Shown: piece after piece, positions 1-64,000 of the stretch
Position numbering within the stretch: the stretch's first letter is position 1
How the letters are laid out: each line of letters opens with the position of its first letter
IMG/VR virus record: IMGVR_UViG_3300022555_000010
Span: 32,001-96,000 of that record
From: a virus
Strand: one strand, 5' to 3'
Length of the DNA stretch: 64,000 nt
Translations under genes and position numbers: made by a program
Notes under the pieces: generated by a model
The model's database searches: none
What the model was told of the DNA's origin: nothing
Seen by the model: the letters and a program-made list of their open reading frames with translations, nothing else

Positions 1-125
1 AGGATAATGGATAAATGTGACGAGAGGTTTTCCCTGTGTCTGGATTGTGATTTACATAATCATTGTAAGCGATATTGTAATCACCGGGACGAGGCAGAGA
101 AGAAGGGTGAAGGGAATGGAATATT

Positions 126-467
126 ATGAAACCTTGTGAAAACTGTAAGGACAAAGAGACTTGTGCTATTCCTTGCCGGGAATTGCTGATTTATAAGGAT
201 GAAAGTCCGGAGATCAACCTGTTGAGGAAACAACTCACGGAGGCCGAGGAACGGGTCCTGGAGGCTGATAAGCGGCAAAACAGACTCAACGGGGAGTATA
301 TTGAGGCTGTTCACGATCTGGTCGCCAAACACGAAGCAGAGGTGCTTCTATTGAATCGGAAGATGGAGATTGTCAAACAATCTCTGTGGAAGATCATCCG
401 GGGTAGTAATGAATTGCCGTATCAAACCGCTGAGACAGCATTGAAAGATGTTGAGGCATGCAAATGA
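126..467 (+). CDS. hypothetical protein (N-terminal Cys cluster, coiled coil)
   Basis: ORF; stop overlaps next ATG. Confidence 0.6.
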   Translation: MKPCENCKDKETCAIPCRELLIYKDESPEINLLRKQLTEAEERVLEADKRQNRLNGEYIEAVHDLVAKHEAEVLLLNRKMEIVKQSLWKIIRGSNELPYQTAETALKDVEACK

Positions 468-820
468 GTGATGAACGTTTAACTGAAGGCATGATAAAAA
501 AGGGTGGAGTAAACGAAAAGCCGATAAGTCCAAAAAAGGACATTAGACCACCAGCACAATGTCCCCCAGCAATACCGACGATGGCTGAATCATTGGACAA
601 AATGGAAGAACTGATGGCTATGTTGACGTTGAAGGTCAACAGTTTGCAGTCAAATATCCGACTAATTATTACGCAACGAGATATACTGAGGGAACGGGTA
701 AGTAAACTTGAAGAAGAATGCCAGGGATTAAGGGATTTGACTTGTCCTCATTGTGCGTCATTGGCGAGTCGAGATGGTGAGATCCTGGCATTGAAGATCA
801 AATTGGGAGACATAAAATGA
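464..820 (+). CDS. hypothetical coiled-coil protein
   Basis: ORF with ATGA coupling at both ends. Confidence 0.6.
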   Translation: MSDERLTEGMIKKGGVNEKPISPKKDIRPPAQCPPAIPTMAESLDKMEELMAMLTLKVNSLQSNIRLIITQRDILRERVSKLEEECQGLRDLTCPHCASLASRDGEILALKIKLGDIK

Positions 821-998
821 TTGAATATCTTAAAAGGATGTTTTGCCGGCATGGTGCGATGGAAGTCATAACAGACATGGAATGGGTTAATCAAGGTGCC
901 TGCTGTGGATCAGTATGTCAGGAGCAACGGAAATATATGATTTGTAAGAAATGTGGATATAAGCGGAAGATATCCAATCGGTGACAAGTGAAGGAGGA

Positions 999-1214
999 AT
1001 GACAATGGAAGCGTATCAGGAACGAGTAATTGAAGAGAAGAACCAGTTGGATGAGAAGATCGGGAAACTGATGGACTTCATCGAGGGTCGGGATTTCTCC
1101 AGGAAAATCACTCTGGCAGAACAGAAGCGTATGCGTCGTCAGGAAATGATCATGGAACTCTATTCCGAAGTCCTGGCAGACCGGATCAAACACTTTACAA
1201 TGATTTCACACTGA
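999..1214 (+). CDS. small phage protein, crAss001_48-like
   Basis: AGGAGG SD before ATG 999; pattern YQERVIEEKxQLDEKIxKL...MxxYSxxLxxRI. Confidence 0.6.
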   Translation: MTMEAYQERVIEEKNQLDEKIGKLMDFIEGRDFSRKITLAEQKRMRRQEMIMELYSEVLADRIKHFTMISH

Positions 1215-1770
1215 TTTGATAATTCACAAGGCGAAACAATGAGCACACATCCAAGAACTGATGCTATCACTTACGGCTGTTCGTTTTCGCCATGGAATCA
1301 AAAGGTTGTCAATCATGCCAATACTCTCGAAGAAGAATTGGCTGCTATGACTCTTAGGGCAGAGAAGGCGGAGCAGAAGGCTACAGCAGCCAGGAAAGCA
1401 CTTGTGGAAGCCTCTATGGCAATGCCAGGAGATAATATGGAGGAGTTCCTTGACGATGTCCTGACAGGCATTGCTGAAATGGACTCTATACAATAATCCA
1501 TATTAATGATAACCTCTTCTTCCAATTAGTCATTGGGAGAAGGGTATGTCAGACTTTGATAGCACACAAGGATGCGTAACCAACGAAGGTTATGCGATGA
1601 TCATGTTTCTATTGGTCGTGGCATGTTTCGCCGTGCCCATCCTACTTGCCTTGGCAGTTGTCTCTGCCGTTCTCGCATTTTGTTCCATACCCATTTTAAT
1701 GATCATCGTCTCCCTGAGATGGCTAATAACCTGGTGGAAAGGTGAAATAGTCAAATAAGGGGGACTTCCA

Positions 1771-2088
1771 ATGTGTGATATGAGACAGACGGATAAGGAT
1801 GAGTATCGCAGGCTATTGGATGAAATCGGAGAGGATTACTGTAAAGCTGGAACCTATTGTATTTTCAAGGAATTCTTAATCGCTGCACATCCGTCCAGGC
1901 GTCTCCTTGTCCAACTCAAGGCGACCGATAAATTCAAATTTGAGAGAAGTGCCAAAGAAGGTAAGAACATTGGTTGGGAACTGGCGATGAAGCTCTGGGT
2001 ATCTGAGGGACACGCCGAACATTTCGCAGATGCTTATACAGATAAGAAACGATTCAGGGACATATACAGGGAGACAATGAGACAATGA
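1771..2088 (+). CDS. hypothetical protein
   Basis: ORF with SD; ATGA overlap with next gene. Confidence 0.6.
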   Translation: MCDMRQTDKDEYRRLLDEIGEDYCKAGTYCIFKEFLIAAHPSRRLLVQLKATDKFKFERSAKEGKNIGWELAMKLWVSEGHAEHFADAYTDKKRFRDIYRETMRQ

Positions 2089-2360
2089 AAACTATACAGA
2101 ATCTTTTAGGAGTCTTGGTTTGTTCTTTATTGATGGGTTGTGCTACGGGCATATCATTTATGATGGAACCTGACGGGGTCTACCCGGCAACAAAGATTGA
2201 TTGTTTATATATCACTGAGGAAGTCCCGGCAGAATGGTCTTATGACAAGAGACTGGTCGCATTGGATTTACCAATTATCATTCTTGACTTCCCCGTCTCA
2301 ATCGTGCTGGATACAGTAATGTTTCCATATGATCTATTTTTCAGAAGGGTAAAGGAATGA
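2085..2360 (+). CDS. YceK/YidQ-like lipoprotein
   Basis: signal peptide with lipobox LMGC; GVYxxT and ILDFPVSIVLDTVMFPYD motifs. Confidence 0.7.
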   Translation: MKTIQNLLGVLVCSLLMGCATGISFMMEPDGVYPATKIDCLYITEEVPAEWSYDKRLVALDLPIIILDFPVSIVLDTVMFPYDLFFRRVKE

Positions 2361-2731
2361 CAAACGCACAACAGGCATTGGCAAAGAAACACGGCTCACC
2401 TCAAGAATTCGAAAGAGCCTGCTTCGCAGCAACCAATTCAGGGACAATAACCCTGGATGAGATGATTGACGGGGTAAACCGTTACAGGGATGAATGGGCC
2501 AAAGCAGGTAAACCAGAAGACTTTATCAAGACAGTCCTTAAACGTGCCGGCTTGGATAAGGAAGAAATAGATGTTGTGATGGCTCTAAGGAATAAGTCTG
2601 GGGATACCCTGGCGACAGCCGCTGACCGGGCAAGAAACTTGATGGATCTCCAGGCAGGATGTGGCTTGTCAGATACGGCTGTGGCGAACACTTATCGAGA
2701 CATCATCGGGAAACTCATAGGCTTCTATTGA
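2357..2731 (+). CDS. hypothetical protein; N-terminus similar to the following small ORF (TNxQxxLxxxxGxPxEF)
   Basis: ORF with ATGA overlap. Confidence 0.55.
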   Translation: MTNAQQALAKKHGSPQEFERACFAATNSGTITLDEMIDGVNRYRDEWAKAGKPEDFIKTVLKRAGLDKEEIDVVMALRNKSGDTLATAADRARNLMDLQAGCGLSDTAVANTYRDIIGKLIGFY

Positions 2732-3778
2732 CAAACAAGCAACGAGGTTTGGTCGCTCAGTTTGGTAAGCCCGAGGAATTCAACAAGGCAATTCAAAAGG
2801 TCGCCAGAAAATCAATGACAATTCGTGATGCCAATCACGCAATACGATCCTATAAGGTGATGTGGAAGAAAGCAGGGGAAAAGGAATGAAGAAATATAGA
2901 GTCATTGAACCTTTATTCGGACCTGTGTGCTCTACTTGCCTGAGAAGAAGGCAATATCTGGCTACCGGCTGGCTCTGGTGGAAGAAAACAGGATGGTACT
3001 GCGATTGTAATTGGCCATTTAAAAAGTCAAAGAAGTCCTGATCCGGCGTATAATGGGGAATGAAGAAGTTCCTGAAATCAATTTTAATGTGGCTATGTAA
3101 GCGGGGAATACATCCCTATTACACCACTCAATATATTGAATGTGGCTGTTTTGCCATTCGATGCCCCGTATGTGGAGAATCCGACTATGACAACCCCAAC
3201 CCTCTCTAAAATTAAAGATCCTAATTCTTGTTCAAACTGTGTGTCTCTGAGATGGGGACCAGAAGAAGGCTGGGATAAATGTGAGAAGCATGGAATTGGT
3301 GTCTATTGGGCGGATAAAGCCAAACAGATCTGTAGTGATCATAAGAGATCCAACTTAAAAGACCCCAGGAACCCAGAACCCGTCATCGAATCATTTGATG
3401 ATTGGTTCAAGTCAACCAAACATTATGGTTGTCCGAGACATAATGATTTCTATGATGTTATGGAACAAGCCTGGAATGCGGCTCTAAAACACGGAGTAAA
3501 GAAATGAATATCACTCAATCAAAACTTAAAGAACTGGAACAAGCAATCCTGAAGGAAATCAATCGAGTCAGATTGGAACTGAGCGATTCTCTTTCCGAAT
3601 CAGATGACTTGGTCTTAGCCCAGGTCATAGACAAAATTTGGCAAAAACAACTCGGTATCATTACATCGAAAGAATAAATTATGGCTATCCCACATTTCAA
3701 ATTACCAGAACATAAACTCTTTCTCTATAGACTTGCTCGACATAAATACGAAGAGATGTGGAATAAGAGGAAGGACAC

Positions 3779-4453
3779 ATGGATAAACTGCAAATGGTCG
3801 ATCTCAATCTCGTTCTGAAGGCGATCGATGAGGAAAAGGAATTCCCCGGTGATATGCCTGACGTTATGAAACAAGCGATGGGCGGGAATACCACATTAAT
3901 CCAGAAAGCCTTGAGGTCTGCTGTATCCCTTACCAAAAGGAGTATCCAGAAGAGGATTGTAACCCAAATCGAGGCGTCATTACCCGGTTGTGGGGGCAAT
4001 TGCACCTGTGATAAGACTCCCAAACCCTTCAAGATTGAACTCTATCAACAGGATTGGACACCAGGGTTCGCTGCCTTCAACGACGATGGCTCCATCCAGG
4101 CAGGGGCTCCCGCTCATATCTCCCTGGATATCGGGGCCTTCATGAGCATCCTGGACACTGAGGAAATCAGTAAACAGGACTTACCTTATGTCATAGCCGA
4201 TTCAATCATGCACGAAATCATTCATGCCTTGGAATCCTGGGCCAGTGTCGAATTCAATGAGGAGAAGGTTGAGGGGCTTTTGGATAAATACCGGGAGAAA
4301 TACCGGAATACCCCACCACCGGTATCAGATGAGGCGATCACAAAAGACTGTTCTTCCTGTAAAAAGAAGTTCACGGGCGGAACAGATAGCTGTGTCCCGG
4401 CACCTGTGGGGATCTCAGGCTTCGAGGCTTGTGATAATTGGGAACAAAAATGA
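3779..4453 (+). CDS. HExxH-containing hypothetical protein (zincin-like)
   Basis: SD GGAAGG; IMHEIIHALE motif. Confidence 0.55.
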   Translation: MDKLQMVDLNLVLKAIDEEKEFPGDMPDVMKQAMGGNTTLIQKALRSAVSLTKRSIQKRIVTQIEASLPGCGGNCTCDKTPKPFKIELYQQDWTPGFAAFNDDGSIQAGAPAHISLDIGAFMSILDTEEISKQDLPYVIADSIMHEIIHALESWASVEFNEEKVEGLLDKYREKYRNTPPPVSDEAITKDCSSCKKKFTGGTDSCVPAPVGISGFEACDNWEQK

Positions 4454-4923
4454 GGAAGAAAGTGGATTGGACTATTCCAAGGATAAGACCTAATGATTAC
4501 TCATATCTGATTAGATTACGAGACCTCGATGTTTGGAAGAAATGGGCAATAAATATATCCGGATTGGAAAATCTCGAAATCGAGGCCAGAAAGTTTTCAA
4601 AAAAAGATGAAAATACCCATATGTGGGTTCGATGTGGTTCTAAGAAAATCTTTGTTAATGAGAACATCATTGGTAATCAGGCCTTCAGACTTCCAGACTT
4701 AAGGGCCTTCTTATTACATGAGTTGGGACATTTAATAGGTAAAAATCGATTGAATAGCGAATATGTTGCTCATAAATGGGCAATCAAGAAAGCCAAACAA
4801 TTGGGACTATTAATGGAATTGAGGAAATTACAAGTTCTGGCTCTTGGATGGAACGGAGGACCAGATATGGAAATAGAATATCGAGTAGCTGAAAAGAAAT
4901 TGTTGAAACAGGGACTATTATGA
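4450..4923 (+). CDS. putative metallopeptidase-like protein (HExxH)
   Basis: LLHELGH followed by SEYVAH. Confidence 0.55.
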   Translation: MRKKVDWTIPRIRPNDYSYLIRLRDLDVWKKWAINISGLENLEIEARKFSKKDENTHMWVRCGSKKIFVNENIIGNQAFRLPDLRAFLLHELGHLIGKNRLNSEYVAHKWAIKKAKQLGLLMELRKLQVLALGWNGGPDMEIEYRVAEKKLLKQGLL

Positions 4924-5205
4924 CTTTTTGCACCCATGGTTATAAATGCCCAAAATGCGGATCTTCGGCTATCCAGATGAAAAAAAGAATTGTGGTGCGA
5001 TATCTCTCAAATCTGGACTCGAAACCCTAATTTATCATCACACGTAAATATCACCGTTAAAGTCGGAAAGTCGAAAATCTTTCTGGAAGATACAGATAAT
5101 CTTTATTGCGGGGGATGTGGCTATTTAAGTGAATCAACAGCCTTTAAGTGGAACCCAGGACCCATAGGCTCTATCCCGGTAACAGCAGAAAAAGAGGTAG
5201 CATGA
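4920..5205 (+). pseudogene. tag-array zinc-ribbon gene frameshifted at A7 (4980-4986)
   Basis: MTFCTHGYKCPKCGS...MKK joins ELWCD...PIGSIPVTAEKEVA if one A is removed; matches the architecture of the next paralog. Confidence 0.7.
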
Positions 5206-5543
5206 GTGCCAGTTACAGTTATCAAGGATGGAAATGCCCCAAATGCGGTAGCGAGAACCTGGGAGTGACTGTCGAATTGGAATGTCGCCTCGAACAAACC
5301 GAATTTACAAATCCTGAAGGTTATGTCGGGAATGATTACCATGTGGAACCCCCATTCTCGGGGAACGGGGGTATGACCAAAACTTCACCAATGTCCTGTC
5401 ATAATTGCGGATATCAGGCCACGGTTGAAGCATTTGAGTGGATTAAAGGCCCAGAAGGATCTATCACGGCAACAGCAGAAGTCGCAATATGTGACGACTT
5501 AACCCCTCAATCAAGTCTTAATGTGTCATATATGACGCATTAA
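5202..5543 (+). CDS. tag-array protein (CPKC..CHNC; PEGSITATAE)
   Basis: ORF, tag, ATGA overlap. Confidence 0.75.
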   Translation: MSASYSYQGWKCPKCGSENLGVTVELECRLEQTEFTNPEGYVGNDYHVEPPFSGNGGMTKTSPMSCHNCGYQATVEAFEWIKGPEGSITATAEVAICDDLTPQSSLNVSYMTH

Positions 5544-5562
5544 AGACACCTGTGTCAATTAT

Positions 5563-5757
5563 ATGAGTCATTATCCATTGATCAGATGCCCAAAATGTTT
5601 CAGTCATGAATTGGATTTGAGAGGTGATCCGAAACATAGTAATTATACGGTATACCAATGCCTGAAATGCGGTAATGATGGTTCGAATATCGAATTCTCA
5701 GTTAATAACCCGGAAGGCTGTATCGCAGTAAATCAGGGCGAGGATGTTAAAGAATGA
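5563..5757 (+). CDS. tag-array zinc-ribbon protein
   Basis: CPKC..CLKC; PEGCIAVNQGED. Confidence 0.8.
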   Translation: MSHYPLIRCPKCFSHELDLRGDPKHSNYTVYQCLKCGNDGSNIEFSVNNPEGCIAVNQGEDVKE

Positions 5758-5954
5758 AATCCGGGAAACATAGATGCCATAACTGTATGGGAGATGTCTT
5801 CTGGGACGGAACTCGAAGACAGCCTGTTAAATATATCCTCAAATGCGTCAAATGCGGTCAAACAGGCAATTATCTAACCTTCCTTGATAATACCCCAAAA
5901 GGATGTTTCCTGGTCAGAGAGGAACAAGACGAATTATGCCTCACTTTACCTTAA
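5754..5954 (+). CDS. tag-array zinc-ribbon protein
   Basis: CHNC..CVKC; PKGCFLVREEQDE. Confidence 0.8.
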   Translation: MKSGKHRCHNCMGDVFWDGTRRQPVKYILKCVKCGQTGNYLTFLDNTPKGCFLVREEQDELCLTLP

Positions 5955-6136
5955 AATTAAGATGTCCATATTGTCTATTCAGAATCTTCCACCTCGCTAT
6001 CGTCCAGGATGCATTGGAGATCGAGCCGCAATACGAATGCCAGGGATGCGGTTATACAGATATCTCTGAAAATCTCTACGATAATACCCCAAAAGGATGT
6101 ATCGCAGTGACAATGGGGGAGGACGTAAAAGAATGA
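5936..6136 (+). CDS. tag-array zinc-ribbon protein
   Basis: CPYC..CQGC; PKGCIAVTMGED. Confidence 0.8.
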   Translation: MPHFTLKLRCPYCLFRIFHLAIVQDALEIEPQYECQGCGYTDISENLYDNTPKGCIAVTMGEDVKE

Positions 6137-6306
6137 ATTACCGATGCCCCAAATGTAATGAAACCGAATTTAAAGAGGCGAATATTATGTCCAACGGGAG
6201 ACGAGTAGTCGAATGCCGTAATTGTGGATTTGAAGATTTCGATTTCTGGATGATTGACCTCATCCCGGAAGGCACTATCCCAGTAAGACAGGAAAGGGAT
6301 ATTTAA
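6133..6306 (+). CDS. tag-array zinc-ribbon protein
   Basis: CPKC..CRNC; PEGTIPVRQERD. Confidence 0.8.
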   Translation: MNYRCPKCNETEFKEANIMSNGRRVVECRNCGFEDFDFWMIDLIPEGTIPVRQERDI

Positions 6307-6501
6307 ATGGCTCACTTTATCTTAGGCGTCAAATGTCCCAAATGTCTCTCGCATTCTATTCAGGTGTCAGATATCCAATCCTGGGAAAGAGGAAGACTCT
6401 GGGAATGCACAAATTGCCATTATGACGACGTCGAACAAACCTTTATCCAAAATGAACCAAAAGGCTGTATCACCGTAACAGCAGGAAAAGACGTGGAATG
6501 A
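6307..6501 (+). CDS. tag-array zinc-ribbon protein
   Basis: CPKC..CTNC; PKGCITVTAGKD. Confidence 0.8.
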   Translation: MAHFILGVKCPKCLSHSIQVSDIQSWERGRLWECTNCHYDDVEQTFIQNEPKGCITVTAGKDVE

Positions 6502-6740
6502 CTATCAGTACCGTCAAAATTACACAATTAAATGGAAAGATTAAAATCAGCCAATTAAGATGTCTTTCATGTGGGAACACGGGATTTGATAAAATGATCA
6601 AAAAAGTGCCTATGATTCAATTGTCCACATTGGACGTCCAATTGAAATGTAATCATTGTGGCCAATTAGGGGATATGTGGATCTTCAGGGATAAAACCCC
6701 TCCAGGTACTATCCCGGTCAACAGGGAAAGGGATATATGA
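6498..6740 (+). CDS. tag-array zinc-ribbon protein
   Basis: CLSC..CNHC; PPGTIPVNRERD. Confidence 0.8.
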   Translation: MTISTVKITQLNGKIKISQLRCLSCGNTGFDKMIKKVPMIQLSTLDVQLKCNHCGQLGDMWIFRDKTPPGTIPVNRERDI

Positions 6741-6928
6741 TCCGAGTCATCAGATGCCCCATTTGTCTGAGCCACCGTCTCTCCCGAGATATCCCATTGA
6801 AATTCATGGATTATAAATCCAGGTGGAAATGTAAGGATTGCAATTATGAGGATACCGATGATAACTTCATCGTGAATTGTGCCCCAGGATGCATTACCGT
6901 ATCAAGAGGCGAGGACGTAATAAAATGA
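6737..6928 (+). CDS. tag-array zinc-ribbon protein
   Basis: CPIC..CKDC; APGCITVSRGED. Confidence 0.8.
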   Translation: MIRVIRCPICLSHRLSRDIPLKFMDYKSRWKCKDCNYEDTDDNFIVNCAPGCITVSRGEDVIK

Positions 6929-7250
6929 AAAGATTAAAAGAAATCATGGTTGCCTATCTCAAATTAAATTGGTATCTATTAACCCAAGGCATGTGGAAAG
7001 GCGAATGCGGCTATACCGTCCAACACCAAAATAATCACATCGTTAAAATCGCCGCAGTTAAAGGCTCTATCCGCAATTTCACCTTCCAAGTAATGAAAAC
7101 CTTCTATGAGGAACAATAATGAATAAAAGAAATCACTATAACCAGCCGTCCCCTAAAGAATTCATCATCTTTATCATTATCCTCTTCCTCATTGTGAAAT
7201 TGGGCTGCATGGGATTGGATAAATTGTTGTTGAAATAAAAGGAGTCAATT

Positions 7251-7781
7251 ATGAATTGGTTCAAATGCCTGGAGAAGATTAACGACGTCTCAATATCACC
7301 CTTAGATCAGTTTATGGATAATCGAGGCTGGCTCGCAGAAATATATCGGGAAGATACTACCCCAACTTCCCTCCTCCCCAAAATGGCCTATGTCTCAATC
7401 ACTAAGCCAGGAGTCGTCAGAGGCCCTCACCAACATACTCAACAATCAGACTTATTCGCCTTTGTCTATGGAATATGGTGGGTTAAACTCTGGGACGTCC
7501 GACAAGACTCTCCAACCTATAAGACTATCATGAGATTCAAACTCACGATCCCAGCCGTCGTCATCGTACCCCCAGGCGTCGTCCACGCTTACGGTAACGC
7601 CCATTACAAAAAGAATGGCATCGTCTTCAACCTCCCGAACCAACTCTTCAAAGGCCAAGGCAAGAAAAACCCGGTAGACGAAATCAGACACGAAGAGAAT
7701 CCAGCCTTCAATACAGACGATATCTCAAACCAACATTGGATCTCCCAATTCTGGGCTCTACAAACCTATATCCAATCATAA
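7251..7781 (+). CDS. dTDP-4-dehydrorhamnose 3,5-epimerase-like cupin (RmlC family)
   Basis: DNRGWLAEIYR, VVRGPHQH, LWDVRQDSPT and VPPGVVHAY motifs; SD AGGAG. Confidence 0.85.
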   Translation: MNWFKCLEKINDVSISPLDQFMDNRGWLAEIYREDTTPTSLLPKMAYVSITKPGVVRGPHQHTQQSDLFAFVYGIWWVKLWDVRQDSPTYKTIMRFKLTIPAVVIVPPGVVHAYGNAHYKKNGIVFNLPNQLFKGQGKKNPVDEIRHEENPAFNTDDISNQHWISQFWALQTYIQS

Positions 7782-7787
7782 ACAGCA

Positions 7788-7864
7788 CACCCGTGTAATA
7801 CCTCTTTTCTTCCCCCTACATATAATACTAAAGAAATTTCTGCACTTTCCCCACCCGTGTAATA
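7788..7864 (+). repeat. 13-bp direct repeat CACCCGTGTAATA x2
   Basis: copies at 7788-7800 and 7852-7864. Confidence 0.85.
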
Positions 7865-8016
7865 TCGAGGAATAGCCATATTTTCCAGAAGGTAGGGAAA
7901 GAGGTGGAAATGGGTTGAGCAGTATAGGGACATACATGCACGATAACATAGATACTGTTACATAGACATATAGAGAGTTATATACAGGGATAGACATATG
8001 ACTGCTTACCAGGTAA

Positions 8017-8124
8017 CAAGATGAAAATGATATGAAACCAAGATGAAAATGATATGAAACCAAGATGAAAATGATAGCAACCAAGATGAAAATAATATGA
8101 AACCAAGATGAAAATGATAGCAAC
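8017..8124 (+). repeat. five tandem 21-22 bp repeats CAAGATGAAAAT(G/A)ATA(TGA/GC)AAC, iteron-like
   Basis: units start at 8017, 8039, 8061, 8082 and 8104; no spacers. Confidence 0.95.
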
Positions 8125-8230
8125 CCGACAGAGAATTTTCCCATTCCTCTCCACAGAATTTTCACTCCAATTCTTGTTACGGGACAGAAACACTTCCAAC
8201 AGTTCCATATGGTCGGCGATGTAGGGGCCT

Positions 8231-8303
8231 TGAAATAGGACAGCTATGAAAATAACGGAAGGCAAGTGCCTTGTGGGGGCCTGTTCTATGAGCCAGGATT
8301 TTT
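8231..8303 (+). repeat. bipartite element TGAAATAGGACAGCTATG-N39-ATGAGCCAGGATTTTT, copy 1
   Basis: identical boxes and spacing at 16479-16551. Confidence 0.85.
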
Positions 8304-8337
8304 TGAAAATTCGATTTTGCGATTTTGGGGTAAAAGG

Positions 8338-8508
8338 ATGAATAATGACATGGCGTTAATGATCTCATTGCAATTTTGTGATGGGTGTCGCAAAAAGGTG
8401 GATATAAGGGTGGGGTTATCAGCAGACAGATGGGGGAGGAAGTGGAATATCTGTCCGAGATGTGGTGGGACAGGGCATATTGGGAAAATGATTGGGTATC
8501 TGGGGTAG
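8338..8508 (+). CDS. small zinc-ribbon protein, tagless paralog of 8552 and 9128
   Basis: CDGCRKKVDIRV...CPRCGG. Confidence 0.6.
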   Translation: MNNDMALMISLQFCDGCRKKVDIRVGLSADRWGRKWNICPRCGGTGHIGKMIGYLG

Positions 8509-8551
8509 AGGGGTGCATATTTGTGGCTGATGAAATAAATGTGAGGAATTA

Positions 8552-8941
8552 ATGGGGAGTGGGTTTCAATTCAGCAAAGTGGTGACGACGGCGGAATTAT
8601 ATTGTGCCAAGTGTCGGGAAGTGGTGGACATACGGGTGGACATATCGAAGGATCGGTGTGTGGAGTGGACAGAGTGTCCGAGATGTCATGGGAATTCGAC
8701 GACCTGGAAGAATTCGAATAAGCCTGGGGACACGGTTGGGAGTATTTATGTGGTAGACGAGGAGAATTACCATCAGGATTATCAGAGGATGGCACCACAA
8801 TTTCGGGGGAATCGTGTGGGAGGATCTTGTAGGGAGTGTGGGAACTGCGATAAATGTACGGTACATTCGACAGATGGGTGGGCAAGTTGTTGGTGGCCGA
8901 AGGGAAGTATTATTGTGATGGAGGAGCGTGAGGAGGGATAA
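8552..8941 (+). CDS. tag-array protein, two Cys modules
   Basis: CWWPKGSIIVMEERE; internal tag-like VGSIYVVDEE. Confidence 0.8.
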   Translation: MGSGFQFSKVVTTAELYCAKCREVVDIRVDISKDRCVEWTECPRCHGNSTTWKNSNKPGDTVGSIYVVDEENYHQDYQRMAPQFRGNRVGGSCRECGNCDKCTVHSTDGWASCWWPKGSIIVMEEREEG

Positions 8942-8944
8942 AAG

Positions 8945-9121
8945 ATGGTAGAATTCAAACCATGTAGGACTTGTGGGTATCGGCCATATGACAATTACAA
9001 GTTATCGGATGATGGGTGTAACCGGGAATTTATTACAAAGGGAGGGAAAGACTGTTGGGTTCCGGAAGGGAGCATTGGGATTTCGGATGAGCAGCCAGTA
9101 ATTGAGACAATTGGGGTATAA
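8945..9121 (+). CDS. tag-array protein (58 aa, not in ORF track)
   Basis: MVEFKPCRTC...CWVPEGSIGISDE. Confidence 0.75.
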   Translation: MVEFKPCRTCGYRPYDNYKLSDDGCNREFITKGGKDCWVPEGSIGISDEQPVIETIGV

Positions 9122-9127
9122 TGGGGG

Positions 9128-9337
9128 ATGGACGATGAGATTAAATATTTCAAATTATGGTGTTATGACTGTAAGAGGTGGGCAGACATACGGATGTCAG
9201 TAGATTTGGAGGGGAAGGAATTAGCAGGGGTGACGAGCTGTTCGATATGTAAAGGGAAGGATACGAGATGGCTCTTTAGTTTTACGGGGGCGTCCAAGGA
9301 GGGGTGCATATTTGTGACGGGGAGTCGGGATGAGTAA
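9128..9337 (+). CDS. tag-array protein
   Basis: CYDC..CSIC; KEGCIFVTGSRDE. Confidence 0.75.
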   Translation: MDDEIKYFKLWCYDCKRWADIRMSVDLEGKELAGVTSCSICKGKDTRWLFSFTGASKEGCIFVTGSRDE

Positions 9338-9537
9338 TAATGAATTAAAGAGATGTGGGACGTGTGAAGCGTATAAGGATTGGAATCGTGAAGGGGGATT
9401 TGGAGGAGCAGGGATGAAGAGGTGTTCCTTGCATTTAAGAGCGTTGGGGGGGGATATCTGAAGAATGTAGGCGGACGAGGATACATTGGCACCCGGTAGG
9501 GACGGTAAGGGTTGAGGGAGAGCGGGATGAGTTTTAA
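9330..9537 (+). pseudogene. tag-array gene frameshifted at G8 (9446-9453)
   Basis: G7 restores MSNNELKRCGTC...IHWHPVGTVRVEGERDEF. Confidence 0.7.
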
Positions 9538-9711
9538 ATTGGATGAATTAAAGAGGTGCGGGACTTGTGGGAGTTATCGTGGGGGATCACGTCAGAGAAT
9601 CAGTGTCAGAGGGGATTGATGGGGTTGGGGGTTTGTATGAATGATGGGAAGGGGAGGATTTATTGGCATCCGGTGGGAATGATAAGGGTGGAGGAAGAAA
9701 GGGATGAGTAA
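9527..9711 (+). pseudogene. tag-array gene frameshifted at G5 (9581-9585)
   Basis: G6 restores MSFKLDELKRCGTC...IYWHPVGMIRVEEERDE. Confidence 0.7.
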
Positions 9712-9943
9712 GGGCTTGGAGGGATGTAAGGCCTGTGAGACTTGTGGGGATTATTTGGAATGGGAGACGATATTGGTTGCAAGGAAATGGATCTGTACCA
9801 GTGGAATAATTTTTACGGGAGTGTGTATTCAGGATGGCAGGATTTATTGGCATCCGGTGGGGACGATAAGAGTTATGGGGGAGCAAGATGACATTTCAAA
9901 AGATGAGAACGATGGCATTAATTCAGAGGAGTGCCGGGGGTAA
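9704..9943 (+). CDS. tag-array protein
   Basis: YWHPVGTIRVMGEQD. Confidence 0.8.
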   Translation: MSKGLEGCKACETCGDYLEWETILVARKWICTSGIIFTGVCIQDGRIYWHPVGTIRVMGEQDDISKDENDGINSEECRG

Positions 9944-10094
9944 GGTTCCGCCGATAGAGGGGGGAGGGTGTCAGGAGTGTCAGGTTTTTTATGATGGGTG
10001 TAACAGTCTTCAGAGTCGGGAGGAGATATTGACTTGTTTTGTAGCATTGGGGTGTATCAAGGTTATTAGAGAGCAGGATGCAGAGTCAGTTTAA
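9888..10094 (+). CDS. tag-array protein
   Basis: CFVALGCIKVIREQD. Confidence 0.75.
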   Translation: MTFQKMRTMALIQRSAGGKVPPIEGGGCQECQVFYDGCNSLQSREEILTCFVALGCIKVIREQDAESV

Positions 10095-10251
10095 AGGGTG
10101 TTTCAATTGTGGTCAGAATATCTACGTTCCAAGTGCGATTGTTGGAGTATATTGTAATGATTGTATAGTGGAGGCTGGTAAGGTTCGGATGGAATTATCG
10201 AAATGGTATCCGAAGGGGGCGATACCGGTTCAGGGGGAGCGTGATGAGTAA
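10078..10251 (+). CDS. tag-array protein (not in ORF track)
   Basis: CFNC..CNDC; WYPKGAIPVQGERDE. Confidence 0.75.
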   Translation: MQSQFKGCFNCGQNIYVPSAIVGVYCNDCIVEAGKVRMELSKWYPKGAIPVQGERDE

Positions 10252-10396
10252 TATTGAATCATGTCGTGGTTGTCAGAGGAGGCAAGGGAGTTGTAATTGG
10301 TTAAGGGAGTCAATGGGAGATAAGTGGATGAGTAATCTTGATCAATGTTGGCATCCGATAGGGACGATATTAGTGATATGGGAGCAGGATGAATAA
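10244..10396 (+). CDS. tag-array protein (50 aa, not in ORF track)
   Basis: CRGC; CWHPIGTILVIWEQDE. Confidence 0.8.
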   Translation: MSNIESCRGCQRRQGSCNWLRESMGDKWMSNLDQCWHPIGTILVIWEQDE

Positions 10397-10556
10397 TAAG
10401 TGGGAAGGGTGTTCAGAATGTTGTCGAGGGAAGACGGGGTCTGGGTACGGGTATTGTGCCTGGATAAGGGAAGATTTAGGGTGTAGGGATTTAGATGTTC
10501 GGTTGTGTTGGCATCCGGTTGGGACGATTTTAGTGGTTAAGGAACGGGATGAGTGA
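10389..10556 (+). CDS. tag-array protein (not in ORF track)
   Basis: CSEC; CWHPVGTILVVKERDE. Confidence 0.8.
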   Translation: MNNKWEGCSECCRGKTGSGYGYCAWIREDLGCRDLDVRLCWHPVGTILVVKERDE

Positions 10557-10743
10557 ATTCAAGTCATGCACGAAATGTGGTGGAAGGCCATATATTGATT
10601 TCAAGTTATCGATAGGGGATTGTCCTCGGAGGTATTGGATAGATCAGAGGAGGACGTTTAGTGGGGTAGACTGTTGGTATCCGGAGGGGAGTATACCGGC
10701 AGATGATGAGATGCCGGTGATACCGGTAATAGGTGAAGAATGA
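10549..10743 (+). CDS. tag-array protein
   Basis: CWYPEGSIPADDE. Confidence 0.8.
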   Translation: MSEFKSCTKCGGRPYIDFKLSIGDCPRRYWIDQRRTFSGVDCWYPEGSIPADDEMPVIPVIGEE

Positions 10744-10934
10744 AGAATAAACTGGATGAGCGTGTAATCAAGATATTGGGATGTCGGGAATGCGGGAATG
10801 GGGATAGATGTAAGATGGTGGATAGGTGTGTGAGTCGTGCTAATCGGATAGATGAGGAACGGGAGGATGGTCAAGTGGGAGGGTATTGGTATCCTGTTGG
10901 GACGATCCGGGTCGTGGGTGAGAAGAATGGGTGA
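10740..10934 (+). CDS. tag-array protein
   Basis: YWYPVGTIRVVGEK. Confidence 0.8.
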   Translation: MKNKLDERVIKILGCRECGNGDRCKMVDRCVSRANRIDEEREDGQVGGYWYPVGTIRVVGEKNG

Positions 10935-11118
10935 ATTTAATTCATGCTTTACGTGTGAATTTTTACCGTTTGATGGATTTTCATTAGCGTTGCAGGAATG
11001 TCCACATCGGGAATGGGCATTGGTAGCGAACACTCAATTATTTGATTGTTGGGGTCCCAGGGGTTGTATACAGGTGGCAGGCGAGAGGTCTATGATTCCG
11101 GTAATAGGTGAGGAATGA
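10927..11118 (+). CDS. tag-array protein
   Basis: CWGPRGCIQVAGER. Confidence 0.75.
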   Translation: MGEFNSCFTCEFLPFDGFSLALQECPHREWALVANTQLFDCWGPRGCIQVAGERSMIPVIGEE

Positions 11119-11336
11119 AGAATGAGGCGTCAGAAGATTTGAAAGCCTTTGTGTTAATGAATCGGTTACAGGAGAAGAGGATGGCATTATGGGCAAGGGG
11201 GAAGGTAGAGGGAGGGGCATGTTCCGCGTGTAATGGGTGTTTTGGATGTAGGGCGTTATTTGGGACCTGGAATAAATGTTGGACACCTATTGGGGCGATC
11301 GGGATTCGAGAGGAGGTGGATGATGGTTCACTGTGA
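11115..11336 (+). CDS. tag-array protein
   Basis: CWTPIGAIGIREEVD. Confidence 0.75.
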   Translation: MKNEASEDLKAFVLMNRLQEKRMALWARGKVEGGACSACNGCFGCRALFGTWNKCWTPIGAIGIREEVDDGSL

Positions 11337-11526
11337 AGATTGTGGATTGATGAGGAAGAAGTTCAACAATTGGAATTCGGATGGACCCACGTGTAAGGCG
11401 TTTCGGAAAGCAATGGGGATAGAGAGAGACTTTCGGGTGTCATGGTTGAAGTTTCTGGAACGATGTTGGCATCCTGTGGGGAGTATACCGGTGATCAAGG
11501 AACGAGATGAACAAGATGGAGCCTGA
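11320..11526 (+). CDS. tag-array protein
   Basis: CWHPVGSIPVIKERDE. Confidence 0.8.
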   Translation: MMVHCEDCGLMRKKFNNWNSDGPTCKAFRKAMGIERDFRVSWLKFLERCWHPVGSIPVIKERDEQDGA

Positions 11527-11698
11527 CTGTCAGGAATGTGAAATATTGAGGGCTAGGAGTTCAAGAGGGAATCAATGTTCTGAATTTCGGGCGGCGGTTG
11601 GTATGAGGACAGATGTTTTGTATGGGAGTTTGAGTAAGTGTTTTCATCCGGTGGGGACGATACTTGTGGTAGAGGAGTTTGATGAAAAGGGTCATTAA
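11507..11698 (+). CDS. tag-array protein
   Basis: CFHPVGTILVVEEFDE. Confidence 0.8.
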   Translation: MNKMEPDCQECEILRARSSRGNQCSEFRAAVGMRTDVLYGSLSKCFHPVGTILVVEEFDEKGH

Positions 11699-11885
11699 TT
11701 GGATTTGGTTATGGTGTACGACTCCGAGGTGGGACAGGGATGATGCGTCTATTTCGATGCAATTGAAGGGATGTAAGGGATGTGGGAGATACAATAAGAA
11801 GTGGGACTGCAAGTTATTGATGACCTATGAGGTCTGTTTTCATATGCCTGGGACGATTAGGGTAATAAGGGAGCAAGATGAGTAA
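11682..11885 (+). CDS. tag-array protein
   Basis: CFHMPGTIRVIREQDE. Confidence 0.8.
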   Translation: MKRVINWIWLWCTTPRWDRDDASISMQLKGCKGCGRYNKKWDCKLLMTYEVCFHMPGTIRVIREQDE

Positions 11886-12156
11886 GGATTGTTTAGATTG
11901 TGGGAACAGTCGGTTAGATGTTTATGGACGGAGTATTCCGGTTATACACCACATATGTTTAAAGTGTCGTGGAGACAGGTTTGATCCAAAGCCGATGGTA
12001 TCGCAATGGTATCCGAGGGGGTTGATTCGGGTAGAGGATGAGTTTGAGATAGGGCCGGCGGAGTATGTGGGGCAGATGCCGATACGGGAGGAAGTCACGG
12101 TAATACCCAGGGGATGTATTGGGGTAATCAGGGAGATGGCCGAAAGTGGAGCGTGA
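11878..12156 (+). CDS. tag-array protein with two tags
   Basis: WYPRGLIRVEDE and IPRGCIGVIRE. Confidence 0.75.
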   Translation: MSKDCLDCGNSRLDVYGRSIPVIHHICLKCRGDRFDPKPMVSQWYPRGLIRVEDEFEIGPAEYVGQMPIREEVTVIPRGCIGVIREMAESGA

Positions 12157-12475
12157 TCACAAGATTATCTGTAATGAGTGTGGGAAGATATATTACCCGG
12201 AGTCATTTGATGAGATTGATTCCCGGACGAGGTGTGTTTGTCGTGGTTCATTTTATGGGATAGCTGATTTTAGAGGATTAGATGTTTGGGGGATGTTGGG
12301 GGAGTTCAGGATTTTTGAGGGCAAGGAGATAAAAGTTGAGGCGATATTGGTAGACACGAAGACATTGGGGACGATGAACATAAAGAAGGAAGAAAGTGAT
12401 AATGGGTTATTTTGGAATAAGAGGCTGATTTTGGAAGGGTGTATTAATGCGTGGAAGGAAAGGGATGAGAAATGA
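12146..12475 (+). CDS. tag-array protein
   Basis: LEGCINAWKERDE. Confidence 0.7.
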   Translation: MERDHKIICNECGKIYYPESFDEIDSRTRCVCRGSFYGIADFRGLDVWGMLGEFRIFEGKEIKVEAILVDTKTLGTMNIKKEESDNGLFWNKRLILEGCINAWKERDEK

Positions 12476-12612
12476 TAGGGGAACATGAAGCGGGAAAGGG
12501 GTCAGCGAGTCGGGTAAAGGACTTGAAGAAATACGGGGAAGGGTATTCCGGTATACAATGGAACAGCAAGAAGCCGGCGAAGGTAAAGCCGGCTAAGAAG
12601 ATCAAGAGATGA
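12472..12612 (+). CDS. small basic phage protein without the tag (AGKGSxxR..Y...I.W)
   Basis: hand-translated; ATGA overlaps at both ends. Confidence 0.55.
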   Translation: MIGEHEAGKGSASRVKDLKKYGEGYSGIQWNSKKPAKVKPAKKIKR

Positions 12613-12809
12613 ACATTCGGTCAATGAACGAGATTGGGGATGGTCCTGGGTGTCGGGAAGACTGTAATGTGGCAATGAATGGGTGTGCCATGTTTCGACC
12701 GAAGATGGATGTTTGGATAGTCGTGGACAAACCCGGAGCCACACATTGTTATCATCCCCGTGGCAGTATTTTAGTGGTTAAGGAGTTAGATGAGTTGGAG
12801 TTGCAATAA
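12609..12809 (+). CDS. tag-array protein
   Basis: CYHPRGSILVVKELDE. Confidence 0.8.
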   Translation: MNIRSMNEIGDGPGCREDCNVAMNGCAMFRPKMDVWIVVDKPGATHCYHPRGSILVVKELDELELQ

Positions 12810-12975
12810 TTGTGGAGGACGATGGGAGGGGAAGGGTTGCACTTTAGACCAACTGTTATATTGGGAGATTCAGGATCAGAAGAGACAAAATTGGGATCAG
12901 GTATGGAAGAATGAGGAGGTGTGTTATTGGCCTCCTGGGACTATTTTGGTGATTAATGAAGAAGACGAATTGTGA
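12790..12975 (+). CDS. tag-array protein
   Basis: CYWPPGTILVINEEDE. Confidence 0.8.
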   Translation: MSWSCNNCGGRWEGKGCTLDQLLYWEIQDQKRQNWDQVWKNEEVCYWPPGTILVINEEDEL

Positions 12976-13156
12976 AGATTGTGCCGGAGGGAATAGTAAA
13001 TTCAAGGGGTGTCAGGCGGATCTTTTAGAACTCATTGTGGATGCGGATATGCTTCAGAGTATGTTATCAGGGGATGGGACGGCATTATGTTGGCATCCGA
13101 AGGGATGTATTCTGGTGATTAAGGAGCAAGATGAAGAGGGACTGTGCGGATTGTGA
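12956..13156 (+). CDS. tag-array protein
   Basis: CWHPKGCILVIKEQDE. Confidence 0.8.
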   Translation: MKKTNCEDCAGGNSKFKGCQADLLELIVDADMLQSMLSGDGTALCWHPKGCILVIKEQDEEGLCGL

Positions 13157-13313
13157 AGTCTTAAGGCGATACGAGAATCCTGGATATCATTGTGAAAATT
13201 TCAGGAAAGCGGTAGGGATAGAGGTTGATGGCAGATTACGAGATAAGCCATTGACCTCTTATTGTTTTCATCCTTACAGGACTATTTTAGTGGTCGGAGA
13301 ACGAGATGAGTAA
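13131..13313 (+). CDS. tag-array protein
   Basis: CFHPYRTILVVGERDE. Confidence 0.8.
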   Translation: MKRDCADCEVLRRYENPGYHCENFRKAVGIEVDGRLRDKPLTSYCFHPYRTILVVGERDE

Positions 13314-13482
13314 TCCTTGTTTAGACTGCAATATACCTCTTCTTACAAGTTGCTGGGAATTTCGATTAGCTCTGGGGATCAGTTCTGTAGATCTTCCCCA
13401 TGACCAGGCATTAAATTCTCGTTGTTATCATCCCGTGGGAAGCATAAAAGTAGAAGGAGAGCGTGATGAGACAAGAGATTAA
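13306..13482 (+). CDS. tag-array protein (not in ORF track)
   Basis: CLDC; CYHPVGSIKVEGERDE. Confidence 0.8.
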   Translation: MSNPCLDCNIPLLTSCWEFRLALGISSVDLPHDQALNSRCYHPVGSIKVEGERDETRD

Positions 13483-13783
13483 AGAGGACCGGTGGAAGGG
13501 GATCGGTCACATCCGACAGATTTCAAAAGAGGTTCTTACTGAGACAGAGTATTCGAATGCGTCTGTAAGGTCTGGGGAGTGTCCCTGGAGATTTGAGAGG
13601 AACAATAGGTGGCCGTATCGGTTAGGGATATGTCAGAAGAGTGCTGGGAAGAATGGGACAATGATCTGTATGCATTTCCGGGGTATAATAAAGAAGAAGG
13701 AAGAATATGTTCGGTGTTCGTATTGGATGAGGCCAAAGGGGACGATTAAAGTGGTACTGGAGAAGGATGAAGCGGAAGGATAA
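13466..13783 (+). CDS. tag-array protein (paralog of 13948)
   Basis: WMRPKGTIKVVLEKDE. Confidence 0.8.
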   Translation: MRQEIKEDRWKGIGHIRQISKEVLTETEYSNASVRSGECPWRFERNNRWPYRLGICQKSAGKNGTMICMHFRGIIKKKEEYVRCSYWMRPKGTIKVVLEKDEAEG

Positions 13784-13970
13784 AAATAAGAACAAGGCTC
13801 CGGGGTGTTTGGGGTGTCATGTGGTATCAGCATCAGATGATTGTTTTGGGTTCAGGTGTCGGATGAATGTCTGGTATCAACCAGATAAAGCTGGTCGGCA
13901 AAAGTGTTATCATCCTTCTGGGACAATTTTAGCGATATCGGAGCAGGATGAACATATTGCAGAACATTGA
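13767..13970 (+). CDS. tag-array protein
   Basis: CYHPSGTILAISEQDE. Confidence 0.8.
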   Translation: MKRKDKNKNKAPGCLGCHVVSASDDCFGFRCRMNVWYQPDKAGRQKCYHPSGTILAISEQDEHIAEH

Positions 13971-14292
13971 GACTGATGATTTCTCGAAGGGAGTGAGGCA
14001 CATACGGGAGTCTTCGAATTGGGGGCAATATCAGGTGTCGGCTGAAGTATTTCCGGATGATTGTCCGAAGAGGTTGGAATATAAGGAGAGTGATCTTGAT
14101 ATGGGGGCAGGGGAATTTATGATAGGAATCTGTAAGGCACATTATCCTTCATCGACAGGGGGGAATACTCATACGTGTAAGCATTATGTTGGGAAGATTC
14201 ACAAGGGGAATGTGGATTACATAAGGTGTTCTTGTTTATTTCATCCTGTTGGGGCGATCAAGGCAATTCAGGAAAGAGAGTCTGATGAGTGA
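13948..14292 (+). CDS. tag-array protein (paralog of 13466)
   Basis: LFHPVGAIKAIQERE. Confidence 0.8.
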   Translation: MNILQNIETDDFSKGVRHIRESSNWGQYQVSAEVFPDDCPKRLEYKESDLDMGAGEFMIGICKAHYPSSTGGNTHTCKHYVGKIHKGNVDYIRCSCLFHPVGAIKAIQERESDE

Positions 14293-14477
14293 ACAAAGAT
14301 TGTGAGGAGTGTGGAGGAAACAGGTGGATTGAGAAGACTCCTGCTGGTAATTTTATACGGGATCATCGGGTGTGTGACTGGGTTTGGAAGAATCATATGC
14401 GAATGACGGATGACGCGTGTTGGCATCCAAAGGGGAGTTTGATCGTTGTAAGTGAAAGAGCCGAGGACAAATTGTAG
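14289..14477 (+). CDS. tag-array protein
   Basis: CWHPKGSLIVVSER. Confidence 0.75.
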   Translation: MNKDCEECGGNRWIEKTPAGNFIRDHRVCDWVWKNHMRMTDDACWHPKGSLIVVSERAEDKL

Positions 14478-14652
14478 AGGGTGTGATGTTCAAAATTCGG
14501 TGTTTGATGGCCGAAAGAACTTATTAAAGACCTGTATCAATTTCAGGGATCGGATGGGTTGTTCGAGGCATATGGGAGTGAATTGGATGGATGACTGCTG
14601 GCATCCGATAGGGACTGTTTTAGTAGCCGAGGAACAAGATGAATACCTGTGA
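14452..14652 (+). CDS. tag-array protein
   Basis: CWHPIGTVLVAEEQDE. Confidence 0.8.
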   Translation: MKEPRTNCRGCDVQNSVFDGRKNLLKTCINFRDRMGCSRHMGVNWMDDCWHPIGTVLVAEEQDEYL

Positions 14653-14821
14653 GGATTGCAACATTCGGAATTGGGCAAATGAGAGTCATCTGGACTTATT
14701 CAAGTCCTGTAATTATTTCAGGAATTTGATGGAGTGTGATAGGCATACGGGGTTGAATTGGTTGGATGATTGTTGGCATCCGATTGGGACGATTTTAGTG
14801 ACCAGGGAGAAAGATGAGTAG
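14639..14821 (+). CDS. tag-array protein (close paralog of 14452)
   Basis: CWHPIGTILVTREKDE. Confidence 0.8.
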   Translation: MNTCEDCNIRNWANESHLDLFKSCNYFRNLMECDRHTGLNWLDDCWHPIGTILVTREKDE

Positions 14822-14990
14822 AATACTGTTGTGTCCAAATTGTCAGGTGTTTCAGAATGGGTCTGGGATTCTTTGTAATGAATTCATCACATTGATGAAT
14901 GTAAGTTTATTACCTGAGACTCGGGAATGGCAAGGCAAGTGTTTTCATCCGATAGGAACGATTTTAGTGATATGGGAACAAGATGAGTGA
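14814..14990 (+). CDS. tag-array protein (not in ORF track)
   Basis: CPNC; CFHPIGTILVIWEQDE. Confidence 0.8.
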   Translation: MSRILLCPNCQVFQNGSGILCNEFITLMNVSLLPETREWQGKCFHPIGTILVIWEQDE

Positions 14991-15192
14991 TCAAGACATT
15001 AGTTGTTCAGAGTGTGAGATCTTCATATCGAAGAAGAAGTATAAGAGCAATGGGATTTCACGGTGTGTTGACTTCAGGTGGAAGATGGAGATCTTTGATG
15101 AAAGAGAAGGGCTGTCATTTCAAGATTATTCGATGAGGTGTTTTCATTTGCCTGGGACGATTTTGGTATCAGGAGAGCAAGATGAAGTGTGA
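14983..15192 (+). CDS. tag-array protein
   Basis: CFHLPGTILVSGEQDE. Confidence 0.8.
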   Translation: MSDQDISCSECEIFISKKKYKSNGISRCVDFRWKMEIFDEREGLSFQDYSMRCFHLPGTILVSGEQDEV

Positions 15193-15370
15193 AGACTGCA
15201 ATCTGACTCACTGGGGAATATTCAAGATGAGAGGGGAGAAGTGTTTTTATTTTAAGGAGAAGATGGGACTTAACTGGTTCGTGTTACCGGAGAAGTCGTG
15301 GACAGAGCATGACTTACCGTGTTGGCATTCACCTGGGACGATATTGATCGTGGAGGAGAAAGATGAGTGA
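15182..15370 (+). CDS. tag-array protein
   Basis: CWHSPGTILIVEEKDE. Confidence 0.8.
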   Translation: MKCEDCNLTHWGIFKMRGEKCFYFKEKMGLNWFVLPEKSWTEHDLPCWHSPGTILIVEEKDE

Positions 15371-15563
15371 GGATGATTGCCGGGATTGTGGTGCATATCG
15401 GTTTGAGAGGAAAGCTGGAGAAGGGACTATGCGGACATGGACGATGTGCAACAAGATTGGGAATTTACTCGGGAAGAACATTCTTCCAACTTTGCAACAG
15501 TGTTTTCACCCATCTGGGACGATACTGGTGATAGGAGAGAAAGATGAAAACAAAGTGTTGTGA
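15363..15563 (+). CDS. tag-array protein
   Basis: CFHPSGTILVIGEKDE. Confidence 0.8.
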   Translation: MSEDDCRDCGAYRFERKAGEGTMRTWTMCNKIGNLLGKNILPTLQQCFHPSGTILVIGEKDENKVL

Positions 15564-15744
15564 TTGCCAATTGGTGATTAACGGAAAGGTTTTAGGGTAT
15601 CGTAACTGCAATGCATTTCGAGTGAAGATGGGACTGGGGCATATGACTCCATTACCGGTGACGAAGGATGAGTATGATTGGGGCAGTCGATGTTTTCATA
15701 AGAGCGGGACGATATTAGTAGCAGATGAACGAGAAGCAATATGA
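15544..15744 (+). CDS. tag-array protein
   Basis: CFHKSGTILVADERE. Confidence 0.8.
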   Translation: MKTKCCDCQLVINGKVLGYRNCNAFRVKMGLGHMTPLPVTKDEYDWGSRCFHKSGTILVADEREAI

Positions 15745-15940
15745 TTGTCGGGAATGTGGTTCTTATTTGATGGACATTCCGAAAGGTAGTGTTGGGAATA
15801 AGCCGATGAGGAATTGGAGATTATGTCGGTTGGCTTGCAAGTTAAAGGGGGTTGTTCCGATTAATTCCCGTGATAAGTGTTGGTATCCTATTGGGACTAT
15901 CCCGGAATTTGGGGAGCAAGATGAAGCCGACAAAGGATGA
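15725..15940 (+). CDS. tag-array protein
   Basis: CWYPIGTIPEFGEQDE. Confidence 0.8.
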   Translation: MNEKQYDCRECGSYLMDIPKGSVGNKPMRNWRLCRLACKLKGVVPINSRDKCWYPIGTIPEFGEQDEADKG

Positions 15941-16115
15941 GATTGATGGGTATCTGGACACAGAGACAAGTCTTCATTGTCCGGAACACGGGTCTACTAA
16001 AATATTTTTATCCGATATTTGGAGGACGACAATCGCTTGTGGCAAATGTGGATATTTTCGTGATTTATTCCCGGAAGGAACTATTCTCGTTGTTGCGGAG
16101 AAAGATGAAAGTTAA
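15921..16115 (+). CDS. tag-array protein
   Basis: CPEH..CGKC; FPEGTILVVAEKDE. Confidence 0.8.
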   Translation: MKPTKDEIDGYLDTETSLHCPEHGSTKIFLSDIWRTTIACGKCGYFRDLFPEGTILVVAEKDES

Positions 16116-16281
16116 GTGTAAAACTTCGTTAGAGGAAGAGGATTTACACATCATTTATTGGGATGATGATATGAAGGAGATGGTCGGGGATATGACTCCG
16201 GCGGGAACTTTCTGGTTAGTGCCATCAGGGTGTATTCCGGTGATTAGGGAACGAGATGAAACTGAGGAGAGGAATGCTTAA
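16105..16281 (+). CDS. tag-array protein (Cys-poor)
   Basis: VPSGCIPVIRERDE. Confidence 0.75.
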   Translation: MKVKCKTSLEEEDLHIIYWDDDMKEMVGDMTPAGTFWLVPSGCIPVIRERDETEERNA

Positions 16282-16486
16282 GGAAACGAACAAGAGGATG
16301 CAGGAATGGATGATAATAGAGGAGGTTGCCTATAGGCGTGATTTAGAGAGGATCGCCAGGGAAGGGGTCAGGACTTGTCAGAACTGTGCGAAGTTTAATT
16401 GTTGTTTATTAGCCTGGGGAGACATTCCGACGTGTTGGTGTCCGGTGGGATGTATCTATGTCTTTGCAGAGAGGGATGTGAAATAG
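16256..16486 (+). CDS. tag-array protein
   Basis: CWCPVGCIYVFAERD. Confidence 0.8.
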   Translation: MKLRRGMLKETNKRMQEWMIIEEVAYRRDLERIAREGVRTCQNCAKFNCCLLAWGDIPTCWCPVGCIYVFAERDVK

Positions 16487-16551
16487 GACAGCTATGTTTT
16501 TGTTGGACGGTTACGGGGTATAATAGGTCAGTTTGATGAGCCAGGATTTTT
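16479..16551 (+). repeat. bipartite element copy 2, with TATAAT (16519-16524) inside the variable 39 nt
   Basis: identical boxes and spacing to 8231-8303. Confidence 0.85.
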
Positions 16552-16784
16552 GGCATTTTCCAATTTAGGAAAGAGGGGTGATATGGAATATTTCAGGTAT
16601 TCGGGGCACAAGAAGCCGGAGAAGACGATTGCAGAACAAAGGCAGGATATTGAGGATTTAAAGGAGAGGATTCGGAATGAGCCTCGGCAGTCATCCCGGA
16701 CAAGGATGGCAGCGGATTTACAGGATCGGGTTAGGAAATTGATATCCAAGTTGCCTTGTAAGACATCGAAGAGGAAAATCCACA

Positions 16785-17159
16785 ATGTCGATGCCAGTTA
16801 AAGTCTGGAATATTAAGAAACTTCAGGCAGAGATTGAGGGTAGGAAGATGTTAACGCCGAATGATATTAGGCACATTCGATCACTTCTGGGAGAGGTTGA
16901 GGACAGGAAGCAGTTTTGGCACTGGTTGAAGTGCGAACTTTGTGGTGGATATTCGATTTTTGATGATCATCTTCATATGTTTGATTATCAGAAGCGGGGA
17001 GTTTGTGCTTGTGGTCATCGTCTTTTCAAGGTGGCAGATTCCGGTAATTTCTCAAAGGGGACGATATATGTCTGGGACGAATGTGACACGGAAGATGACG
17101 ATTCCTCAGAGATTGAGATTTTTTCAAGTCAAGACGATGGTGCCTTGGTTATCGTGTAG
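16785..17159 (+). CDS. tag-array protein
   Basis: CELC..CACG; SKGTIYVWDECD. Confidence 0.75.
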   Translation: MSMPVKVWNIKKLQAEIEGRKMLTPNDIRHIRSLLGEVEDRKQFWHWLKCELCGGYSIFDDHLHMFDYQKRGVCACGHRLFKVADSGNFSKGTIYVWDECDTEDDDSSEIEIFSSQDDGALVIV

Positions 17160-17289
17160 TGACTGCCAGGAGGGGCAGGATGGGGCAGATTGCGGTCCAA
17201 AGTATGAAGCCATGAGGTCAGATGGGTTAAAGGACTGTTGGCGACCACGGGGACACATACTGGTTTGGGATGAAAGGGATGTGGAATGA
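17137..17289 (+). CDS. tag-array protein
   Basis: CWRPRGHILVWDERD. Confidence 0.75.
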   Translation: MVPWLSCSDCQEGQDGADCGPKYEAMRSDGLKDCWRPRGHILVWDERDVE

Positions 17290-17531
17290 CAACATCTTGG
17301 AGTGCCAGGAAGTTTATCACGACGATTTTCGGGACAGGTCCGAGTCTTTCCTTGAAAGAGGTCAAGCAGAGAAGATATCACATTGTGGATTGTGAGACTT
17401 GTGCCAGGGACGGGCATGGTCCGAATTATGAACAATGTAAGAATGATGTGGAGATTTGGAAGAAGGCAGGGGTTAATTGTTGGAGGCCTGTAGGGGTTCT
17501 CTTAATTTGGGATGAAAGGGATACAGAATGA
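17286..17531 (+). CDS. tag-array protein
   Basis: CWRPVGVLLIWDERD. Confidence 0.75.
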   Translation: MTTSWSARKFITTIFGTGPSLSLKEVKQRRYHIVDCETCARDGHGPNYEQCKNDVEIWKKAGVNCWRPVGVLLIWDERDTE

Positions 17532-18289
17532 TTGAATATCAAATGGTGTTGATTTGTTTGGCGGCGGTAATTGCAGAGACAATTGATTCCGGGCTGGGAA
17601 TGATGTATGGGACGATATTATCCCCGTTGCTGATAATGTGTGGATATTCCCCGTCTGATGTAATTCCGGCGATTTTATTCTCCCAGGCGATTGGGGGACT
17701 AATTGCGACATTGGGACATCACCGGCACGGTAATGCAGATTTTCGATTTATGTCTGATGATTTCAAGATAGGTGCGGCGATTTATTTATTAGGGGTCGTG
17801 GCAGTCTTTATGGGAGCGGGGCTGGCGATGAGGATACCGAAAGAATGGCTGCAATTATATATTGGGATTTTGGTATCGATTATGGGATTGATTGTGATTT
17901 GCAGGCACAACTTTCATTTTTCCTGGAAAAAGGTAATGGCAATAGGATTTTTAAGTGCGTTTAACAAATCATTGTCTGGGGGAGGATATGGCCCATTGGT
18001 ATCGAGTGGTTTAATTATTGCCGGGACGAAGGGAAAGAATTCGATTGCGACTTGTGATTTTGCGGAGGCACCGATATGTGTGACGGCATTCTTTGTTTGG
18101 GCCTGGATGAAGAATAAATACCCGGATTTGAATATGTTGTGGGCATTAACGATAGGATCAATGGTTGGGGGATGGATAGGACCCTGGGGATTATCCCGGA
18201 TTAAGACGGATGGGATTGTGACGACATTGGTGGGCTGGCTGGCATTAGGGGTTGGAATCACTTGTGCCTTTGGGATCGTAAAGCCTTGA
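17528..18289 (+). CDS. TauE/SafE (TSUP) family sulfite-exporter-like membrane protein
   Basis: ~7-8 TM helices; DSGLGMMYGTILSPLL, HHRHGN and SGGGYGP repeat motifs. Confidence 0.85.
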   Translation: MIEYQMVLICLAAVIAETIDSGLGMMYGTILSPLLIMCGYSPSDVIPAILFSQAIGGLIATLGHHRHGNADFRFMSDDFKIGAAIYLLGVVAVFMGAGLAMRIPKEWLQLYIGILVSIMGLIVICRHNFHFSWKKVMAIGFLSAFNKSLSGGGYGPLVSSGLIIAGTKGKNSIATCDFAEAPICVTAFFVWAWMKNKYPDLNMLWALTIGSMVGGWIGPWGLSRIKTDGIVTTLVGWLALGVGITCAFGIVKP

Positions 18290-26456: not shown

Positions 26457-28094
26457 ATGAAAATAATTGTTCAAGAAGAATGGTATGAAGCGATCGTGAA
26501 GTTATTGAGTCCCAAAGAAAAGGAAGATCTTGGGGGTAAGTATCGCTATACGACCGGAAAGGGTAAGATAAAGATTTCCATTGAGAAATGGTCAGAAGAA
26601 TCTTGCCTTAATCTGTTTCAGTTCCTTGGAGAAAAGGCGTCTACTGGTGATCGTTCTGCCAAGTTGTCTCAGTCCATTGTTAAAACATGGATGGAAATCA
26701 AATCAAACCCGGATGGACAGACTGTTAATAAGCTGGAGCATGTGGCTTCGGCAATGACGGAATTCATCGGGGTATCGGATCATCGTTATATCTTTGGCCA
26801 GGAGAAGGATGGGAATTTCGTTCCTTGGTTTGTCAAGAACATCCGATTCCATGATGCTACAGAACATGGGCCGGCATATGTTGAAGTGGAATTGAATGGG
26901 ATCAATACAGGGCATGAAGGTCGTCGGAATCGCGGTGAGAATGGAACTGAAGGCACGACTTTTAGAATCAGCCACGAGGATTACCGTCGTCGGACGATGA
27001 GTCAGATCCTGGAACATAAGGGGTATTACATTGAGACGCCTGCCCGAATGGCCTCGTATGAGAAGGAAGTTCAGACATATTTGGCTCACTGTGATGAAGA
27101 TGGTTTTCAGATGGCAGTTATCGGAAAGTGCAAGTTGATCAAGGGTTGGTCTGATACTGCTTATCGCCCGGTTGGAGCTGAAGGTCGTCCGGCAAGAATG
27201 GTCATGGACCCTCCCGGTGGTGATCGCGGTTCGGATGCTGTTCACGCACCTTTCTGGGACGCGAATGAGGAGAAGGTGTGGCCTCTCCCGATTCATCCCG
27301 TGTATGAGATGTTCGACTTGGATGAACACTCGGACTATCGGGTTCATGTCAACAATGCGGAACCGTATGTCTACAATGACACGGTTGATGAGAAACTGAT
27401 TCTCCCGGAAGATGTTAAGGACTTCCTGACGATTCTGATTGAGCACTCGAAGAACAAGTTCCAGGACATCATTGGAGGCAAGGAAGGTGGAACAATCGTT
27501 CTGATTGAGGGTGTTCCCGGTGTCGGCAAGACTTTGTCCGCAGAAGTGTATTCGGAGAAGATGCACCGTCCCTTGTATAAGGTTCAGTCAAGTCAATTGG
27601 GGATTGATGTCGGGACGGTCGAGAAGAATCTCAAGGAAGTATTGCAGAGGTCGGAACGATGGGGAGCGATCCTGTTGATCGATGAGGCCGATGTGTATAT
27701 CCGGGAGCGTGGCAGCAATATTCAACAGAACGCCATTGTCGGGGTATTCCTGCGGGTGTTGGAGTATTACCGGGGTGTGTTGTTCTTGACGACGAACCTG
27801 GGGAACACGGTGGATGATGCGATCGTATCCCGGACAACGGCACGATTTCTCTATGAAATGCCGAGCAAGGAAGATCAGTTCAAGTTGTGGCAGATGATGT
27901 CTGACTATAACAAGGTCGGTCTTACTCTTACGGAGATCAGTGAGATCATAAGTTCGATGCCGAATCTGTCGGGTCGGGACATTAAGAATCTGATTAAGTT
28001 GTCGATGGTGATGGCGGTGAATAAGGGGACTCGGGTGACACCGCAGATGGTGAAGTTCGTATCTCGGTTCAAACAGTCTGGAAAGGTGAAATGA
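26457..28094 (+). CDS. AAA+ ATPase
   Basis: Walker A GVPGVGKT, Walker B LLIDEAD, FLTTN sensor, SGRDIKN. Confidence 0.9.
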   Translation: MKIIVQEEWYEAIVKLLSPKEKEDLGGKYRYTTGKGKIKISIEKWSEESCLNLFQFLGEKASTGDRSAKLSQSIVKTWMEIKSNPDGQTVNKLEHVASAMTEFIGVSDHRYIFGQEKDGNFVPWFVKNIRFHDATEHGPAYVEVELNGINTGHEGRRNRGENGTEGTTFRISHEDYRRRTMSQILEHKGYYIETPARMASYEKEVQTYLAHCDEDGFQMAVIGKCKLIKGWSDTAYRPVGAEGRPARMVMDPPGGDRGSDAVHAPFWDANEEKVWPLPIHPVYEMFDLDEHSDYRVHVNNAEPYVYNDTVDEKLILPEDVKDFLTILIEHSKNKFQDIIGGKEGGTIVLIEGVPGVGKTLSAEVYSEKMHRPLYKVQSSQLGIDVGTVEKNLKEVLQRSERWGAILLIDEADVYIRERGSNIQQNAIVGVFLRVLEYYRGVLFLTTNLGNTVDDAIVSRTTARFLYEMPSKEDQFKLWQMMSDYNKVGLTLTEISEIISSMPNLSGRDIKNLIKLSMVMAVNKGTRVTPQMVKFVSRFKQSGKVK

Positions 28095-28653
28095 GGATTA
28101 CAAAGGACAATATTCAACCGTTGGTGGATGCTCTTGAGAAATGGAAACAGGAGAATCCCCGGTTGAGTTTCCTGGCGGGTGATGCTCTGATGATGGGGTC
28201 GGGAGACGAGACGGCAGTGTTGATGACCCCGGACGAGTTGTTGGGCAATCAATCAATTTGTGGCTCGGCGAAGGAATCCTGTTTTGATGAGAAGGTTGTC
28301 GAGTTCTTGAAGGATCGCGGAGTGAAGTTCGTGATCGTCGGACTAATGCTGGACGACTTTGAGGACACAGGATTTTATATGGTTGTGGGTGGTGCCGTCC
28401 CGCTACCATATGACGATAAATGTCCGAATCCTGAAAAATGGTTGAACCAATCAAGTCATGATTGTCTGGAAGATATTTGTTCGAGTTCAGATGTTCTCTC
28501 CTGGATGATTATGGAGAGGAACGGGTCGTGGCGAAATGATTGTTGTAAGGAACCTGGGTGGTCAACTTTCGAAAGTGAATAGTTTTTATCCTGTTGGCTG
28601 CAAGGACATTATTTGCAACGACTTATGATGAGTCGCATTCTGGTAAATTTTGA

Positions 28654-28683
28654 TTCCGTATTTTGGGCATTTTTCTGCAATGT
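28654..28683 (+). promoter_or_regulatory. phage promoter-like motif, leaderless (ATG 28690)
   Basis: TTCCGTAT-N15-GCAATGT-N6-ATG. Confidence 0.85.
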
Positions 28684-28689
28684 ATTGGT

Positions 28690-30933
28690 ATGAATGAGAG
28701 TGCAACATATTACGGAGAGCATCAGGCGGAAGACGCTATGGCCGTTATGGCTAAATGGATTGGCAAGAACAATCAGGTTCAGGTCATCTATCATAGTGGG
28801 ACAGCGGTTGATGCAGACATTTTCAAGGGGATCATTCGTATCCCCCGTTTGGCTTGTGCTTCTGGAATGACTCAGGAAGCATTGATGTTGCTTCGTTCTC
28901 GTGTCTATCATGAGGCGGGGCACATTGATGAAACCAAATTAGCCAAGACGGCTTATCCTCAAGGTGCCTTACACGAAATCTGGAATGCTCTGGAAGATCG
29001 TCGGATGGAAGCGGTTGAGGCCAATAATCATAAAGGATGTGAAGTTGTTTTCCGTTGGAGTAATCAGTATTACAATCGCAAGATTGCTGAGAAGATGTCT
29101 GATGGGAAGACGGATGCTCCTCTTTGGGAAGCATTGTGTGCGATGTCTTTTCTTGTAGAGGGTGTGCAGCCGGCATGGATTCTCGGGCCGAAGGCTCAGG
29201 ACTATGTTGATGTTGCTTACCCTGAATTCTGCAAGGTAAAGACCTGTGATGATGCCAGTGGTGCGTTGGATTTGGCCAAGGTCATTTACAAATTGCTCAA
29301 GGATGTCAATGATGAGTGGAAGAAGTCTGAGCCTCCGAAAGAACCTAAACAGGGCAAGAAATCTGAGAAGGGTGAAAAGGGTGAGAAGTCTCAGAAGGGC
29401 GAACCTGGAGACGGTGATGAACCTGGGGATTCTCAAGGTAGTGACGGGGAAAAAGACGGGGAACCATCACAGGGTGGCAGCAAAGATTTTGATGATTACG
29501 AGAATGATGAACCCGGAAAAGGTGGATCGGGAGAAGAGTCTGATGATTCCGATGATGAAAAAGAAGGTAAAGGCGGCAAGAAAAAAGGCAAACCTTCAAA
29601 AGAAAAGGGTGACGACAATGAACCAGGAAAAGACGGGAAAGCTGGGGACGATGATTCTGGAAAAGACGGTAAAGACGGTAAAGATGGGAAAGATGGGAAA
29701 GATGGGAAAGACGGGAAAGATGGGAAAGATGATTCAGGAAAGGACGGAAAAGGTTCGAAAGGATCTGATGGAGACGGCGAAGAATCAAAGGGAAAAGGTT
29801 CTGAATCAGGTGATGGAGACGCTGGCGGGGATGAAGACGACGATTCTACTGAAGCCTCAGATGAAGAAGCCGATGGAAAACCGAATGGCGATGTGAAACC
29901 CGGTGACTCTCCGTATAAACCGAAAGACGAAAAACCCACTGGTGGTAAGGGTGACGGTAAAGACAAACGGGATCTTGAAGACGAGTTCGATGGACTCACT
30001 CGGGAACAGGCCGTGAATGAAGACCTTGCTGACTTCTTCAAGAATATGTCTGATGAAGACAAGTCATATCTCTCTCGCCGGGACTTGGATATCCACACTT
30101 CTCCTGTGACTACGGATGAAGACAAGACTTCGTATCGGGATCGGTTGGCACAAGTCTCTGTGACGGTGTCTTCAATGACTCGGGCTTTGGAACAGGCATT
30201 ACGGTCACTGAGCAAGTGTCGGAAGAATCCGTATCTCCGGAACGGGAAGATTGACCACGGCCGGTTAGTGGCAATTGCCAAGGGTTTGAGTCGGGAAGTA
30301 TTTTTCCGGATAAAGGATGGGACGAAGTTGGATGTGGCTGTTGAGATTATCCTGGATGAATCAGGGTCAATGGGGAACTTCTATGAGGTTCAACTATTGG
30401 CGATGGCGATTGGGGAAGCTCTGAACTCCATCGGTGTTCCTTTTGAGATTATCGGGACGACAACAGCTTACGGTGGTGGGGATCGTCGGATGGTTCCGAT
30501 GAACGGGTTTACTCGGGTGAATCCTATCTATTACAAGCACTATAAGAACTTCAATGAGCAGTGGGTTAGTGTTCGTCAACGGATGGTCCATACCAAGGCC
30601 CTTCATCACAATGTTGACGGCGAAGTGGTGGAGTATGCCGCGTTCCGTCTGAAACAACGGATTGAACGTCGGAAGGTGATCTTCTCATTGTCTGATGGAG
30701 AGCCTTGTGCGGGTCACGGGAATGATGTTGCGATGTGTGTCAATTTGAAGACGGTTTGCAAACGGATTCGGAAACAGGGAGTCGAAGTTTACGGGTTTGG
30801 AGTTCAGACTGATGCTCCCAAAAATTTTTACGGGGCGAACTGGTTCGTGAGATTGGAGAAGGCCGGGGAGATGGGTTCTCAATTCACTCGTGAGTTTGTA
30901 AAGATTGTAACCGAAGGAAAAGTGAAGGTTTAA
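28690..30933 (+). CDS. CobT-like protein: N-terminal HExxH domain, acidic/Gly-Lys linker, C-terminal vWA
   Basis: YHEAGH, NALEDRRME, MIDAS LDESGSM, LSDGEP. Confidence 0.85.
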   Translation: MNESATYYGEHQAEDAMAVMAKWIGKNNQVQVIYHSGTAVDADIFKGIIRIPRLACASGMTQEALMLLRSRVYHEAGHIDETKLAKTAYPQGALHEIWNALEDRRMEAVEANNHKGCEVVFRWSNQYYNRKIAEKMSDGKTDAPLWEALCAMSFLVEGVQPAWILGPKAQDYVDVAYPEFCKVKTCDDASGALDLAKVIYKLLKDVNDEWKKSEPPKEPKQGKKSEKGEKGEKSQKGEPGDGDEPGDSQGSDGEKDGEPSQGGSKDFDDYENDEPGKGGSGEESDDSDDEKEGKGGKKKGKPSKEKGDDNEPGKDGKAGDDDSGKDGKDGKDGKDGKDGKDGKDGKDDSGKDGKGSKGSDGDGEESKGKGSESGDGDAGGDEDDDSTEASDEEADGKPNGDVKPGDSPYKPKDEKPTGGKGDGKDKRDLEDEFDGLTREQAVNEDLADFFKNMSDEDKSYLSRRDLDIHTSPVTTDEDKTSYRDRLAQVSVTVSSMTRALEQALRSLSKCRKNPYLRNGKIDHGRLVAIAKGLSREVFFRIKDGTKLDVAVEIILDESGSMGNFYEVQLLAMAIGEALNSIGVPFEIIGTTTAYGGGDRRMVPMNGFTRVNPIYYKHYKNFNEQWVSVRQRMVHTKALHHNVDGEVVEYAAFRLKQRIERRKVIFSLSDGEPCAGHGNDVAMCVNLKTVCKRIRKQGVEVYGFGVQTDAPKNFYGANWFVRLEKAGEMGSQFTREFVKIVTEGKVKV
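29659..29730 (+). repeat. 9-bp coding tandem repeat (GKD)x8
   Basis: GG(A/T/G)AAAGA(C/T) units. Confidence 0.9.
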
Positions 30934-30934
30934 G

Positions 30935-31873
30935 ATGGCGAATTTAAACATAGTGGGACACTGTTTCAAGCCTGGGACAAACAGTAACAAGATTTATATG
31001 TGCTGTATTCGACAGACGGGTCAGACGTGGACCGTGTTGGCGAAGTGGGGTCGTCGTGGTAAAAACTTGAGCAATCAGTCTAAGGGAGATTTCACGACTT
31101 TGACGGCAGCGGAACAAGTTCAGCAGGGACTATGGAATCAGAAAGCCAAAGAAGGATATCTGAACATTGAGACGGCGGAGTATGTTGCTCATATGAAAGC
31201 CGAAGTTGTTCAGCCTTTGATGATGGCAAGTCCTGGAATTTTCGAGAACTTGGAGGGTAATAAAACTGCTACTGGAACTGCTCCTCAACCACAGACTGCC
31301 CCGTTTATCCCGGTGATTGAATGGGAGTGCGATGCTTGTGGGAAGAAATTCAAGCCTCGGATGAATGGACAATTCCCGGAAGTCGGACAGGGGACGATTT
31401 GTCCGTCATGTATTCAAAAGGCAAAGACCTTGGCTGCGAGGCGTAAAGCCCAGGGAGAAGATGAAGTCCTGGTATGTGCGGACAATGCCGGTCTGGAAGA
31501 TCGGTTTGATCTCGGGATTGAATACATCGTGGAGGAACACAAGGACAAGGCGATGATTTATGTCTACGACAAGATGGGTCGGAAGGATGAGTATTTCCGG
31601 ATTCGGTTCACGACGCTGGAACAGTGGAACCGGAAAAACGGTATCCTGAACATCACAGCCGTCAAGAATCGTGAGCCAGTTGTGAAGAAGGAAGTTGATA
31701 TAACATTGTTTGACCCTGGGATGCCTGACTCTGAAGACATTAAGATGAAGGATTCAGACGGGAAAGAGATCAGTGTTATGGAGGCCATCACTGGGAAGAA
31801 ACCAAGTCGGACGGTAAAGACGGGATTCGTGCCGGCCAAAATCTCGTCAATGCCTGTGAAGGGGAAAGTATAA
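30935..31873 (+). CDS. WGR-domain protein with Zn finger and SH3-like module
   Basis: NSNKIY...KWGRRG...KAKEGY; CDAC..CPSC. Confidence 0.75.
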   Translation: MANLNIVGHCFKPGTNSNKIYMCCIRQTGQTWTVLAKWGRRGKNLSNQSKGDFTTLTAAEQVQQGLWNQKAKEGYLNIETAEYVAHMKAEVVQPLMMASPGIFENLEGNKTATGTAPQPQTAPFIPVIEWECDACGKKFKPRMNGQFPEVGQGTICPSCIQKAKTLAARRKAQGEDEVLVCADNAGLEDRFDLGIEYIVEEHKDKAMIYVYDKMGRKDEYFRIRFTTLEQWNRKNGILNITAVKNREPVVKKEVDITLFDPGMPDSEDIKMKDSDGKEISVMEAITGKKPSRTVKTGFVPAKISSMPVKGKV

Positions 31874-32042
31874 TGAGCAAGATACCTGAAATGATTGAAG
31901 TGGTGAGGTTCGTTTGTTCGGCTTGTGGCAAGAAGTCTAATTCGGTAGCCAAGAACAATAAAATGAAGTGCGGAAATTGTCAGGAGCCGTATGAACGGAA
32001 ACTGAAAAGTTGGATGCCTGAAAGTTTTTGGAAGATAAAGAA

Positions 32043-32774
32043 ATGATATTTGCACGATATATTGGAGTTAAACAGGATTCAGGGTTTACGGTCGGGAAAG
32101 TTTACCCGGCAACTCCTGAAGTCAATTCTACAGATACGGTCTATTTCGGTTTCATAGAGATTGTGAATGATGCCGGGGTAAAGGTTCGAGTAAATCCCGT
32201 GATCGAGAAGGTCAAGGGGCAGAAGACTTGCCGATACGACTTCGAGTTTGTGGAAGAGGTCTATGCGGTCATCTCGAAGCCGTTTGAAGATTTGAAGATA
32301 GGACAGGTCGTGGTGGTTGATGATGCCAATTCCTTTGAGGGTCCGAAGGGTGACGGGGGGACCTGGCAAAGAATCGTCTACGGGGTCAAGGGGATAGGTT
32401 TCCGGTCATCTGACGGGCTTGTCCTCCTGGACAGAACCAATATATTCCCAGGAATGATCATACGGGAGGAGGCCAAGGGCCAATGGGTCAAGGTCAAGTC
32501 TGTGGATGAATGTCTGTGGGTGGTCGTGGAAGGATCTGATAACAGGCGTTCCCCGGAGGAGTTCAGATTTTGTGTAGACCGGGATGGGGATATCCTGATA
32601 GAACCTCTAGCGGAATGCATTGATGTTACCGGGGCTGAAGATCAAGGATTATCTCAGGGAAAGTATTATCGGGTAATCCGGGAAGAATCGTCCGACTCGG
32701 GAGTTCGCGTCTTGTTCGTAATCAACGACTTAGGCAAAGAGCAGGCTTATTTAGCCTTTAGATTTCTTATTTGA
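32043..32774 (+). CDS. protein with repeated small beta (SH3-like) modules
   Basis: FTVGKVY..VNDAG; LSQGKYYRV..INDLG..RF. Confidence 0.6.
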   Translation: MIFARYIGVKQDSGFTVGKVYPATPEVNSTDTVYFGFIEIVNDAGVKVRVNPVIEKVKGQKTCRYDFEFVEEVYAVISKPFEDLKIGQVVVVDDANSFEGPKGDGGTWQRIVYGVKGIGFRSSDGLVLLDRTNIFPGMIIREEAKGQWVKVKSVDECLWVVVEGSDNRRSPEEFRFCVDRDGDILIEPLAECIDVTGAEDQGLSQGKYYRVIREESSDSGVRVLFVINDLGKEQAYLAFRFLI

Positions 32775-32781
32775 AAATACT

Positions 32782-32811
32782 TTCCGTATTCAGGTGGGAT
32801 TCCTGCAATGT
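32782..32811 (+). promoter_or_regulatory. phage promoter-like motif
   Basis: TTCCGTAT-N15-GCAATGT, followed by AAACAACTGGAG leader. Confidence 0.85.
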
Positions 32812-32840
32812 CTTGATATAGAAACAACTGGAGAATAACA

Positions 32841-34058
32841 ATGGCTACGGATATTAACAAGTTGGTGAGTGATGTTGAGGGACTTCTGAGTGGAAGTGAT
32901 CGAATTGAGACGGACATAAATGACGCTCAGATTTCGGTAATCCTTGACGAACTGAAAAAGGCTCGGGTTCGAGTTGAGCTCAGCAAACAAGGCGTCATCA
33001 TTGATTTCCCGCAAGGGAGTTCAACGACTCTTGTCATTCGACGGGTCACGGCACAAGCGAAGAATGCGGCCGGATCGCCGCAGCCGACCGCCAAGGTTCC
33101 TGAAAAAGAAGCCAAGGCTCCAACAAAGGTTCCCACACTTAAACGGTATCAACATACCTATGTGGTTCCGAAAATTGCCACAGACTTGATTTCAATTTTG
33201 ACTGACGATGCTTCTCATGTGGTCTGGCTTACGGGTCCGACACAATGTGGTAAGGATCGTGTGGTTCATTATGTCGGGCGTGAACTTGGTCGCAAGGTGT
33301 TTCAAATCAACTGTCGCGGCGATATGGGCAGTGAGATTTTCTTCGGGGAAAAGACCATCGTTGTTGATGAGGCTACGAAGCAGAACGTGATCAGTTTCCA
33401 GAAGGGGATTGTGGAACAAGCTCTGACTGAAGGTCTTGATGCACAGGGCAACGAAGTCGGGGCACCTGGGGTCTTGTTCATTACTGAGGCGGCTTCAATG
33501 CCGGCTCATGTGGCCATCGGAATCAATCGGCTCTTGGAGTCTGATGATGCCCGCAGGACGTTTGTGATTGATCAGGACGGGGGTCGGGTGATTCGTGGGC
33601 ACAGTGGTCTTCGGATTGTCTTTGCGGCGAACACGGTTGGACGTGGGGCGACCGGGATGGAATCATCGGCTTATTCAGCTCAGGTGGATGCTCTGGATAT
33701 TTCCTTGATCAATCGTATCTCGGTTTGTTTCCGGATGGGGTATGACAAGGAAGTGGAACGGCACATCCTGGCGGAGAAGATTGGTGATGACCGGGTATCG
33801 GCGATGGTGCTGAAATTCCGTGATGCGATTCGGGACAACATTCGAACGGGCAAGTTGACTTCGCCTTTCTCTACGGCTCACATCGTTCATATCGCGGATA
33901 TGTATCGAATCTTCGGGGATATCGGGAAGGCACTCTACTATGTGGTGTTTGAATTCCTGCTCCCGGAAGAGAAGGCCATCTACAATGAGACGGCTCAGTT
34001 GATTCTGGCGAAGGATCTGCTCAAGGAATTCACGGCGAAGAACATCGACTATATGTAA
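32841..34058 (+). CDS. CobS/MoxR-like AAA+ ATPase with atypical Walker motifs
   Basis: GPTQCGKD, LFITEA, AANTVGRG, LDISLINR; near the CobT/vWA gene. Confidence 0.8.
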   Translation: MATDINKLVSDVEGLLSGSDRIETDINDAQISVILDELKKARVRVELSKQGVIIDFPQGSSTTLVIRRVTAQAKNAAGSPQPTAKVPEKEAKAPTKVPTLKRYQHTYVVPKIATDLISILTDDASHVVWLTGPTQCGKDRVVHYVGRELGRKVFQINCRGDMGSEIFFGEKTIVVDEATKQNVISFQKGIVEQALTEGLDAQGNEVGAPGVLFITEAASMPAHVAIGINRLLESDDARRTFVIDQDGGRVIRGHSGLRIVFAANTVGRGATGMESSAYSAQVDALDISLINRISVCFRMGYDKEVERHILAEKIGDDRVSAMVLKFRDAIRDNIRTGKLTSPFSTAHIVHIADMYRIFGDIGKALYYVVFEFLLPEEKAIYNETAQLILAKDLLKEFTAKNIDYM

Positions 34059-34063
34059 GATCT

Positions 34064-34630
34064 ATGAATAAGATTACGACAAAAGATTGTGTGGAGTTCA
34101 TCGTGAGGAACACGGTGCCTGGGTCTGACCCGAAGGACTGGAAGCGGGTCAGCAAGTTTTCTGATGGATTGGATATCGTCAGGATATTTCATAGTCGCAA
34201 GAATTCGAGTCTCGGTGTGACAGTCTGCGAACAGATTACAGGTGGGAATCTACGGGCAGAATTGGTGGATTTATCAAAAGATGGTAATCATAAAGCGAAG
34301 ATCACTCCCGTTGGACATCGCCGGGTCTATTATGTCATTGTTGATTTACAACCGATGGGTGATGGGATCGCACTAGCGGTCACGGATGCCGACGAATTTG
34401 ATCGTAAAGGTTGTCAGTCGGATCACACTCCACAGATCGTCTTCGAGGAATTGAAACGAATGGGATTGAATACGGCGGAATTGACTGAGTCTGTTGTGGA
34501 GTTCTGGACACCGGTGACGGCTGTCGAACTGAAGGCAAAACTGGACAGCAGTGATGTTTTCAAGTTCAGTTCGAAGTTCCATGAGTTTATGAAACAGGGT
34601 GGCGGGGATTGGACGGTGATGGACTTATGA
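34064..34630 (+). CDS. hypothetical protein
   Basis: ORF. Confidence 0.6.
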   Translation: MNKITTKDCVEFIVRNTVPGSDPKDWKRVSKFSDGLDIVRIFHSRKNSSLGVTVCEQITGGNLRAELVDLSKDGNHKAKITPVGHRRVYYVIVDLQPMGDGIALAVTDADEFDRKGCQSDHTPQIVFEELKRMGLNTAELTESVVEFWTPVTAVELKAKLDSSDVFKFSSKFHEFMKQGGGDWTVMDL

Positions 34631-35170
34631 GTAAGATGGAAACAGTTGATATCAACAAGTGTCTTCGGAACACCTTGATGGCATATCGTAAATTGTCGGA
34701 AAAGCCCAGAGAGATCTGCGAAAGGTATCGACTGCTCGGGGCGAAAGGGTTAATCAAATGAAATACGTTGTAACGGCCGAGGAGATGAATGACAAAGGAA
34801 TGTGGGTCAAATTCTGCGAGATGATGGGACTCAGTATTTGGTGTATGAATGAAGGCAAAACGAAGTCGAGTGAGGAGTTCACATTGACGGAGACACAGGC
34901 CAAGAAACTTGGGTTGGTTCGAGAGGGAGATGACGGACGATGAATATCAAACATCACAAGATTTCGATGACGGTTGAAGCGACGACGATCACGGATGGGC
35001 TTACGGATAAAGAGATCCAAGATGCAATTCGGGCCGAACTGAAGGAGGGAAATCAAAAATTAGTCTATAAGGATTTCCCGATGCAGATTCGTCAGTCGGA
35101 CATTGAGCATGTGACGGTTCGTGATGGGAAAGTGATTTACCCGGAATCAGGCAATTAAGGGAGTTGGATT

Positions 35171-36013
35171 GTGGCAATCGGAGAAGTCTTAAAAATCGGA
35201 GATGTGGTTGTGATCAACATCCCGGATGATAACTGGTCATGGGGATTCAAGCCTGTTAAGAAGCAGAAGGGAACTCTGGCCAAAGTGCTTGGATTTGGAG
35301 AGATTTGTTATTCCAGGATTCAAAATTTCGGACGCAAGCCTGGGGTCTATGTCAATCACGCATGGTTGAATGTCAAAGTTGGCAGAGGAGAGCCTTTCCC
35401 AATCTCTTCGAGTTTTGTTGATTTGAAGGATAAGGATCAGTATGTCCGGCGTGTGAAGAAATTCCGGAAGAATGGTGGTCTTGACAATGCCAATGTCTGG
35501 CTGAGAGATCTTCCGGAAATGAAATTCTGGGAAGGGGACATCGTGAAGGTGGTCAATGGTCGTCATCCCTGGGAGGGCATTGAATTTTTCAAGATCTCCC
35601 AGATTGAATACGGATACCTTGGGCAGATGAGGAATGACGGTGTGACTCCGATGCCTGAATACAGTCTTGAACCCGAAGGCAAGGGCGGTGGCCGGGTATC
35701 GATCAATGAGTCCCAGTTGGAATTGGTGGCTCGTGGGAATGTCTGGAAACATTTCAACGGTGTGAAGCCGGTCTTCAAAGACTTGAATGAGGAAGCAGAA
35801 TTCTTCATTCTACTTGGGAAGACGAGGGAAGTTCGCAACCCGATATCTGGACTCTATTCATGGACGAAAGATGAAATTCTAAAGGCGATTCAAGATGGGA
35901 CCGTGGATGGTTTCACCGGGGGGTCCAGGATCGGGACGGTATTGTTCAATGACCGGGATCTTGGCAAGAGGGTTGCAGAGGCAACATTAAAAGGTTTTGG
36001 TTTAGGGGCTTGA
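35171..36013 (+). CDS. hypothetical protein
   Basis: 280-aa ORF with SD. Confidence 0.7.
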   Translation: MAIGEVLKIGDVVVINIPDDNWSWGFKPVKKQKGTLAKVLGFGEICYSRIQNFGRKPGVYVNHAWLNVKVGRGEPFPISSSFVDLKDKDQYVRRVKKFRKNGGLDNANVWLRDLPEMKFWEGDIVKVVNGRHPWEGIEFFKISQIEYGYLGQMRNDGVTPMPEYSLEPEGKGGGRVSINESQLELVARGNVWKHFNGVKPVFKDLNEEAEFFILLGKTREVRNPISGLYSWTKDEILKAIQDGTVDGFTGGSRIGTVLFNDRDLGKRVAEATLKGFGLGA

Positions 36014-36037
36014 CGGGAATATAAGAGCTGGTATCCT
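36010..36037 (+). promoter_or_regulatory. sigma70-like promoter TTGACG-N16-TATCCT
   Basis: directly upstream of ATG 36046. Confidence 0.4.
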
Positions 36038-36045
36038 TCCGAAAT

Positions 36046-36531
36046 ATGAAGGAACCAACATTGGAGATTCCCTCTGGCTTATTCCGAAGTGCAAAACCAA
36101 TTGCACGAAATGACCGGTATGTCGTTTATCATATGCTGAACCGGATGGTGTCATTCAAGGACCCGGCAAGTGGAACGAAGGTCGCAGGATATGTGGAGGA
36201 AGTGTACCGAGACATCTTCTCGGGCGAAGTGCGGTTGACTATCCGGGGTCATGCCTTCCGTTTTAAGGAGCCTGTAATCGTTCACGAAAACACTCATGAG
36301 ATCGTCTTTATCTATGGGGACCTGGGGAAGAAGGAAGTGTCAGACAAGAAACTGTTTTCGGAGATGAAGAAAGAGCAGTTCCGGGAGACAGTCTCGGACA
36401 CGATGACTCGTCTGGAACGAAGGCAGGTCAAAGAGACGCATTTCTCGATAGGGGATAAGAGGGCAACAAGGAAAAAACCGTTCCTGATGAGGGGAATTCA
36501 GGCAGATGTTTCAATGATGGAAACGGTTTAA
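36046..36531 (+). CDS. hypothetical protein
   Basis: ORF. Confidence 0.65.
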   Translation: MKEPTLEIPSGLFRSAKPIARNDRYVVYHMLNRMVSFKDPASGTKVAGYVEEVYRDIFSGEVRLTIRGHAFRFKEPVIVHENTHEIVFIYGDLGKKEVSDKKLFSEMKKEQFRETVSDTMTRLERRQVKETHFSIGDKRATRKKPFLMRGIQADVSMMETV

Positions 36532-36557
36532 GACATAAGTGGTTGATATTCAACAGG

Positions 36558-36590
36558 ATCGGCAGGCTCAAAAGGCTTGCCGATTTTTTT
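36558..36590 (+). terminator. intrinsic terminator
   Basis: ATCGGCAGGC-loop-GCTTGCCGAT followed by T run. Confidence 0.8.
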
Positions 36591-36599
36591 GTTTATTCC

Positions 36600-36629
36600 T
36601 TCCGTATTCTGGGCAAGTTTCTGCAATGT
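36600..36629 (+). promoter_or_regulatory. phage promoter-like motif
   Basis: TTCCGTAT-N15-GCAATGT directly after a terminator. Confidence 0.85.
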
Positions 36630-36668
36630 ATAGATGTGCAGGAAAACAAACAAACTCAGGAGATGGTT

Positions 36669-37055
36669 ATGAAAAACGAGATGACAAACGAGATGACGGT
36701 GGCTCTGGCGAAGGTGATCAAGGATGCGGCGGCGAAGGATGCCTCGGGCAAGTTGGTCGCTGGGGAATACCCGGTGGATTTCACGGTGCGGGTGAAGGGT
36801 TCCCTGAAGAAGGGTGAGAATTACGAGTCCGAGATCGTGGCGAAGGCGGACCCGTGGTTGCTGTTGGCGGCGGCTCTGAGCATGTTGAACGGAGTTTCAA
36901 TGGATGCTCTGGTGGTTCGTGCGGAATTGGCCAAAGAAGAGTTGGTTGACAGTTTGAAGTTGAAGGCCGCCGAAGCGATTCAGAAGATCAAGGCGACGAC
37001 CAAGACGCCCTGTGCCGGAAAGGTTACGACCAAGTTGGCGGTCGAACTCCTGTAA
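36669..37055 (+). CDS. hypothetical protein
   Basis: SD AGGAG; Ala/Lys-rich. Confidence 0.7.
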   Translation: MKNEMTNEMTVALAKVIKDAAAKDASGKLVAGEYPVDFTVRVKGSLKKGENYESEIVAKADPWLLLAAALSMLNGVSMDALVVRAELAKEELVDSLKLKAAEAIQKIKATTKTPCAGKVTTKLAVELL

Positions 37056-37070
37056 GGGATCAAAGGAAAC

Positions 37071-37088
37071 CCCGGTCGAAAGGCCGGG
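37071..37088 (+). terminator. GC hairpin with GAAA tetraloop (terminator or RNA stability element)
   Basis: CCCGGTC-GAAA-GGCCGGG; weak U tract. Confidence 0.5.
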
Positions 37089-39243
37089 TGTCTCTGTTTA
37101 AGGACACTATGAAAAACTTAGCACAAAACATCGTGAGTCGGGAAGAGGCTTTGAAGTTGGCCCCTGACTATGTGGCCTTCGTGGAAGGGGATCACGACAA
37201 GTTTGAGGCCGTCGAGAAGAAGTTTTCCAAATTGACTCTCGGCAAGAAGGTTTTGACCTGTTCGGATGGGATCTTTGTTTTCGCCAGGGTATCGAGCATC
37301 AAGAATGACGATCCTCGGGCTATTGATGGTCCGGTGGTTCGTGTGACGAATGGGGAATTCAGTTGGCGGGTTGACGGCAATGATTATGCTTACCCGGTGC
37401 TTGGAAAGGCAATATGAGTTTCAAAGTAGAGATTATCTCAATGGGTTCGGACGGGAAGACAGAAACTGGAAATCCGATCATTCGAGAATATAAGACGGCC
37501 GTGGAAGCGATGAAGGATCTTCACGATGCCATTCAAAGAAAAGAAGGCAGGAAGAGGGTCGTTATTGATAATAGTCAAAGGTATACCATTGTGATGCCAG
37601 ATGGACGGAAACTGTCAATGGTCGAAGCCTATGAGGAGACTTTCAATGAGAGTCCCGTATTGCAGAGAAATGTGTCTGATCTATTCCCGAGACTTTATTC
37701 TAAGAGACAGAAGGCGAAATAATGAGTGTTACCAAAGTCATATGGCAGAATCGTAAGGGTGAACGGATGGAACACAGTATGGGTTTCAAGTGTTCTCTGT
37801 CATATGCTCGGGACTGGTTCCGGCGGAGCATTCAGGAATGTCAGGGAGTATTGAGTCTTGATGAACGCCGGGAATCAAAGTTGAACCTGGTCGGGATTAC
37901 AAACACACAGGAAGATTCAAAATGAAATGGTCACTTTACAAATTGACGGATAAGGGTTGGGCCTTTGTTTACGAAGGAACGAGTGGCGATCAATGCAAGA
38001 CTGTGGCTCGTGAGACGAACAGGTCGGAATTTTCTTCGAGTCTTCGTGGCAAGTTTCTCATTCGGACACCGGTTGGTAACAATTGGATGAAGTCGGTGGA
38101 CACTGGGTCGTGGCGTATGAAGTGGGTCTATGCAGAATCAGGAGAGAATCCTTGAAAAAGCAAGATATGATTGACGTGATTCAGGGGACACCTGAGATGA
38201 TGCCGGTGTTCCGGGTGGTCAAGGTGTCAAAGTCATTGACACGTCTTGGGGTAGAGAAGGGTGATACGTTCTATCGGTATCTTGAAGGATGCTGGGTGCC
38301 TTTAGAGTCAAAATGTAAGTTTAATCCGGAATTATCTTATGGACAGATCGAGTTCGTGGGATATTTTGATCGGAAACCGCAACGACTGAGGGATATGGGG
38401 TTGACACGATGAAAAAGTTGAAATGGAAAGATTGTCGAATTATACCGCCGAAAAATCCCAAGGGTTTATGGTCTGTTTCAAAAACGCTTTTGTTCAAGCA
38501 TAAGAACGGGAGAATCAGTATTGGTTGTGCCACTCTCAAGACAGGCGGTCAAATCAGCAAGTGGTATCCCAGGGACATTTTGGGCAATGATTCGGAGAAT
38601 CATTCGCAGCAGGATGGATGCCGTAACCCCATAGTGAAGTGGGTGAAGTGTCCGAGTATTTCAGTGATTGGCAAAGAGTTGGAGAAGGCAGGATTATTGT
38701 AGGAGACTTATGAATAAGAAAATCGAGATTACTTACTGGTGGAAGTGTGAGAATTTTCCGAATGGGATTCCGAAGGGACTGGAAGACCCACTTGAGCAGG
38801 CCGCAGAAGAACGAATCAAGGAAATGCAGGAAGCGGGATATGTCTCGGGGGATATGAACGCTTATGTATTCCAGGAGGGGTTTGAAGGTAAGGCGATCCC
38901 CAAGAGTTGCATACCGTCTTCAGGATTTCATTGCCGGGGCTGGTTTGACATTGTGAAGACGGACGTGGAACCGAAGGCGACGGTGGTTGAACCGAAAAAG
39001 GTGAATGTCGATGAACTTATCATTATGGAACACCTTGAGTATTTCAAGCAGGGACTGATCAGGAATGGTGCTCCCAGCACGATAGGCAGTCGTCAGGTCG
39101 AGGCGTCTTGTGGGTTCATGGATTCGTTCCGGGCATTTCGGAGTGCATTCAAAAAGGGTATGAATCTCCGGGAACTATCAAGCAGGGACTGATCACGAAA
39201 TAGTTTCATCAAAAACTTTGTGTGGAGTGGTGTATAATAAGAG

Positions 39244-39759
39244 ATGGAGGGTTCCGATATGGATTTATATCTTGGTGATGAAGTAACGTGGCAGGCTAAA
39301 GGTAGTGATTATGTTCGCACCCGGAGAGGGAAAGTCGTGGCGATTATCCCGGCAGGACATCCGGCAGTAATCCCGGAAGGCTACAAGATGGCCCCTGGGA
39401 GCTTCGGTGGTGGCAACTCTCGCGACCACGAGTCTTATGTCGTTGCTGTGGATGTGGATGCATTCTGGCCGAAGGTGAGCGATATTAAGAAGGTAAACAA
39501 GACATTGGAGCTTGCCAATGCTCTTTCAAAATTTGTCAATGGGATGGACAACAAGGTCGAAGATGTCGTGGATATCCTGGCAGGGGAGCATCGGACGCTT
39601 CAACAGGGGATCACCCGGTTCTGCGTGGCTTGGTTGGCAGAATGCGATAAGATGCAGAAAGCCGGGCATTACGACTTGAGGAATCAGGCCAGTGTTGAAC
39701 TAGGAATGAAGTTTATGGCGAGGATGACTCCCCAGGAACGGGCGATGCCGATTATTTAA
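39244..39759 (+). CDS. hypothetical phage protein
   Basis: ORF after TATAAT; RDHESY and EHRTLQQ segments. Confidence 0.65.
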   Translation: MEGSDMDLYLGDEVTWQAKGSDYVRTRRGKVVAIIPAGHPAVIPEGYKMAPGSFGGGNSRDHESYVVAVDVDAFWPKVSDIKKVNKTLELANALSKFVNGMDNKVEDVVDILAGEHRTLQQGITRFCVAWLAECDKMQKAGHYDLRNQASVELGMKFMARMTPQERAMPII

Positions 39760-39760
39760 T

Positions 39761-39790
39761 TTCCGTATCCGAGATGACTTCCCGCAATGT
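39761..39790 (+). promoter_or_regulatory. phage promoter-like motif
   Basis: TTCCGTAT-N15-GCAATGT. Confidence 0.8.
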
Positions 39791-40576
39791 GGTAGGGAAG
39801 GACAAAAGATGAAACATATTGGAAATTGGTGTTCATGGTGTTGCACATGGGTTGATGAGAAGGATGTCATTAACAGGAATGGAGACCTGATTCATCGGCA
39901 ATGTGGTTACGCTGTCTCAAAACGAGAAAGTACCAAGCATGTTCAACCAAGTTCTCCGACTCCCGAGGTTTTAAAAGCACAAAAGGAACATCGGAGGATG
40001 TTGAAGGATTTTATAAAGGAAGCACAATGAGTGAACAAAAGAATAAAAAATTTACAATGCCTCCAGTCGAGTTCAGCAACGCGATTAACATCATTCACCC
40101 GGAATGGAATGACAATTTGAATGGGCCATCGAGTTGGATTGGTTGGGAAGATTCTAAGGCGTGGAAACTTTTCAATGCAGGTCGGGCTGCTGCGGCTCGT
40201 GGTGCCGAGAGGGACCTGAAACAGTTTGCAGAACTTTGTGAGAAAGTGGTGCGACAATGAAGACGATTTCCCCCGTTGATGAAACTTGCACATTCTGGCC
40301 AAAGGGGCAATGTCAGCGTCCTTTAAATGAACGTGATTCCTGTTGGAAGTGTGCCGAAGAAGCCGCCAGGAATTGTTCACTTGAAGTGGAACCAAGGAAT
40401 CCATTGGGATGTGGTCGGATACTGGCCTGGAACAGAATTTTATTGAGTTTTGACAGATTGGAGAATGTTCATTCTCTGGACCCTAATATTTATCCCGTGT
40501 GGTATCGACCGGGTAAGAGTAAGAAATACAAGGTTCCACCGGCGAATACGGTGTATGAACAACCTGTGAACTGACA

Positions 40577-40999
40577 ATGGCAACAACGCTTGATAAACCC
40601 TTGATTCGTGAGACGGGACTGATTAATAATGGTCGTCCTGTCTTCGTCATGTTGATGCCGTCTGAGATAGGTGGCTCAATCATTTTCAGGGAGAAGGGTA
40701 AGAAGGGCAAGGGGATTGAGATTACCTTGCAGAAAGTCCTGGAGTCATTGACTGGGGGAGAGAAGAAGCCGGAAGAGTCGAGAATGGTTCAGAAGGTATA
40801 TGAGCCAACTCCGGAAGGTGTGGACTTGGTGAACCTGGGGACTCTGGAGACTCGGTTGATGGTGGATGGTGAGAAGGTGATGACCCCGGATGTCAAAGGT
40901 CGGGTGTTTCAGATCATCAGGGAGATTCGAGAGGAACGCAGGGAAGAAGTTGGGGCGGCACCGTTAATCACCGGAAGAATTCAGAAGGGAAAGTTATGA
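40577..40999 (+). CDS. hypothetical protein, paralog of 23903
   Basis: MATTLDKPLIRE...IIFREKGK. Confidence 0.6.
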   Translation: MATTLDKPLIRETGLINNGRPVFVMLMPSEIGGSIIFREKGKKGKGIEITLQKVLESLTGGEKKPEESRMVQKVYEPTPEGVDLVNLGTLETRLMVDGEKVMTPDVKGRVFQIIREIREERREEVGAAPLITGRIQKGKL

Positions 41000-41296
41000 C
41001 AAATTTGAGTAAGGGTGATTGGAGATATTCAAAGGAATACCATGAGGTTACAACCTCTCGGGTTGGGATCATCGAAGGAAGCAAGGAGATTTGCAGTTTA
41101 GCCACTTTCGACAAGTCGAAGGAAGAAGTGGAGGCGAATGGTCTGGCGATTGCGGCTGTCCCGGATATGGTCGCCTTTCTGGAGAATGTTACATTTCTTG
41201 ATGACCTGGATGACGGGGCTGATGCCGATGAGAAATTGGCGGCATTGAGATCTAAGGCTTCGAATATTTTGAACAAGATCTCGGGAAAGGGATGGC

Positions 41297-41776
41297 ATGA
41301 AGAGGAACAAGGTAATCTTGGTTCGGGGAATTTCAGGATCTGGTAAGTCTACGCAGGTTTTTGCTTTGAGGAAGAAATATGAGATGAACACGGGGACTGG
41401 GCCAGACTTCGTGACCTGTAGTGCCGATTACTTCTTCATGGACAGAGGGATTTACAATTTCGATCCGATTCGCCTTGGACAGGCTCATTCGTGGTGTCTG
41501 TCGAGTTATGTGGATGCCATCATGAAACGGACAAGTGTGATCGTGGTGGACAATACTTTCATTCATCACTGGGAGATGAAGAACTACCTTGAGGCGGCAC
41601 GGTTGGCAGGACATTACGATGTTGAGGTTCAAGAGATTCAGGTGAAGACGGTTGAGCAGTTAAAGACCTGTGTTCGCCGGAATACTCACAAGGTTCCTGG
41701 GGAAATCATTTTCCGGATGGCAATGGAATTTGATCCGTGGCCTGGGGCGACAATTATCCCATTCGGAGGCAAGTAA
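41297..41776 (+). CDS. P-loop kinase (AAA_33 / N4BP2-like)
   Basis: RGISGSGKST, CSADYFF, VVDNTF, RNTHKVP. Confidence 0.85.
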   Translation: MKRNKVILVRGISGSGKSTQVFALRKKYEMNTGTGPDFVTCSADYFFMDRGIYNFDPIRLGQAHSWCLSSYVDAIMKRTSVIVVDNTFIHHWEMKNYLEAARLAGHYDVEVQEIQVKTVEQLKTCVRRNTHKVPGEIIFRMAMEFDPWPGATIIPFGGK

Positions 41777-42028
41777 TGATTGTCGCTGTTCTTGAGCATT
41801 CGCATAGGCACGGGACAGATGTCAAAGTGGCCTTGGTTGATTCCAGGGCTTCGATGGACAATGAGGAAGCCATTAAGAAGGCGATGGTCAAAACTTACGG
41901 GATTGATTTCGAGAAAGATCGGGATGAAACCCTGGAGTTGAGATTGTATGGCCGGGAGGAGATCAAGACGATTAAGATTGATCTTCCGGCAGAGATCCCT
42001 GAGAAGAATTTGAGAAAATAAATATTCC

Positions 42029-42058
42029 TTCCGTATTCTGGGCAAGTTATGGCAATGT
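42029..42058 (+). promoter_or_regulatory. phage promoter-like motif
   Basis: TTCCGTAT-N15-GCAATGT. Confidence 0.85.
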
Positions 42059-42110
42059 GTAGGTATAAGAGGCATTTGGGCAAGTTAAACAAACAACTGG
42101 AGATATAGGC

Positions 42111-43229
42111 ATGACAACGAAAGAGATGGGATTTGGGGTTAATGTGTGGTGGACGCTTCCGGAAACATCGATTGATGGCATCCGAGCACAAACGCTTCTA
42201 CAGAAGCACGGCTTTGAAGCATCGGATATGAAACTCCCTTCCAAGATTGAGGAAGTTTCTCGGGCAGTTCAATCTTTCCACGACCGTCGGAGCAAAAACA
42301 ACCGCCGCATCGTCGAAAAGGTTCTGGACACCCCGGATGAAGTGATTTACGGGATTCTGGATCGAACCCAGTCAGGCGAGAAAGTCGCCTTCTCTCAAAA
42401 GACCACGGTCCGTATGGACAAGAATACGGGTTCAGTCACGGTCGAAGGAACCTTACAGGACGAAGTCTACAAAGTCCTTCCCGAGTTCAAGGGCAAAATC
42501 ACGGACCAGGATGTCCGGGGTTTTCTTCGTGATGTAATCAAGATGTGTTTCGGGGTGGCCAAGCGTCCTTCCGGTGGCATCTATTTCGTTCCCGCGAAGT
42601 TCGCCGGGATCGTCGAACAGGCTCAGGCTCTCCTGTCAGAAATCAACGGGGGTGCGAGAATCTATGTGGAACGCATTATGGACGGAACCCACGAACGTCA
42701 GAACGTGTGGGAATCTGTCGAGGCCGATGTGGAAAGTCGTCTGGCAGAAGCAGTTGCGGCTATCGGACAGATCGAACGTCGGGCATCTGCGGTCATGGGA
42801 CAACGGGACAAGATCACTGAGGCGGCTAATCTGATGAAGGTGTATCAGGCACTTCTCGGGGAAGAAGCCAAGTATGAGTCTCTGGCTGAGAAGATTGAGG
42901 AAGCGGTCAAGGTGGTTACGGACAAGATGAACGAGATCCAACCTGGGGTGCCGAACACTACCACGGCCAAAAAGGCCGGGAAGGCACCTGTGGCGGGCAA
43001 GGCGAGGGCCGGGGGAACGGTCGTGGCGGCTGTGTTGCAGGTTCTCGTAAACACCGGGAAGGCCATGACCTCGAAGGAGATTATGGATGAGGCGGTGAAA
43101 CTCGGTCTGTATTCGTCTGATTGTGCGGCTCCGTATGAGGCCTTTGTTTCCAGTTTCACGAAGGCGATGGCCAAGGGTGAGAAGAGGATCAAACGGATAG
43201 GTCGGGGGATTTATCAGATCGCGGCTTAA
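42111..43229 (+). CDS. phage protein (DUF3150/DUF6744-like) with C-terminal HARE-HTH-like domain
   Basis: RPSGGIYFVP; C-terminal AVLQVL..GKAMTSKEI..A...GLY...GRGIYQI. Confidence 0.55.
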   Translation: MTTKEMGFGVNVWWTLPETSIDGIRAQTLLQKHGFEASDMKLPSKIEEVSRAVQSFHDRRSKNNRRIVEKVLDTPDEVIYGILDRTQSGEKVAFSQKTTVRMDKNTGSVTVEGTLQDEVYKVLPEFKGKITDQDVRGFLRDVIKMCFGVAKRPSGGIYFVPAKFAGIVEQAQALLSEINGGARIYVERIMDGTHERQNVWESVEADVESRLAEAVAAIGQIERRASAVMGQRDKITEAANLMKVYQALLGEEAKYESLAEKIEEAVKVVTDKMNEIQPGVPNTTTAKKAGKAPVAGKARAGGTVVAAVLQVLVNTGKAMTSKEIMDEAVKLGLYSSDCAAPYEAFVSSFTKAMAKGEKRIKRIGRGIYQIAA

Positions 43230-43259
43230 GAAGATGGGTTGAAAATAACCGGCATCAGA

Positions 43260-43289
43260 TTCCGTATTCTGGTGTCGGTTTCGCAATGT
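43260..43289 (+). promoter_or_regulatory. phage promoter-like motif
   Basis: TTCCGTAT-N15-GCAATGT upstream of the ligase. Confidence 0.85.
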
Positions 43290-43319
43290 ATAGGTGTCGG
43301 AATCGTAACAGGAGAAACA

Positions 43320-45281
43320 ATGAACGAAAAAGAGATAGCAATTAAAATACTGGAACTGGCAGAACAGGTTCAATATCATTCGGATCTTTATTACAACAAG
43401 GCCAAGCCGGAACTCACTGACGCGGAATATGACGCGATGGTCGAAGAACTGAAGGCGGCGGTGGCTGAACTTGAAAAGAAAGATCCTTCCGCTCCTGAAA
43501 TCTCTCAGGGCAAAATCGTTTTGAGTAATGTCGGGTCTGTCCCGTCATACGGTGAAAAGGTCACTCATGCCTCAATCATGGGTTCCTTGGACAAGGACAC
43601 GAAGGTTTCCGGGATTGTGGCGTGGTATAACAAGTATGCTCCCAAGGGAGGATGCAAGTTGGTCGTGACTCCGAAGATTGACGGGTGTGCCAGTCGCATC
43701 AACTATGAAGACGGCAAACTTGTGAAGGCGGCAACTCGTGGGGATGGTTCGGTCGGAATGAATGTGACTGACAATATCCTGGCGACAAAGAGTATCCCGA
43801 AGTTCATCGGGGCAGGGAAGACCATCGAAGTTCGTCCAGAAGTATATATGCCTCGTTCAGTTTTCAATCGTCTCAAGGCGGCAGGGGCCAAGGGGGAAAA
43901 TCCCCGGAACCTTGGAACAGGCAGTTTGATGGCTCAAGATCCGAAGGAAACCGCAAGCCGGGACCTTTCGATTCTTGCCTATGATGTTCAGGGCGGACCT
44001 CAATTCAAGACGGAGACGGCGAAGCGGACTTGGATGGAAGCCAATCTTCCGGGTATCCCGTTGGTGGATATGCAGGTGATCGATGTCAGCGAGTTCGAGG
44101 CCGTGGCTCTGGAATGGGAAGCCAAGCGTCCAACACTGGATTACGAGATTGATGGTCTGGTGATTGCTCTGGACTCGATTGAAGCTCAGGAAGAAGCCGG
44201 TTGGAATGGTAAACGTCCCAATGGCAAGATCGCCTTTAAGTTCCCTCCAGAACAGAAGACGGCGAAGATCCTGGGGATTGACTGGCAGGTCGGTCGGACA
44301 GGTCGGTTGACACCGATGGCTCGTATTGAGCCGACACGGTTGGCCGGCAGCACTATTCGGAATATCACTCTTCACAATGCGGCGAATGTCGTGGCAATGG
44401 ATGTCGGAGTGGGTGACGAGGTCTTGATTGAGAAGGCCGGGGATATCATCCCGCAGGTCGTCCGGGTCGTGGATCGTCCGGCAAATCGAGATGCCAATGT
44501 GTTCGTGACGGAATGTCCTTCCTGTGGTGGTCCGGTATTCGCGGACGATCAGAAGGTCAATCTGTGGTGTGAGAGCACCAATTGTCCCGCACAGTTGGAA
44601 CGCCGAATCCTTCACTGGATCAAGACTTTGGACATTTTGGGAGTCGGGCCTGGAATCATTCGTGAGCTCTGTCAGCAGGGTTTCGTGAAGGATGTTCCGG
44701 ATCTGTATTTCCTGACGGAAGAACAGTTGGTGTCGGCTACGGGTGGTAAGTCGAGTGCTCAGAAGGTGCAGACGGTAATTCTGGAGAAGTCCGAGATTCC
44801 TCTGGCAGTCTTCCTGGATGCTCTGGGAATTGACGGCCTGGGGACGACTTCATCGAAGGAAGTTGCCAAGGCATTCAAGACTTTGGGCGGGGTACTTCAC
44901 GCGACGATGGACGAGTTAGATGCTCTGCCGGATATCGGGGCTACGACTGCCAATAACATTGTGGAAGGTCTGAAGGCTTTGACTCCGATGATTGATCGGT
45001 TGGTTCAGACTCTTGATGTTCAGGAAATCGTGGAGAAGACGGGGCCTTTGACCGGGATGAGTTTCGTTCTGACGGGTGCGATGAGCAAACCCCGGAAAGA
45101 AATCGAGCACAACATTGAGATGGCCGGTGGCGAGAACAAGGGTAGTGTCGGCAAGGGTGTGACATACTTGGTTCAGGCTGATGCCAATAGCACCTCCTCG
45201 AAGACGGAGAAGGCGAAGAAGGTCGGGACACTGGTAATCAGTGAGGACAAACTGTGGGAGATGATTGGAGGACAGGTATGA
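43320..45281 (+). CDS. ligA: NAD-dependent DNA ligase
   Basis: YY..DAEYD, SLDK, KIDG, ATRGDG, IDGLV, AFKF, WQVGRTG, TLHN, KAGDIIP, C4 Zn finger, HhH, BRCT; SD AGGAG before ATG 43320. Confidence 0.97.
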   Translation: MNEKEIAIKILELAEQVQYHSDLYYNKAKPELTDAEYDAMVEELKAAVAELEKKDPSAPEISQGKIVLSNVGSVPSYGEKVTHASIMGSLDKDTKVSGIVAWYNKYAPKGGCKLVVTPKIDGCASRINYEDGKLVKAATRGDGSVGMNVTDNILATKSIPKFIGAGKTIEVRPEVYMPRSVFNRLKAAGAKGENPRNLGTGSLMAQDPKETASRDLSILAYDVQGGPQFKTETAKRTWMEANLPGIPLVDMQVIDVSEFEAVALEWEAKRPTLDYEIDGLVIALDSIEAQEEAGWNGKRPNGKIAFKFPPEQKTAKILGIDWQVGRTGRLTPMARIEPTRLAGSTIRNITLHNAANVVAMDVGVGDEVLIEKAGDIIPQVVRVVDRPANRDANVFVTECPSCGGPVFADDQKVNLWCESTNCPAQLERRILHWIKTLDILGVGPGIIRELCQQGFVKDVPDLYFLTEEQLVSATGGKSSAQKVQTVILEKSEIPLAVFLDALGIDGLGTTSSKEVAKAFKTLGGVLHATMDELDALPDIGATTANNIVEGLKALTPMIDRLVQTLDVQEIVEKTGPLTGMSFVLTGAMSKPRKEIEHNIEMAGGENKGSVGKGVTYLVQADANSTSSKTEKAKKVGTLVISEDKLWEMIGGQV

Positions 45282-45548
45282 GTTTGCATAAGTATTTGGT
45301 CAAGGCCTCGATGGATCTTTCCGTTGATCTCCAAAAATCATTGTGTTATGGTAATTTGAAGGAGTTTCAAGATGGGTTCCGTCTGCCCGATTATGTCCGT
45401 GGGGTCATTCAAGAGGCTTACGCAGTTGGGAAGGAAGATGGTAAGACCCAGGAGAAGCGTCGGCTGCGAAAACGGGCTGACAAGGCATTCTACGGTGTCT
45501 CAGGTAGTGCGAAGTCACAGGCTATCGAGAACATCTTCGGTTAATCAT

Positions 45549-45675
45549 GGGGCTGTAGCTCAAATGGCAGAGCGGTTAATCACCAGGGGTTCCCGCTACC
45601 ACAGGCAGGGGTTATTTTCCCCCTAGCAGTGGGTGAGGGAATCTCAATATGCGGGTTCGAGGCCCGCCGGCTCCA
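45549..45675 (+). ncRNA. tRNA-Ala-like RNA with anticodon arm replaced by a long hairpin
   Basis: acceptor GGGGCTG/CGGCTCC-A with G3.U70; D-arm GCTC..GAGC; T-arm GCGGG-TTCGAGG-CCCGC; 127 nt. Confidence 0.75.
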
Positions 45676-46985
45676 ACAGGATTTGAAATATGAGAACAGA
45701 TACAAAAATAGGTTCAGAGCATCTCGGCAAGTTTATGGTAATGAACGCCGGGGGACTCAGGTCGCTCCCGGTAAGGATCACGGCTGTCGGGAACGGGATG
45801 GTCGAGTGGGATGTCCTGGAGAAGGATATCCCATTGAGGAGTGGAAAGAGTCTGTATAAGGGTGAGACGGTCACGATTTATGACAGCCCGAAAGAAGCAT
45901 TGAATTGGGAGAATAAGGACTTATGAGTAATTTAAATATTTTGGTTCTGGGAAAGAAGGGTCACGCGAGGAGCATTGCGGCAACGATTTGTTATGTGGCA
46001 CTTCATAATGCCGGTTTCATTGTGGCCAAGCCTGAAGATAAGGATTGGTTGATGCCTGGGCCATTTACCAAGAGGCTTCAGAGGTTGAAGAGGGAAAAGA
46101 AGACGAGTGCTACAGTCATACTGGGGGAGGACAAGGTAAGTGTCTCCAAGGGCAGACTGACCCCGGCGGAACGTGCCAAGGGACGGAGTGAGAGATATCA
46201 CGAGATGTCTCCAAGGGATCAATGGGAAGAGGACAAGAGTTTAGGCCTCCTGGATTGGGACGGGAAGTAACGATGGACACAAGACTTGAAGAAGAGGATT
46301 TGTATCATTGCCATAAGGTGATGACATCAGATATTGGAGAATGCAATGTTTTTCTCGGAATGAATCCGGATGAGGAAACGAGACAGAGGTATCTGAAGCG
46401 GATAAAGGACGATGAACGGGTTATTCGAAGGATCGAGAGAACCCTGGGATTGACATTGACCTGGAGTTGAGATGAAGTTGCATAAGAATTCCAAGTTGTA
46501 TCAGAAACTTTTTCCACCGATGAAGGAGATGGAAGATTGTGAGCCGGAGTTGCTTGGACCGACAGGTCAACTTGGTCCAGAGATGCCATTCAAAAAGCAA
46601 GACAAGCCACCCTTGGGACTAACTCCAAGGTATCTTGCCGAAGAGAAACGTCTACGGGAAGTCAATGAGGCGATTGATCGATATCTGAAAGCCAAATTGA
46701 ATGTCCCGATGGATTGGTTGAATGAGCAGAATTATTTGGAGACTCAGGCGAGGAAGCATCACAAGAAGGTGACTGGAATAAGTTTTATGGTTAAGGGCAG
46801 AACGGTCACGAGTGATGTTTCGGTCGGGAATGGACAGAATACCCGGAGATTAATCCTCCGACCTTCAAAGGGTTGAAGGACTGGATGGATATCAAGGTAA
46901 ATGGGCAGGATTCCTCGAAACTGGATGAGCATGGGGGATTTGATCCTCATTTGGTGAATTACGGAAAGGGTATCAGTTTTGGGTT

Positions 46986-47198
46986 ATGACTGAGGCTGAG
47001 TATTTGGTATCTAAGCCGGTCAAGGCAGGGGCGAAGAAGGAGACACAGAAGGTTGTTTGTGTGGATGATGTAGGGGACTGTGGGTTGACGAGTGGTAGGG
47101 AGTATGAGGTTGAGTGGCAGAAGGGTGGGATGGTGACGGTGACGAATGACAGGGGAGAGGTTCAAGAATACTTCCTGGAAAGATTTCGGTTTGTCTGA
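46986..47198 (+). CDS. single small beta (SH3-like) module protein
   Basis: VVCVDD..GLTSGREYEV..VTNDRG..YFLERF. Confidence 0.65.
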   Translation: MTEAEYLVSKPVKAGAKKETQKVVCVDDVGDCGLTSGREYEVEWQKGGMVTVTNDRGEVQEYFLERFRFV

Positions 47199-47206
47199 AG
47201 AATACT

Positions 47207-47236
47207 TTCCGTATTTAGACGACAATTCTGCAATGT
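47207..47236 (+). promoter_or_regulatory. phage promoter-like motif, leaderless (ATG 47243)
   Basis: TTCCGTAT-N15-GCAATGT-N6-ATG. Confidence 0.85.
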
Positions 47237-47242
47237 ATCGAT

Positions 47243-49192
47243 ATGAACATACCAAAAACAGCAATTTCAATGGACTTAAGGAAGTTTCGCCAAAGTGGCT
47301 TTAAAGAGGAATTTATCCTCGACGGAGGGATCTATGTCCCTCGTGAGATGCAGATAGAGGCCATCCACGAACACCAGGATTCGCGATACGCGATGATCGT
47401 GGGTCCTACAGGGAACGGCAAGTCTAAGGCTATCTGGACCATTTCCATGATTCAATTGAATCGGAAATTGATTCGCAAGGCGGTTGTTCTCGTACCTCAG
47501 ACGATTATTGGCAAGTCATACGACGATGGGATTATGAGGGTCGATGGTATCGGGGATGTGGAATGGATTGTGGCCCCGAAGGATCGGCTCACAAGCCCTA
47601 CGACCTCTGACATTGTCAAGACGGCTCATGTTAAGGAGTTCTTGAGGTCGAAACGAAAGACTCTCGTCTGCACTTATCATTCATTTGTGGCGGCATACAA
47701 GTCTTTGTCGAAGAAGGATAAGAAGGCCTTGTTTGCCGGTGTGATGGTGTGGGTGGATGAGTGTCATCATCTGGCTTTCGCAAAGAACGGCCAACGGGCA
47801 GAGTTCAATTGCCTGGGACATATCATTGATGAGTTGATGGAAAATGTTCCGACTTGTCGTATTGGAATGGCAACGGCGACATATTGCCGGGGAGATTTAG
47901 GGGCTATCCTTAAGCCTGAGACATACTCGAAATTCAAGGTCTACGAGTATTCGTATGACCGGTACTTCAAGGCGATGAAGTATCTGGAGACATTCGAGTT
48001 CAAGTTTATTCCCTATCAGAGAAAGAAGGGGGAATTTCCTCCCGCAAAGATTATTGCTGAAATGTTCGACAAGTGGAATGCCAAGACAATTGCTTATGTT
48101 CCTTCCGTGAACAGTTCTTGTTCTCATGGTAAGGATCACGAAGTTCAGAAAATTATGGAGGCTCTCGGGACTGATGAGGCCGGAAAGACGGAATATCCGG
48201 AAGACGAAAACGGAATAATTCACATTACTCGGCCTGATGGTACAAAACTGAAGGTGATGAATCTTGTGGCCGAAGAAGGTCGGAATGTTAAGAAGGCCTA
48301 TATCGAGGAGATTCGGAATGACAAGGACCCGGAGATCCGTGAGAGAAATCGGCAGAAGCTGGATATGATCATTGCTCTCGGAATGTTCAAAGAGGGTGCT
48401 GACTGGGAGTTCGCTGAACGGTCAGTCATTATCGGGTATCGCGGAAGTCTTGTTGAGATGGTTCAGATTACGGGACGACTGTTTCGGGATATTCCCGGAA
48501 AGAAGCATGTTGAGGTCAACAATCTGATTGAGGCGACCCTGGCGACACAAACAGACGAGTTCGAGGGGGACCTCAACAAGGTAATGTTGTCGATATTTGG
48601 AGTGATGCTGATGGAGGATGTGTTCAGTCCGATTCGGATGGAGTCAGAACGGTCGGACAAGCCCGGCAGTAAAGACGGATATTTTGATTATCTGGCGGCG
48701 GCAATCCCGGCTGACAAGCGACAAGATTTCTTCGGTTCGGTGTTCTCTGATGTCATCAACAAACTCAAGAATTGTAATGATGGGGCTGTTGTAGAACGGT
48801 TTCGTGATGAAGAGTTTGAAGGGATTGTTAAGAAACATCTCAAAGATGGAGGATTTGACGACTCTCATCTGGACTTGATCTCGGAAAAGGTCTGGCGGAT
48901 GTTCACCAGAAGGGGTCTGAGGACTCAGGGGCTGGATATTAATGATGTTGGGATTAAAATCATTCGCCGGTCAAACCCATTGGCAGGGATTGTTGAATAC
49001 CTTTCTGACAAAAGGAACAGTGAAAGTCTGGAAATGATTAAGAAGGCATTCCAGGATAGTCGGATTACGCCGGAGGAATGGGTTCACATTGCGGAACTCC
49101 TGGAGAAAAAAAATGGTGGGTCACTCCCTTGTAATTCAGAAATGATAAGGATGAGGGAGCATAATAGTTTTATGGCGGAATTAAATAAATAG
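47243..49192 (+). CDS. superfamily 2 (DExH) helicase/ATPase ending in a half repeat
   Basis: GPTGNGKS, VDECHH, ATAT, KEGADW, QITGRLFR. Confidence 0.9.
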   Translation: MNIPKTAISMDLRKFRQSGFKEEFILDGGIYVPREMQIEAIHEHQDSRYAMIVGPTGNGKSKAIWTISMIQLNRKLIRKAVVLVPQTIIGKSYDDGIMRVDGIGDVEWIVAPKDRLTSPTTSDIVKTAHVKEFLRSKRKTLVCTYHSFVAAYKSLSKKDKKALFAGVMVWVDECHHLAFAKNGQRAEFNCLGHIIDELMENVPTCRIGMATATYCRGDLGAILKPETYSKFKVYEYSYDRYFKAMKYLETFEFKFIPYQRKKGEFPPAKIIAEMFDKWNAKTIAYVPSVNSSCSHGKDHEVQKIMEALGTDEAGKTEYPEDENGIIHITRPDGTKLKVMNLVAEEGRNVKKAYIEEIRNDKDPEIRERNRQKLDMIIALGMFKEGADWEFAERSVIIGYRGSLVEMVQITGRLFRDIPGKKHVEVNNLIEATLATQTDEFEGDLNKVMLSIFGVMLMEDVFSPIRMESERSDKPGSKDGYFDYLAAAIPADKRQDFFGSVFSDVINKLKNCNDGAVVERFRDEEFEGIVKKHLKDGGFDDSHLDLISEKVWRMFTRRGLRTQGLDINDVGIKIIRRSNPLAGIVEYLSDKRNSESLEMIKKAFQDSRITPEEWVHIAELLEKKNGGSLPCNSEMIRMREHNSFMAELNK

Positions 49193-49195
49193 ACC

Positions 49196-50338
49196 ATGAA
49201 TGATCAGGACATCATCGATATAGCCATCAGAGGTCGGGCAACTGGGAGTGGATTGTGGCACGCAATGCGGAGTAATCCAAAATTGTTTGCACATCTCAAA
49301 CAAGAATGTAAGCGAGGCAAAACACCGGAAGAATGGGTCGTTATTGCCGAAAAACTGGCGGAAGAACACAATGGAATATTGCCTCGTCCTATCTGGTTAG
49401 AGGCAAATGGTTACAAAGGATTGTATGCTTGTATTCGTCGGTGTCCAAGTTTTTTCAAGCATATCAAACAGGATAGAAAACAGAGGCCTATCGAGGAGTG
49501 GGTGTCGATTGCCGAGGGAATAGCCAAAGATCATGATGGAGTCATTCCTAGGCCAAGATGGTTGATTGAAAATGGGTACAGTGGACTAGCCAGGATGATG
49601 AAAGAGAATCCCGATGAGTTTAAACACATAAGTCAAAACAAGATGATTAAAATAAAGCCTGAGTCATTGGTTCCCGTTGTCGAAAAACTGGCAAAAGACA
49701 ATGGTGGGATTTTACAAAAACAATGTTGGCTTCATAGTAATGGGTATTCAGGAGTGGTTGCCGCGATAAAAAGACATCCTGAGTTGTTTACCCACATTCA
49801 AATGGAAAGAGTTATATACCGCAATTTGGATGAGTGGGTGGTGTTTGCCGAGAAATTGGCTGAAGAAAACGGTGGAGTGATTCGGGCCGGTGAATGGTTG
49901 AATAAGAATGGGCATTACGGACTTAAACGGATGATGAAGAAGTTCCCGGAGAGATTTGCCCACATTAAACAAGAACGGGAAAATTTGTCGGTCGATGATT
50001 GGGTTGTGGTTGCTGACAGATTAGCAGTAGAACACGAAGGTCTGTTGCCTCATTATGATTGGTTGGCAAACAATGGTTACACTGGTTTGTGTCGGGCGAT
50101 CAGGTTTAATCCTGACAAGTTTTTACATCTTCTTCGTGATGTAAGACGAAGGACACCGAAAGCCTGGGTCATCATTGCTGACAAATTGGTAGAGGAGAAT
50201 AATGGTATTTTCCCAACGCAAGAGTGGTTGAAAAAGAATGGATACGGTGGCCTATCTTGTTGTGTTTGTAAGCACCCCGAATTTTTCAAACACATCAAGC
50301 GTAATAAGCCTTGCGAGAGAGTGGCGAAGGCGGCATGA
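49196..50338 (+). CDS. tandem ~55-aa helical repeat protein 1 (6 repeats)
   Basis: EEWxxIAEKLAxxNGGxLPxxxWLxxNGYxGLxxxxxxxPxxFKHIKQ. Confidence 0.85.
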   Translation: MNDQDIIDIAIRGRATGSGLWHAMRSNPKLFAHLKQECKRGKTPEEWVVIAEKLAEEHNGILPRPIWLEANGYKGLYACIRRCPSFFKHIKQDRKQRPIEEWVSIAEGIAKDHDGVIPRPRWLIENGYSGLARMMKENPDEFKHISQNKMIKIKPESLVPVVEKLAKDNGGILQKQCWLHSNGYSGVVAAIKRHPELFTHIQMERVIYRNLDEWVVFAEKLAEENGGVIRAGEWLNKNGHYGLKRMMKKFPERFAHIKQERENLSVDDWVVVADRLAVEHEGLLPHYDWLANNGYTGLCRAIRFNPDKFLHLLRDVRRRTPKAWVIIADKLVEENNGIFPTQEWLKKNGYGGLSCCVCKHPEFFKHIKRNKPCERVAKAA

Positions 50339-50432
50339 TTTAGCCGCGTTGGAGACTTGTGTCTACAGACATCCAGGTTGTTCAAACACATTCCCCAGGA
50401 TCGGAGACGGTGGACCCGGAATCGACTTGAAA
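50339..50432 (+). pseudogene. degenerate remnant of a further repeat
   Basis: ALETCVYRHP-(frameshift)-LFKHIPQD. Confidence 0.5.
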
Positions 50433-50446
50433 AAGTTGCATAATCT

Positions 50447-50476
50447 TTCCGTATTTATGACAAGTTTTCGCAATGT
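50447..50476 (+). promoter_or_regulatory. phage promoter-like motif, leaderless (ATG 50483)
   Basis: TTCCGTAT-N15-GCAATGT-N6-ATG. Confidence 0.85.
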
Positions 50477-50482
50477 ATTGGT

Positions 50483-51622
50483 ATGAATGAGAAAGATGTC
50501 ATAGATACAGCCATTAGAGGAAAAGCAACTGGACCTGGATTGATAAGATTCATGTTTAATAATCCAGAACTTTTCAAGCACATATCGCGTGACCATAAAC
50601 ATAATTCCGCAGAAGAGTGGGTTCCCATTGCTGAGAAGTTGGCAAAAGAAAATGGTGGAATACTACAGAGTAGGGGCTGGTTGCAGAAAAACGGATACAG
50701 TGGTTTGTCCAGGGTATTGATAAATTGTCCCAAACTTTTCAAACATATCAAGCAGGAAAAAATGAAAAGGTCACGAATGGAATGGATACCCATCGCCGAG
50801 AAACTGACAAAAGAGAATGGTGGAATACTGCCTTGTAAGCATTGGTTGGTAAAGAACGGTTATTGGGGACTATCAGACTGTATTCGGAAGTTTCCTAAAC
50901 TTTTCAAACATATTAAACAGGAGAAGCGGGGAGGCAAGTCACCGAAAGAGTGGATTCACATTGCCGAGAAATTGGCAAAAGAAAATGGTGGAATACTACC
51001 TTATGGGCGTTGGTTGGGAAAGAATGGATACAATGGATTGTTGTGTGCTATTCGTACTTATCCGGAACTTTTCAAACATATTAAACAGGAGAAGCGGGGA
51101 GGCAAGTCACCGAAAGAGTGGATTCACATTGCCGAGAAATTGGCAAAAGAAAATGGTGGAATACTACAGAATAGTGGGTGGTTGCAGAAAAACGGATACA
51201 GTGGTTTGTCTGCGGTATTGATAAGTTGTTCGGAACTTTTCAAACATATTAAACAGGAGAAGCGGGGAGGAAAGCCGCCTGAAGAGTGGATTCCAATTGC
51301 TGAGAAGTTGGCAAAAGAAAATGGTGGAGTATTACAAAATCATTTTTGGTTGTGTCAGAATCAGTACAGTGGACTTTCGGCTTGTATTAAAAATAATCCG
51401 GAAATGTTCAAGCATCTCAAGGTTGAAAAATGCGTTAAAAGAATAGAAGAATGGCTTCTGATTGCGAAGAGATTAACAAAAGAGAATGGTGGAGTCCTGC
51501 CGACTCATTTGTGGATTAGAGAGAATGGATACTGTGGGTTGTCGTCTTGCATATTAAAGAATCCGGAAATGTTTAAGCATCTCGGGTTACGATTAAAGCC
51601 GCAAAGAAGGTCCAAGGCATGA
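50483..51622 (+). CDS. tandem repeat protein 2 (6 repeats)
   Basis: same repeat; same N-terminal cap. Confidence 0.85.
   Translation: MNEKDVIDTAIRGKATGPGLIRFMFNNPELFKHISRDHKHNSAEEWVPIAEKLAKENGGILQSRGWLQKNGYSGLSRVLINCPKLFKHIKQEKMKRSRMEWIPIAEKLTKENGGILPCKHWLVKNGYWGLSDCIRKFPKLFKHIKQEKRGGKSPKEWIHIAEKLAKENGGILPYGRWLGKNGYNGLLCAIRTYPELFKHIKQEKRGGKSPKEWIHIAEKLAKENGGILQNSGWLQKNGYSGLSAVLISCSELFKHIKQEKRGGKPPEEWIPIAEKLAKENGGVLQNHFWLCQNQYSGLSACIKNNPEMFKHLKVEKCVKRIEEWLLIAKRLTKENGGVLPTHLWIRENGYCGLSSCILKNPEMFKHLGLRLKPQRRSKA
50898..51167 (+). repeat. exact 102-bp direct repeat, period 168 bp
   Basis: 50898-50999 = 51066-51167. Confidence 0.85.
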
Positions 51623-52602
51623 AAGAGAAGGATGTCATAGAGATAGCGGTTCGTGGTCAGGCGACGGGATTGGGACTTATCGGTGCAATGCGTCGGCATC
51701 CAGATCTTTTTATTCATATTGAAAAAGACAGCAAAGACGGAAAGACGCCCCAAGAGTGGGTTTTAATTGCTGAAAAGATGTCTGAAGATAATGGTGGAAT
51801 ATTACAGTCAAATGGTTGGCTTCAAAACAATGGGTATGCGGGATTAGCAAATGCCATTAGAGAACATCCCGAACTTTTCAAGAGCGTTAAGCGAGAATTT
51901 AAAGGTGGCAAGACGAGAGGAGAATGGGTGAGGATTGCTGGGGAAATAGCGAAAGGGAATAATGGCAAGTTGCCGACTAATGCTTGGCTTATTGAAAATG
52001 GATATGGAAAGATGGTATCCGTGAGGTATAAATGGCCAGAACTTTTCAATCACATCGGGCAGGAAAGGAAAGTGAAGACATTAAAAGAATGGGTAGCCAC
52101 AGCAGAGAGGTTGGCAAAAAAGAACGATGGAATAATACCTTGTGACGGGTGGTTGAGAAAGAATGGATATGTTGGGCTACATTCTTGTATGTATAAACAT
52201 CCAGATTTTTTTAAACATCTAAAACAAGATTTTAATGGTGGTAAAAAACCAGACGAGTGGGTAAAAGAGGCGGAAAAATTGGCATCGTTAAATGAAGGGA
52301 TTTTACCGAGTGGAACATGGCTTCGTAATAATGGGTTTACAGGATTGCGTAATACGATTTATAAGTGGCCAGAACTTTTCCAGAATATTAAACAGGACCA
52401 TCAAAGGAAGTCGGCGGAAGAATGGGTTGTTTTGGCAGAGGGACTGGCAAGAGATAATGGAGGAATGTTGCCCAACAGTGGCTGGCTTCAGAGGAATGGA
52501 TATTTTGCATTATATCGTGTTTTCAGGATGAATCCGAATTTGTTCGGTCATATTAAATGTTGGAAGAGGAGTAAAGGTGAGAGAAATGAGCAGGTTAAGT
52601 AG
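51619..52602 (+). CDS. tandem repeat protein 3 (5 repeats)
   Basis: same repeat; same N-terminal cap. Confidence 0.85.
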   Translation: MKEKDVIEIAVRGQATGLGLIGAMRRHPDLFIHIEKDSKDGKTPQEWVLIAEKMSEDNGGILQSNGWLQNNGYAGLANAIREHPELFKSVKREFKGGKTRGEWVRIAGEIAKGNNGKLPTNAWLIENGYGKMVSVRYKWPELFNHIGQERKVKTLKEWVATAERLAKKNDGIIPCDGWLRKNGYVGLHSCMYKHPDFFKHLKQDFNGGKKPDEWVKEAEKLASLNEGILPSGTWLRNNGFTGLRNTIYKWPELFQNIKQDHQRKSAEEWVVLAEGLARDNGGMLPNSGWLQRNGYFALYRVFRMNPNLFGHIKCWKRSKGERNEQVK

Positions 52603-53296
52603 TTCATCAATAGGGTTCAGGAACAAGGACTGGGGGTCAGAAAAGAAGAAGGCGGCACGGTCGCAATCCATTTTCGGGGTCTATCGTCAGGTCATGGAAC
52701 GAGAATCTCTCCCGGATGACAAACAGTATTGGACATTGGCCGGGAAACACACAAGTCCTGGGTGTGAACTACCACACGCCATCAGTGACGGTCTTATTCA
52801 TTCTCATGATCAGTTTCACGGCGTAGACTATGAGGCAGATGTTGTTAGGCACAATCGAAAGAGTTACCCGGAGGCTCATTGGCACAAGGACGAGTTTACT
52901 TGTGCCTTGGAGAAAGCCAAGTCGTTCAATCCTGGTCTGATTAACTTTGATATGGTCTGTATGGTAGACAATGCTTGTCTGGGCATAGCCCAAGCATTAC
53001 ACATCTTGGTAGAAAGAGAAGTTTCCGGGGTAATGATGGCGGCGAACTTCTTGTTGAACAATCCGAGGGAGGTTTCCGCGATGTGTCATTCCCCATTGGA
53101 TGTTTGGGAATGGTTCTATCGGTCAGCAAGTCAGGGAAATACGCTCAGGAGGGCGATGAACCGGGGATGGGAAGTTCATACAAAGGCATATCTGTATGAC
53201 GGAGCCGACAAGGTTTCAAGGTCGTATATGCAGACAGTGTATTTCTTCCGCAAGGAAGAGAGTGGCGAGAGTATAATAAGGAAACAAGGAGAATAA
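52586..53296 (+). CDS. hypothetical protein, possible SAM-methyltransferase-like fold
   Basis: YWTLAG...FHGVD...LINFD spacing resembles motifs I, II and IV. Confidence 0.4.
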   Translation: MSRLSSSSIGFRNKDWGSEKKKAARSQSIFGVYRQVMERESLPDDKQYWTLAGKHTSPGCELPHAISDGLIHSHDQFHGVDYEADVVRHNRKSYPEAHWHKDEFTCALEKAKSFNPGLINFDMVCMVDNACLGIAQALHILVEREVSGVMMAANFLLNNPREVSAMCHSPLDVWEWFYRSASQGNTLRRAMNRGWEVHTKAYLYDGADKVSRSYMQTVYFFRKEESGESIIRKQGE

Positions 53297-53299
53297 AGC

Positions 53300-53926
53300 A
53301 TGAAGAAGTCAAAAGGTACGTTGGCGGCAGAGAAGGCATGGAAGACAATGAAGGAACAGGAGGCTACTATGACTCCCAAACAGTTGAAGGAATTACACCT
53401 GAAACGAAGTAATGCTTCAAAAAGGGCGTGGAAGACAATGAGGGCGGACAAGGTTCATAATTATCTTGGCAAGCCAGCCGCAGGATTTGTAAAAATTGCC
53501 GAGAAGTTGGCAAAAGACAATGGTGGGGTATTACCTCGTATGGATTTGATGGCGAAGTTTGAAACATTCTCAGTGTTCCGAGGATTCGGCGGGGGATGTG
53601 TCGCTCACGGAATGAGCCTAGTTGCTAGATTTTTGGCCACTGATCCCAGGAACGCTGCTGAGACGGCAGCCAAGAAGATGAAAATCAAGTTGGACCCAAA
53701 GCAACAGACTCTTTCTTCGTTCAGGACGGACACACTCAAGGAGCCAGTCTCGTTGTCATATTTCTTCGAGGAGAATGACGGTGAAGAGATCATTGTGGTT
53801 CTTGAAGGCTCATTTTCAGAAAATGAGGCTGACGATATCGTTGAAAAGGACTTTGCCAGATACACCGCGAAACGAGAAGCGGCACTCAAGGCCTGGAAGA
53901 CGATTCGCAAAAACAAGGCTGCATGA
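53300..53926 (+). CDS. protein with three A-x-[KR]-A-W-K-T repeats and one first-half repeat
   Basis: AEKAWKTM, SKRAWKTM, ALKAWKTI; FVKIAEKLAKDNGGVLP. Confidence 0.7.
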   Translation: MKKSKGTLAAEKAWKTMKEQEATMTPKQLKELHLKRSNASKRAWKTMRADKVHNYLGKPAAGFVKIAEKLAKDNGGVLPRMDLMAKFETFSVFRGFGGGCVAHGMSLVARFLATDPRNAAETAAKKMKIKLDPKQQTLSSFRTDTLKEPVSLSYFFEENDGEEIIVVLEGSFSENEADDIVEKDFARYTAKREAALKAWKTIRKNKAA

Positions 53927-54552
53927 ACACAGCACAGCAGGAACTTGATATCCGGAAGAAGGATCTCGCCCGTAAGAGGTCAGAGAATGCCCTCCTCAAC
54001 AGGCAGATCGATACTTCCGAAAAGAGAATCCTTGAGTTAGTTGCCAGTCTGGATCTAGCCAAGGATGCTCTCGTCTTCCTCACCGACCTGGCAGACGGTC
54101 GTCGGGGAGCAATGAAGGGTAAGATCGAAACGGTCGTCACAGAGGCTCTCAGACTCATCTACGGGAATTCCTACCGTATCGAGTTGTCATACTCCGTGAA
54201 GAACAACCGGTCTAACCTGGAAATAGAGATGGTCCGGGATACGGCAACCGGGGAAGTTCGACGGGATATGAACGGTTTCGGGGGTGGTGTCGCAGATACA
54301 ATCAGTGTCCCGCTTCGTTTAATGGTCCTGGTTGGCTCCAGGAAGACTGACAAGGTATGTATCCTTGATGAGTGCTGGAAACACATTGATGCAGGCAGGA
54401 TCGAACTCGTGGGCAAGTTCTTGAGGGCATTGTCGGAGCAACTGGGGATGCAGGTGATTTTCGCAACACATCATCTTCCGTTACAGCAATTTGCGGATCA
54501 GGTTTATCATACGAGTGAGAAAGATGGTAAGTCGGCAGTCAAAGTTGCGTAA
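53923..54552 (+). CDS. C-terminal half of a Rad50/SbcC-type ABC ATPase
   Basis: coiled coil, signature-like FGGG, Walker B ILDE, H-loop FATH; no Walker A. Confidence 0.8.
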   Translation: MNTAQQELDIRKKDLARKRSENALLNRQIDTSEKRILELVASLDLAKDALVFLTDLADGRRGAMKGKIETVVTEALRLIYGNSYRIELSYSVKNNRSNLEIEMVRDTATGEVRRDMNGFGGGVADTISVPLRLMVLVGSRKTDKVCILDECWKHIDAGRIELVGKFLRALSEQLGMQVIFATHHLPLQQFADQVYHTSEKDGKSAVKVA

Positions 54553-54619
54553 GATTTGGGTATAGTGAATCAACAGCCGGTAATTCCGGTTGGCAATATT
54601 AAACAATAGGAGTTGAAGA

Positions 54620-55153
54620 ATGGCAAAGCGAGAGATTAAGGCAGTTGAAGCGTCGGCAGATGTCGCCGCGATTATCGACCGGGGTTCAGACGTTGATATT
54701 CAGATTAAGAACCTCTCAAGTGAGGACAAGGGTTTGAAAACCAAGATTACTGAGGCGGCTCAGAATCAGTTAAATCCTGGGGAGTTGAGTGTCAGGTTAC
54801 TCGGCAAGACGGCCGCAGCGGTCGTCAGTGGGGTAGAGAAGATTGACCTCGATGTGAATGCGGAACAGTTCCCGGTCGTCCGTGAGGCCATATTGAACGG
54901 CTTGATGGGTGGGATTGTGGAACGAAATGTCTGTCTGGTGGTCCCTCCGGGAGATATCGAGAAGGCGGCGGGAATCTTGACGGCGGCGGGTATCAGGGCA
55001 ACGGTGACGGAATCAATCAAGGTTGTCGATGCTGCTGTTCTGACGGGTAATGCTGGTTATGCTGTGACGGTTCAGGCAGGGCAAGCGATTGAGGCGTTGA
55101 AGAAGTGTGTGAAGAAGGATGTTTCATTCAGGGTTAAATACGAGAAGGCGTAA
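54620..55153 (+). CDS. hypothetical protein
   Basis: SD AGGAG; ORF. Confidence 0.7.
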   Translation: MAKREIKAVEASADVAAIIDRGSDVDIQIKNLSSEDKGLKTKITEAAQNQLNPGELSVRLLGKTAAAVVSGVEKIDLDVNAEQFPVVREAILNGLMGGIVERNVCLVVPPGDIEKAAGILTAAGIRATVTESIKVVDAAVLTGNAGYAVTVQAGQAIEALKKCVKKDVSFRVKYEKA

Positions 55154-55161
55154 GGTTTATT

Positions 55162-56436
55162 ATGGCACCGAAAAAAGATACTGAGCAGGAGATTTCGTTC
55201 GCGGGTTGTTACGGGGAAAAAGTAACCTATGAGCAGCTCGATGATTTCCTTGTTGATGCATTCGCTTCAAACCGGGACTCGGAAGAGTCAAAGTCGGATG
55301 AGCGTTTCTCAACTTGTATTTGGGGACACGCCGGGATTGGCAAGACGGCCAAGGTTAAGCAACATTGCCGGAAACCGTTGACTTGGAATGGGAAGAAATA
55401 TCCGGGATACAAGGTGTTCGATGTTCCGATTGCCCAGTTCGAGGAAATGGGAGATCTTCACGGTATGCCTTCCCGGCATATGAAGGTGGCCAAAGCCGGA
55501 GACGGAGCACCACAGGAGATTTGGGTTCCTGAAGAAGTTCACCAGAGTTGGTTGAAGGACGGATGGGAGATCATGCCTTCGGCTGGGGTGCGGACAATGT
55601 ATGCTCCTCCTGACTGGGTGCCGGCAGAAGCGGGTCCGAGCATTCTTCTGTTGGATGACTGGAATCGTGCATCGGTTCGTATCATCAAGGGAATCATGCA
55701 GTTGCTTCAGAACTACGGGATGGTATCTTGGAAGTTACCGCCTGGGTGTAACATTGTTCTGACGGCAAACCCGGATGAGCAGGACTATCTTGTGACGTCA
55801 ATTGACAATGCCATTCTGACTCGAATTCGGAGTATCACATTGAAGCATGATGCGAAGGAATGGGCGATTTGGGCACAGGCGGACAATCTGGACCCTCGTG
55901 GGATCAACTTCCTGCTTCGGTATCCGGAGATGATGATTGGTAATGCTCGGACGAATCCCCGGACGCTGGCACAATGTTTCCGGGATATGCGTCGAATTCC
56001 CGAACTGAAGTCGAAGGAAGATCAGATGCGTTTCAAGACGATGGCGATGTCTCTTCTGGACGAGGAGACGGTTTCATCGTTGATTGTCTTTATGGAGCGT
56101 GATGTCGAGTTAATCATCGAGCCGGATCAGATTCTGGCCGGTCAGGATTGGCAGTGGATTGAAGGGCATGTCGCGAAACTGATGGGAAGTCGTGAGAAGC
56201 GTGTGGATGTCCTGGGGGTCATTTGTGACCGTTTGTTTGCTCACTTGGTTCAGCCGGGGACAAAGGCAGATGAAACGTCAGTGAAGAACTTTCAGAGGTT
56301 CCTTACGATGGACGATATTCCGGAGGATTTGAGGCACAATCTCTGTATGAGGCTTTCACGGGTGAAGAACCAGAAGGATCATCAGTGGATTCTGAGAAAC
56401 GAAAAACTGACCAAACTTATTATGCAGGTCATTTGA
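55162..56436 (+). CDS. MoxR-type AAA+ ATPase
   Basis: WGHAGIGKT, LLLDDWNRA, LTANP, IDNAILTR, NPRT. Confidence 0.85.
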   Translation: MAPKKDTEQEISFAGCYGEKVTYEQLDDFLVDAFASNRDSEESKSDERFSTCIWGHAGIGKTAKVKQHCRKPLTWNGKKYPGYKVFDVPIAQFEEMGDLHGMPSRHMKVAKAGDGAPQEIWVPEEVHQSWLKDGWEIMPSAGVRTMYAPPDWVPAEAGPSILLLDDWNRASVRIIKGIMQLLQNYGMVSWKLPPGCNIVLTANPDEQDYLVTSIDNAILTRIRSITLKHDAKEWAIWAQADNLDPRGINFLLRYPEMMIGNARTNPRTLAQCFRDMRRIPELKSKEDQMRFKTMAMSLLDEETVSSLIVFMERDVELIIEPDQILAGQDWQWIEGHVAKLMGSREKRVDVLGVICDRLFAHLVQPGTKADETSVKNFQRFLTMDDIPEDLRHNLCMRLSRVKNQKDHQWILRNEKLTKLIMQVI

Positions 56437-56972
56437 TGGATCGGAAAGAATATAATCGAGAATATCATTTAATCCATAAGAAAGAGCATAATATTCGATC
56501 AAAGGCATGGTATCAGGACCATAAGGATATTATCTCAATAGATGGAAAGGCATGGAGAGATTCTAATCCCGAAGTTGTGAGCAAGAAGAATAAGTTGTAT
56601 GTATTAAATAATAAAGAAAAGCATAAGAAGAGATGTCGAGATTATCAGAGAGATCGAAGGTCAGTAGATCCTTGTTTTAAGTTGTTGTCAAATTTAAGAA
56701 GAAGGGTTTGTCATGCGATCACTGATGGGCATCGTTCTTTTCACACAAAAGAACTGGTCGGTTGCGATATTAAAGAATTGATGAGACATCTTGAGTCTAA
56801 ATTTCAGTCGGGAATGACTTGGGAAAATTATGGAGAATGGCACGTTGATCATATCAAGCCTTGTTCTTCTTTTGATTTGACCGACATTAATCAACAAAAG
56901 ATGTGTTTTAACTGGATGAATTTGCAACCATTGTGGGCATTAGAGAATATCAGGAAGAGTAATAAGATTTAA
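56436..56972 (+). CDS. HNH endonuclease-like protein (possibly homing type)
   Basis: MTWENYGEWHVDHIKPC..NLQPLWALENIRKSN; AT-rich; TGATG overlap. Confidence 0.8.
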   Translation: MDRKEYNREYHLIHKKEHNIRSKAWYQDHKDIISIDGKAWRDSNPEVVSKKNKLYVLNNKEKHKKRCRDYQRDRRSVDPCFKLLSNLRRRVCHAITDGHRSFHTKELVGCDIKELMRHLESKFQSGMTWENYGEWHVDHIKPCSSFDLTDINQQKMCFNWMNLQPLWALENIRKSNKI

Positions 56973-56975
56973 GGA

Positions 56976-57911
56976 GTGAATATGATTATCAAAAGTAGAG
57001 TGACGGGGAAGAATGTCTTGGAAGTCCTGGAGAATTTCAGGATGGATGTGACATTGCCGAAGTTTGCAAGGCCGAAGCAGGAGACGACTAATCATTCCAA
57101 CTATAATGGGGCTGTGAAGATGTCCAGTATGTCCGGTATGGCAGGGTTCGGAATTGAACCGTCTGACGATGGAGTGTCAGAATCCTGGGACATAGCAACT
57201 ACTCCGATGTTCTTCAATACAGCCCAGAGCATAAATGGAGACTCTAAGACGGCCTACAGTATTGGTTGGAAGCGTCGGTTGGTGAAGAGGCTTGAGAAGA
57301 TGCTCAAGTTGAACAGGGAAGAGAAGAGGATTTACGGCAAGGTGAGTCCGATTGATATCTTCCTGTCGGCTCGTGGTTCCTTACAGGAGATCAAGGACTA
57401 TATTGACCGGGTGAAGATCTATGACGCGGTCATCAAGGATGCAATGTTGGCTGGGCAAATTGGTCGGGCGGATCAGTTGAAGAAGGCACGGAAGATTGTT
57501 CAACAGGAGAGTGTGCTTCGGGCAGCCGGGTTTAAGACCTTTCTGTCTGAGGAGACAGTCATTGACTTTGCGATCAAGTGTGAGAAGGGGTTGAGATTGG
57601 ATTGGGTTGCCAATTTTAATCGTCCCGTGCCGGCAGAGGTTTTGGCTAAGAAGGTTGAGGCAGATGCCTTGAAGATGTTTGACAACTATGCCATCCTGCA
57701 TTATGACCCGAGTCAATCGGCGTTTGTCTTGACCCCGGCAGAGGTTCAAAAACGGAAGGACCCGATCTTGTTCGGACTCCTGGAGAATTCCCGGAAACTG
57801 TATTTCATTGGAGACTGGAAAGACGATGTCTGTCAGTTGACGATGGAGGAAGTTGCTCGGGTCCTGGGGCATCCGGCAGGGGAGATCCCGGAAGATCCCA
57901 CGGCCATTTAG
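56976..57911 (+). CDS. conserved-looking hypothetical phage protein
   Basis: DNYAILHYDP, KDPILFG, LYFIGDW. Confidence 0.7.
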   Translation: MNMIIKSRVTGKNVLEVLENFRMDVTLPKFARPKQETTNHSNYNGAVKMSSMSGMAGFGIEPSDDGVSESWDIATTPMFFNTAQSINGDSKTAYSIGWKRRLVKRLEKMLKLNREEKRIYGKVSPIDIFLSARGSLQEIKDYIDRVKIYDAVIKDAMLAGQIGRADQLKKARKIVQQESVLRAAGFKTFLSEETVIDFAIKCEKGLRLDWVANFNRPVPAEVLAKKVEADALKMFDNYAILHYDPSQSAFVLTPAEVQKRKDPILFGLLENSRKLYFIGDWKDDVCQLTMEEVARVLGHPAGEIPEDPTAI

Positions 57912-57935
57912 CCGGATCGTCATATTAAAGTTGAA

Positions 57936-57976
57936 GTGCTCGACCTCGGGAAAACTGGGGGCGAGCATTTTCTTTT
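57936..57976 (+). terminator. intrinsic terminator
   Basis: GTGCTCG..CGAGCAT stem followed by T-rich tract. Confidence 0.7.
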
Positions 57977-58004
57977 CCGTATTCTGGAGTTGTTTCTGCA
58001 ATGT
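57975..58004 (+). promoter_or_regulatory. phage promoter-like motif
   Basis: TTCCGTAT-N15-GCAATGT. Confidence 0.85.
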
Positions 58005-58046
58005 ATAGATGTGCAGGTAACAAATAACAATAACGGAGAAGAAAAG

Positions 58047-58532
58047 ATGACCTTGACTATAAATGACTTGAAGGTGGGTTCGTTGGTGGTTGGGATGAAT
58101 GGTAAGATGGGTGTTGTGGTTGGGCATGAGTTGAATCGCCCGAAACATCCGATTATGTATAAGAACAGTCCGGATGGGGCTACTTATATCGCCGGGGCGG
58201 ATTATTTCAAGGCGATTCTCGGGTCGGTGGATATGGATGCCTTTAACAATGCGGCGATTAAAATGCCGATTTTCCCGAATATCCCTGCCTTTGTCCCGGC
58301 CTCACGAGAGCCTCTGTTTGGAACGGATATTGAGCACATCGGGATCGTTCCCGTCCAGATTGCAGAGATGAAACTAAAGTCTGGCGACCAGATTCAGGTC
58401 AGACACGGGTCACGAGTGATTACGGTCGAGTTCTCGGGGTTCAACTGGAACCGTCCGAAATACCCGGTGTCTTACACCATCAACGGGAAGAAATGGAAAG
58501 GGCCTTTGTCAGTAATCATCGGTAAGGCCTAA
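58047..58532 (+). CDS. hypothetical protein with two similar beta modules (NRPKHP / NRPKYP)
   Basis: SD GGAG; internal duplication. Confidence 0.65.
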   Translation: MTLTINDLKVGSLVVGMNGKMGVVVGHELNRPKHPIMYKNSPDGATYIAGADYFKAILGSVDMDAFNNAAIKMPIFPNIPAFVPASREPLFGTDIEHIGIVPVQIAEMKLKSGDQIQVRHGSRVITVEFSGFNWNRPKYPVSYTINGKKWKGPLSVIIGKA

Positions 58533-58553
58533 GAAGCCTTCAGAAGACGAGTT

Positions 58554-58602
58554 GTAAAGCCCTGTAGTCCAACCTGATACGGGGCTTTATATTTTCACTT
58601 TT
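58554..58602 (+). terminator. intrinsic terminator
   Basis: GTAAAGCCCTGTA..TACGGGGCTTTAT followed by T-rich tract. Confidence 0.75.
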
Positions 58603-58603
58603 C

Positions 58604-58633
58604 TTTCGTATTATAGTCAGGTTTCGGCAATGT
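58604..58633 (+). promoter_or_regulatory. phage promoter-like motif (TTTCGTAT variant), leaderless (ATG 58640)
   Basis: N15 spacing; N6-ATG opens a 48-aa ORF 58640-58786. Confidence 0.8.
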
Positions 58634-59296
58634 ATAGGTATGAACATTACATTCGATCTTGGACCGGACATTGAGGTTGAGGGTGACGAGTGGGAATCGC
58701 TAAAGATGGCCTTGGATGACATTGAACGGTTGGAAGATGAACGGAAATTGGGAGAGTTTCTCTCAGGATATCAGGTGCAATTATGACCAATGAAAGACAG
58801 GCTTTTAAACAGGGTGAGATTATCTCGTATTGTGGAGACACCTTTGAGGTTATCGAGAACTTCGGGGATACTGGGACGGTTAAAGAGACCGGGAAGGGTG
58901 GCACAGTGGTCACTGGGTTCCATTGGAACTTTGCCGGGGAGAAGAGTGTCAGGTTGGATTCGTGTGAAGCCTTGAGGATTCTGGACGGTGTGAAATGAGT
59001 CAAATCGGTGAAATAGCGAAGGAATGGCTGAAAGTTAAAAAAGCCAGTTTGGGGACTCGGGATGGACTTCCTGGGGAATTTCATCAAGAATACCTGTTTG
59101 CCGGGATCAAGGTCGGTTCCAGGGTGGCTATCAAGACAACTCACGGCAGTCTTTTAGAGGGTCGGGCGGTAATGAGGGGGCCGGCAGGGTGGGTCTTGAA
59201 CCTGGGAGGGGATCACGGGACTCCTGGGATAGCTTCGGAACGGAATGTGGTTTGGGTGACTGGGGCAAGCAAGATCCTGGGGTTCAAATAAAAACC

Positions 59297-59326
59297 TTCC
59301 GTATTGGGGTGTAAATCTGGCAATGT
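59297..59326 (+). promoter_or_regulatory. phage promoter-like motif, leaderless (ATG 59333)
   Basis: TTCCGTAT-N15-GCAATGT-N6-ATG. Confidence 0.85.
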
Positions 59327-59332
59327 ATAGGT

Positions 59333-60019
59333 ATGAAAAGGAACAACAACATGAAAGAGAATATCTTGAGAGTGACATTCGTCGTGCTGCTGTCGATTGT
59401 AGGATATGCCACCTATGACATCGCGGACTCGGTCTTCAACCCGGTGGTTGCTGATAAACCTGTTCTGACGAACACGGTTGCCAAAGTAACTGCGGTTCAA
59501 ACCGTTGTAACGAACAAGCCTTTACCGGTGGTAGCACCAAAGAAGGTTTCACCTGTGGTCAAGCCGAAAAAGTTTCTGATGGTTGCGGCCGACTTTGATC
59601 TGCCAGGGATTGACGGGAATCGGTTGATTGACTGGTTGGAGACGGCAGAGAATCCTGATGGGGACCCGGACATGGTTGGAGATACAAATCTTCGGCATCA
59701 TGCTTATGGAACTTTACAGATTCGGCAACCTTATTTAACGGATGTGATTCGTTTCGCCAAGAAGGACATGATCAAGAAATATGGTCGGGTTCTGACGATT
59801 AAGGATATGAAGGACCGGCAGAAGGCACGATGGGTTGCTCGGGTTTATCTTCATTGTTACGGGAAAGAATACACTCGGCGGACAGGTAAGATTCCGACCT
59901 ACAAGATTTATGCGAAGATACACAATGGGGGACCGGAAGGTTGGCATCCTCGGAATCTTGACACGAAACGGTATTGGGCGATGGTGGTTCGGGTGAATGG
60001 ATTGGAAGGGACGGTATAA
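59333..60019 (+). CDS. membrane-anchored lysozyme-like protein (i-type/destabilase-like)
   Basis: N-terminal TM, Pro/Val linker, E..GD..YGTLQI.QPY..D, AKIHNGGP.G..TKRYW. Confidence 0.75.
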   Translation: MKRNNNMKENILRVTFVVLLSIVGYATYDIADSVFNPVVADKPVLTNTVAKVTAVQTVVTNKPLPVVAPKKVSPVVKPKKFLMVAADFDLPGIDGNRLIDWLETAENPDGDPDMVGDTNLRHHAYGTLQIRQPYLTDVIRFAKKDMIKKYGRVLTIKDMKDRQKARWVARVYLHCYGKEYTRRTGKIPTYKIYAKIHNGGPEGWHPRNLDTKRYWAMVVRVNGLEGTV

Positions 60020-60414
60020 ATGTTGGACTTTTATAAAACAGGTGCAGGTCGAAGGTTCTGTGATTCGACGGTTCCAGATCTTGTGGAACAGATGAAGAGG
60101 CTCGCGGACGAGATGAGTCGGGCGAACAATCTGAAAGAGATGGAGTTGAAGAACATTGGACCGTTGTCTGCGACGACTCCTGGGGATATCGCGAAGGAAT
60201 TCATTCAGCCGACAAACAATTGGAATGAAGACACTCTGTTTGTGGAAAAGATATTAAAGAGTGTTGATTCCGAAGGAGGAAGTATCATTCTTCTCGGAGA
60301 AGATTATGAAAAGATCCGTGGCATAAATATTCGTGGAATGCTTTTGGCAGCCGGAGTCAAAATTGAACAAGATGACGATATGAATGAGGCAACCTTAACA
60401 AAGGATGAAGGCGG

Positions 60415-60861
60415 TTGATTATGAATAAGACAGAAATAATGGCAGCGGTTATGAGGACGATGAACAAGGCGAAGTCGGCGGTAAAGCCGGTCCCTGTGGT
60501 TCCGGAGATTCAAGCAGTGGGTGGAACAGTCTCCCCGGCAATGAATCAACAGGAGATTCAAACAGTATTGAGACAGGTCAAGGGAGCCTCGGGGATTCAG
60601 AATGTCCAGGACGGGACTCGGGTTCATATTCATTACAAATCATTTGGGGTTCCGACTCAACAGGGGATTCGATGTGCCTCTCGTGCGGCTGAACTGGGAT
60701 TGTCTCGGGATCGGTACACGGGCAGGATTCACCGGGTCTGGACTTCCTCTAAGGGTGATCAATGTGTCACGATGTGGGTGGAACTGGAACGGGATCATAT
60801 GTATCGAACATTGAACCTGGACAAGGGTGAAGTTTACAAGTTCATCATTCTCGGGGAGTAA
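60415..60861 (+). CDS. hypothetical protein
   Basis: ORF. Confidence 0.6.
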   Translation: MIMNKTEIMAAVMRTMNKAKSAVKPVPVVPEIQAVGGTVSPAMNQQEIQTVLRQVKGASGIQNVQDGTRVHIHYKSFGVPTQQGIRCASRAAELGLSRDRYTGRIHRVWTSSKGDQCVTMWVELERDHMYRTLNLDKGEVYKFIILGE

Positions 60862-60879
60862 TCCTGGGTATAATGGGTT

Positions 60880-61749
60880 ATGTATTCACTTCCGGTAGGC
60901 ATCTCAGTATTGACGAATGGGCAGAGATTGTCGAAACTCAAGGAGACTCTCGACAGGTTTCTGTCCTATTGTTATTACCGTCCGCTCGTTATCGGGATCT
61001 TCAATAACGGTTCAACAGATGATACAAAGCAGTGGTTGTATCAGTTACAGGCCAGTGATCCTCCCTATGGAGTGACTTACAAGATTGAACAGTCAGATGT
61101 GGACCTTGGTTGTGCGGAAGGCACGAATCGTGCATGTGGTCTGGTTCGTGCCTGTGAGTTCGCGATACACCTGGAGTCAGATTTCTATCCTCTGTCCAAT
61201 GAGCAATCAGGAGAGGATAAGTTATGGTTGAGACGGGCGATAGAGTTTATGCAGACGGTGGATTGCAATTATCTCTATTTGAGAAGGATGGTCGGGGAGT
61301 GGGAGATGATGGCTCACTATTGGTCACAATGGATGCCCAGGATTACGGAGCAGAGGGGAAAGTATTTGAATTGTCCGGATTTCTGGTGGAGTAACAATCC
61401 GGCGATACGACGAAATGAGGCTCTTTACAAGAACGGGACATTGCCATTGGATGTCACGAAGGACGGTCCGAAGGGGACACCAGCATGGAGCCAGCCGGAA
61501 TTGACAACGAAGGCACCTGGTCGAACCTGGATACATCAGTGGGGATTATTCATCCATGATCGGGAACTTCACGGGGATATTTTCGACAGACTGACTTGCA
61601 AGAAGATAGGAAAGCAGTGTAAGTATGGGTTTTTCAAGGATGGATCGAAAGAAGATCCGTTCTGTGAGTTGTGTGCGAATACTGAGGGTGGGTACAGGGA
61701 GATGCCGGAACACGAGGTTTGTTTCCGGGATTCATTAAGGGGTAAATGA
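60880..61749 (+). CDS. GT-A fold (GT2-like) glycosyltransferase
   Basis: IFNNGSTDDT, LGCAEGTN, HLESD. Confidence 0.7.
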   Translation: MYSLPVGISVLTNGQRLSKLKETLDRFLSYCYYRPLVIGIFNNGSTDDTKQWLYQLQASDPPYGVTYKIEQSDVDLGCAEGTNRACGLVRACEFAIHLESDFYPLSNEQSGEDKLWLRRAIEFMQTVDCNYLYLRRMVGEWEMMAHYWSQWMPRITEQRGKYLNCPDFWWSNNPAIRRNEALYKNGTLPLDVTKDGPKGTPAWSQPELTTKAPGRTWIHQWGLFIHDRELHGDIFDRLTCKKIGKQCKYGFFKDGSKEDPFCELCANTEGGYREMPEHEVCFRDSLRGK

Positions 61750-64000
61750 AAGTTGTTTTCGTAAATACTGTTGATTCTGACCAGCCTTCGGGTGGGGCCA
61801 AGCAGGCTTATCGGCATATTGATGTCCTCAATCAGTTGGGGATTGATTCCTGTTTCGCACATCCGACGCCGGGATTCAGGTATACCTGGTTCGACAATAA
61901 TACTCCTACGATTCACACGGATGATGTGGAATTGACGGCAGACGACTTTATGATCTTCGGGGAACTGGTTCATGAGGTTCCCAGGGTCAAGGGGTGGGAC
62001 AGGTGTGGAAAGGTCGTTCTATGTCAGAATGACTATAATGCTTTGGGTGGATTCAAGTTGGACTTGGCGAATACCCGGCAGACCTATCGGGAGGCGGCAG
62101 CAATCTTGTGTCCTTCTGAGAATGCGGTCAGCAACATCCAATTCATATTTCCATCGGCCAGGGTGATGAGATTCAAGTATTCATTTGATCGGGCACCACT
62201 GGAATTTAGTGCTGAAAAGGAATCACTTGTCGCGGTGATGCCCCGGAAGAGAGGGCACGAGATTGACGCTGTGCTGGCAGTGATTGGGATTCGATGGGTT
62301 CCCCCAGGATGGAATCTGCTACGATTGGACAATATGTCTGAAAAGGATGTCGCCAGAGCATTGAAGAGATGTGCAGCATTTTTGTCTCTGGGAGAGAAGG
62401 AAGGATTTGGGATGCCACCGGCAGAGGCTATGGCCTGTGGGTGTATTACGGTCGGTTATACGGGGTATGGTGGAAATGAGTTTATGTTGCCGGGTATTTC
62501 ATTCCCGGTGCCGGATGGGGACTTTATCGGGTTGTCTCGGGAGTTGATGAGGATTTTCAAGATGCCCCAAGAAGAACGGCTGGAGATTGCTCATAAGGCG
62601 TCAACCTTCATTCGGGCGACATATTCTACAAAGGATGAAGTGGAGAGTATCAAGGAGGCTTGGGGGAAGATTACGAGGCCGGTGATAGATCTTCGTTCAG
62701 ATGCCAGGTCAAGGATGAGGAAAGAGGTCGCGGCTTATGTCCCGGTATACAATGAGGGACCGTATCTGGAGAACATCCTGAAGTGGCTGATACCGCGTGT
62801 GGGAGAGATCTTTGTGGCGGAGAGTATTATTCCATGGTCGCCGAATGCGAAGGCAGGAGGGGAATCGAAGGCTATTGTGGACAAGGTGTTGGCTGAATGT
62901 CCGGAATCCAAGAATGTCATCCGTTATATGAGGGTTGGGGATCAGGAGGACAAGGATGACCCATTGCTTCGAGAGGCGAAGCAGAGGAATTCGATTTTGG
63001 AGAAGATCAGGGAATACGGATTCAAGTTCGTGTGGATGGTCGAGGCCGACGAGTTCTACCGTGACAATGAGGCAGAGGAGATGTGGAGTTGGTTCTTTGA
63101 CCGGGTGACGGAAGGAGCCAGGACTGCGAATTGCCATTGGCATACTTATTGGCGGTCGATTCATTGGAGGATTGATCCACCGGAGAATTTCAGACCGAAT
63201 GTCGCGTTTTTATCCGATTGCAAGTTCAGGCACGGAAGGATTCTGGAAGCCAAAGACGAGCAGATGTCTGTGGAAGTCCCGGACCGGGTTTGCATGATTA
63301 GGCATTATTCGTGGGCAAGGACTCCGGCTGACGTGAAGAACAAGTTGGCAGCCTGGGGACATTCAAAGGAATTGGACCCGGATTGGTATGAAAAGAAGTT
63401 CATGGCTTGGAAGCCAGGGGACGATATGTTCAATGTTCATCCGACGAATCCTGAGAGTTACAAGATGATTGTTCGGTGTGACTTGCCATTGCCGGAAGCG
63501 ATGAAGGGTCATCCATTCATTGACATGGAGATTATTGAAGATAAGAATAAGGAAGTTTTCGTTATGCCAGAAGTAAAAGAGTCTGTGAAGGTTAGGACGA
63601 ATCGGATTAAGGTGGTCATTATGCACCACAACAAGCCGGAGAATGCTGACAAACTCTGGGAGCAATTGTCTCCGGTGTTCGATGATGTTGAGATCTTTGA
63701 CAATGGTTCTGATCCTGGGAAGGTTCCGATTCACACAACTCGTTCAAGGGAGAATGTTTATTGGACAGGGACTTGGAATGAGGTCATGGCAACTTGCCAC
63801 GAGTATGATGCTGTCTGGGTCATTGGGTGTGATATCGAATTGATGTATCAGCCTGAAGACTATCGGACGGCGATTGAGAGCAGTTTGCCGTTTGGATGTT
63901 GGAGTCCCTGCATTGATGGTCGGGCACACGACTTTATGCAGGAAAAACACTATGGAGACAAGCATCCAGAAGAGGTTAAGAACATTGAGGGAATGGCCTT
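61746..64000 (+). CDS. multidomain glycosyltransferase (GT4 + GT2-like + third GT-A-like), runs off the window
   Basis: PSGGAK, EGFGMPPAEAMACG, VPVYNE, VEADE, FDNGSD; motif positions checked are in one frame; absent from ORF track, consistent with no stop in the window. Confidence 0.8.
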   Translation, partial: MKVVFVNTVDSDQPSGGAKQAYRHIDVLNQLGIDSCFAHPTPGFRYTWFDNNTPTIHTDDVELTADDFMIFGELVHEVPRVKGWDRCGKVVLCQNDYNALGGFKLDLANTRQTYREAAAILCPSENAVSNIQFIFPSARVMRFKYSFDRAPLEFSAEKESLVAVMPRKRGHEIDAVLAVIGIRWVPPGWNLLRLDNMSEKDVARALKRCAAFLSLGEKEGFGMPPAEAMACGCITVGYTGYGGNEFMLPGISFPVPDGDFIGLSRELMRIFKMPQEERLEIAHKASTFIRATYSTKDEVESIKEAWGKITRPVIDLRSDARSRMRKEVAAYVPVYNEGPYLENILKWLIPRVGEIFVAESIIPWSPNAKAGGESKAIVDKVLAECPESKNVIRYMRVGDQEDKDDPLLREAKQRNSILEKIREYGFKFVWMVEADEFYRDNEAEEMWSWFFDRVTEGARTANCHWHTYWRSIHWRIDPPENFRPNVAFLSDCKFRHGRILEAKDEQMSVEVPDRVCMIRHYSWARTPADVKNKLAAWGHSKELDPDWYEKKFMAWKPGDDMFNVHPTNPESYKMIVRCDLPLPEAMKGHPFIDMEIIEDKNKEVFVMPEVKESVKVRTNRIKVVIMHHNKPENADKLWEQLSPVFDDVEIFDNGSDPGKVPIHTTRSRENVYWTGTWNEVMATCHEYDAVWVIGCDIELMYQPEDYRTAIESSLPFGCWSPCIDGRAHDFMQEKHYGDKHPEEVKNIEGMA

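Follow-up and report, generated by a model that had tools for sequence, protein, structure and literature searches.

A 556-bp non-coding gap at positions 7782–8337 separates two strand-specific compositional gradients in the genome of an uncultured freshwater jumbo phage, and we hold with moderate confidence that it is an iteron-type replication origin with divergent initiation. The origin reading is supported because four features meet in the gap: the point at which strand composition switches, the least stable AT-rich stretch of the contig, five helically phased repeats, and a promoter-like motif with a partial repeat. The window that was analysed is a stretch of 64,000 nucleotides, corresponding to bases 32001–96000 of one 151,773-bp virus contig; coordinates are those of the window unless they are given as contig positions.

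The contig is a fragment. Identical proteins are also encoded on a 342,049-bp contig, which places the genome size at 342 kb or more. Other assemblies run past both contig ends into new + strand genes with positive skew, and with these the contig was extended by approximately +19.5 kb and −8.9 kb, so that about 180 kb of the genome of at least 342 kb was examined in all. The contig encodes a portal protein, a large terminase, collagen-like tail fibres, CobS/CobT-like proteins, an NAD-dependent ligase and RtcB, and the extensions beyond its ends carry genes for a Ro60/TROVE-like protein, an S-AdoMet lyase, a serpin and glycosyltransferases. Across the whole contig, the + strand carries 98 of the 123 open reading frames of at least 150 aa, and G outnumbers C (44,512 versus 25,679; overall GC skew of +0.27). 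The large terminase gene is located at contig 129.9–133.0 kb, the portal gene at 133.6–135.7 kb and the gap at 39.8–40.3 kb. The large terminase (1028 aa) probably contains an intein, with Hint and LAGLIDADG matches and a terminase match confined to the C-terminal half; a ribonucleotide-reductase-like protein (1104 aa) also appears to be intein-bearing (Hint and LAGLIDADG matches). The phage is present, with 100% identity, in freshwater and lake metagenomes from at least three studies, and no RNA dataset is listed among the runs that contain it. Its nearest cultured relatives are very distant, the portal protein being 24–39% identical to those of Bacillus phage G and Tunturiibacter phage Tunturi_5.

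Organization of the gene-free gap

No true gene-free stretch of the contig is larger than the gap. The gap, its elements and its flanks are as follows.

1..7781, + strand genes: left gradient zone, in which NNR codons shift from G to A, increasingly towards the gap
7251..7781, + strand: gene adjoining the gap on the left, encoding a 176-aa RmlC-like cupin (Pfam PF00908, E = 7.9e-13)
7782..8337, no strand: non-coding gap of 556 bp, candidate origin and control region
7788–7800 and 7852–7864, + strand: two copies of the 13-bp direct repeat CACCCGTGTAATA, unique in the 151.8-kb contig
7920..8016, no strand: AT-rich stretch, candidate unwinding element, with ATAGAYAY words at 7948, 7962 and 7990
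8017..8125, + strand: five tandem direct repeats, CAAGATGAAAATGATA(TGAAAC/GCAAC), with units of 22, 22, 21, 22 and 21 bp
8129..8163 (starts at 8129 and 8152), + strand: two copies, 23 bp apart, of the 12-bp repeat CA(G/C)AGAATTTTC
8231..8303, + strand: bipartite motif TGAAATAGGACAGCTATG-N39-ATGAGCCAGGATTTTT, putative promoter/operator of the rightward early array
8338..26000, + strand: right gradient zone, spanning the early array of microprotein genes and the first genes past it, with an extremely G-rich + strand

The gap follows the most C-rich gene of the contig, the cupin gene (GC skew of −0.23; third-position skew of −0.49), and within it the AT-rich stretch is succeeded by the five repeats, the promoter-like motif with its partial repeat, and the first gene. 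The initial annotation, made by reading the sequence, had described five tandem repeats of 21–22 bp, a 13-bp direct repeat and an AT-rich stretch, all of which were confirmed. The tandem array was recovered at 8017–8125 by TRF (score of 185, 92% matches). Its start-to-start spacing of 22, 22, 21 and 22 bp keeps the units in phase with the helix at two turns per unit, and the 22-bp unit has no second locus in the 151.8-kb contig. Within the array, A-tracts and an ATGAAA sub-repeat have an 11-bp period, and the array should therefore be intrinsically bent. The 13-bp repeat begins at 7788 and 7852. The 200-bp segment at 7920–8119 is the least stable duplex of its length in the contig (rank 1 of 151,573 for low duplex stability; z = 3.7; 69% A+T), and a 10-bp repeat occurs at 7962 and 7990.

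The only other copy of the bipartite motif in the contig is located at 16479–16551, where it heads the next sub-array. Both copies lie approximately 35 nt upstream of the first gene of a sub-array, with spacers that are unrelated in sequence and equal in length; the spacer of the first copy contains a 10-nt iteron core, ATGAAAATAA, at 8246. Since the motif heads the first sub-array, the gap is also the head of the early region. A different promoter-like motif, TTCCGTAT-N15-GCAATGT, is represented at 23642–59326 by 13 copies that have no more than one mismatch, all of them intergenic and on the + strand, often with an ATG a few bases downstream. These copies begin at 23.6 kb, past the microprotein array, and with up to three mismatches there are 15 matches, compared with 1.7 expected by chance. 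The motif is promoter-like in sequence and may represent a putative phage-specific class of middle-type promoters.

Complementary pyrimidine and purine tracts, which the initial annotation had also pointed out, are present at 7801–7819 and 7889–7908 and pair in the centroid fold, but single-strand folding is no better than that of shuffled sequences (z = −0.38 for the part with the tracts and +1.84 for the whole gap), so that neither the hairpin suggested by the tracts nor an ssi-like structure exceeds chance. An Rfam search of the gap gave no family matches.

The annotation had allowed for the region being an assembly join of two contigs. An exact copy of the 559-bp stretch 7782–8340 is found in six independent records from several samples; because all six contain identical bridging sequence, the gap is not an assembly join. 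The number of repeat units is five in these six records and two in one metagenome scaffold, which lacks 65 bp and is otherwise identical over 7700–8360. The two-unit scaffold represents either an assembly collapse or real copy-number variation. Logan unitigs break only within the tandem array, as expected at k = 31, and contig ends do not cluster at the gap.

Skew step and strand-specific transition gradients

Third-position GC skew changes from −0.29 to +0.70 across the gap (3-kb flanks), a step of 0.98 that is the largest in the contig, the next largest being 0.54. It is also the sole step in the contig with a flip of third-position AT skew (+0.10 to −0.20). The composition thus inverts between genes that are all on the + strand, as the initial annotation had noted, and the hand counts given there are exact (G22/C40 at 7321–7440, G26/C4 at 9361–9420, G16/C6 at 1–60 and G20/C13 at 44101–44160). 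The switch occurs at approximately 7860, where the second 13-bp repeat ends, and successive 40-nt bins have G/C counts of 3/16 and 4/11 up to this point, then 10/5 and 15/4. Measured in 1-kb windows, the skew ranges from +0.04 to +0.29 over the first 7 kb, drops to −0.16 at 7–8 kb, reaches +0.40 at 8–9 kb and a peak of +0.61 at 9–10 kb, and is approximately +0.25 by 26 kb. Per-gene third-position skew describes a sawtooth: it is about +0.4 at contig 32 kb and declines to its lowest value in the last gene on the left, and on the right it starts at +0.65 to +1.00 and decays over approximately 25 kb. No other change in skew sign occurs in the roughly 180 kb examined. Cumulative skew, which the initial annotation had suggested computing over the full genome, was computed over the 151.8-kb contig; the detrended curve has its contig minimum at 8210, but in the raw curve the minimum at 7856 is only local.

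Homopolymeric runs of at least three nucleotides mirror each other across the gap, with 77 G-runs and 3 C-runs per 2 kb on the right, 22 and 28 on the left, and a contig mean of 38 and 9. All 12 potential G-quadruplexes of the whole contig (four G≥3 runs, loops of 1–7) are on the + strand and none is on the − strand; three of these motifs (contig 41499, 42428 and 42778) are found in the 3 kb that follow the gap on the right. Elsewhere, two blocks with sharp edges (contig 116.2–119.8 and 140.4–143.3 kb) have a third-position GC skew of about zero and no AT-skew flip, and may represent structural genes that were acquired recently or have a distinct composition.

The + strand passes from C-rich to G-rich, a polarity of the origin type and not of the terminus type. 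On either side, the strand that runs 5′ to 3′ away from the gap is G-rich and C-poor, which is the leading-strand pattern of forks diverging from the gap.

Two-fold degenerate sites record transitions only, and were scored as C/(C+T) at NNY codons and G/(A+G) at NNR codons. The values are:

Baseline zone: NNY C/(C+T) 0.35; NNR G/(A+G) about 0.63
Just right of the gap: NNY C/(C+T) 0.17–0.19; NNR G/(A+G) unchanged, 0.63
Just left of the gap: NNY C/(C+T) near baseline, 0.38; NNR G/(A+G) 0.21–0.27

On each side only one of the two indices is shifted (right, NNY 0.18 versus 0.35, Fisher p = 1e-8; left, NNR 0.27 versus 0.64, p = 2e-28), and the complementary index is not (right, p = 0.78; left, p = 0.36). 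To the right of the gap the excess C→T changes fall on the + strand, and to the left on the − strand. Both shifts are graded, in agreement with the earlier remark that the bias relaxes with distance. On the left, G/(A+G) falls towards the gap through 0.52, 0.43, 0.41, 0.30, 0.24 and 0.21 from a baseline of 0.63 (Spearman p = 4e-12; exponential decay length of 5.2 ± 1.5 kb). On the right, C/(C+T) is 0.17–0.25 up to approximately 20 kb and reaches baseline values of 0.35–0.43 by approximately 26 kb (Spearman p = 4e-18; decay length of 13.5 ± 4.7 kb). Extrapolated to the gap, both exponential fits give a value of about 0.13. Because the contigs of this phage are all 100% identical, the direction of the substitutions could not be polarised. 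Four-fold degenerate sites to the left of the gap have a composition close to the complement of the baseline; to the right, G rises to 0.53, and C and T are both reduced. The initial annotation had proposed long-lived single-stranded DNA near initiation. The strand-specific, decaying C→T signal at two-fold sites lends that proposal real support, but the drop in four-fold T on the right does not fit it, as plain deamination does not explain such a drop.

The gap is straddled by an array of dozens of zinc-ribbon microproteins of 45–130 aa (4990–23156), which share the C-terminal tag PxGxIxV..E.D(E) and are found on both sides of the gap in one orientation. The codons for the conserved glycine of the tag are GGC (3/6), GGA (2/6) and GGT (1/6) on the left, and predominantly GGG (21/34) and GGA (11/34) on the right. 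Because the same family shows opposite biases on the two sides, the bias follows position rather than gene content. The opposite bias of these paralogues argues against a foreign origin or a functional basis for the composition, and for a positional mutational pressure. A profile of the family searched against 5.8 billion proteins gave matches in this phage only.

From these data we infer the following series of events at the gap. A DNA-binding protein would occupy the five helically phased 21/22-bp repeats, the adjoining AT-rich stretch at 7920–8016 would melt, and DNA synthesis would start both ways from about 7860–8016. The exposed strand, whether lagging-strand template or displaced strand, would be the + strand to the right and the − strand to the left. 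Its cytosines would deaminate over evolutionary time, leaving C→T changes on the + strand on the right and on the − strand on the left. The bias would be strongest at the origin and fade with distance, either through lagging-strand priming that is delayed near the start or through origin-fired forks that often stop after a few kilobases. Leftward forks would meet the transcription of the co-oriented genes head-on and would rarely get far. DNA near the origin would always be copied by forks of fixed direction, and distal DNA mostly by rightward or origin-independent forks, of mixed origin.

Alternative explanations for the gap

The interpretation of the gap as an origin, proposed in the initial annotation, is partly supported by the skew polarity, the repeats and the candidate unwinding stretch, but no initiator and no DnaA box accompany them. 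Pfam searches of the neighbours within approximately 4 kb of the gap yielded no replication initiator, only the cupin and weak zinc-ribbon matches, and PHROGs searches of larger genes farther off in the window yielded no initiator either. No DnaA box (TTATCCACA, at most one mismatch) occurs in 7782–8337, and the total for the window is not above chance. The tandem repeats could equally be operator sites. Operator repeats also figure in a rather improbable explanation in which the gap is a transcription control region only, with an upstream terminator, operator repeats and an early promoter, and the bias is driven by transcription: on the right by exposure of the non-template strand or R-loops in the early array, and on the left by a long leftward antisense transcript. 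Consistent with it, tandem repeats 5′ of promoters often serve as operators or enhancers, the promoter-like bipartite motif at 8231–8303 recurs at the next sub-array, the C→T zone on the right coincides with the early array, and the G-runs of the + strand there favour R-loops. That zone and the early array have roughly the same right-hand limit, and part of the signal may therefore come from early transcription or R-loops. However, there is no skew step at the second bipartite copy (16479) or at the 13 TTCCGTAT-N15-GCAATGT promoters, which indicates that transcription starts alone do not make such steps. The genes on the left are truly on the + strand, as judged by the Pfam cupin match and the tagged family, so that the signal there would need 5–8 kb of antisense transcription; no promoter-like site was found on the − strand in 7000–9000, where a sigma-70-type scan scored below chance, and the phage promoter motif has no − strand copy near the gap. 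A mosaic boundary, with the left 8 kb acquired from, or inverted relative to, DNA of opposite bias and the repeats incidental, is highly improbable. It would account for the four-fold composition on the left, which is nearly the complement of the baseline, and has a parallel in the two sharp-edged low-skew blocks elsewhere in the contig. Those blocks lack an AT-skew flip, however, and the bias on the left is graded over approximately 8 kb rather than block-like; the right side is likewise abnormal and graded, and one phage-specific microprotein family, found by the profile search in no other organism, occupies both sides in the same orientation.

It is unlikely, but less so than either of these, that the gap is or adjoins a physical end of the packaged linear genome, such as a short terminal repeat or a terminase site. 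Forks that start at both ends and run inward, in recombination-dependent or end-primed replication, would produce the same divergent polarity on a circularised map. The early small genes begin directly after the gap, an arrangement known from the left ends of the T7, T5 and SPO1 genomes, and phased A-tracts and repeats are found at packaging sites too. Terminase proximity is typical of pac and cos sites, and not of T7- or T5-type ends; here the terminase and portal genes are approximately 90 kb from the gap, which counts against an end. In ICP1, a gene-free space of 1.3 kb has a pac site beside an inferred rolling-circle origin (PMC7145576). Against a genome end, the six independent records bridge the gap identically with no clustering of contig ends, and 5′→3′ resection at ends would, from strand geometry, give the opposite polarity. 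Contig depth to the right of the gap is 1.0–1.4 times that of the flanks by a crude measure, and not the two-fold value of a long terminal repeat. The bridging records, the terminase distance and the contig depth speak against an end without being decisive. One specific candidate, a long terminal repeat between the bipartite motifs at 8231 and 16479, was rejected, since there is no two-fold depth and the skew is smooth through 16.5 kb. A Nextera adapter at one contig end (17203, one run) was judged irrelevant to physical ends. By a similarly crude measure, Logan contigs at 8005–11600 have 1.2–1.9 times the depth of contigs at least 5 kb away in three of four runs, an excess that could be a copy-number peak, composition bias or noise.

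Relation to known replication origins

In iteron plasmid origins (R6K gamma, P1 oriR, F oriS and pSC101), direct repeats of 17–22 bp with two-turn spacing adjoin an AT-rich stretch, followed by a promoter region with a partial repeat; DnaA boxes are present in many, not all. The gap shares with R6K gamma, P1 oriR and pSC101 the order of AT-rich stretch, repeats and promoter-like motif with partial repeat. It differs from the iteron plasmids in having no gene for a Rep/π-type initiator beside the repeats and no DnaA boxes; the first gene 3′ of the gap encodes a zinc-ribbon microprotein of 55–80 aa, and the phage genome is at least 342 kb. Vertebrate mitochondrial DNA and the oriV of the IncQ plasmid RSF1010 replicate by strand displacement, with a composition that varies with the time spent single-stranded, and in RSF1010 iterons lie beside an AT-rich region from which synthesis diverges by displacement. 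In contrast to these systems, the gap gave no ssi-type hairpins above the level of shuffled sequences, and its gradients extend over only approximately 5 and 13 kb of a very large genome. It is quite doubtful that replication starts at the gap by long-range strand displacement, leaving approximately 5 kb on the left and 13 kb on the right single-stranded for long periods and acting as a strand-specific mutator that diversifies a library of approximately 65 microprotein genes. If true, such a mutator zone would amount to positional generation of diversity without a dedicated enzyme.

Among phages, T4 oriE has evenly spaced 12-nt ‘iterons’ that have been likened to those of R6K gamma, with no established link between the repeats and origin activity (PMC3016281). 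T4 oriF and oriG consist of a promoter and an AT-rich unwinding element, and are primed by R-loops that leave the non-template strand single-stranded (PMC3016281). Early origin firing in T4 is followed by recombination-dependent replication, and forks early in infection often fail to complete (PMC3016281). Origin and fork behaviour of this kind would explain the gradients at the gap. The gap shares with T4 origins the evenly spaced direct repeats and an actual or candidate unwinding element close to a promoter or promoter-like motif, and differs in its 21/22-bp unit and in the position of the AT-rich stretch, which is upstream and not downstream of the promoter-like motif.

Huge phages are reported to show GC-skew patterns of unidirectional or bidirectional replication, with approximately 30% in the ‘unidirectional’ class (PMC7162821), and GC-skew switches have been used to place origins in their genomes (PMC7162821; bioRxiv 10.1101/2021.08.26.457843). 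With its one-signed skew and single sawtooth, the contig resembles the ‘unidirectional’ class (PMC7162821). An intergenic skew discontinuity is common to those skew-placed origins and to the gap, which differs in having two strand-specific, distance-dependent gradients in co-oriented genes and a reversed zone of approximately 5–8 kb on one side. ICP1 also has a large gene-free region, which has been proposed to combine replication start and genome processing; the sawtooth there is one of read coverage, and the evidence is coverage and termini in timed infections, as opposed to composition only here (PMC7145576). The theta origin of ICP1 is located elsewhere in its genome (PMC7145576).

Relatives of the region were sought in several collections. 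A DNA search of a phage collection with this region gave no match; in IMG/VR, the 16-nt repeat core had single chance matches only, the 18-nt box A had 0 matches, and the cupin, a 253-aa protein and CobS had no relatives. The portal protein led to five relatives in IMG/VR, which are fragments estimated to be 24–50% complete and cover the other side of the portal, and the microprotein profile had no match in them. A metagenome scan with a 224-aa neighbour returned domain-level relatives only, none with a comparable skew step, and cluster look-ups contained no variant alleles near the gap. Tunturi_5, with its 39% identical portal protein, was considered as a comparison genome and rejected because it has genes on both strands.

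The placing of origins by skew in huge phages and the occurrence of iteron-like repeats at phage origins are already known; this analysis adds a clean strand-specific, distance-dependent transition footprint. For jumbo phages, hardly any replication origin is known, and coarse skew plots have been the only means of placing origins in metagenomic genomes. The gap provides a concrete and testable origin candidate, a 556-bp element with co-oriented paralogous genes around it. The gradients also offer an evolutionary read-out, of a kind rarely available, of strand exposure at the start of replication: which strand it affects and how far it extends. If the footprint recurs in other jumbo phages, gradients at two-fold degenerate sites could map origins more sharply than GC skew.

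Follow-up and report, generated by a model that had tools for sequence, protein, structure and literature searches.

Start codons embedded in a conserved C-terminal tag along a tandem array of small phage genes

Organization of the array and its protein family

The window analysed here is a 64,000-nucleotide stretch (positions 32,001 to 96,000) of the IMG/VR record IMGVR_UViG_3300022555_000010. Its source contig comes from a tailed phage and is a fragment spanning 152 kb or more; terminase, portal and tail fibre genes were found in it, and all its genes lie on the same strand. From position 4990 to 23156 of the window runs an array of about 65-70 homologous tandem members, all on the plus strand, as are the features described below. 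The left block (4990-6928) is made of classical CPxC...CxxC zinc-ribbon members, which match zinc-ribbon models below cut-off; their tag ends in G-E-D-V-K-E, their junctions are of the ATGA type and the tag Asp is often GAC, as had been noticed at first pass for the genes at 5754, 5936 and 6307. The right block (16785-23156) holds looser members with W-D-E-R-D-x-E tails, multi-tag proteins and mixed junction types, and a TauE-like membrane gene (17528-18289) sits within it.

The core chain (8338-16486) consists of 40 overlapping genes encoding 46 to 129 amino acids, 39 of which carry the C-terminal tag, and genes leave uncovered 9 of its 8149 nt, so that the near-continuous chain of 39 members with hardly any intergenic DNA reported in the first-pass annotation is indeed present. 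This amounts to a coding density of 99.9%. The tagless gene (12472-12612) encodes a Lys-rich product of 46 amino acids and shares an ATGA overlap with each neighbour. The core is bracketed by two copies of a bipartite direct repeat composed of 18- and 17-nt boxes spaced 57 nt from start to start; the upstream copy is found at 8231-8303 and the downstream copy, which starts in the final codons of the last core gene, at 16479-16551.

The tag shared by the 39 core genes is C-[WFY]-H-P-x-G-T-I-L-V-x-x-E-x-D-E at the C-terminus, and the scaffold common to the members is C-x2-C...C...C-W-H-P-x-G-T-I-L-V-x-x-E. Orthologs of single members occur in other phages at 40-60% identity, indicating that they are old and individually kept, while strain variants differ by single residues only. 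The AlphaFold2 model of a member is a confident fold (pLDDT 82). Core members had no match in Pfam, PHROGs or PDB sequences, and searches with Foldseek, VIA-align and the ESM Atlas gave no family or fold assignment (best fold Z 3.0). No relative was confirmed in scans of metagenome and viral contigs for the family; tag-pattern scans of viral contigs gave chance matches only (L007, inside a terminase gene, and the single motifs L019-L021), and those of genome contigs gave nine chance matches and no family members. One member searched by tblastn against GenBank phages had no match. Family members were also absent from LR745208 (485 kb) and Tunturiibacter phage Tunturi_5, the phages with the closest terminases (30% and 26% identity, respectively). 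The literature searched held nothing relevant on such a phage gene family.

Three of the 39 tagged core members are frameshifted. In the first one (8338-8552), the body frame differs from the tag frame. In the member at 9330-9537, the frame changes at a G8 run (9446-9453), which is the longest G run of the 152-kb contig, and in the member at 9527-9711 the change occurs at a G5 run (9581-9585). A truncated 43-amino-acid product of a frameshifted member is also on record from another contig. The family further includes two-module proteins encoded in a single frame without any shift, both in the window (8552-8941 and 11878-12156) and elsewhere (P0040, P0049 and P0055).

Start codons and ribosome sites within the tag

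The tag codons had been proposed to double as the ribosome-binding site and start codon of the next gene, and our analysis supports their double use as an SD-like motif and a start. At 25 of the 40 core junctions the ATG of the next gene is made by the GAT and GAR (Asp-Glu) codons of the tag, and at 32 of them the next gene begins within the tag or tail of the one upstream, in phase +1 every time. The junctions not formed by GAT-GAR are of the types xAT+G (5), same-phase GTG (2), ATGA/GTGA (5) and TAATG (1), or are gaps (2). Thirty-eight core junctions overlap by 1-32 nt and two leave 3-6 nt. For example, gene 10244-10396 ends in the tag CWHPIGTILVIWEQDE followed by a stop codon (10346-10396), with a GGGAG motif at 10380-10384 and Asp-Glu encoded by GAT GAA at 10388-10393; the ATG of the next gene (10389-10556) lies inside the upstream GAT GAA TAA, giving an 8-nt overlap (10389-10396). 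The GGA GAG CGG GAT GAG string first cited as an example was located at 9515-9529, in the tag end (9515-9537, continuing TTT TAA) of the frameshifted member 9330-9537, and the next member starts with the ATG at 9527. The overlaps that embed a start in the tag measure 8, 11, 14, 17, 20, 23, 26 or 32 nt, and since they vary in this way the position of the start follows the Asp-Glu codons rather than the stop. The commonest single spacing in the array is the -8 class (12 junctions). Long phase +1 overlaps account for 36 of 71 junctions over the whole array but for 13 of the 240 in the rest of the contig (p 6e-17), where ATGA overlaps occur at 79 junctions and -8 overlaps at 3, so that this type of junction is special to the array within the contig.

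An SD-like 4-mer is found 3-12 nt (mostly 4-7 nt) upstream of 63% of the core starts, compared with 43% for other genes and 14-15% for internal ATGs, and the GGAG-like motif is built on the invariant Glu codon of the tag. In the other genes of the phage, G is enriched at -12 to -8, indicating that the phage uses SD sites; the 4-nt SD spacing of the array is at the short end of the range in those genes (5-9 nt). The synonymous codons of the tag are used as in the gene bodies at every position except the GAT of the start. Indeed, 26 of 27 core tags encode Asp(+9) with GAT, versus 20 expected from body usage (p 0.009), while the Asp codons that do not serve as starts (15 GAT and 9 GAC) follow the genome background, in line with the earlier claim that the tag is conserved at the protein level as well. 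At Glu(+7), the GAG to GAA ratio is 17:9 in tags that supply a start and 13:19 in the others (p 0.07, confounded by block), a weak indication that selection tunes the SD. Glu(+7) is at least 90% conserved among 74 aligned members plus relatives and is invariant in the 20 relatives of A2. Asp(+9) is frequently Pro or Glu in relatives, hence in this lineage the Asp-Glu end is associated with the start-codon role.

Masking and unmasking of the ribosome-binding site by RNA unfolding is not indicated, since junction RNA is no more structured than the gene bodies (-8.2 and -10.0 kcal/mol, respectively). Consensus scans of the blocks, which cannot prove a single transcript, gave 45 promoter-like sites versus 39 expected and 11 terminator-like sites versus 12.6; with no excess of either, the blocks are probably read as long transcripts.

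Because GAT GAR automatically yields an ATG, and GAT is already the commoner Asp codon (64% of Asp codons genome-wide and 73% in array bodies), the embedded ATGs could be incidental and the small frames not separately expressed genes. The frame statistics contradict this: GAT-G occurs at Asp(+9) in 28 core tags, and in 25 of these the ATG is in frame with the next gene where one third would be expected (binomial p 1e-9). Moreover, most genes have no start candidate other than the tag-embedded ATG from the point where the frame opens up to the conserved CxxC, and the downstream frames encode the conserved Cys4 scaffold, which has relatives in other phages and for which the fold is modelled with confidence. 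We therefore consider this reading extremely improbable. The +1 phase common to all core junctions and the existence of natural two-module proteins would also be expected if ribosomes slipped +1 at the tag by programmed frameshifting, yielding multi-module proteins instead of separate microproteins. However, GAT GAR Txx contains no known slippery motif, the downstream frames open just 3-15 nt ahead of their ATG and begin with Met, the GGAG-like site precedes that ATG, and the natural fusions are encoded in a single frame, which together make a polyprotein very unlikely.

Descent of the array and exchange between tags

In 13 of 41 cases a member's nearest body paralog is at most two positions away (permutation p 0.002), and tag similarity correlates with body similarity (Mantel r 0.27, p 0.0005). 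The members include no recent duplicates, the best body pair being 127 bp at 77%, and DNA similarity between members is mostly limited to 30-56 bp of the tag, where exact identity extends over 18 nt at most, with a median of 6-7 nt. A tandem homologous family whose closest paralogs tend to be neighbours and which contains pseudogenes fits birth-and-death evolution. The near-identical copies with homogenised synonymous sites that are the hallmark of accordions were not seen among the members.

We think it probable that the array is an old set of tandem paralogs in which every duplication passed on the overlapping junction, that a double constraint keeps this junction in place, and that translation is coupled. 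A small Cys4 protein family would have grown by repeated local duplication of a gene that already ran, at its 3′ end, into the start of the gene beside it, each copy inheriting the junction. With a motif that ends in the invariant Glu(+7) and, in this lineage, in Asp(+9)-Glu(+10), the codons GAG/GAA NNN GAT GAR would place a GGAG- or GGAA-like ribosome site 4-7 nt ahead of a +1-frame ATG, and the junction would be held both by the tail of one protein and by the start of the next. Members could then be translated from the tag-embedded ATG either by ribosomes that re-initiate after terminating 5-29 nt further down or by ribosomes that bind directly, guided by the SD; overlaps of 17-32 nt exceed the classes in which coupling has been measured. 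Gene content would change slowly through ordinary birth and death, by unequal exchange or slippage between neighbours and by frameshift decay, and dedicated cassette machinery would not be involved.

The first-pass annotation had gone further, proposing that recombination at the tag DNA could insert, delete or swap whole body cassettes while tag and expression are preserved, which would give an integrase-free cassette array. On this reading the tag, bringing along a ribosome site and a start, would act as a portable recombination site for homologous exchange that leaves genes intact, and the array would be a fast-evolving library. Given the geometry, any in-register exchange between two tags would leave the junction and the reading frames on both sides intact. 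In relatives, the protein ends, read as encoded by shared DNA, imply that P0027 is followed by P0034 (7 shared codons), P0034 by P0096 and P0030 by P0098 (5 shared codons each), and the equal longest-contig sizes (1772 bp for P0027, P0034 and P0096; 4023 bp for the set with P0030 and P0098) fit each protein set lying on one contig. The best matches of these proteins in the window are the genes at 14983, 15363/15725, 12790, 11320 and 11878, and here one or two genes separate the partners or the order differs; thus the relatives' protein ends imply neighbours that are not adjacent in the window, and gene order does not appear to be fixed among relatives. This reconstruction is indirect, however, and at 5 shared codons carries about a 1-in-20 chance of error. 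It suggests that two related phages differ by whole genes and are imperfectly colinear while the start-in-tag design is kept, and plain descent alone would not explain such differing neighbours.

Against tag-tag exchange, the comparison of synonymous sites between tag and body revealed no homogenisation of the tag, unlike in recombination-active viral gene arrays (PMC6115191), the stretches of exact tag-tag identity are short, and we found no recent duplicates or exchanges. The members are old, with orthologs kept individually in other phages, and the strain variants differ by nothing larger than one residue. The tags of 10244 and 14814, which are 85% identical in DNA next to unrelated bodies, could have been taken for a mosaic, but we rejected this pair as evidence, since the four variable tag residues that it shares are at chance level (about 0.3 pairs expected, as estimated from residue frequencies). 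No match to a tyrosine integrase (PF00589) was found in the 152-kb record, which is a fragment, while the control genomes all matched; the same record had no match to a reverse transcriptase (PF00078) of the kind found in a diversity-generating retroelement. No attC-like inverted repeats occur at gene ends; the search returned one 13-nt palindrome in 8.4 kb. We consequently hold a cassette array to be unlikely. The dual use of the tag and its conservation at the protein level were borne out, whereas the role of its approximately 45-bp DNA as a recombination site is not shown; the array shows ordinary gene overlap in an unusually regular form, and a new cassette-swapping system is not shown.

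Significance and comparison with known systems

The junction is a clean natural example of a short DNA stretch under two constraints, as the tail of one protein and as the ribosome site and start of the next gene, repeated about 25-30 times in a row and, as we infer, kept in at least two related phages. The start-codon role explains why Asp-Glu is rigid in this lineage though relatives tolerate other residues, so that conservation of the tag should not all be taken as protein function. A more speculative idea, which we regard as doubtful, is that the tag, together with the ribosome site and start that it contains, forms a self-contained junction module through which huge phages shuffle, gain and lose whole microprotein genes, exchanging tag for tag and never disrupting a gene. 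If so, the array would be an evolvable library of tagged zinc-binding proteins, integron-like without an integrase, and the departures from colinearity reconstructed for two related phages, where the start stays in the tag, would be its footprint. Should the arrays of relatives differ by tag-tag exchange, this would show how a large library of small proteins can stay evolvable in a phage at a coding density of 99.9%.

Precursor-peptide arrays, for instance of the prochlorosin-type lanthipeptides, contain many small genes in which a conserved segment lies beside a hypervariable one. The phage array likewise has many small genes with conserved and hypervariable segments, but its conserved segment is C-terminal, takes part in a Cys4 fold and also occurs inside longer proteins, and no modifying enzyme was seen adjoining the array. 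As in integron arrays, short promoterless genes stand in a row on the same strand, would be expressed from upstream and have been proposed to be gained or lost as whole units. Unlike integron arrays, whose genes are unrelated, the phage units are paralogs of one family, arranged without an integrase (in the 152-kb record), attC-like repeats or intergenic DNA.

Poxvirus gene arrays or 'accordions' are tandem multigene families that expand and contract by recombination (PMC6115191, PMC9973261). The phage array resembles them in having same-strand tandem paralogs in a large virus genome, whose copy number probably changes by unequal exchange. However, poxvirus arrays are young, near-identical and homogenised by recombination, whereas the phage members are old and not homogenised, each with orthologs elsewhere.

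The array also shares features with coupled overlapping gene pairs, which fall into the -4 ATGA, -1 TAATG and -8 NTGNNTGA classes and are translated by termination-reinitiation (PMC6728339, PMC10666635, PMC12548453), the -4, -1 and -8 nt overlaps being those enriched for coupled genes (reviewed in PMC12548453). Like such pairs, members of the array are co-directional neighbours with a start within the end of the upstream gene and an SD-like motif in the upstream coding sequence, although coupling is here what we infer. Unlike them, the array repeats the junction through about 40 consecutive paralogs, its overlapped codons are part of a conserved protein motif, and the start is fixed in that motif while the stop drifts, with overlaps of up to 32 nt.

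Start codons within the conserved tag

The record of 151,773 bases, of which the window covers bases 32001-96000, is part of the genome of a large tailed phage, in which we matched the large terminase subunit, portal, collagen-like tail fibre, RtcB ligase and tRNA nucleotidyltransferase (PHROGs), as well as CobS/CobT-like proteins, an NAD-dependent ligase and a helicase (Pfam). Identical proteins occur on 22-31 contigs, the largest of 342 kb. Almost every long frame is on the plus strand, and the GC skew, which is +0.2 to +0.3 throughout, climbs to +0.5 within an array of 65-70 small plus-strand genes (about 4990-23156), whose products carry P-x-G-[TCS]-I-x-V-x-x-E and then acidic residues at their C-terminus. 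In the core block (8001-16000), the skew is extreme (+0.44 to +0.53 versus +0.25 elsewhere) and C-ending codons are avoided, so that its codon usage is unlike that of the rest of the phage.

The tightest part of the array is the core chain (8338-16486), whose members share the pattern M-x(1-7)-C-x2-C-x(8-20)-C-x(15-25)-C-[WFY]-H-P-x-G-T-I-L-V-x-x-E-x-D-E. Its 40 genes leave only 9 bases uncovered, and in 25 of the 40 junctions the next ATG is made of the AT of the GAT codon (Asp) and the G of the GAR codon (Glu) at the end of this shared C-terminal tag, which confirms the nearly gap-free chain with starts in tag codons described in the first-pass annotation. The remaining junctions are of the types xAT+G (5), GTG in the same phase (2), ATGA or GTGA (5), TAATG (1) and small gaps (2). 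Overlaps range from 8 to 32 nt, all of length 3k+2, and the start stays in Asp-Glu even where the upstream protein extends 1-7 residues beyond it, indicating that the motif, rather than the stop codon, anchors the junction. When we considered the 28 core tags with GAT-G at Asp(+9), we found 25 to be in the reading frame of the following member (p 1e-9), and in most genes the tag-embedded ATG is the sole ATG, GTG or TTG from the opening of the frame to the conserved CxxC. This pattern is far beyond chance. Outside the array, 240 junctions comprise 129 gaps, 79 ATGA overlaps and 3 overlaps of -8; the phage thus packs its genes differently there.

The non-array genes of the phage are enriched in G at -12 to -8, and a GGAG, GAGG or AGGA core precedes 43% of them versus 14-15% of internal ATGs. 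The same motif was found at 63% of the core chain starts, with a spacing of 4-7 nt, where the Glu(+7) codon supplies it together with the final base or bases of the preceding codon. The GAG:GAA ratio at Glu(+7) was 17:9 for tags with a used start and 13:19 for the others (p 0.07), and a G precedes the Glu codon at 18 of 26 used junctions versus 9 of 32 unused ones, both comparisons being confounded by block; a tuning of the SD-like motif by selection is only suggested. RNA structure is no stronger at the junctions than in the gene bodies, and perhaps weaker.

The tag as protein and as DNA

Asp(+9) codons that do not serve as starts occur as 15 GAT to 9 GAC, in the same proportion as genome-wide, and the left-block tags (4990-6928) retain GAC; Asp is therefore also wanted as a residue, in agreement with the protein-level conservation proposed initially. 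Compared with array bodies, codon use in the tag is ordinary at Cys, Pro, Gly, Ile, Leu, Val and both Glu, the largest departure being that of Asp(+9) (26 GAT to 1 GAC versus 20 to 7 expected, p 0.009), with weak departures at Thr(+1) and His(-3) (p 0.018 each). Of the synonymous-site difference between tag and body suggested as a check on the role of the tag DNA, only the GAT bias at Asp(+9) stood out. This profile indicates that the tag is kept as protein, the start adding one nucleotide-level constraint.

Searching 1.84 billion representatives exhaustively with a profile, we obtained 94 hits, 73 of which were not from this phage. These relatives retain C-W-[HR]-P-x-G-T-I-L-V-x-[DE]-E, often ending in DEKPE, DERPV or similar, and their Glu(+7) is at least 90% conserved but Asp(+9) is not, so that the rigid x-D-E end is particular to this lineage and accompanies its role as a start. 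The motif is also internal to longer proteins (8552-8941, 11878-12156 and 21366-21710) and tolerates unconserved extensions, so that no free C-terminus is required. In relatives P0040, P0049, P0055, P0059 and P0047, from other contigs, two family modules are fused in one frame; adjacent members can thus also exist as single two-tag proteins.

Core members gave no match in Pfam, PHROGs or PDB sequences, while left-block members gave sub-cut-off matches to zinc-ribbon models. AlphaFold2, run on a 74-sequence alignment, predicted a small helical fold with good confidence (pLDDT 82) and a tail in coil; among solved folds, we found no match to this prediction (best Z 3.0). Directly upstream of the array, 3779-4453 and 4438-4923 encode proteins with HExxH motifs (HEIIH and HELGH) and no Pfam match, which may be metalloproteases adjoining the tagged family. 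A TauE/SafE-type membrane transporter gene (17528-18289, Pfam E 8e-27) lies within the right part of the array and is linked to the preceding member via an ATGA overlap.

Gene order in relatives and evolution of the array

Since the tail of one overlapping gene and the head of the next come from the same bases, protein sequences suffice to test adjacency. On the window genes, a threshold of at least four shared codons returned 26 true neighbours and 13 false pairs out of about 4,970 ordered pairs. Among the related proteins, P0027 would be followed by P0034 (seven shared codons, the ATG falling within Asp(+6)-Glu(+7) in VVDERPET), P0034 by P0096 and P0030 by P0098 (five shared codons each, for which we estimate a chance of coincidence of roughly 5%), and for both partners of each pair the longest source contig has the same length, 1,772 or 4,023 bp. 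This is indirect evidence that two or more related phages have retained the start-in-tag design, in one case with another Asp. The best window matches of these relatives start at 14983, 15363/15725, 12790, 11320 and 11878, and their neighbours appear to differ from those of the window, since partners there lack the one or two whole genes that separate them in the window, and one pair is out of order, orthology being soft with paralogs at 40-55% identity.

The first-pass annotation had envisaged the tag DNA of about 45 bp as a recombination site, giving an integrase-free cassette array, an idea that a fixed gene order among relatives would have contradicted. The three protein-derived adjacencies suggest that the order is not fixed. 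However, frequent homologous exchange homogenises array copies (PMC6115191), and the phage array, whose copies are not homogenised, does not present such a picture; we regard cassette exchange as rather unlikely. In a self-comparison, DNA likeness between members was nearly restricted to 30-56 bp of the tag (75-97% identity), the best body match being 127 bp at 77%, and exact identity between tag regions reached at most 18 nt (median 6-7 nt). The nearest body paralog is no more than two positions away for 13 of 41 members (p 0.002), and tag similarity is correlated with body similarity (Mantel r 0.27, p 0.0005). The 152-kb record, itself a fragment, showed neither an integrase nor a reverse transcriptase nor attC-like repeats. 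Judged from these sequence comparisons, the picture is that of an old tandem family shaped by local duplication, divergence and decay, and not by frequent homologous exchange.

G runs are the sites of frameshifts in three plus-strand members at the core's 5′ end, namely 8338-8552 (frame change at about 8460-8480), 9330-9537 (at G8, 9446-9453, the longest G run of the contig) and 9527-9711 (at a G5 run, 9581-9585). The truncated 43-aa product of 9330-9537 is also on record from another contig, and we found no intact form on record. These members may be pseudogenes or slippage-prone on/off sites.

Two copies of a bipartite direct repeat (8231-8303 and 16479-16551), which occurs nowhere else in the 152-kb contig, exactly flank the core block. 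The repeat consists of an exact 18-nt box and a 17-nt box with one mismatch, 57 nt start to start in both copies; the upstream copy comes after an apparent relic tag end and the downstream copy starts within the final codons of the last core gene. It may be the trace of a duplication or deletion of the whole block, or else a regulatory site specific to it. The stretch immediately before the core block, 7781-8338, is the sole sizeable gap without a convincing gene; there the GC skew falls to about zero, and a repeat made of 4.7 copies of a 22-bp unit (8017-8119, 92% matches) could be regulatory or replication-related.

Proposed mechanism and known overlaps

We favour a mechanism in which coupled or SD-assisted initiation would occur at a start codon lying inside a conserved motif. 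The junction would have been passed on through tandem duplication and be held by the double constraint of protein motif and next start. Overlaps of the -8 class are already known (PMC12548453). What is new here, and sets the phage apart from those overlaps, is that such a junction recurs regularly across about 40 paralogs and is anchored in a protein motif.

What the first reader, a model, noticed from the sequence alone, without database searches (positions are those of the whole stretch)
47243..53926. Split-repeat helicase with three interchangeable repeat-array partners (candidate modular DNA-targeting machine)
Seen: the SF2 helicase ends with the first half of a ~56-aa repeat (TPEEWVHIAELLEKKNGGSLP). 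Each of three downstream paralogs starts with a conserved cap plus the second half (M..[QK]D[IV]I..A[IV]RG.ATG.GL.......P.LF.H), then has 6, 6 and 5 full repeats. Repeat scaffolds are constant while the positions after GGIL[PQ] and around GY-x-GL-xx vary. ORF 53300 also carries only a first half. A possible methyltransferase-fold gene lies in the same run. Established analogy: helicase-associated (HA) repeats fused to SF2 helicases. Inference: half-repeat complementation docks alternative specificity subunits onto one motor, and the variable residues read nucleic-acid sequence.
Basis: partly seen in the sequence, partly recalled or inferred. Interest (0 to 1): 0.85.

Follow-up and report, generated by a model that had tools for sequence, protein, structure and literature searches.

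The report
Phage helicase with plug-in repeat subunits
A large freshwater phage encodes a motor protein (helicase) that ends in the first piece of a small repeat unit, followed by three repeat proteins that each begin with the missing piece; related phages keep this complementary break, so it is probably a plug-and-socket joint for alternative, probably DNA-binding, subunits, though binding has not been shown.

Summary
The helicase (47243-49192) ends in positions 4-26 of a 55-aa repeat. Proteins A, B and C each start with a conserved 18-aa cap plus repeat positions 35/36-54, then carry 6, 6 and 5 full repeats. ORF 53300 carries positions 3-26 only.

Comparative evidence supports the docking idea:
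- Most relatives of this helicase are 800-1300 aa and fused to repeat arrays. The units are this repeat, HA (PF03457), INT_rpt (PF14882) or a zinc-finger unit.
- In all 8 split loci where the unit type could be read, the helicase ends in the first part of a unit and 1-4 downstream paralogs start with the rest of the same unit type. In one locus the array is of another type.
- A sister phage has a protein with three first-part-only copies.

The split is not an error: contigs from 4 runs in 3 studies are identical across it.

The methyltransferase guess is unsupported. The repeat matched no Pfam model at E 0.1 or better.

This scan found HA-type versions of the same split on other DNA twice (e1-5466588, e1-5327109). 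This window adds a new junction type, the first-part hub protein and a linked gene D.

The parts
47207..47238 (+). Promoter-like bipartite motif TTCCGTATT-N14-GCAATGTAT, 4 nt before the helicase ATG
   Evidence: GCAATGTAT occurs 8 times in the window, all on the + strand, against 0.48 expected. Each copy has TTCCGTATT (one copy TTTCGTATT) upstream and a start codon 4 nt downstream.
47243..49192 (+). SF2 (DEAH/ResIII) helicase, 649 aa, split form
   Evidence: Pfam ResIII E 7.8e-10; phrog_16 DNA helicase. 107 homologs were listed and most are longer and fused to arrays. The weak best PDB sequence matches are Rad25/XPB, E 8.5e-7.
49067..49135 (+). First part of one repeat unit (helix 1 plus GG-x-LP loop) at the helicase C-terminus: the proposed plug
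   Evidence: Residues 609-631 match repeat-HMM positions 4-26, E 1.5e-8. P0002 and P0003 (61-62% identical helicases) have the same piece.
49136..49192 (+). 18-aa helicase tail after the half unit, and a TAG stop in frame with A
   Evidence: The tail is partly conserved in P0002 and P0003.
49196..50338 (+). Repeat protein A: N-cap plus 6 units
   Evidence: HMM hits 35-54 at residues 18-37, then six units.
49196..49309 (+). N-cap of A (cap-specific 18 aa plus second part of a unit): the proposed socket
   Evidence: Cap residues 1-21 are 57-71% identical among A, B and C, against 44-48% overall.
50339..50482 (+). Spacer with an orphan repeat tail (matches HMM 42-55) and a second copy of the promoter-like motif (50447-50478)
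50483..51622 (+). Repeat protein B: N-cap plus 6 units; holds an exact 102-bp duplication (50898 and 51066)
   Evidence: The AlphaFold2 model made with a 64-sequence alignment has pLDDT 89.2, with the cap at 67-70 and the units above 88.
51619..52602 (+). Repeat protein C: N-cap plus 5 units; its start overlaps B's stop (ATGA)
52577..53296 (+). Gene D, unknown function, linked to the cassette
   Evidence: Homologs lie downstream of the partner genes, directly or within a few genes, in L008, L012, L014, L023 and L024, with 19 invariant columns. No family match.
53300..53926 (+). Protein E, carrying one first-part unit (53471-53542) between KAWKTM-type motifs: a proposed second plug carrier
   Evidence: Residues 58-81 match HMM 3-26, E 1.9e-9. 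The piece is 76% identical in DNA to B's first unit over 62 nt. The L008 homolog has three such first-part copies.
53923..54552 (+). Neighbouring SMC/Rad50-like ATPase fragment (membership in the system uncertain)
   Evidence: phrog_15167 ATPase E 6.7e-30; SMC_N E 1.4e-4.

Best explanation
This is a split form of a phage SF2 DNA helicase family whose members normally carry, in one chain, a C-terminal array of small (55-75 aa) helical units.

In this window the array has been detached and triplicated.
- The helicase keeps only the first part of the first unit: helix 1 and the GG-x-LP loop.
- Protein E carries the same first part.
- A, B and C each begin with a cap that supplies the rest of a unit but lacks helix 1.

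I propose that a plug (first part) and a socket (cap) rebuild one unit between two chains. One motor could then carry any of three different arrays, and E could carry them too.

The arrays are most likely nucleic-acid-binding modules that set where or on what the motor acts. The variable residues would lie on one face of the third helix and on the loop before helix 2.

Status of each step:
- Shown: the anatomy, the fused relatives, and the recurrent complementary break.
- Inferred: binding through the rebuilt unit.
- More weakly inferred: DNA binding and differing specificity.
For: 1. Rosetta-stone fusions. P0008 fuses a homologous helicase to six units of this same repeat, starting where the window's half unit sits. 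64 of 104 family members in the tree set are 780 aa or longer, and three IMG/VR loci are fused.

2. Complementary breaks in the loci read.
- Window and L008: helicase HMM 4-26/27; three caps HMM 36-55.
- L015: helicase 3-19; two partners start at about 19 ('MKKAPGILP').
- L014: helicase ends in an incomplete INT_rpt (HMM 1-48; the first half by eye); four partners start at 32/33-58.
- L024: INT 1-26; four partners start at 33/35-58.
- L023: HA first half; the partner starts with the HA second half.
- L012 and L017: complementary by eye or by transitive similarity.

3. The cap follows the helicase end, not the array. In L017 the caps are INT_rpt second parts on arrays of this repeat. P0178 and P0154 start with HA profile positions 31/33-63 of 64 (E 4e-5, 1e-3) before arrays of this repeat.

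4. Among 111 M-starting stand-alone array proteins, 45 start at HMM 15-23 (a few at 40-41) of this repeat and 14 start at INT 33-48.

5. First parts occur on their own. There is one in E and three in the L008 E homolog, two of them lying back to back.

6. Cap residues 1-21 are more conserved among A, B and C (57-71%) than the whole proteins (44-48%). In the model the cap has lower confidence (67-70) than the units (above 88).

7. The split is genuine and stable. Contigs of 4 runs from 3 studies (2017, 2020) are letter-identical across the junction.

8. For DNA binding. The repeat also occurs with GIY-YIG (P0225, E 6.7e-9), T5orf172 and HNH_repeat. Partners in L012 and L023 carry HTH_3, HTH_7 and HTH_11. 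An NMR paper title states that the HA domain binds DNA (reference 64 of PMC12191111; the paper itself was not held).
Against: - No interaction test could be run.
- In this window the two pieces are not an exact complement. HMM positions 27-35 are replaced by an 18-aa helicase tail and an 18-aa cap-specific stretch, so a simple one-to-one rebuild is not obvious.
- In two loci (Tunturi_5, L016) the helicase end could not be assigned to any unit type.
- I chose the loci from proteins with partial ends, so the sample is not unbiased.
- No significant fold match ties the unit to a DNA-binding fold: best Z 3.5 to winged-helix domains, no Foldseek PDB match at E 0.001 or better.
- Profile comparison with HA, INT_rpt and HNH_repeat is not significant, at probability 1.8%, 9.8% and 0.9%.
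- A relative with a 50% identical helicase (L012) has no arrays of this repeat, so the arrays are not essential to the helicase.
Confidence: 0.55

Rival explanations
1. The break is a neutral relic of gene fission. The array genes were cut off inside the first unit and then duplicated. The partial units at both ends are leftovers with no docking role. The proteins act separately or associate through other surfaces.
For: Paralogs inherit the same N-terminus through tandem duplication alone. Repeat DNA recombines readily here: an exact 102-bp duplication and an orphan repeat tail. On the helicase tree, fused and short forms interleave with at least 14 changes, so fission or array loss is frequent.
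Against: A relic should decay, yet caps are better conserved than the arrays. The break is complementary in three unrelated unit types and follows the helicase end rather than the array type. First parts are duplicated on their own in E-like proteins.
Confidence: 0.15
2. The pieces are joined covalently. Either the in-frame TAG is read through to give a helicase-A fusion, or recombination between the helicase's helix-1 DNA and an array's helix-1 DNA makes fused genes in part of the population (cassette switching).
For: The helicase and A are in one frame, separated by TAG plus one codon. TAG is the rarest stop, at 19 of 174 + strand ORFs. The half-unit DNA is homologous to the array units. Fused forms exist in nature.
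Against: None of the 16 tRNAs is a suppressor, and standard-code ORFs cover the genome well. In L008, L012, L015 and L023 the junctions overlap out of frame. A read-through product would leave about 37 extra residues inside the unit. Contigs of 4 runs show no joints in the arrays, although contigs cannot show rare variants. B and C could not be joined in this way.
Confidence: 0.07
3. Docking is real, but the arrays bind proteins rather than nucleic acid, for example host factors or defence proteins. The variable surface would then reflect an arms race, not a DNA code.
For: Helical repeat arrays often bind proteins. No significant match to a DNA-binding fold was found. The paralogs differ strongly at surface positions. 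The arrays are dispensable in a close relative.
Against: The same unit sits where DNA-binding modules sit in GIY-YIG, T5orf172 and HNH_repeat architectures. Alternative partners in L012 and L023 carry classical HTH domains. The gene context is DNA ligase, clamp, SSB and RuvB-like.
Confidence: 0.2

Closest known systems
SF2 helicases with C-terminal helicase-associated (HA, Pfam PF03457) repeats
   Same: It is the same helicase family. Homologs at 26-31% identity carry HA arrays in one chain (P0012, P0017, P0031 and others). Both are a small helical unit repeated at the C-terminus of a ResIII/DEAH motor.
   Different: The unit here is not HA by sequence. The array sits on three separate proteins. 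The joint is a unit broken between two chains.
INT_rpt (PF14882) and HNH_repeat (PF18780) arrays of phage integrases and homing endonucleases
   Same: Unit size is similar (54-58 aa). Unit types can replace one another on this helicase (P0004 and P0006, 59% and 43% identical helicases, carry INT_rpt-like arrays). They co-occur with this repeat in single proteins (P0156, P0133, P0008).
   Different: There is no significant profile similarity, and the conserved motifs differ.
Type I restriction-modification enzymes (one HsdR motor, exchangeable HsdS specificity subunits)
   Same: The logic is the same: an SF2 motor whose target choice lies in a separate, variable, exchangeable subunit built from repeats. 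This comparison rests on my own knowledge.
   Different: There is no sequence relation, and no methylase or nuclease was identified here. The proposed joint is a rebuilt small domain, not a coiled-coil HsdS scaffold.
TALE and PPR modular repeat readers
   Same: A constant scaffold with a few hypervariable positions per unit. Designer PPR proteins were the top, non-significant, Foldseek rows (E 0.011, TM 0.10).
   Different: There is no evidence for a one-unit, one-base code. The unit has four short helices and two bridge residues, unlike TALE or PPR hairpins.
Earlier notes of this scan on other huge phages (e1-5466588, e1-5327109): split HA domain docking helicase partners
   Same: The same family-level idea. 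In loci L012 and L023 I independently saw HA-type breaks.
   Different: This window breaks another unit type, has three partners, and adds an extra first-part carrier (E) and a linked gene D.

Membership tests
SF2 helicase (ResIII / DEAD-DEAH) | Walker A (motif I) and DExH (motif II), and a Pfam match over the curated cut-off | tested here: met
   GPTGNGKS and DECHH are read. ResIII scores 39.3 bits against a cut-off of 22.5, E 7.8e-10.
SF2 helicase (ResIII / DEAD-DEAH) | C-terminal RecA-like lobe (Helicase_C) | tested here: inconclusive
   No Helicase_C hit for the window protein. Relatives hit weakly (P0008 E 0.0022, P0175 E 1e-5). The family profile matches the Rad25/XPB C-lobe at E 8.5e-7.
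HA domain (PF03457) | Sequence match of the repeat unit to the HA profile | tested here: not met
   No HA hit at E 0.1 or better for A, B or C. hhalign against an HA-like alignment gives probability 1.8%. Only the caps of other partners (P0178, P0154) match the HA second half.
INT_rpt (PF14882) | Sequence match of the repeat unit | tested here: not met
   hhalign probability 9.8%, E 0.0033 for one pair. No Pfam hit.
HNH_repeat (PF18780) | Sequence match of the repeat unit | tested here: not met
   hhalign probability 0.9%. It co-occurs in P0156 and P0133 as a separate array.
PF26683 Tyr_recomb_halo_N | Profile match | tested here: inconclusive
   Only hits marked 'faint' are precomputed on partner proteins. 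The model is not in the local Pfam copy. The nearest ESM Atlas cluster carries it in 33% of members, score 0.85, a lead only.
Winged-helix / HTH DNA-binding fold | Structural match of one unit well above background | tested here: inconclusive
   Best Z 3.5 (LexA N-terminal domain, rmsd 3.5 over 52 residues) and Z 3.3 (Z-alpha). This is below the level the tool calls meaningful.
Split-domain docking (plug and socket) | Complementary fragments of one unit type on neighbouring genes, recurring in relatives | tested here: met
   Eight loci and three unit types. HMM coordinates are complementary in the window, L008, L015, L014 and L024. L023 rests on precomputed Pfam HA hits marked weak and faint. 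L012 and L017 are judged by eye.
Split-domain docking (plug and socket) | Physical complex through the rebuilt unit | not testable with these tools
Stop-codon read-through or recoding | Suppressor tRNA or a genome-wide excess of in-frame TAG | tested here: not met
   16 tRNAs, none a suppressor. Removing TAG as a stop raises ORF coverage only from 75% to 79%.
Diversity-generating retroelement | A reverse transcriptase in the genome | tested here: not met
   No RVT_1 match in the 151.8-kb record, which is estimated 72% complete.
Class I SAM methyltransferase (gene D) | Profile or PDB-sequence match | tested here: inconclusive
   No hit for D. The profile of six homologs finds no methyltransferase in the PDB. 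One homolog hits Methyltransf_12 at E 0.15. The fold was not predicted.

The most novel reading that the evidence does not exclude
Huge phages may use a general plug-and-socket kit. Helicases and small hub proteins like E would display first fragments of a mini-domain. Families of array proteins would carry the matching socket. One motor could then be loaded combinatorially with programmable readers of DNA sequence or structure, whose specificity is written in a few residues per unit, as in TALE or PPR proteins.
Probability: 0.15. Interest if true: 0.9.

Novelty: new variant of a known kind. Interest (0 to 1): 0.72.

Why it matters
If the rebuilt-unit joint is real, it is a natural, compact (about 20 + 35 residues) tag pair that lets one motor enzyme exchange targeting subunits. 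The same trick appears to have arisen with at least three unit types. It would also give a handle on the function of HA-type helicase repeats, which have a Pfam model but almost no experimental study. It defines a large repeat family (471 clusters at 50% identity) that matched no model in the Pfam copy used. If the variable residues read nucleic acid, the arrays could become a new programmable binding scaffold.

Tried and rejected
- A single-sequence fold of B failed, pLDDT 38.
- Foldseek against the PDB gave no match at E 0.001 or better. The top rows were designer PPR proteins at TM 0.10.
- VIA-align wide and second look gave Z 3.5 or less.
- BFVD gave one unnamed hit at E 3e-4 (TM 0.26). 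HA-domain and endonuclease proteins appeared only at E 0.02 or worse.
- The PDB sequence search with the array profile found nothing.
- hhalign among the four unit types was not significant.
- blastn against phage records found no match.
- The search for related loci returned one locus with the helicase profile because the patterns were too loose.
- The genetic-code change and suppressor-tRNA idea was rejected.
- The DGR idea was rejected because no reverse transcriptase was found.
- Gene D as a methyltransferase found no support.
- No RNA holder was listed among the sequencing runs, so nothing can be said about expression.
- Contigs showed no variants or joints in the arrays, but contigs drop rare variants.
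- My extended HA-like HMM did not recognise the short caps of L012, Tunturi gp98/99 or the L016 helicase end.
- Literature searches found no description of a split unit in these helicases.
- The HA NMR paper (PMC3637686) is not held.

Full report
**Setting.** The window is bases 32001-96000 of a 151,773-bp IMG/VR virus record, estimated 72% complete. Nearly all genes lie on the + strand and GC skew is strong. The standard code fits. The record has 16 tRNAs and none is a suppressor. Near-identical DNA occurs in freshwater and lake metagenomes of 2017 and 2020. The only phage record with a relative of the repeat proteins is the 309-kb Tunturiibacter phage Tunturi_5. There a helicase (gp100) is likewise followed by two repeat proteins, gp99 and gp98.

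**Observation.**
- The helicase (47243-49192) is an SF2 ResIII/DEAH protein.
- I built an HMM from the 17 repeats of A, B and C.
- Helicase residues 609-631 match HMM positions 4-26. An 18-aa tail and a TAG stop follow.
- A, B and C start with 18 cap-specific residues and then HMM positions 35/36-54. They then carry 6, 6 and 5 full units.
- ORF 53300 (E) holds HMM positions 3-26 at residues 58-81.
- Over 705 units from 159 proteins the scaffold is nearly invariant. Positions 24-26, 29, 34, 37, 38 and 41 are highly variable.
- The DNA repeats are plain.

**Is the split an artefact?** No.
- Contigs of four runs from three studies are letter-identical over the whole stretch, including the TAG junction.
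- A sister phage (L008, helicase 62% identical) has the same half unit and three capped partners. Its junction overlaps out of frame.
- I therefore read the in-frame TAG here as chance.

**What the helicase family looks like.**
- 107 homologs were listed, and most are 850-1120 aa.
- P0008 fuses the helicase to six units of this very repeat. P0004 and P0006 (59% and 43% identical) carry INT_rpt-like arrays. Others carry HA (PF03457) or a zinc-finger unit.
- A search with B found 471 clusters at 50% identity. About 30 of the best 150 are helicase fusions.
- Three IMG/VR loci found by pattern are all fused.
- On a FastTree of the helicase core, fused and short forms interleave with at least 14 changes. 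The window's own well-supported clade of seven holds three different split types and two fused forms.
- So the array is an old, exchangeable appendage of this motor, and detachment has happened repeatedly.

**The key result: complementary breaks.** The roughly 650-aa helicases end in a truncated unit, and stand-alone array proteins begin with the remainder. I read the gene neighbourhoods directly:

| Locus | Helicase end | Downstream partners |
|---|---|---|
| L015 | this repeat, HMM 3-19 | two paralogs starting near HMM 19 |
| L014 | incomplete INT_rpt (HMM 1-48; first half by eye) | four paralogs starting at INT 32/33 |
| L024 | INT 1-26 | four paralogs starting at INT 33/35, plus a 39-aa ORF with only the first half |
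| L023 | HA first half | one partner starting with the HA second half, then zinc ribbon, INT_rpt and HTH_11 |
| L012 (syntenic with the window, helicase 50% identical) | about the first 60% of an HA-like unit | three proteins sharing an N-terminus that looks like the last HA helix, then HTH_3, INT_rpt, or INT_rpt plus HTH_7 |
| L017 | INT-like first part (by similarity to P0077) | four ORFs with INT second-part caps on arrays of the present repeat; one ORF is a cap alone |

- P0178 and P0154 begin with HA profile positions 31/33-63 of 64 and then carry arrays of the present repeat.
- The cap type therefore goes with the helicase end, not with the array. That is what a docking joint predicts and what a mere relic does not.
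- In Tunturi_5 and L016 the helicase end could not be typed.

**First parts on their own.**
- E carries exactly the same piece as the helicase.
- Its L008 homolog carries three such pieces, two of them back to back without any second part.
- This argues that the first part is a module in its own right.

**Structure.**
- With a 64-sequence alignment, B folds at pLDDT 89.2.
- Each unit has a 14-residue helix, a bridge residue in the GG-x-LP loop, two helices of 6 and 9 residues, a short helix at PELF and a second bridge.
- The cap scores only 67-70.
- The variable positions 34, 37, 38 and 41 fall on one face of the 9-residue helix. This is inferred from helix spacing; I could not read the coordinates.
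- No solved structure matches beyond Z 3.5. The best rows are winged-helix domains and are not significant.

**Function.**
- The context is DNA metabolism: NAD-dependent ligase and a DUF6744/HARE-HTH protein upstream in the window and in L012, and ligase also in L008 and Tunturi_5.
- Elsewhere the neighbours are clamp and SSB (L017), a RuvB-like protein (L012) and Thy1 (L024).
- The repeat also occurs in GIY-YIG, T5orf172 and HNH_repeat proteins, where DNA-binding modules usually sit.
- A DNA-binding role is therefore the best guess, but it is not shown.
- Gene D follows the partners, directly or within a few genes, in six loci and has 19 invariant residues. It matches no family, so the methyltransferase idea is unsupported.

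**Earlier notes of this scan.** Two follow-up reports on other huge phages reached the same idea for HA-type breaks. I found these notes only after I had read the HA-type breaks in L012 and L023, so my reading of those loci is independent of them. They are AI notes, not evidence.

**Verdict.**
- The helicase-array partnership is well supported.
- Docking by a rebuilt unit is the best explanation, at about 0.55-0.6, but is untested physically.
- Sequence reading by the variable residues is speculative.

Noticed in passing
window 28677, 36623, 43283, 47230, 50470, 57998, 58627, 59320 (+ strand): A bipartite motif TTCCGTATT-N14-GCAATGTAT lies 4 nt before a start codon. There are 8 copies, all on the + strand, against 0.48 expected. 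It is probably a phage promoter giving very short leaders. One copy precedes the helicase and one precedes B, so helicase+A and B-C-D-E may be two units of one class.
   Followed up: partly
window 50898-50999 and 51066-51167: An exact 102-bp duplication lies inside B (units 3 and 4). This indicates recent unit duplication or gene conversion.
   Followed up: yes
window 50339-50482: An orphan repeat tail (matches HMM 42-55) lies in frame after A's TGA stop. It is a remnant of a lost unit.
   Followed up: yes
L008:12735-13607: The homolog of E has three copies of the first part of the unit (HMM 4-25). Two of them lie back to back with no second part.
   Followed up: partly
L017:5031-5171 and L024:7076-7195: Two mini-ORFs consist of one fragment only: a 46-aa protein that is just an INT_rpt second-part cap, and a 39-aa protein that is just an INT_rpt first part. 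They could be competitors or debris.
   Followed up: no
window 8017-8125: A 22-nt tandem repeat (4.7 copies, 92% match) lies just past 6-8 kb, where GC skew turns from about 0 to +0.5. It is a candidate replication origin with iterons.
   Followed up: no
window 52577-53296; L008:12027-12590; L012:9280-9939; L014:9596-10249; L023:5962-6606; L024:10975-11625: Gene D is a conserved protein of unknown family that follows the helicase partners in six loci. Motifs include KQYW, QFHG, and an invariant P, N and D in the stretch NPGLINFD (P-x-x-x-N-x-D).
   Followed up: partly
P0225, P0174, P0220, P0156, P0133: The same 55-aa repeat occurs with GIY-YIG, T5orf172 and HNH_repeat, in homing-endonuclease-like architectures.
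   Followed up: partly
genome bases 98221-113682 (beyond the window's end): A cluster of 16 tRNA genes, including five Leu and four Ser.
   Followed up: no
window 42111-45281: A DUF6744/HARE-HTH protein and an NAD-dependent DNA ligase lie upstream of the helicase here and in L012. A ligase also lies upstream in L008 and Tunturi_5.
   Followed up: partly
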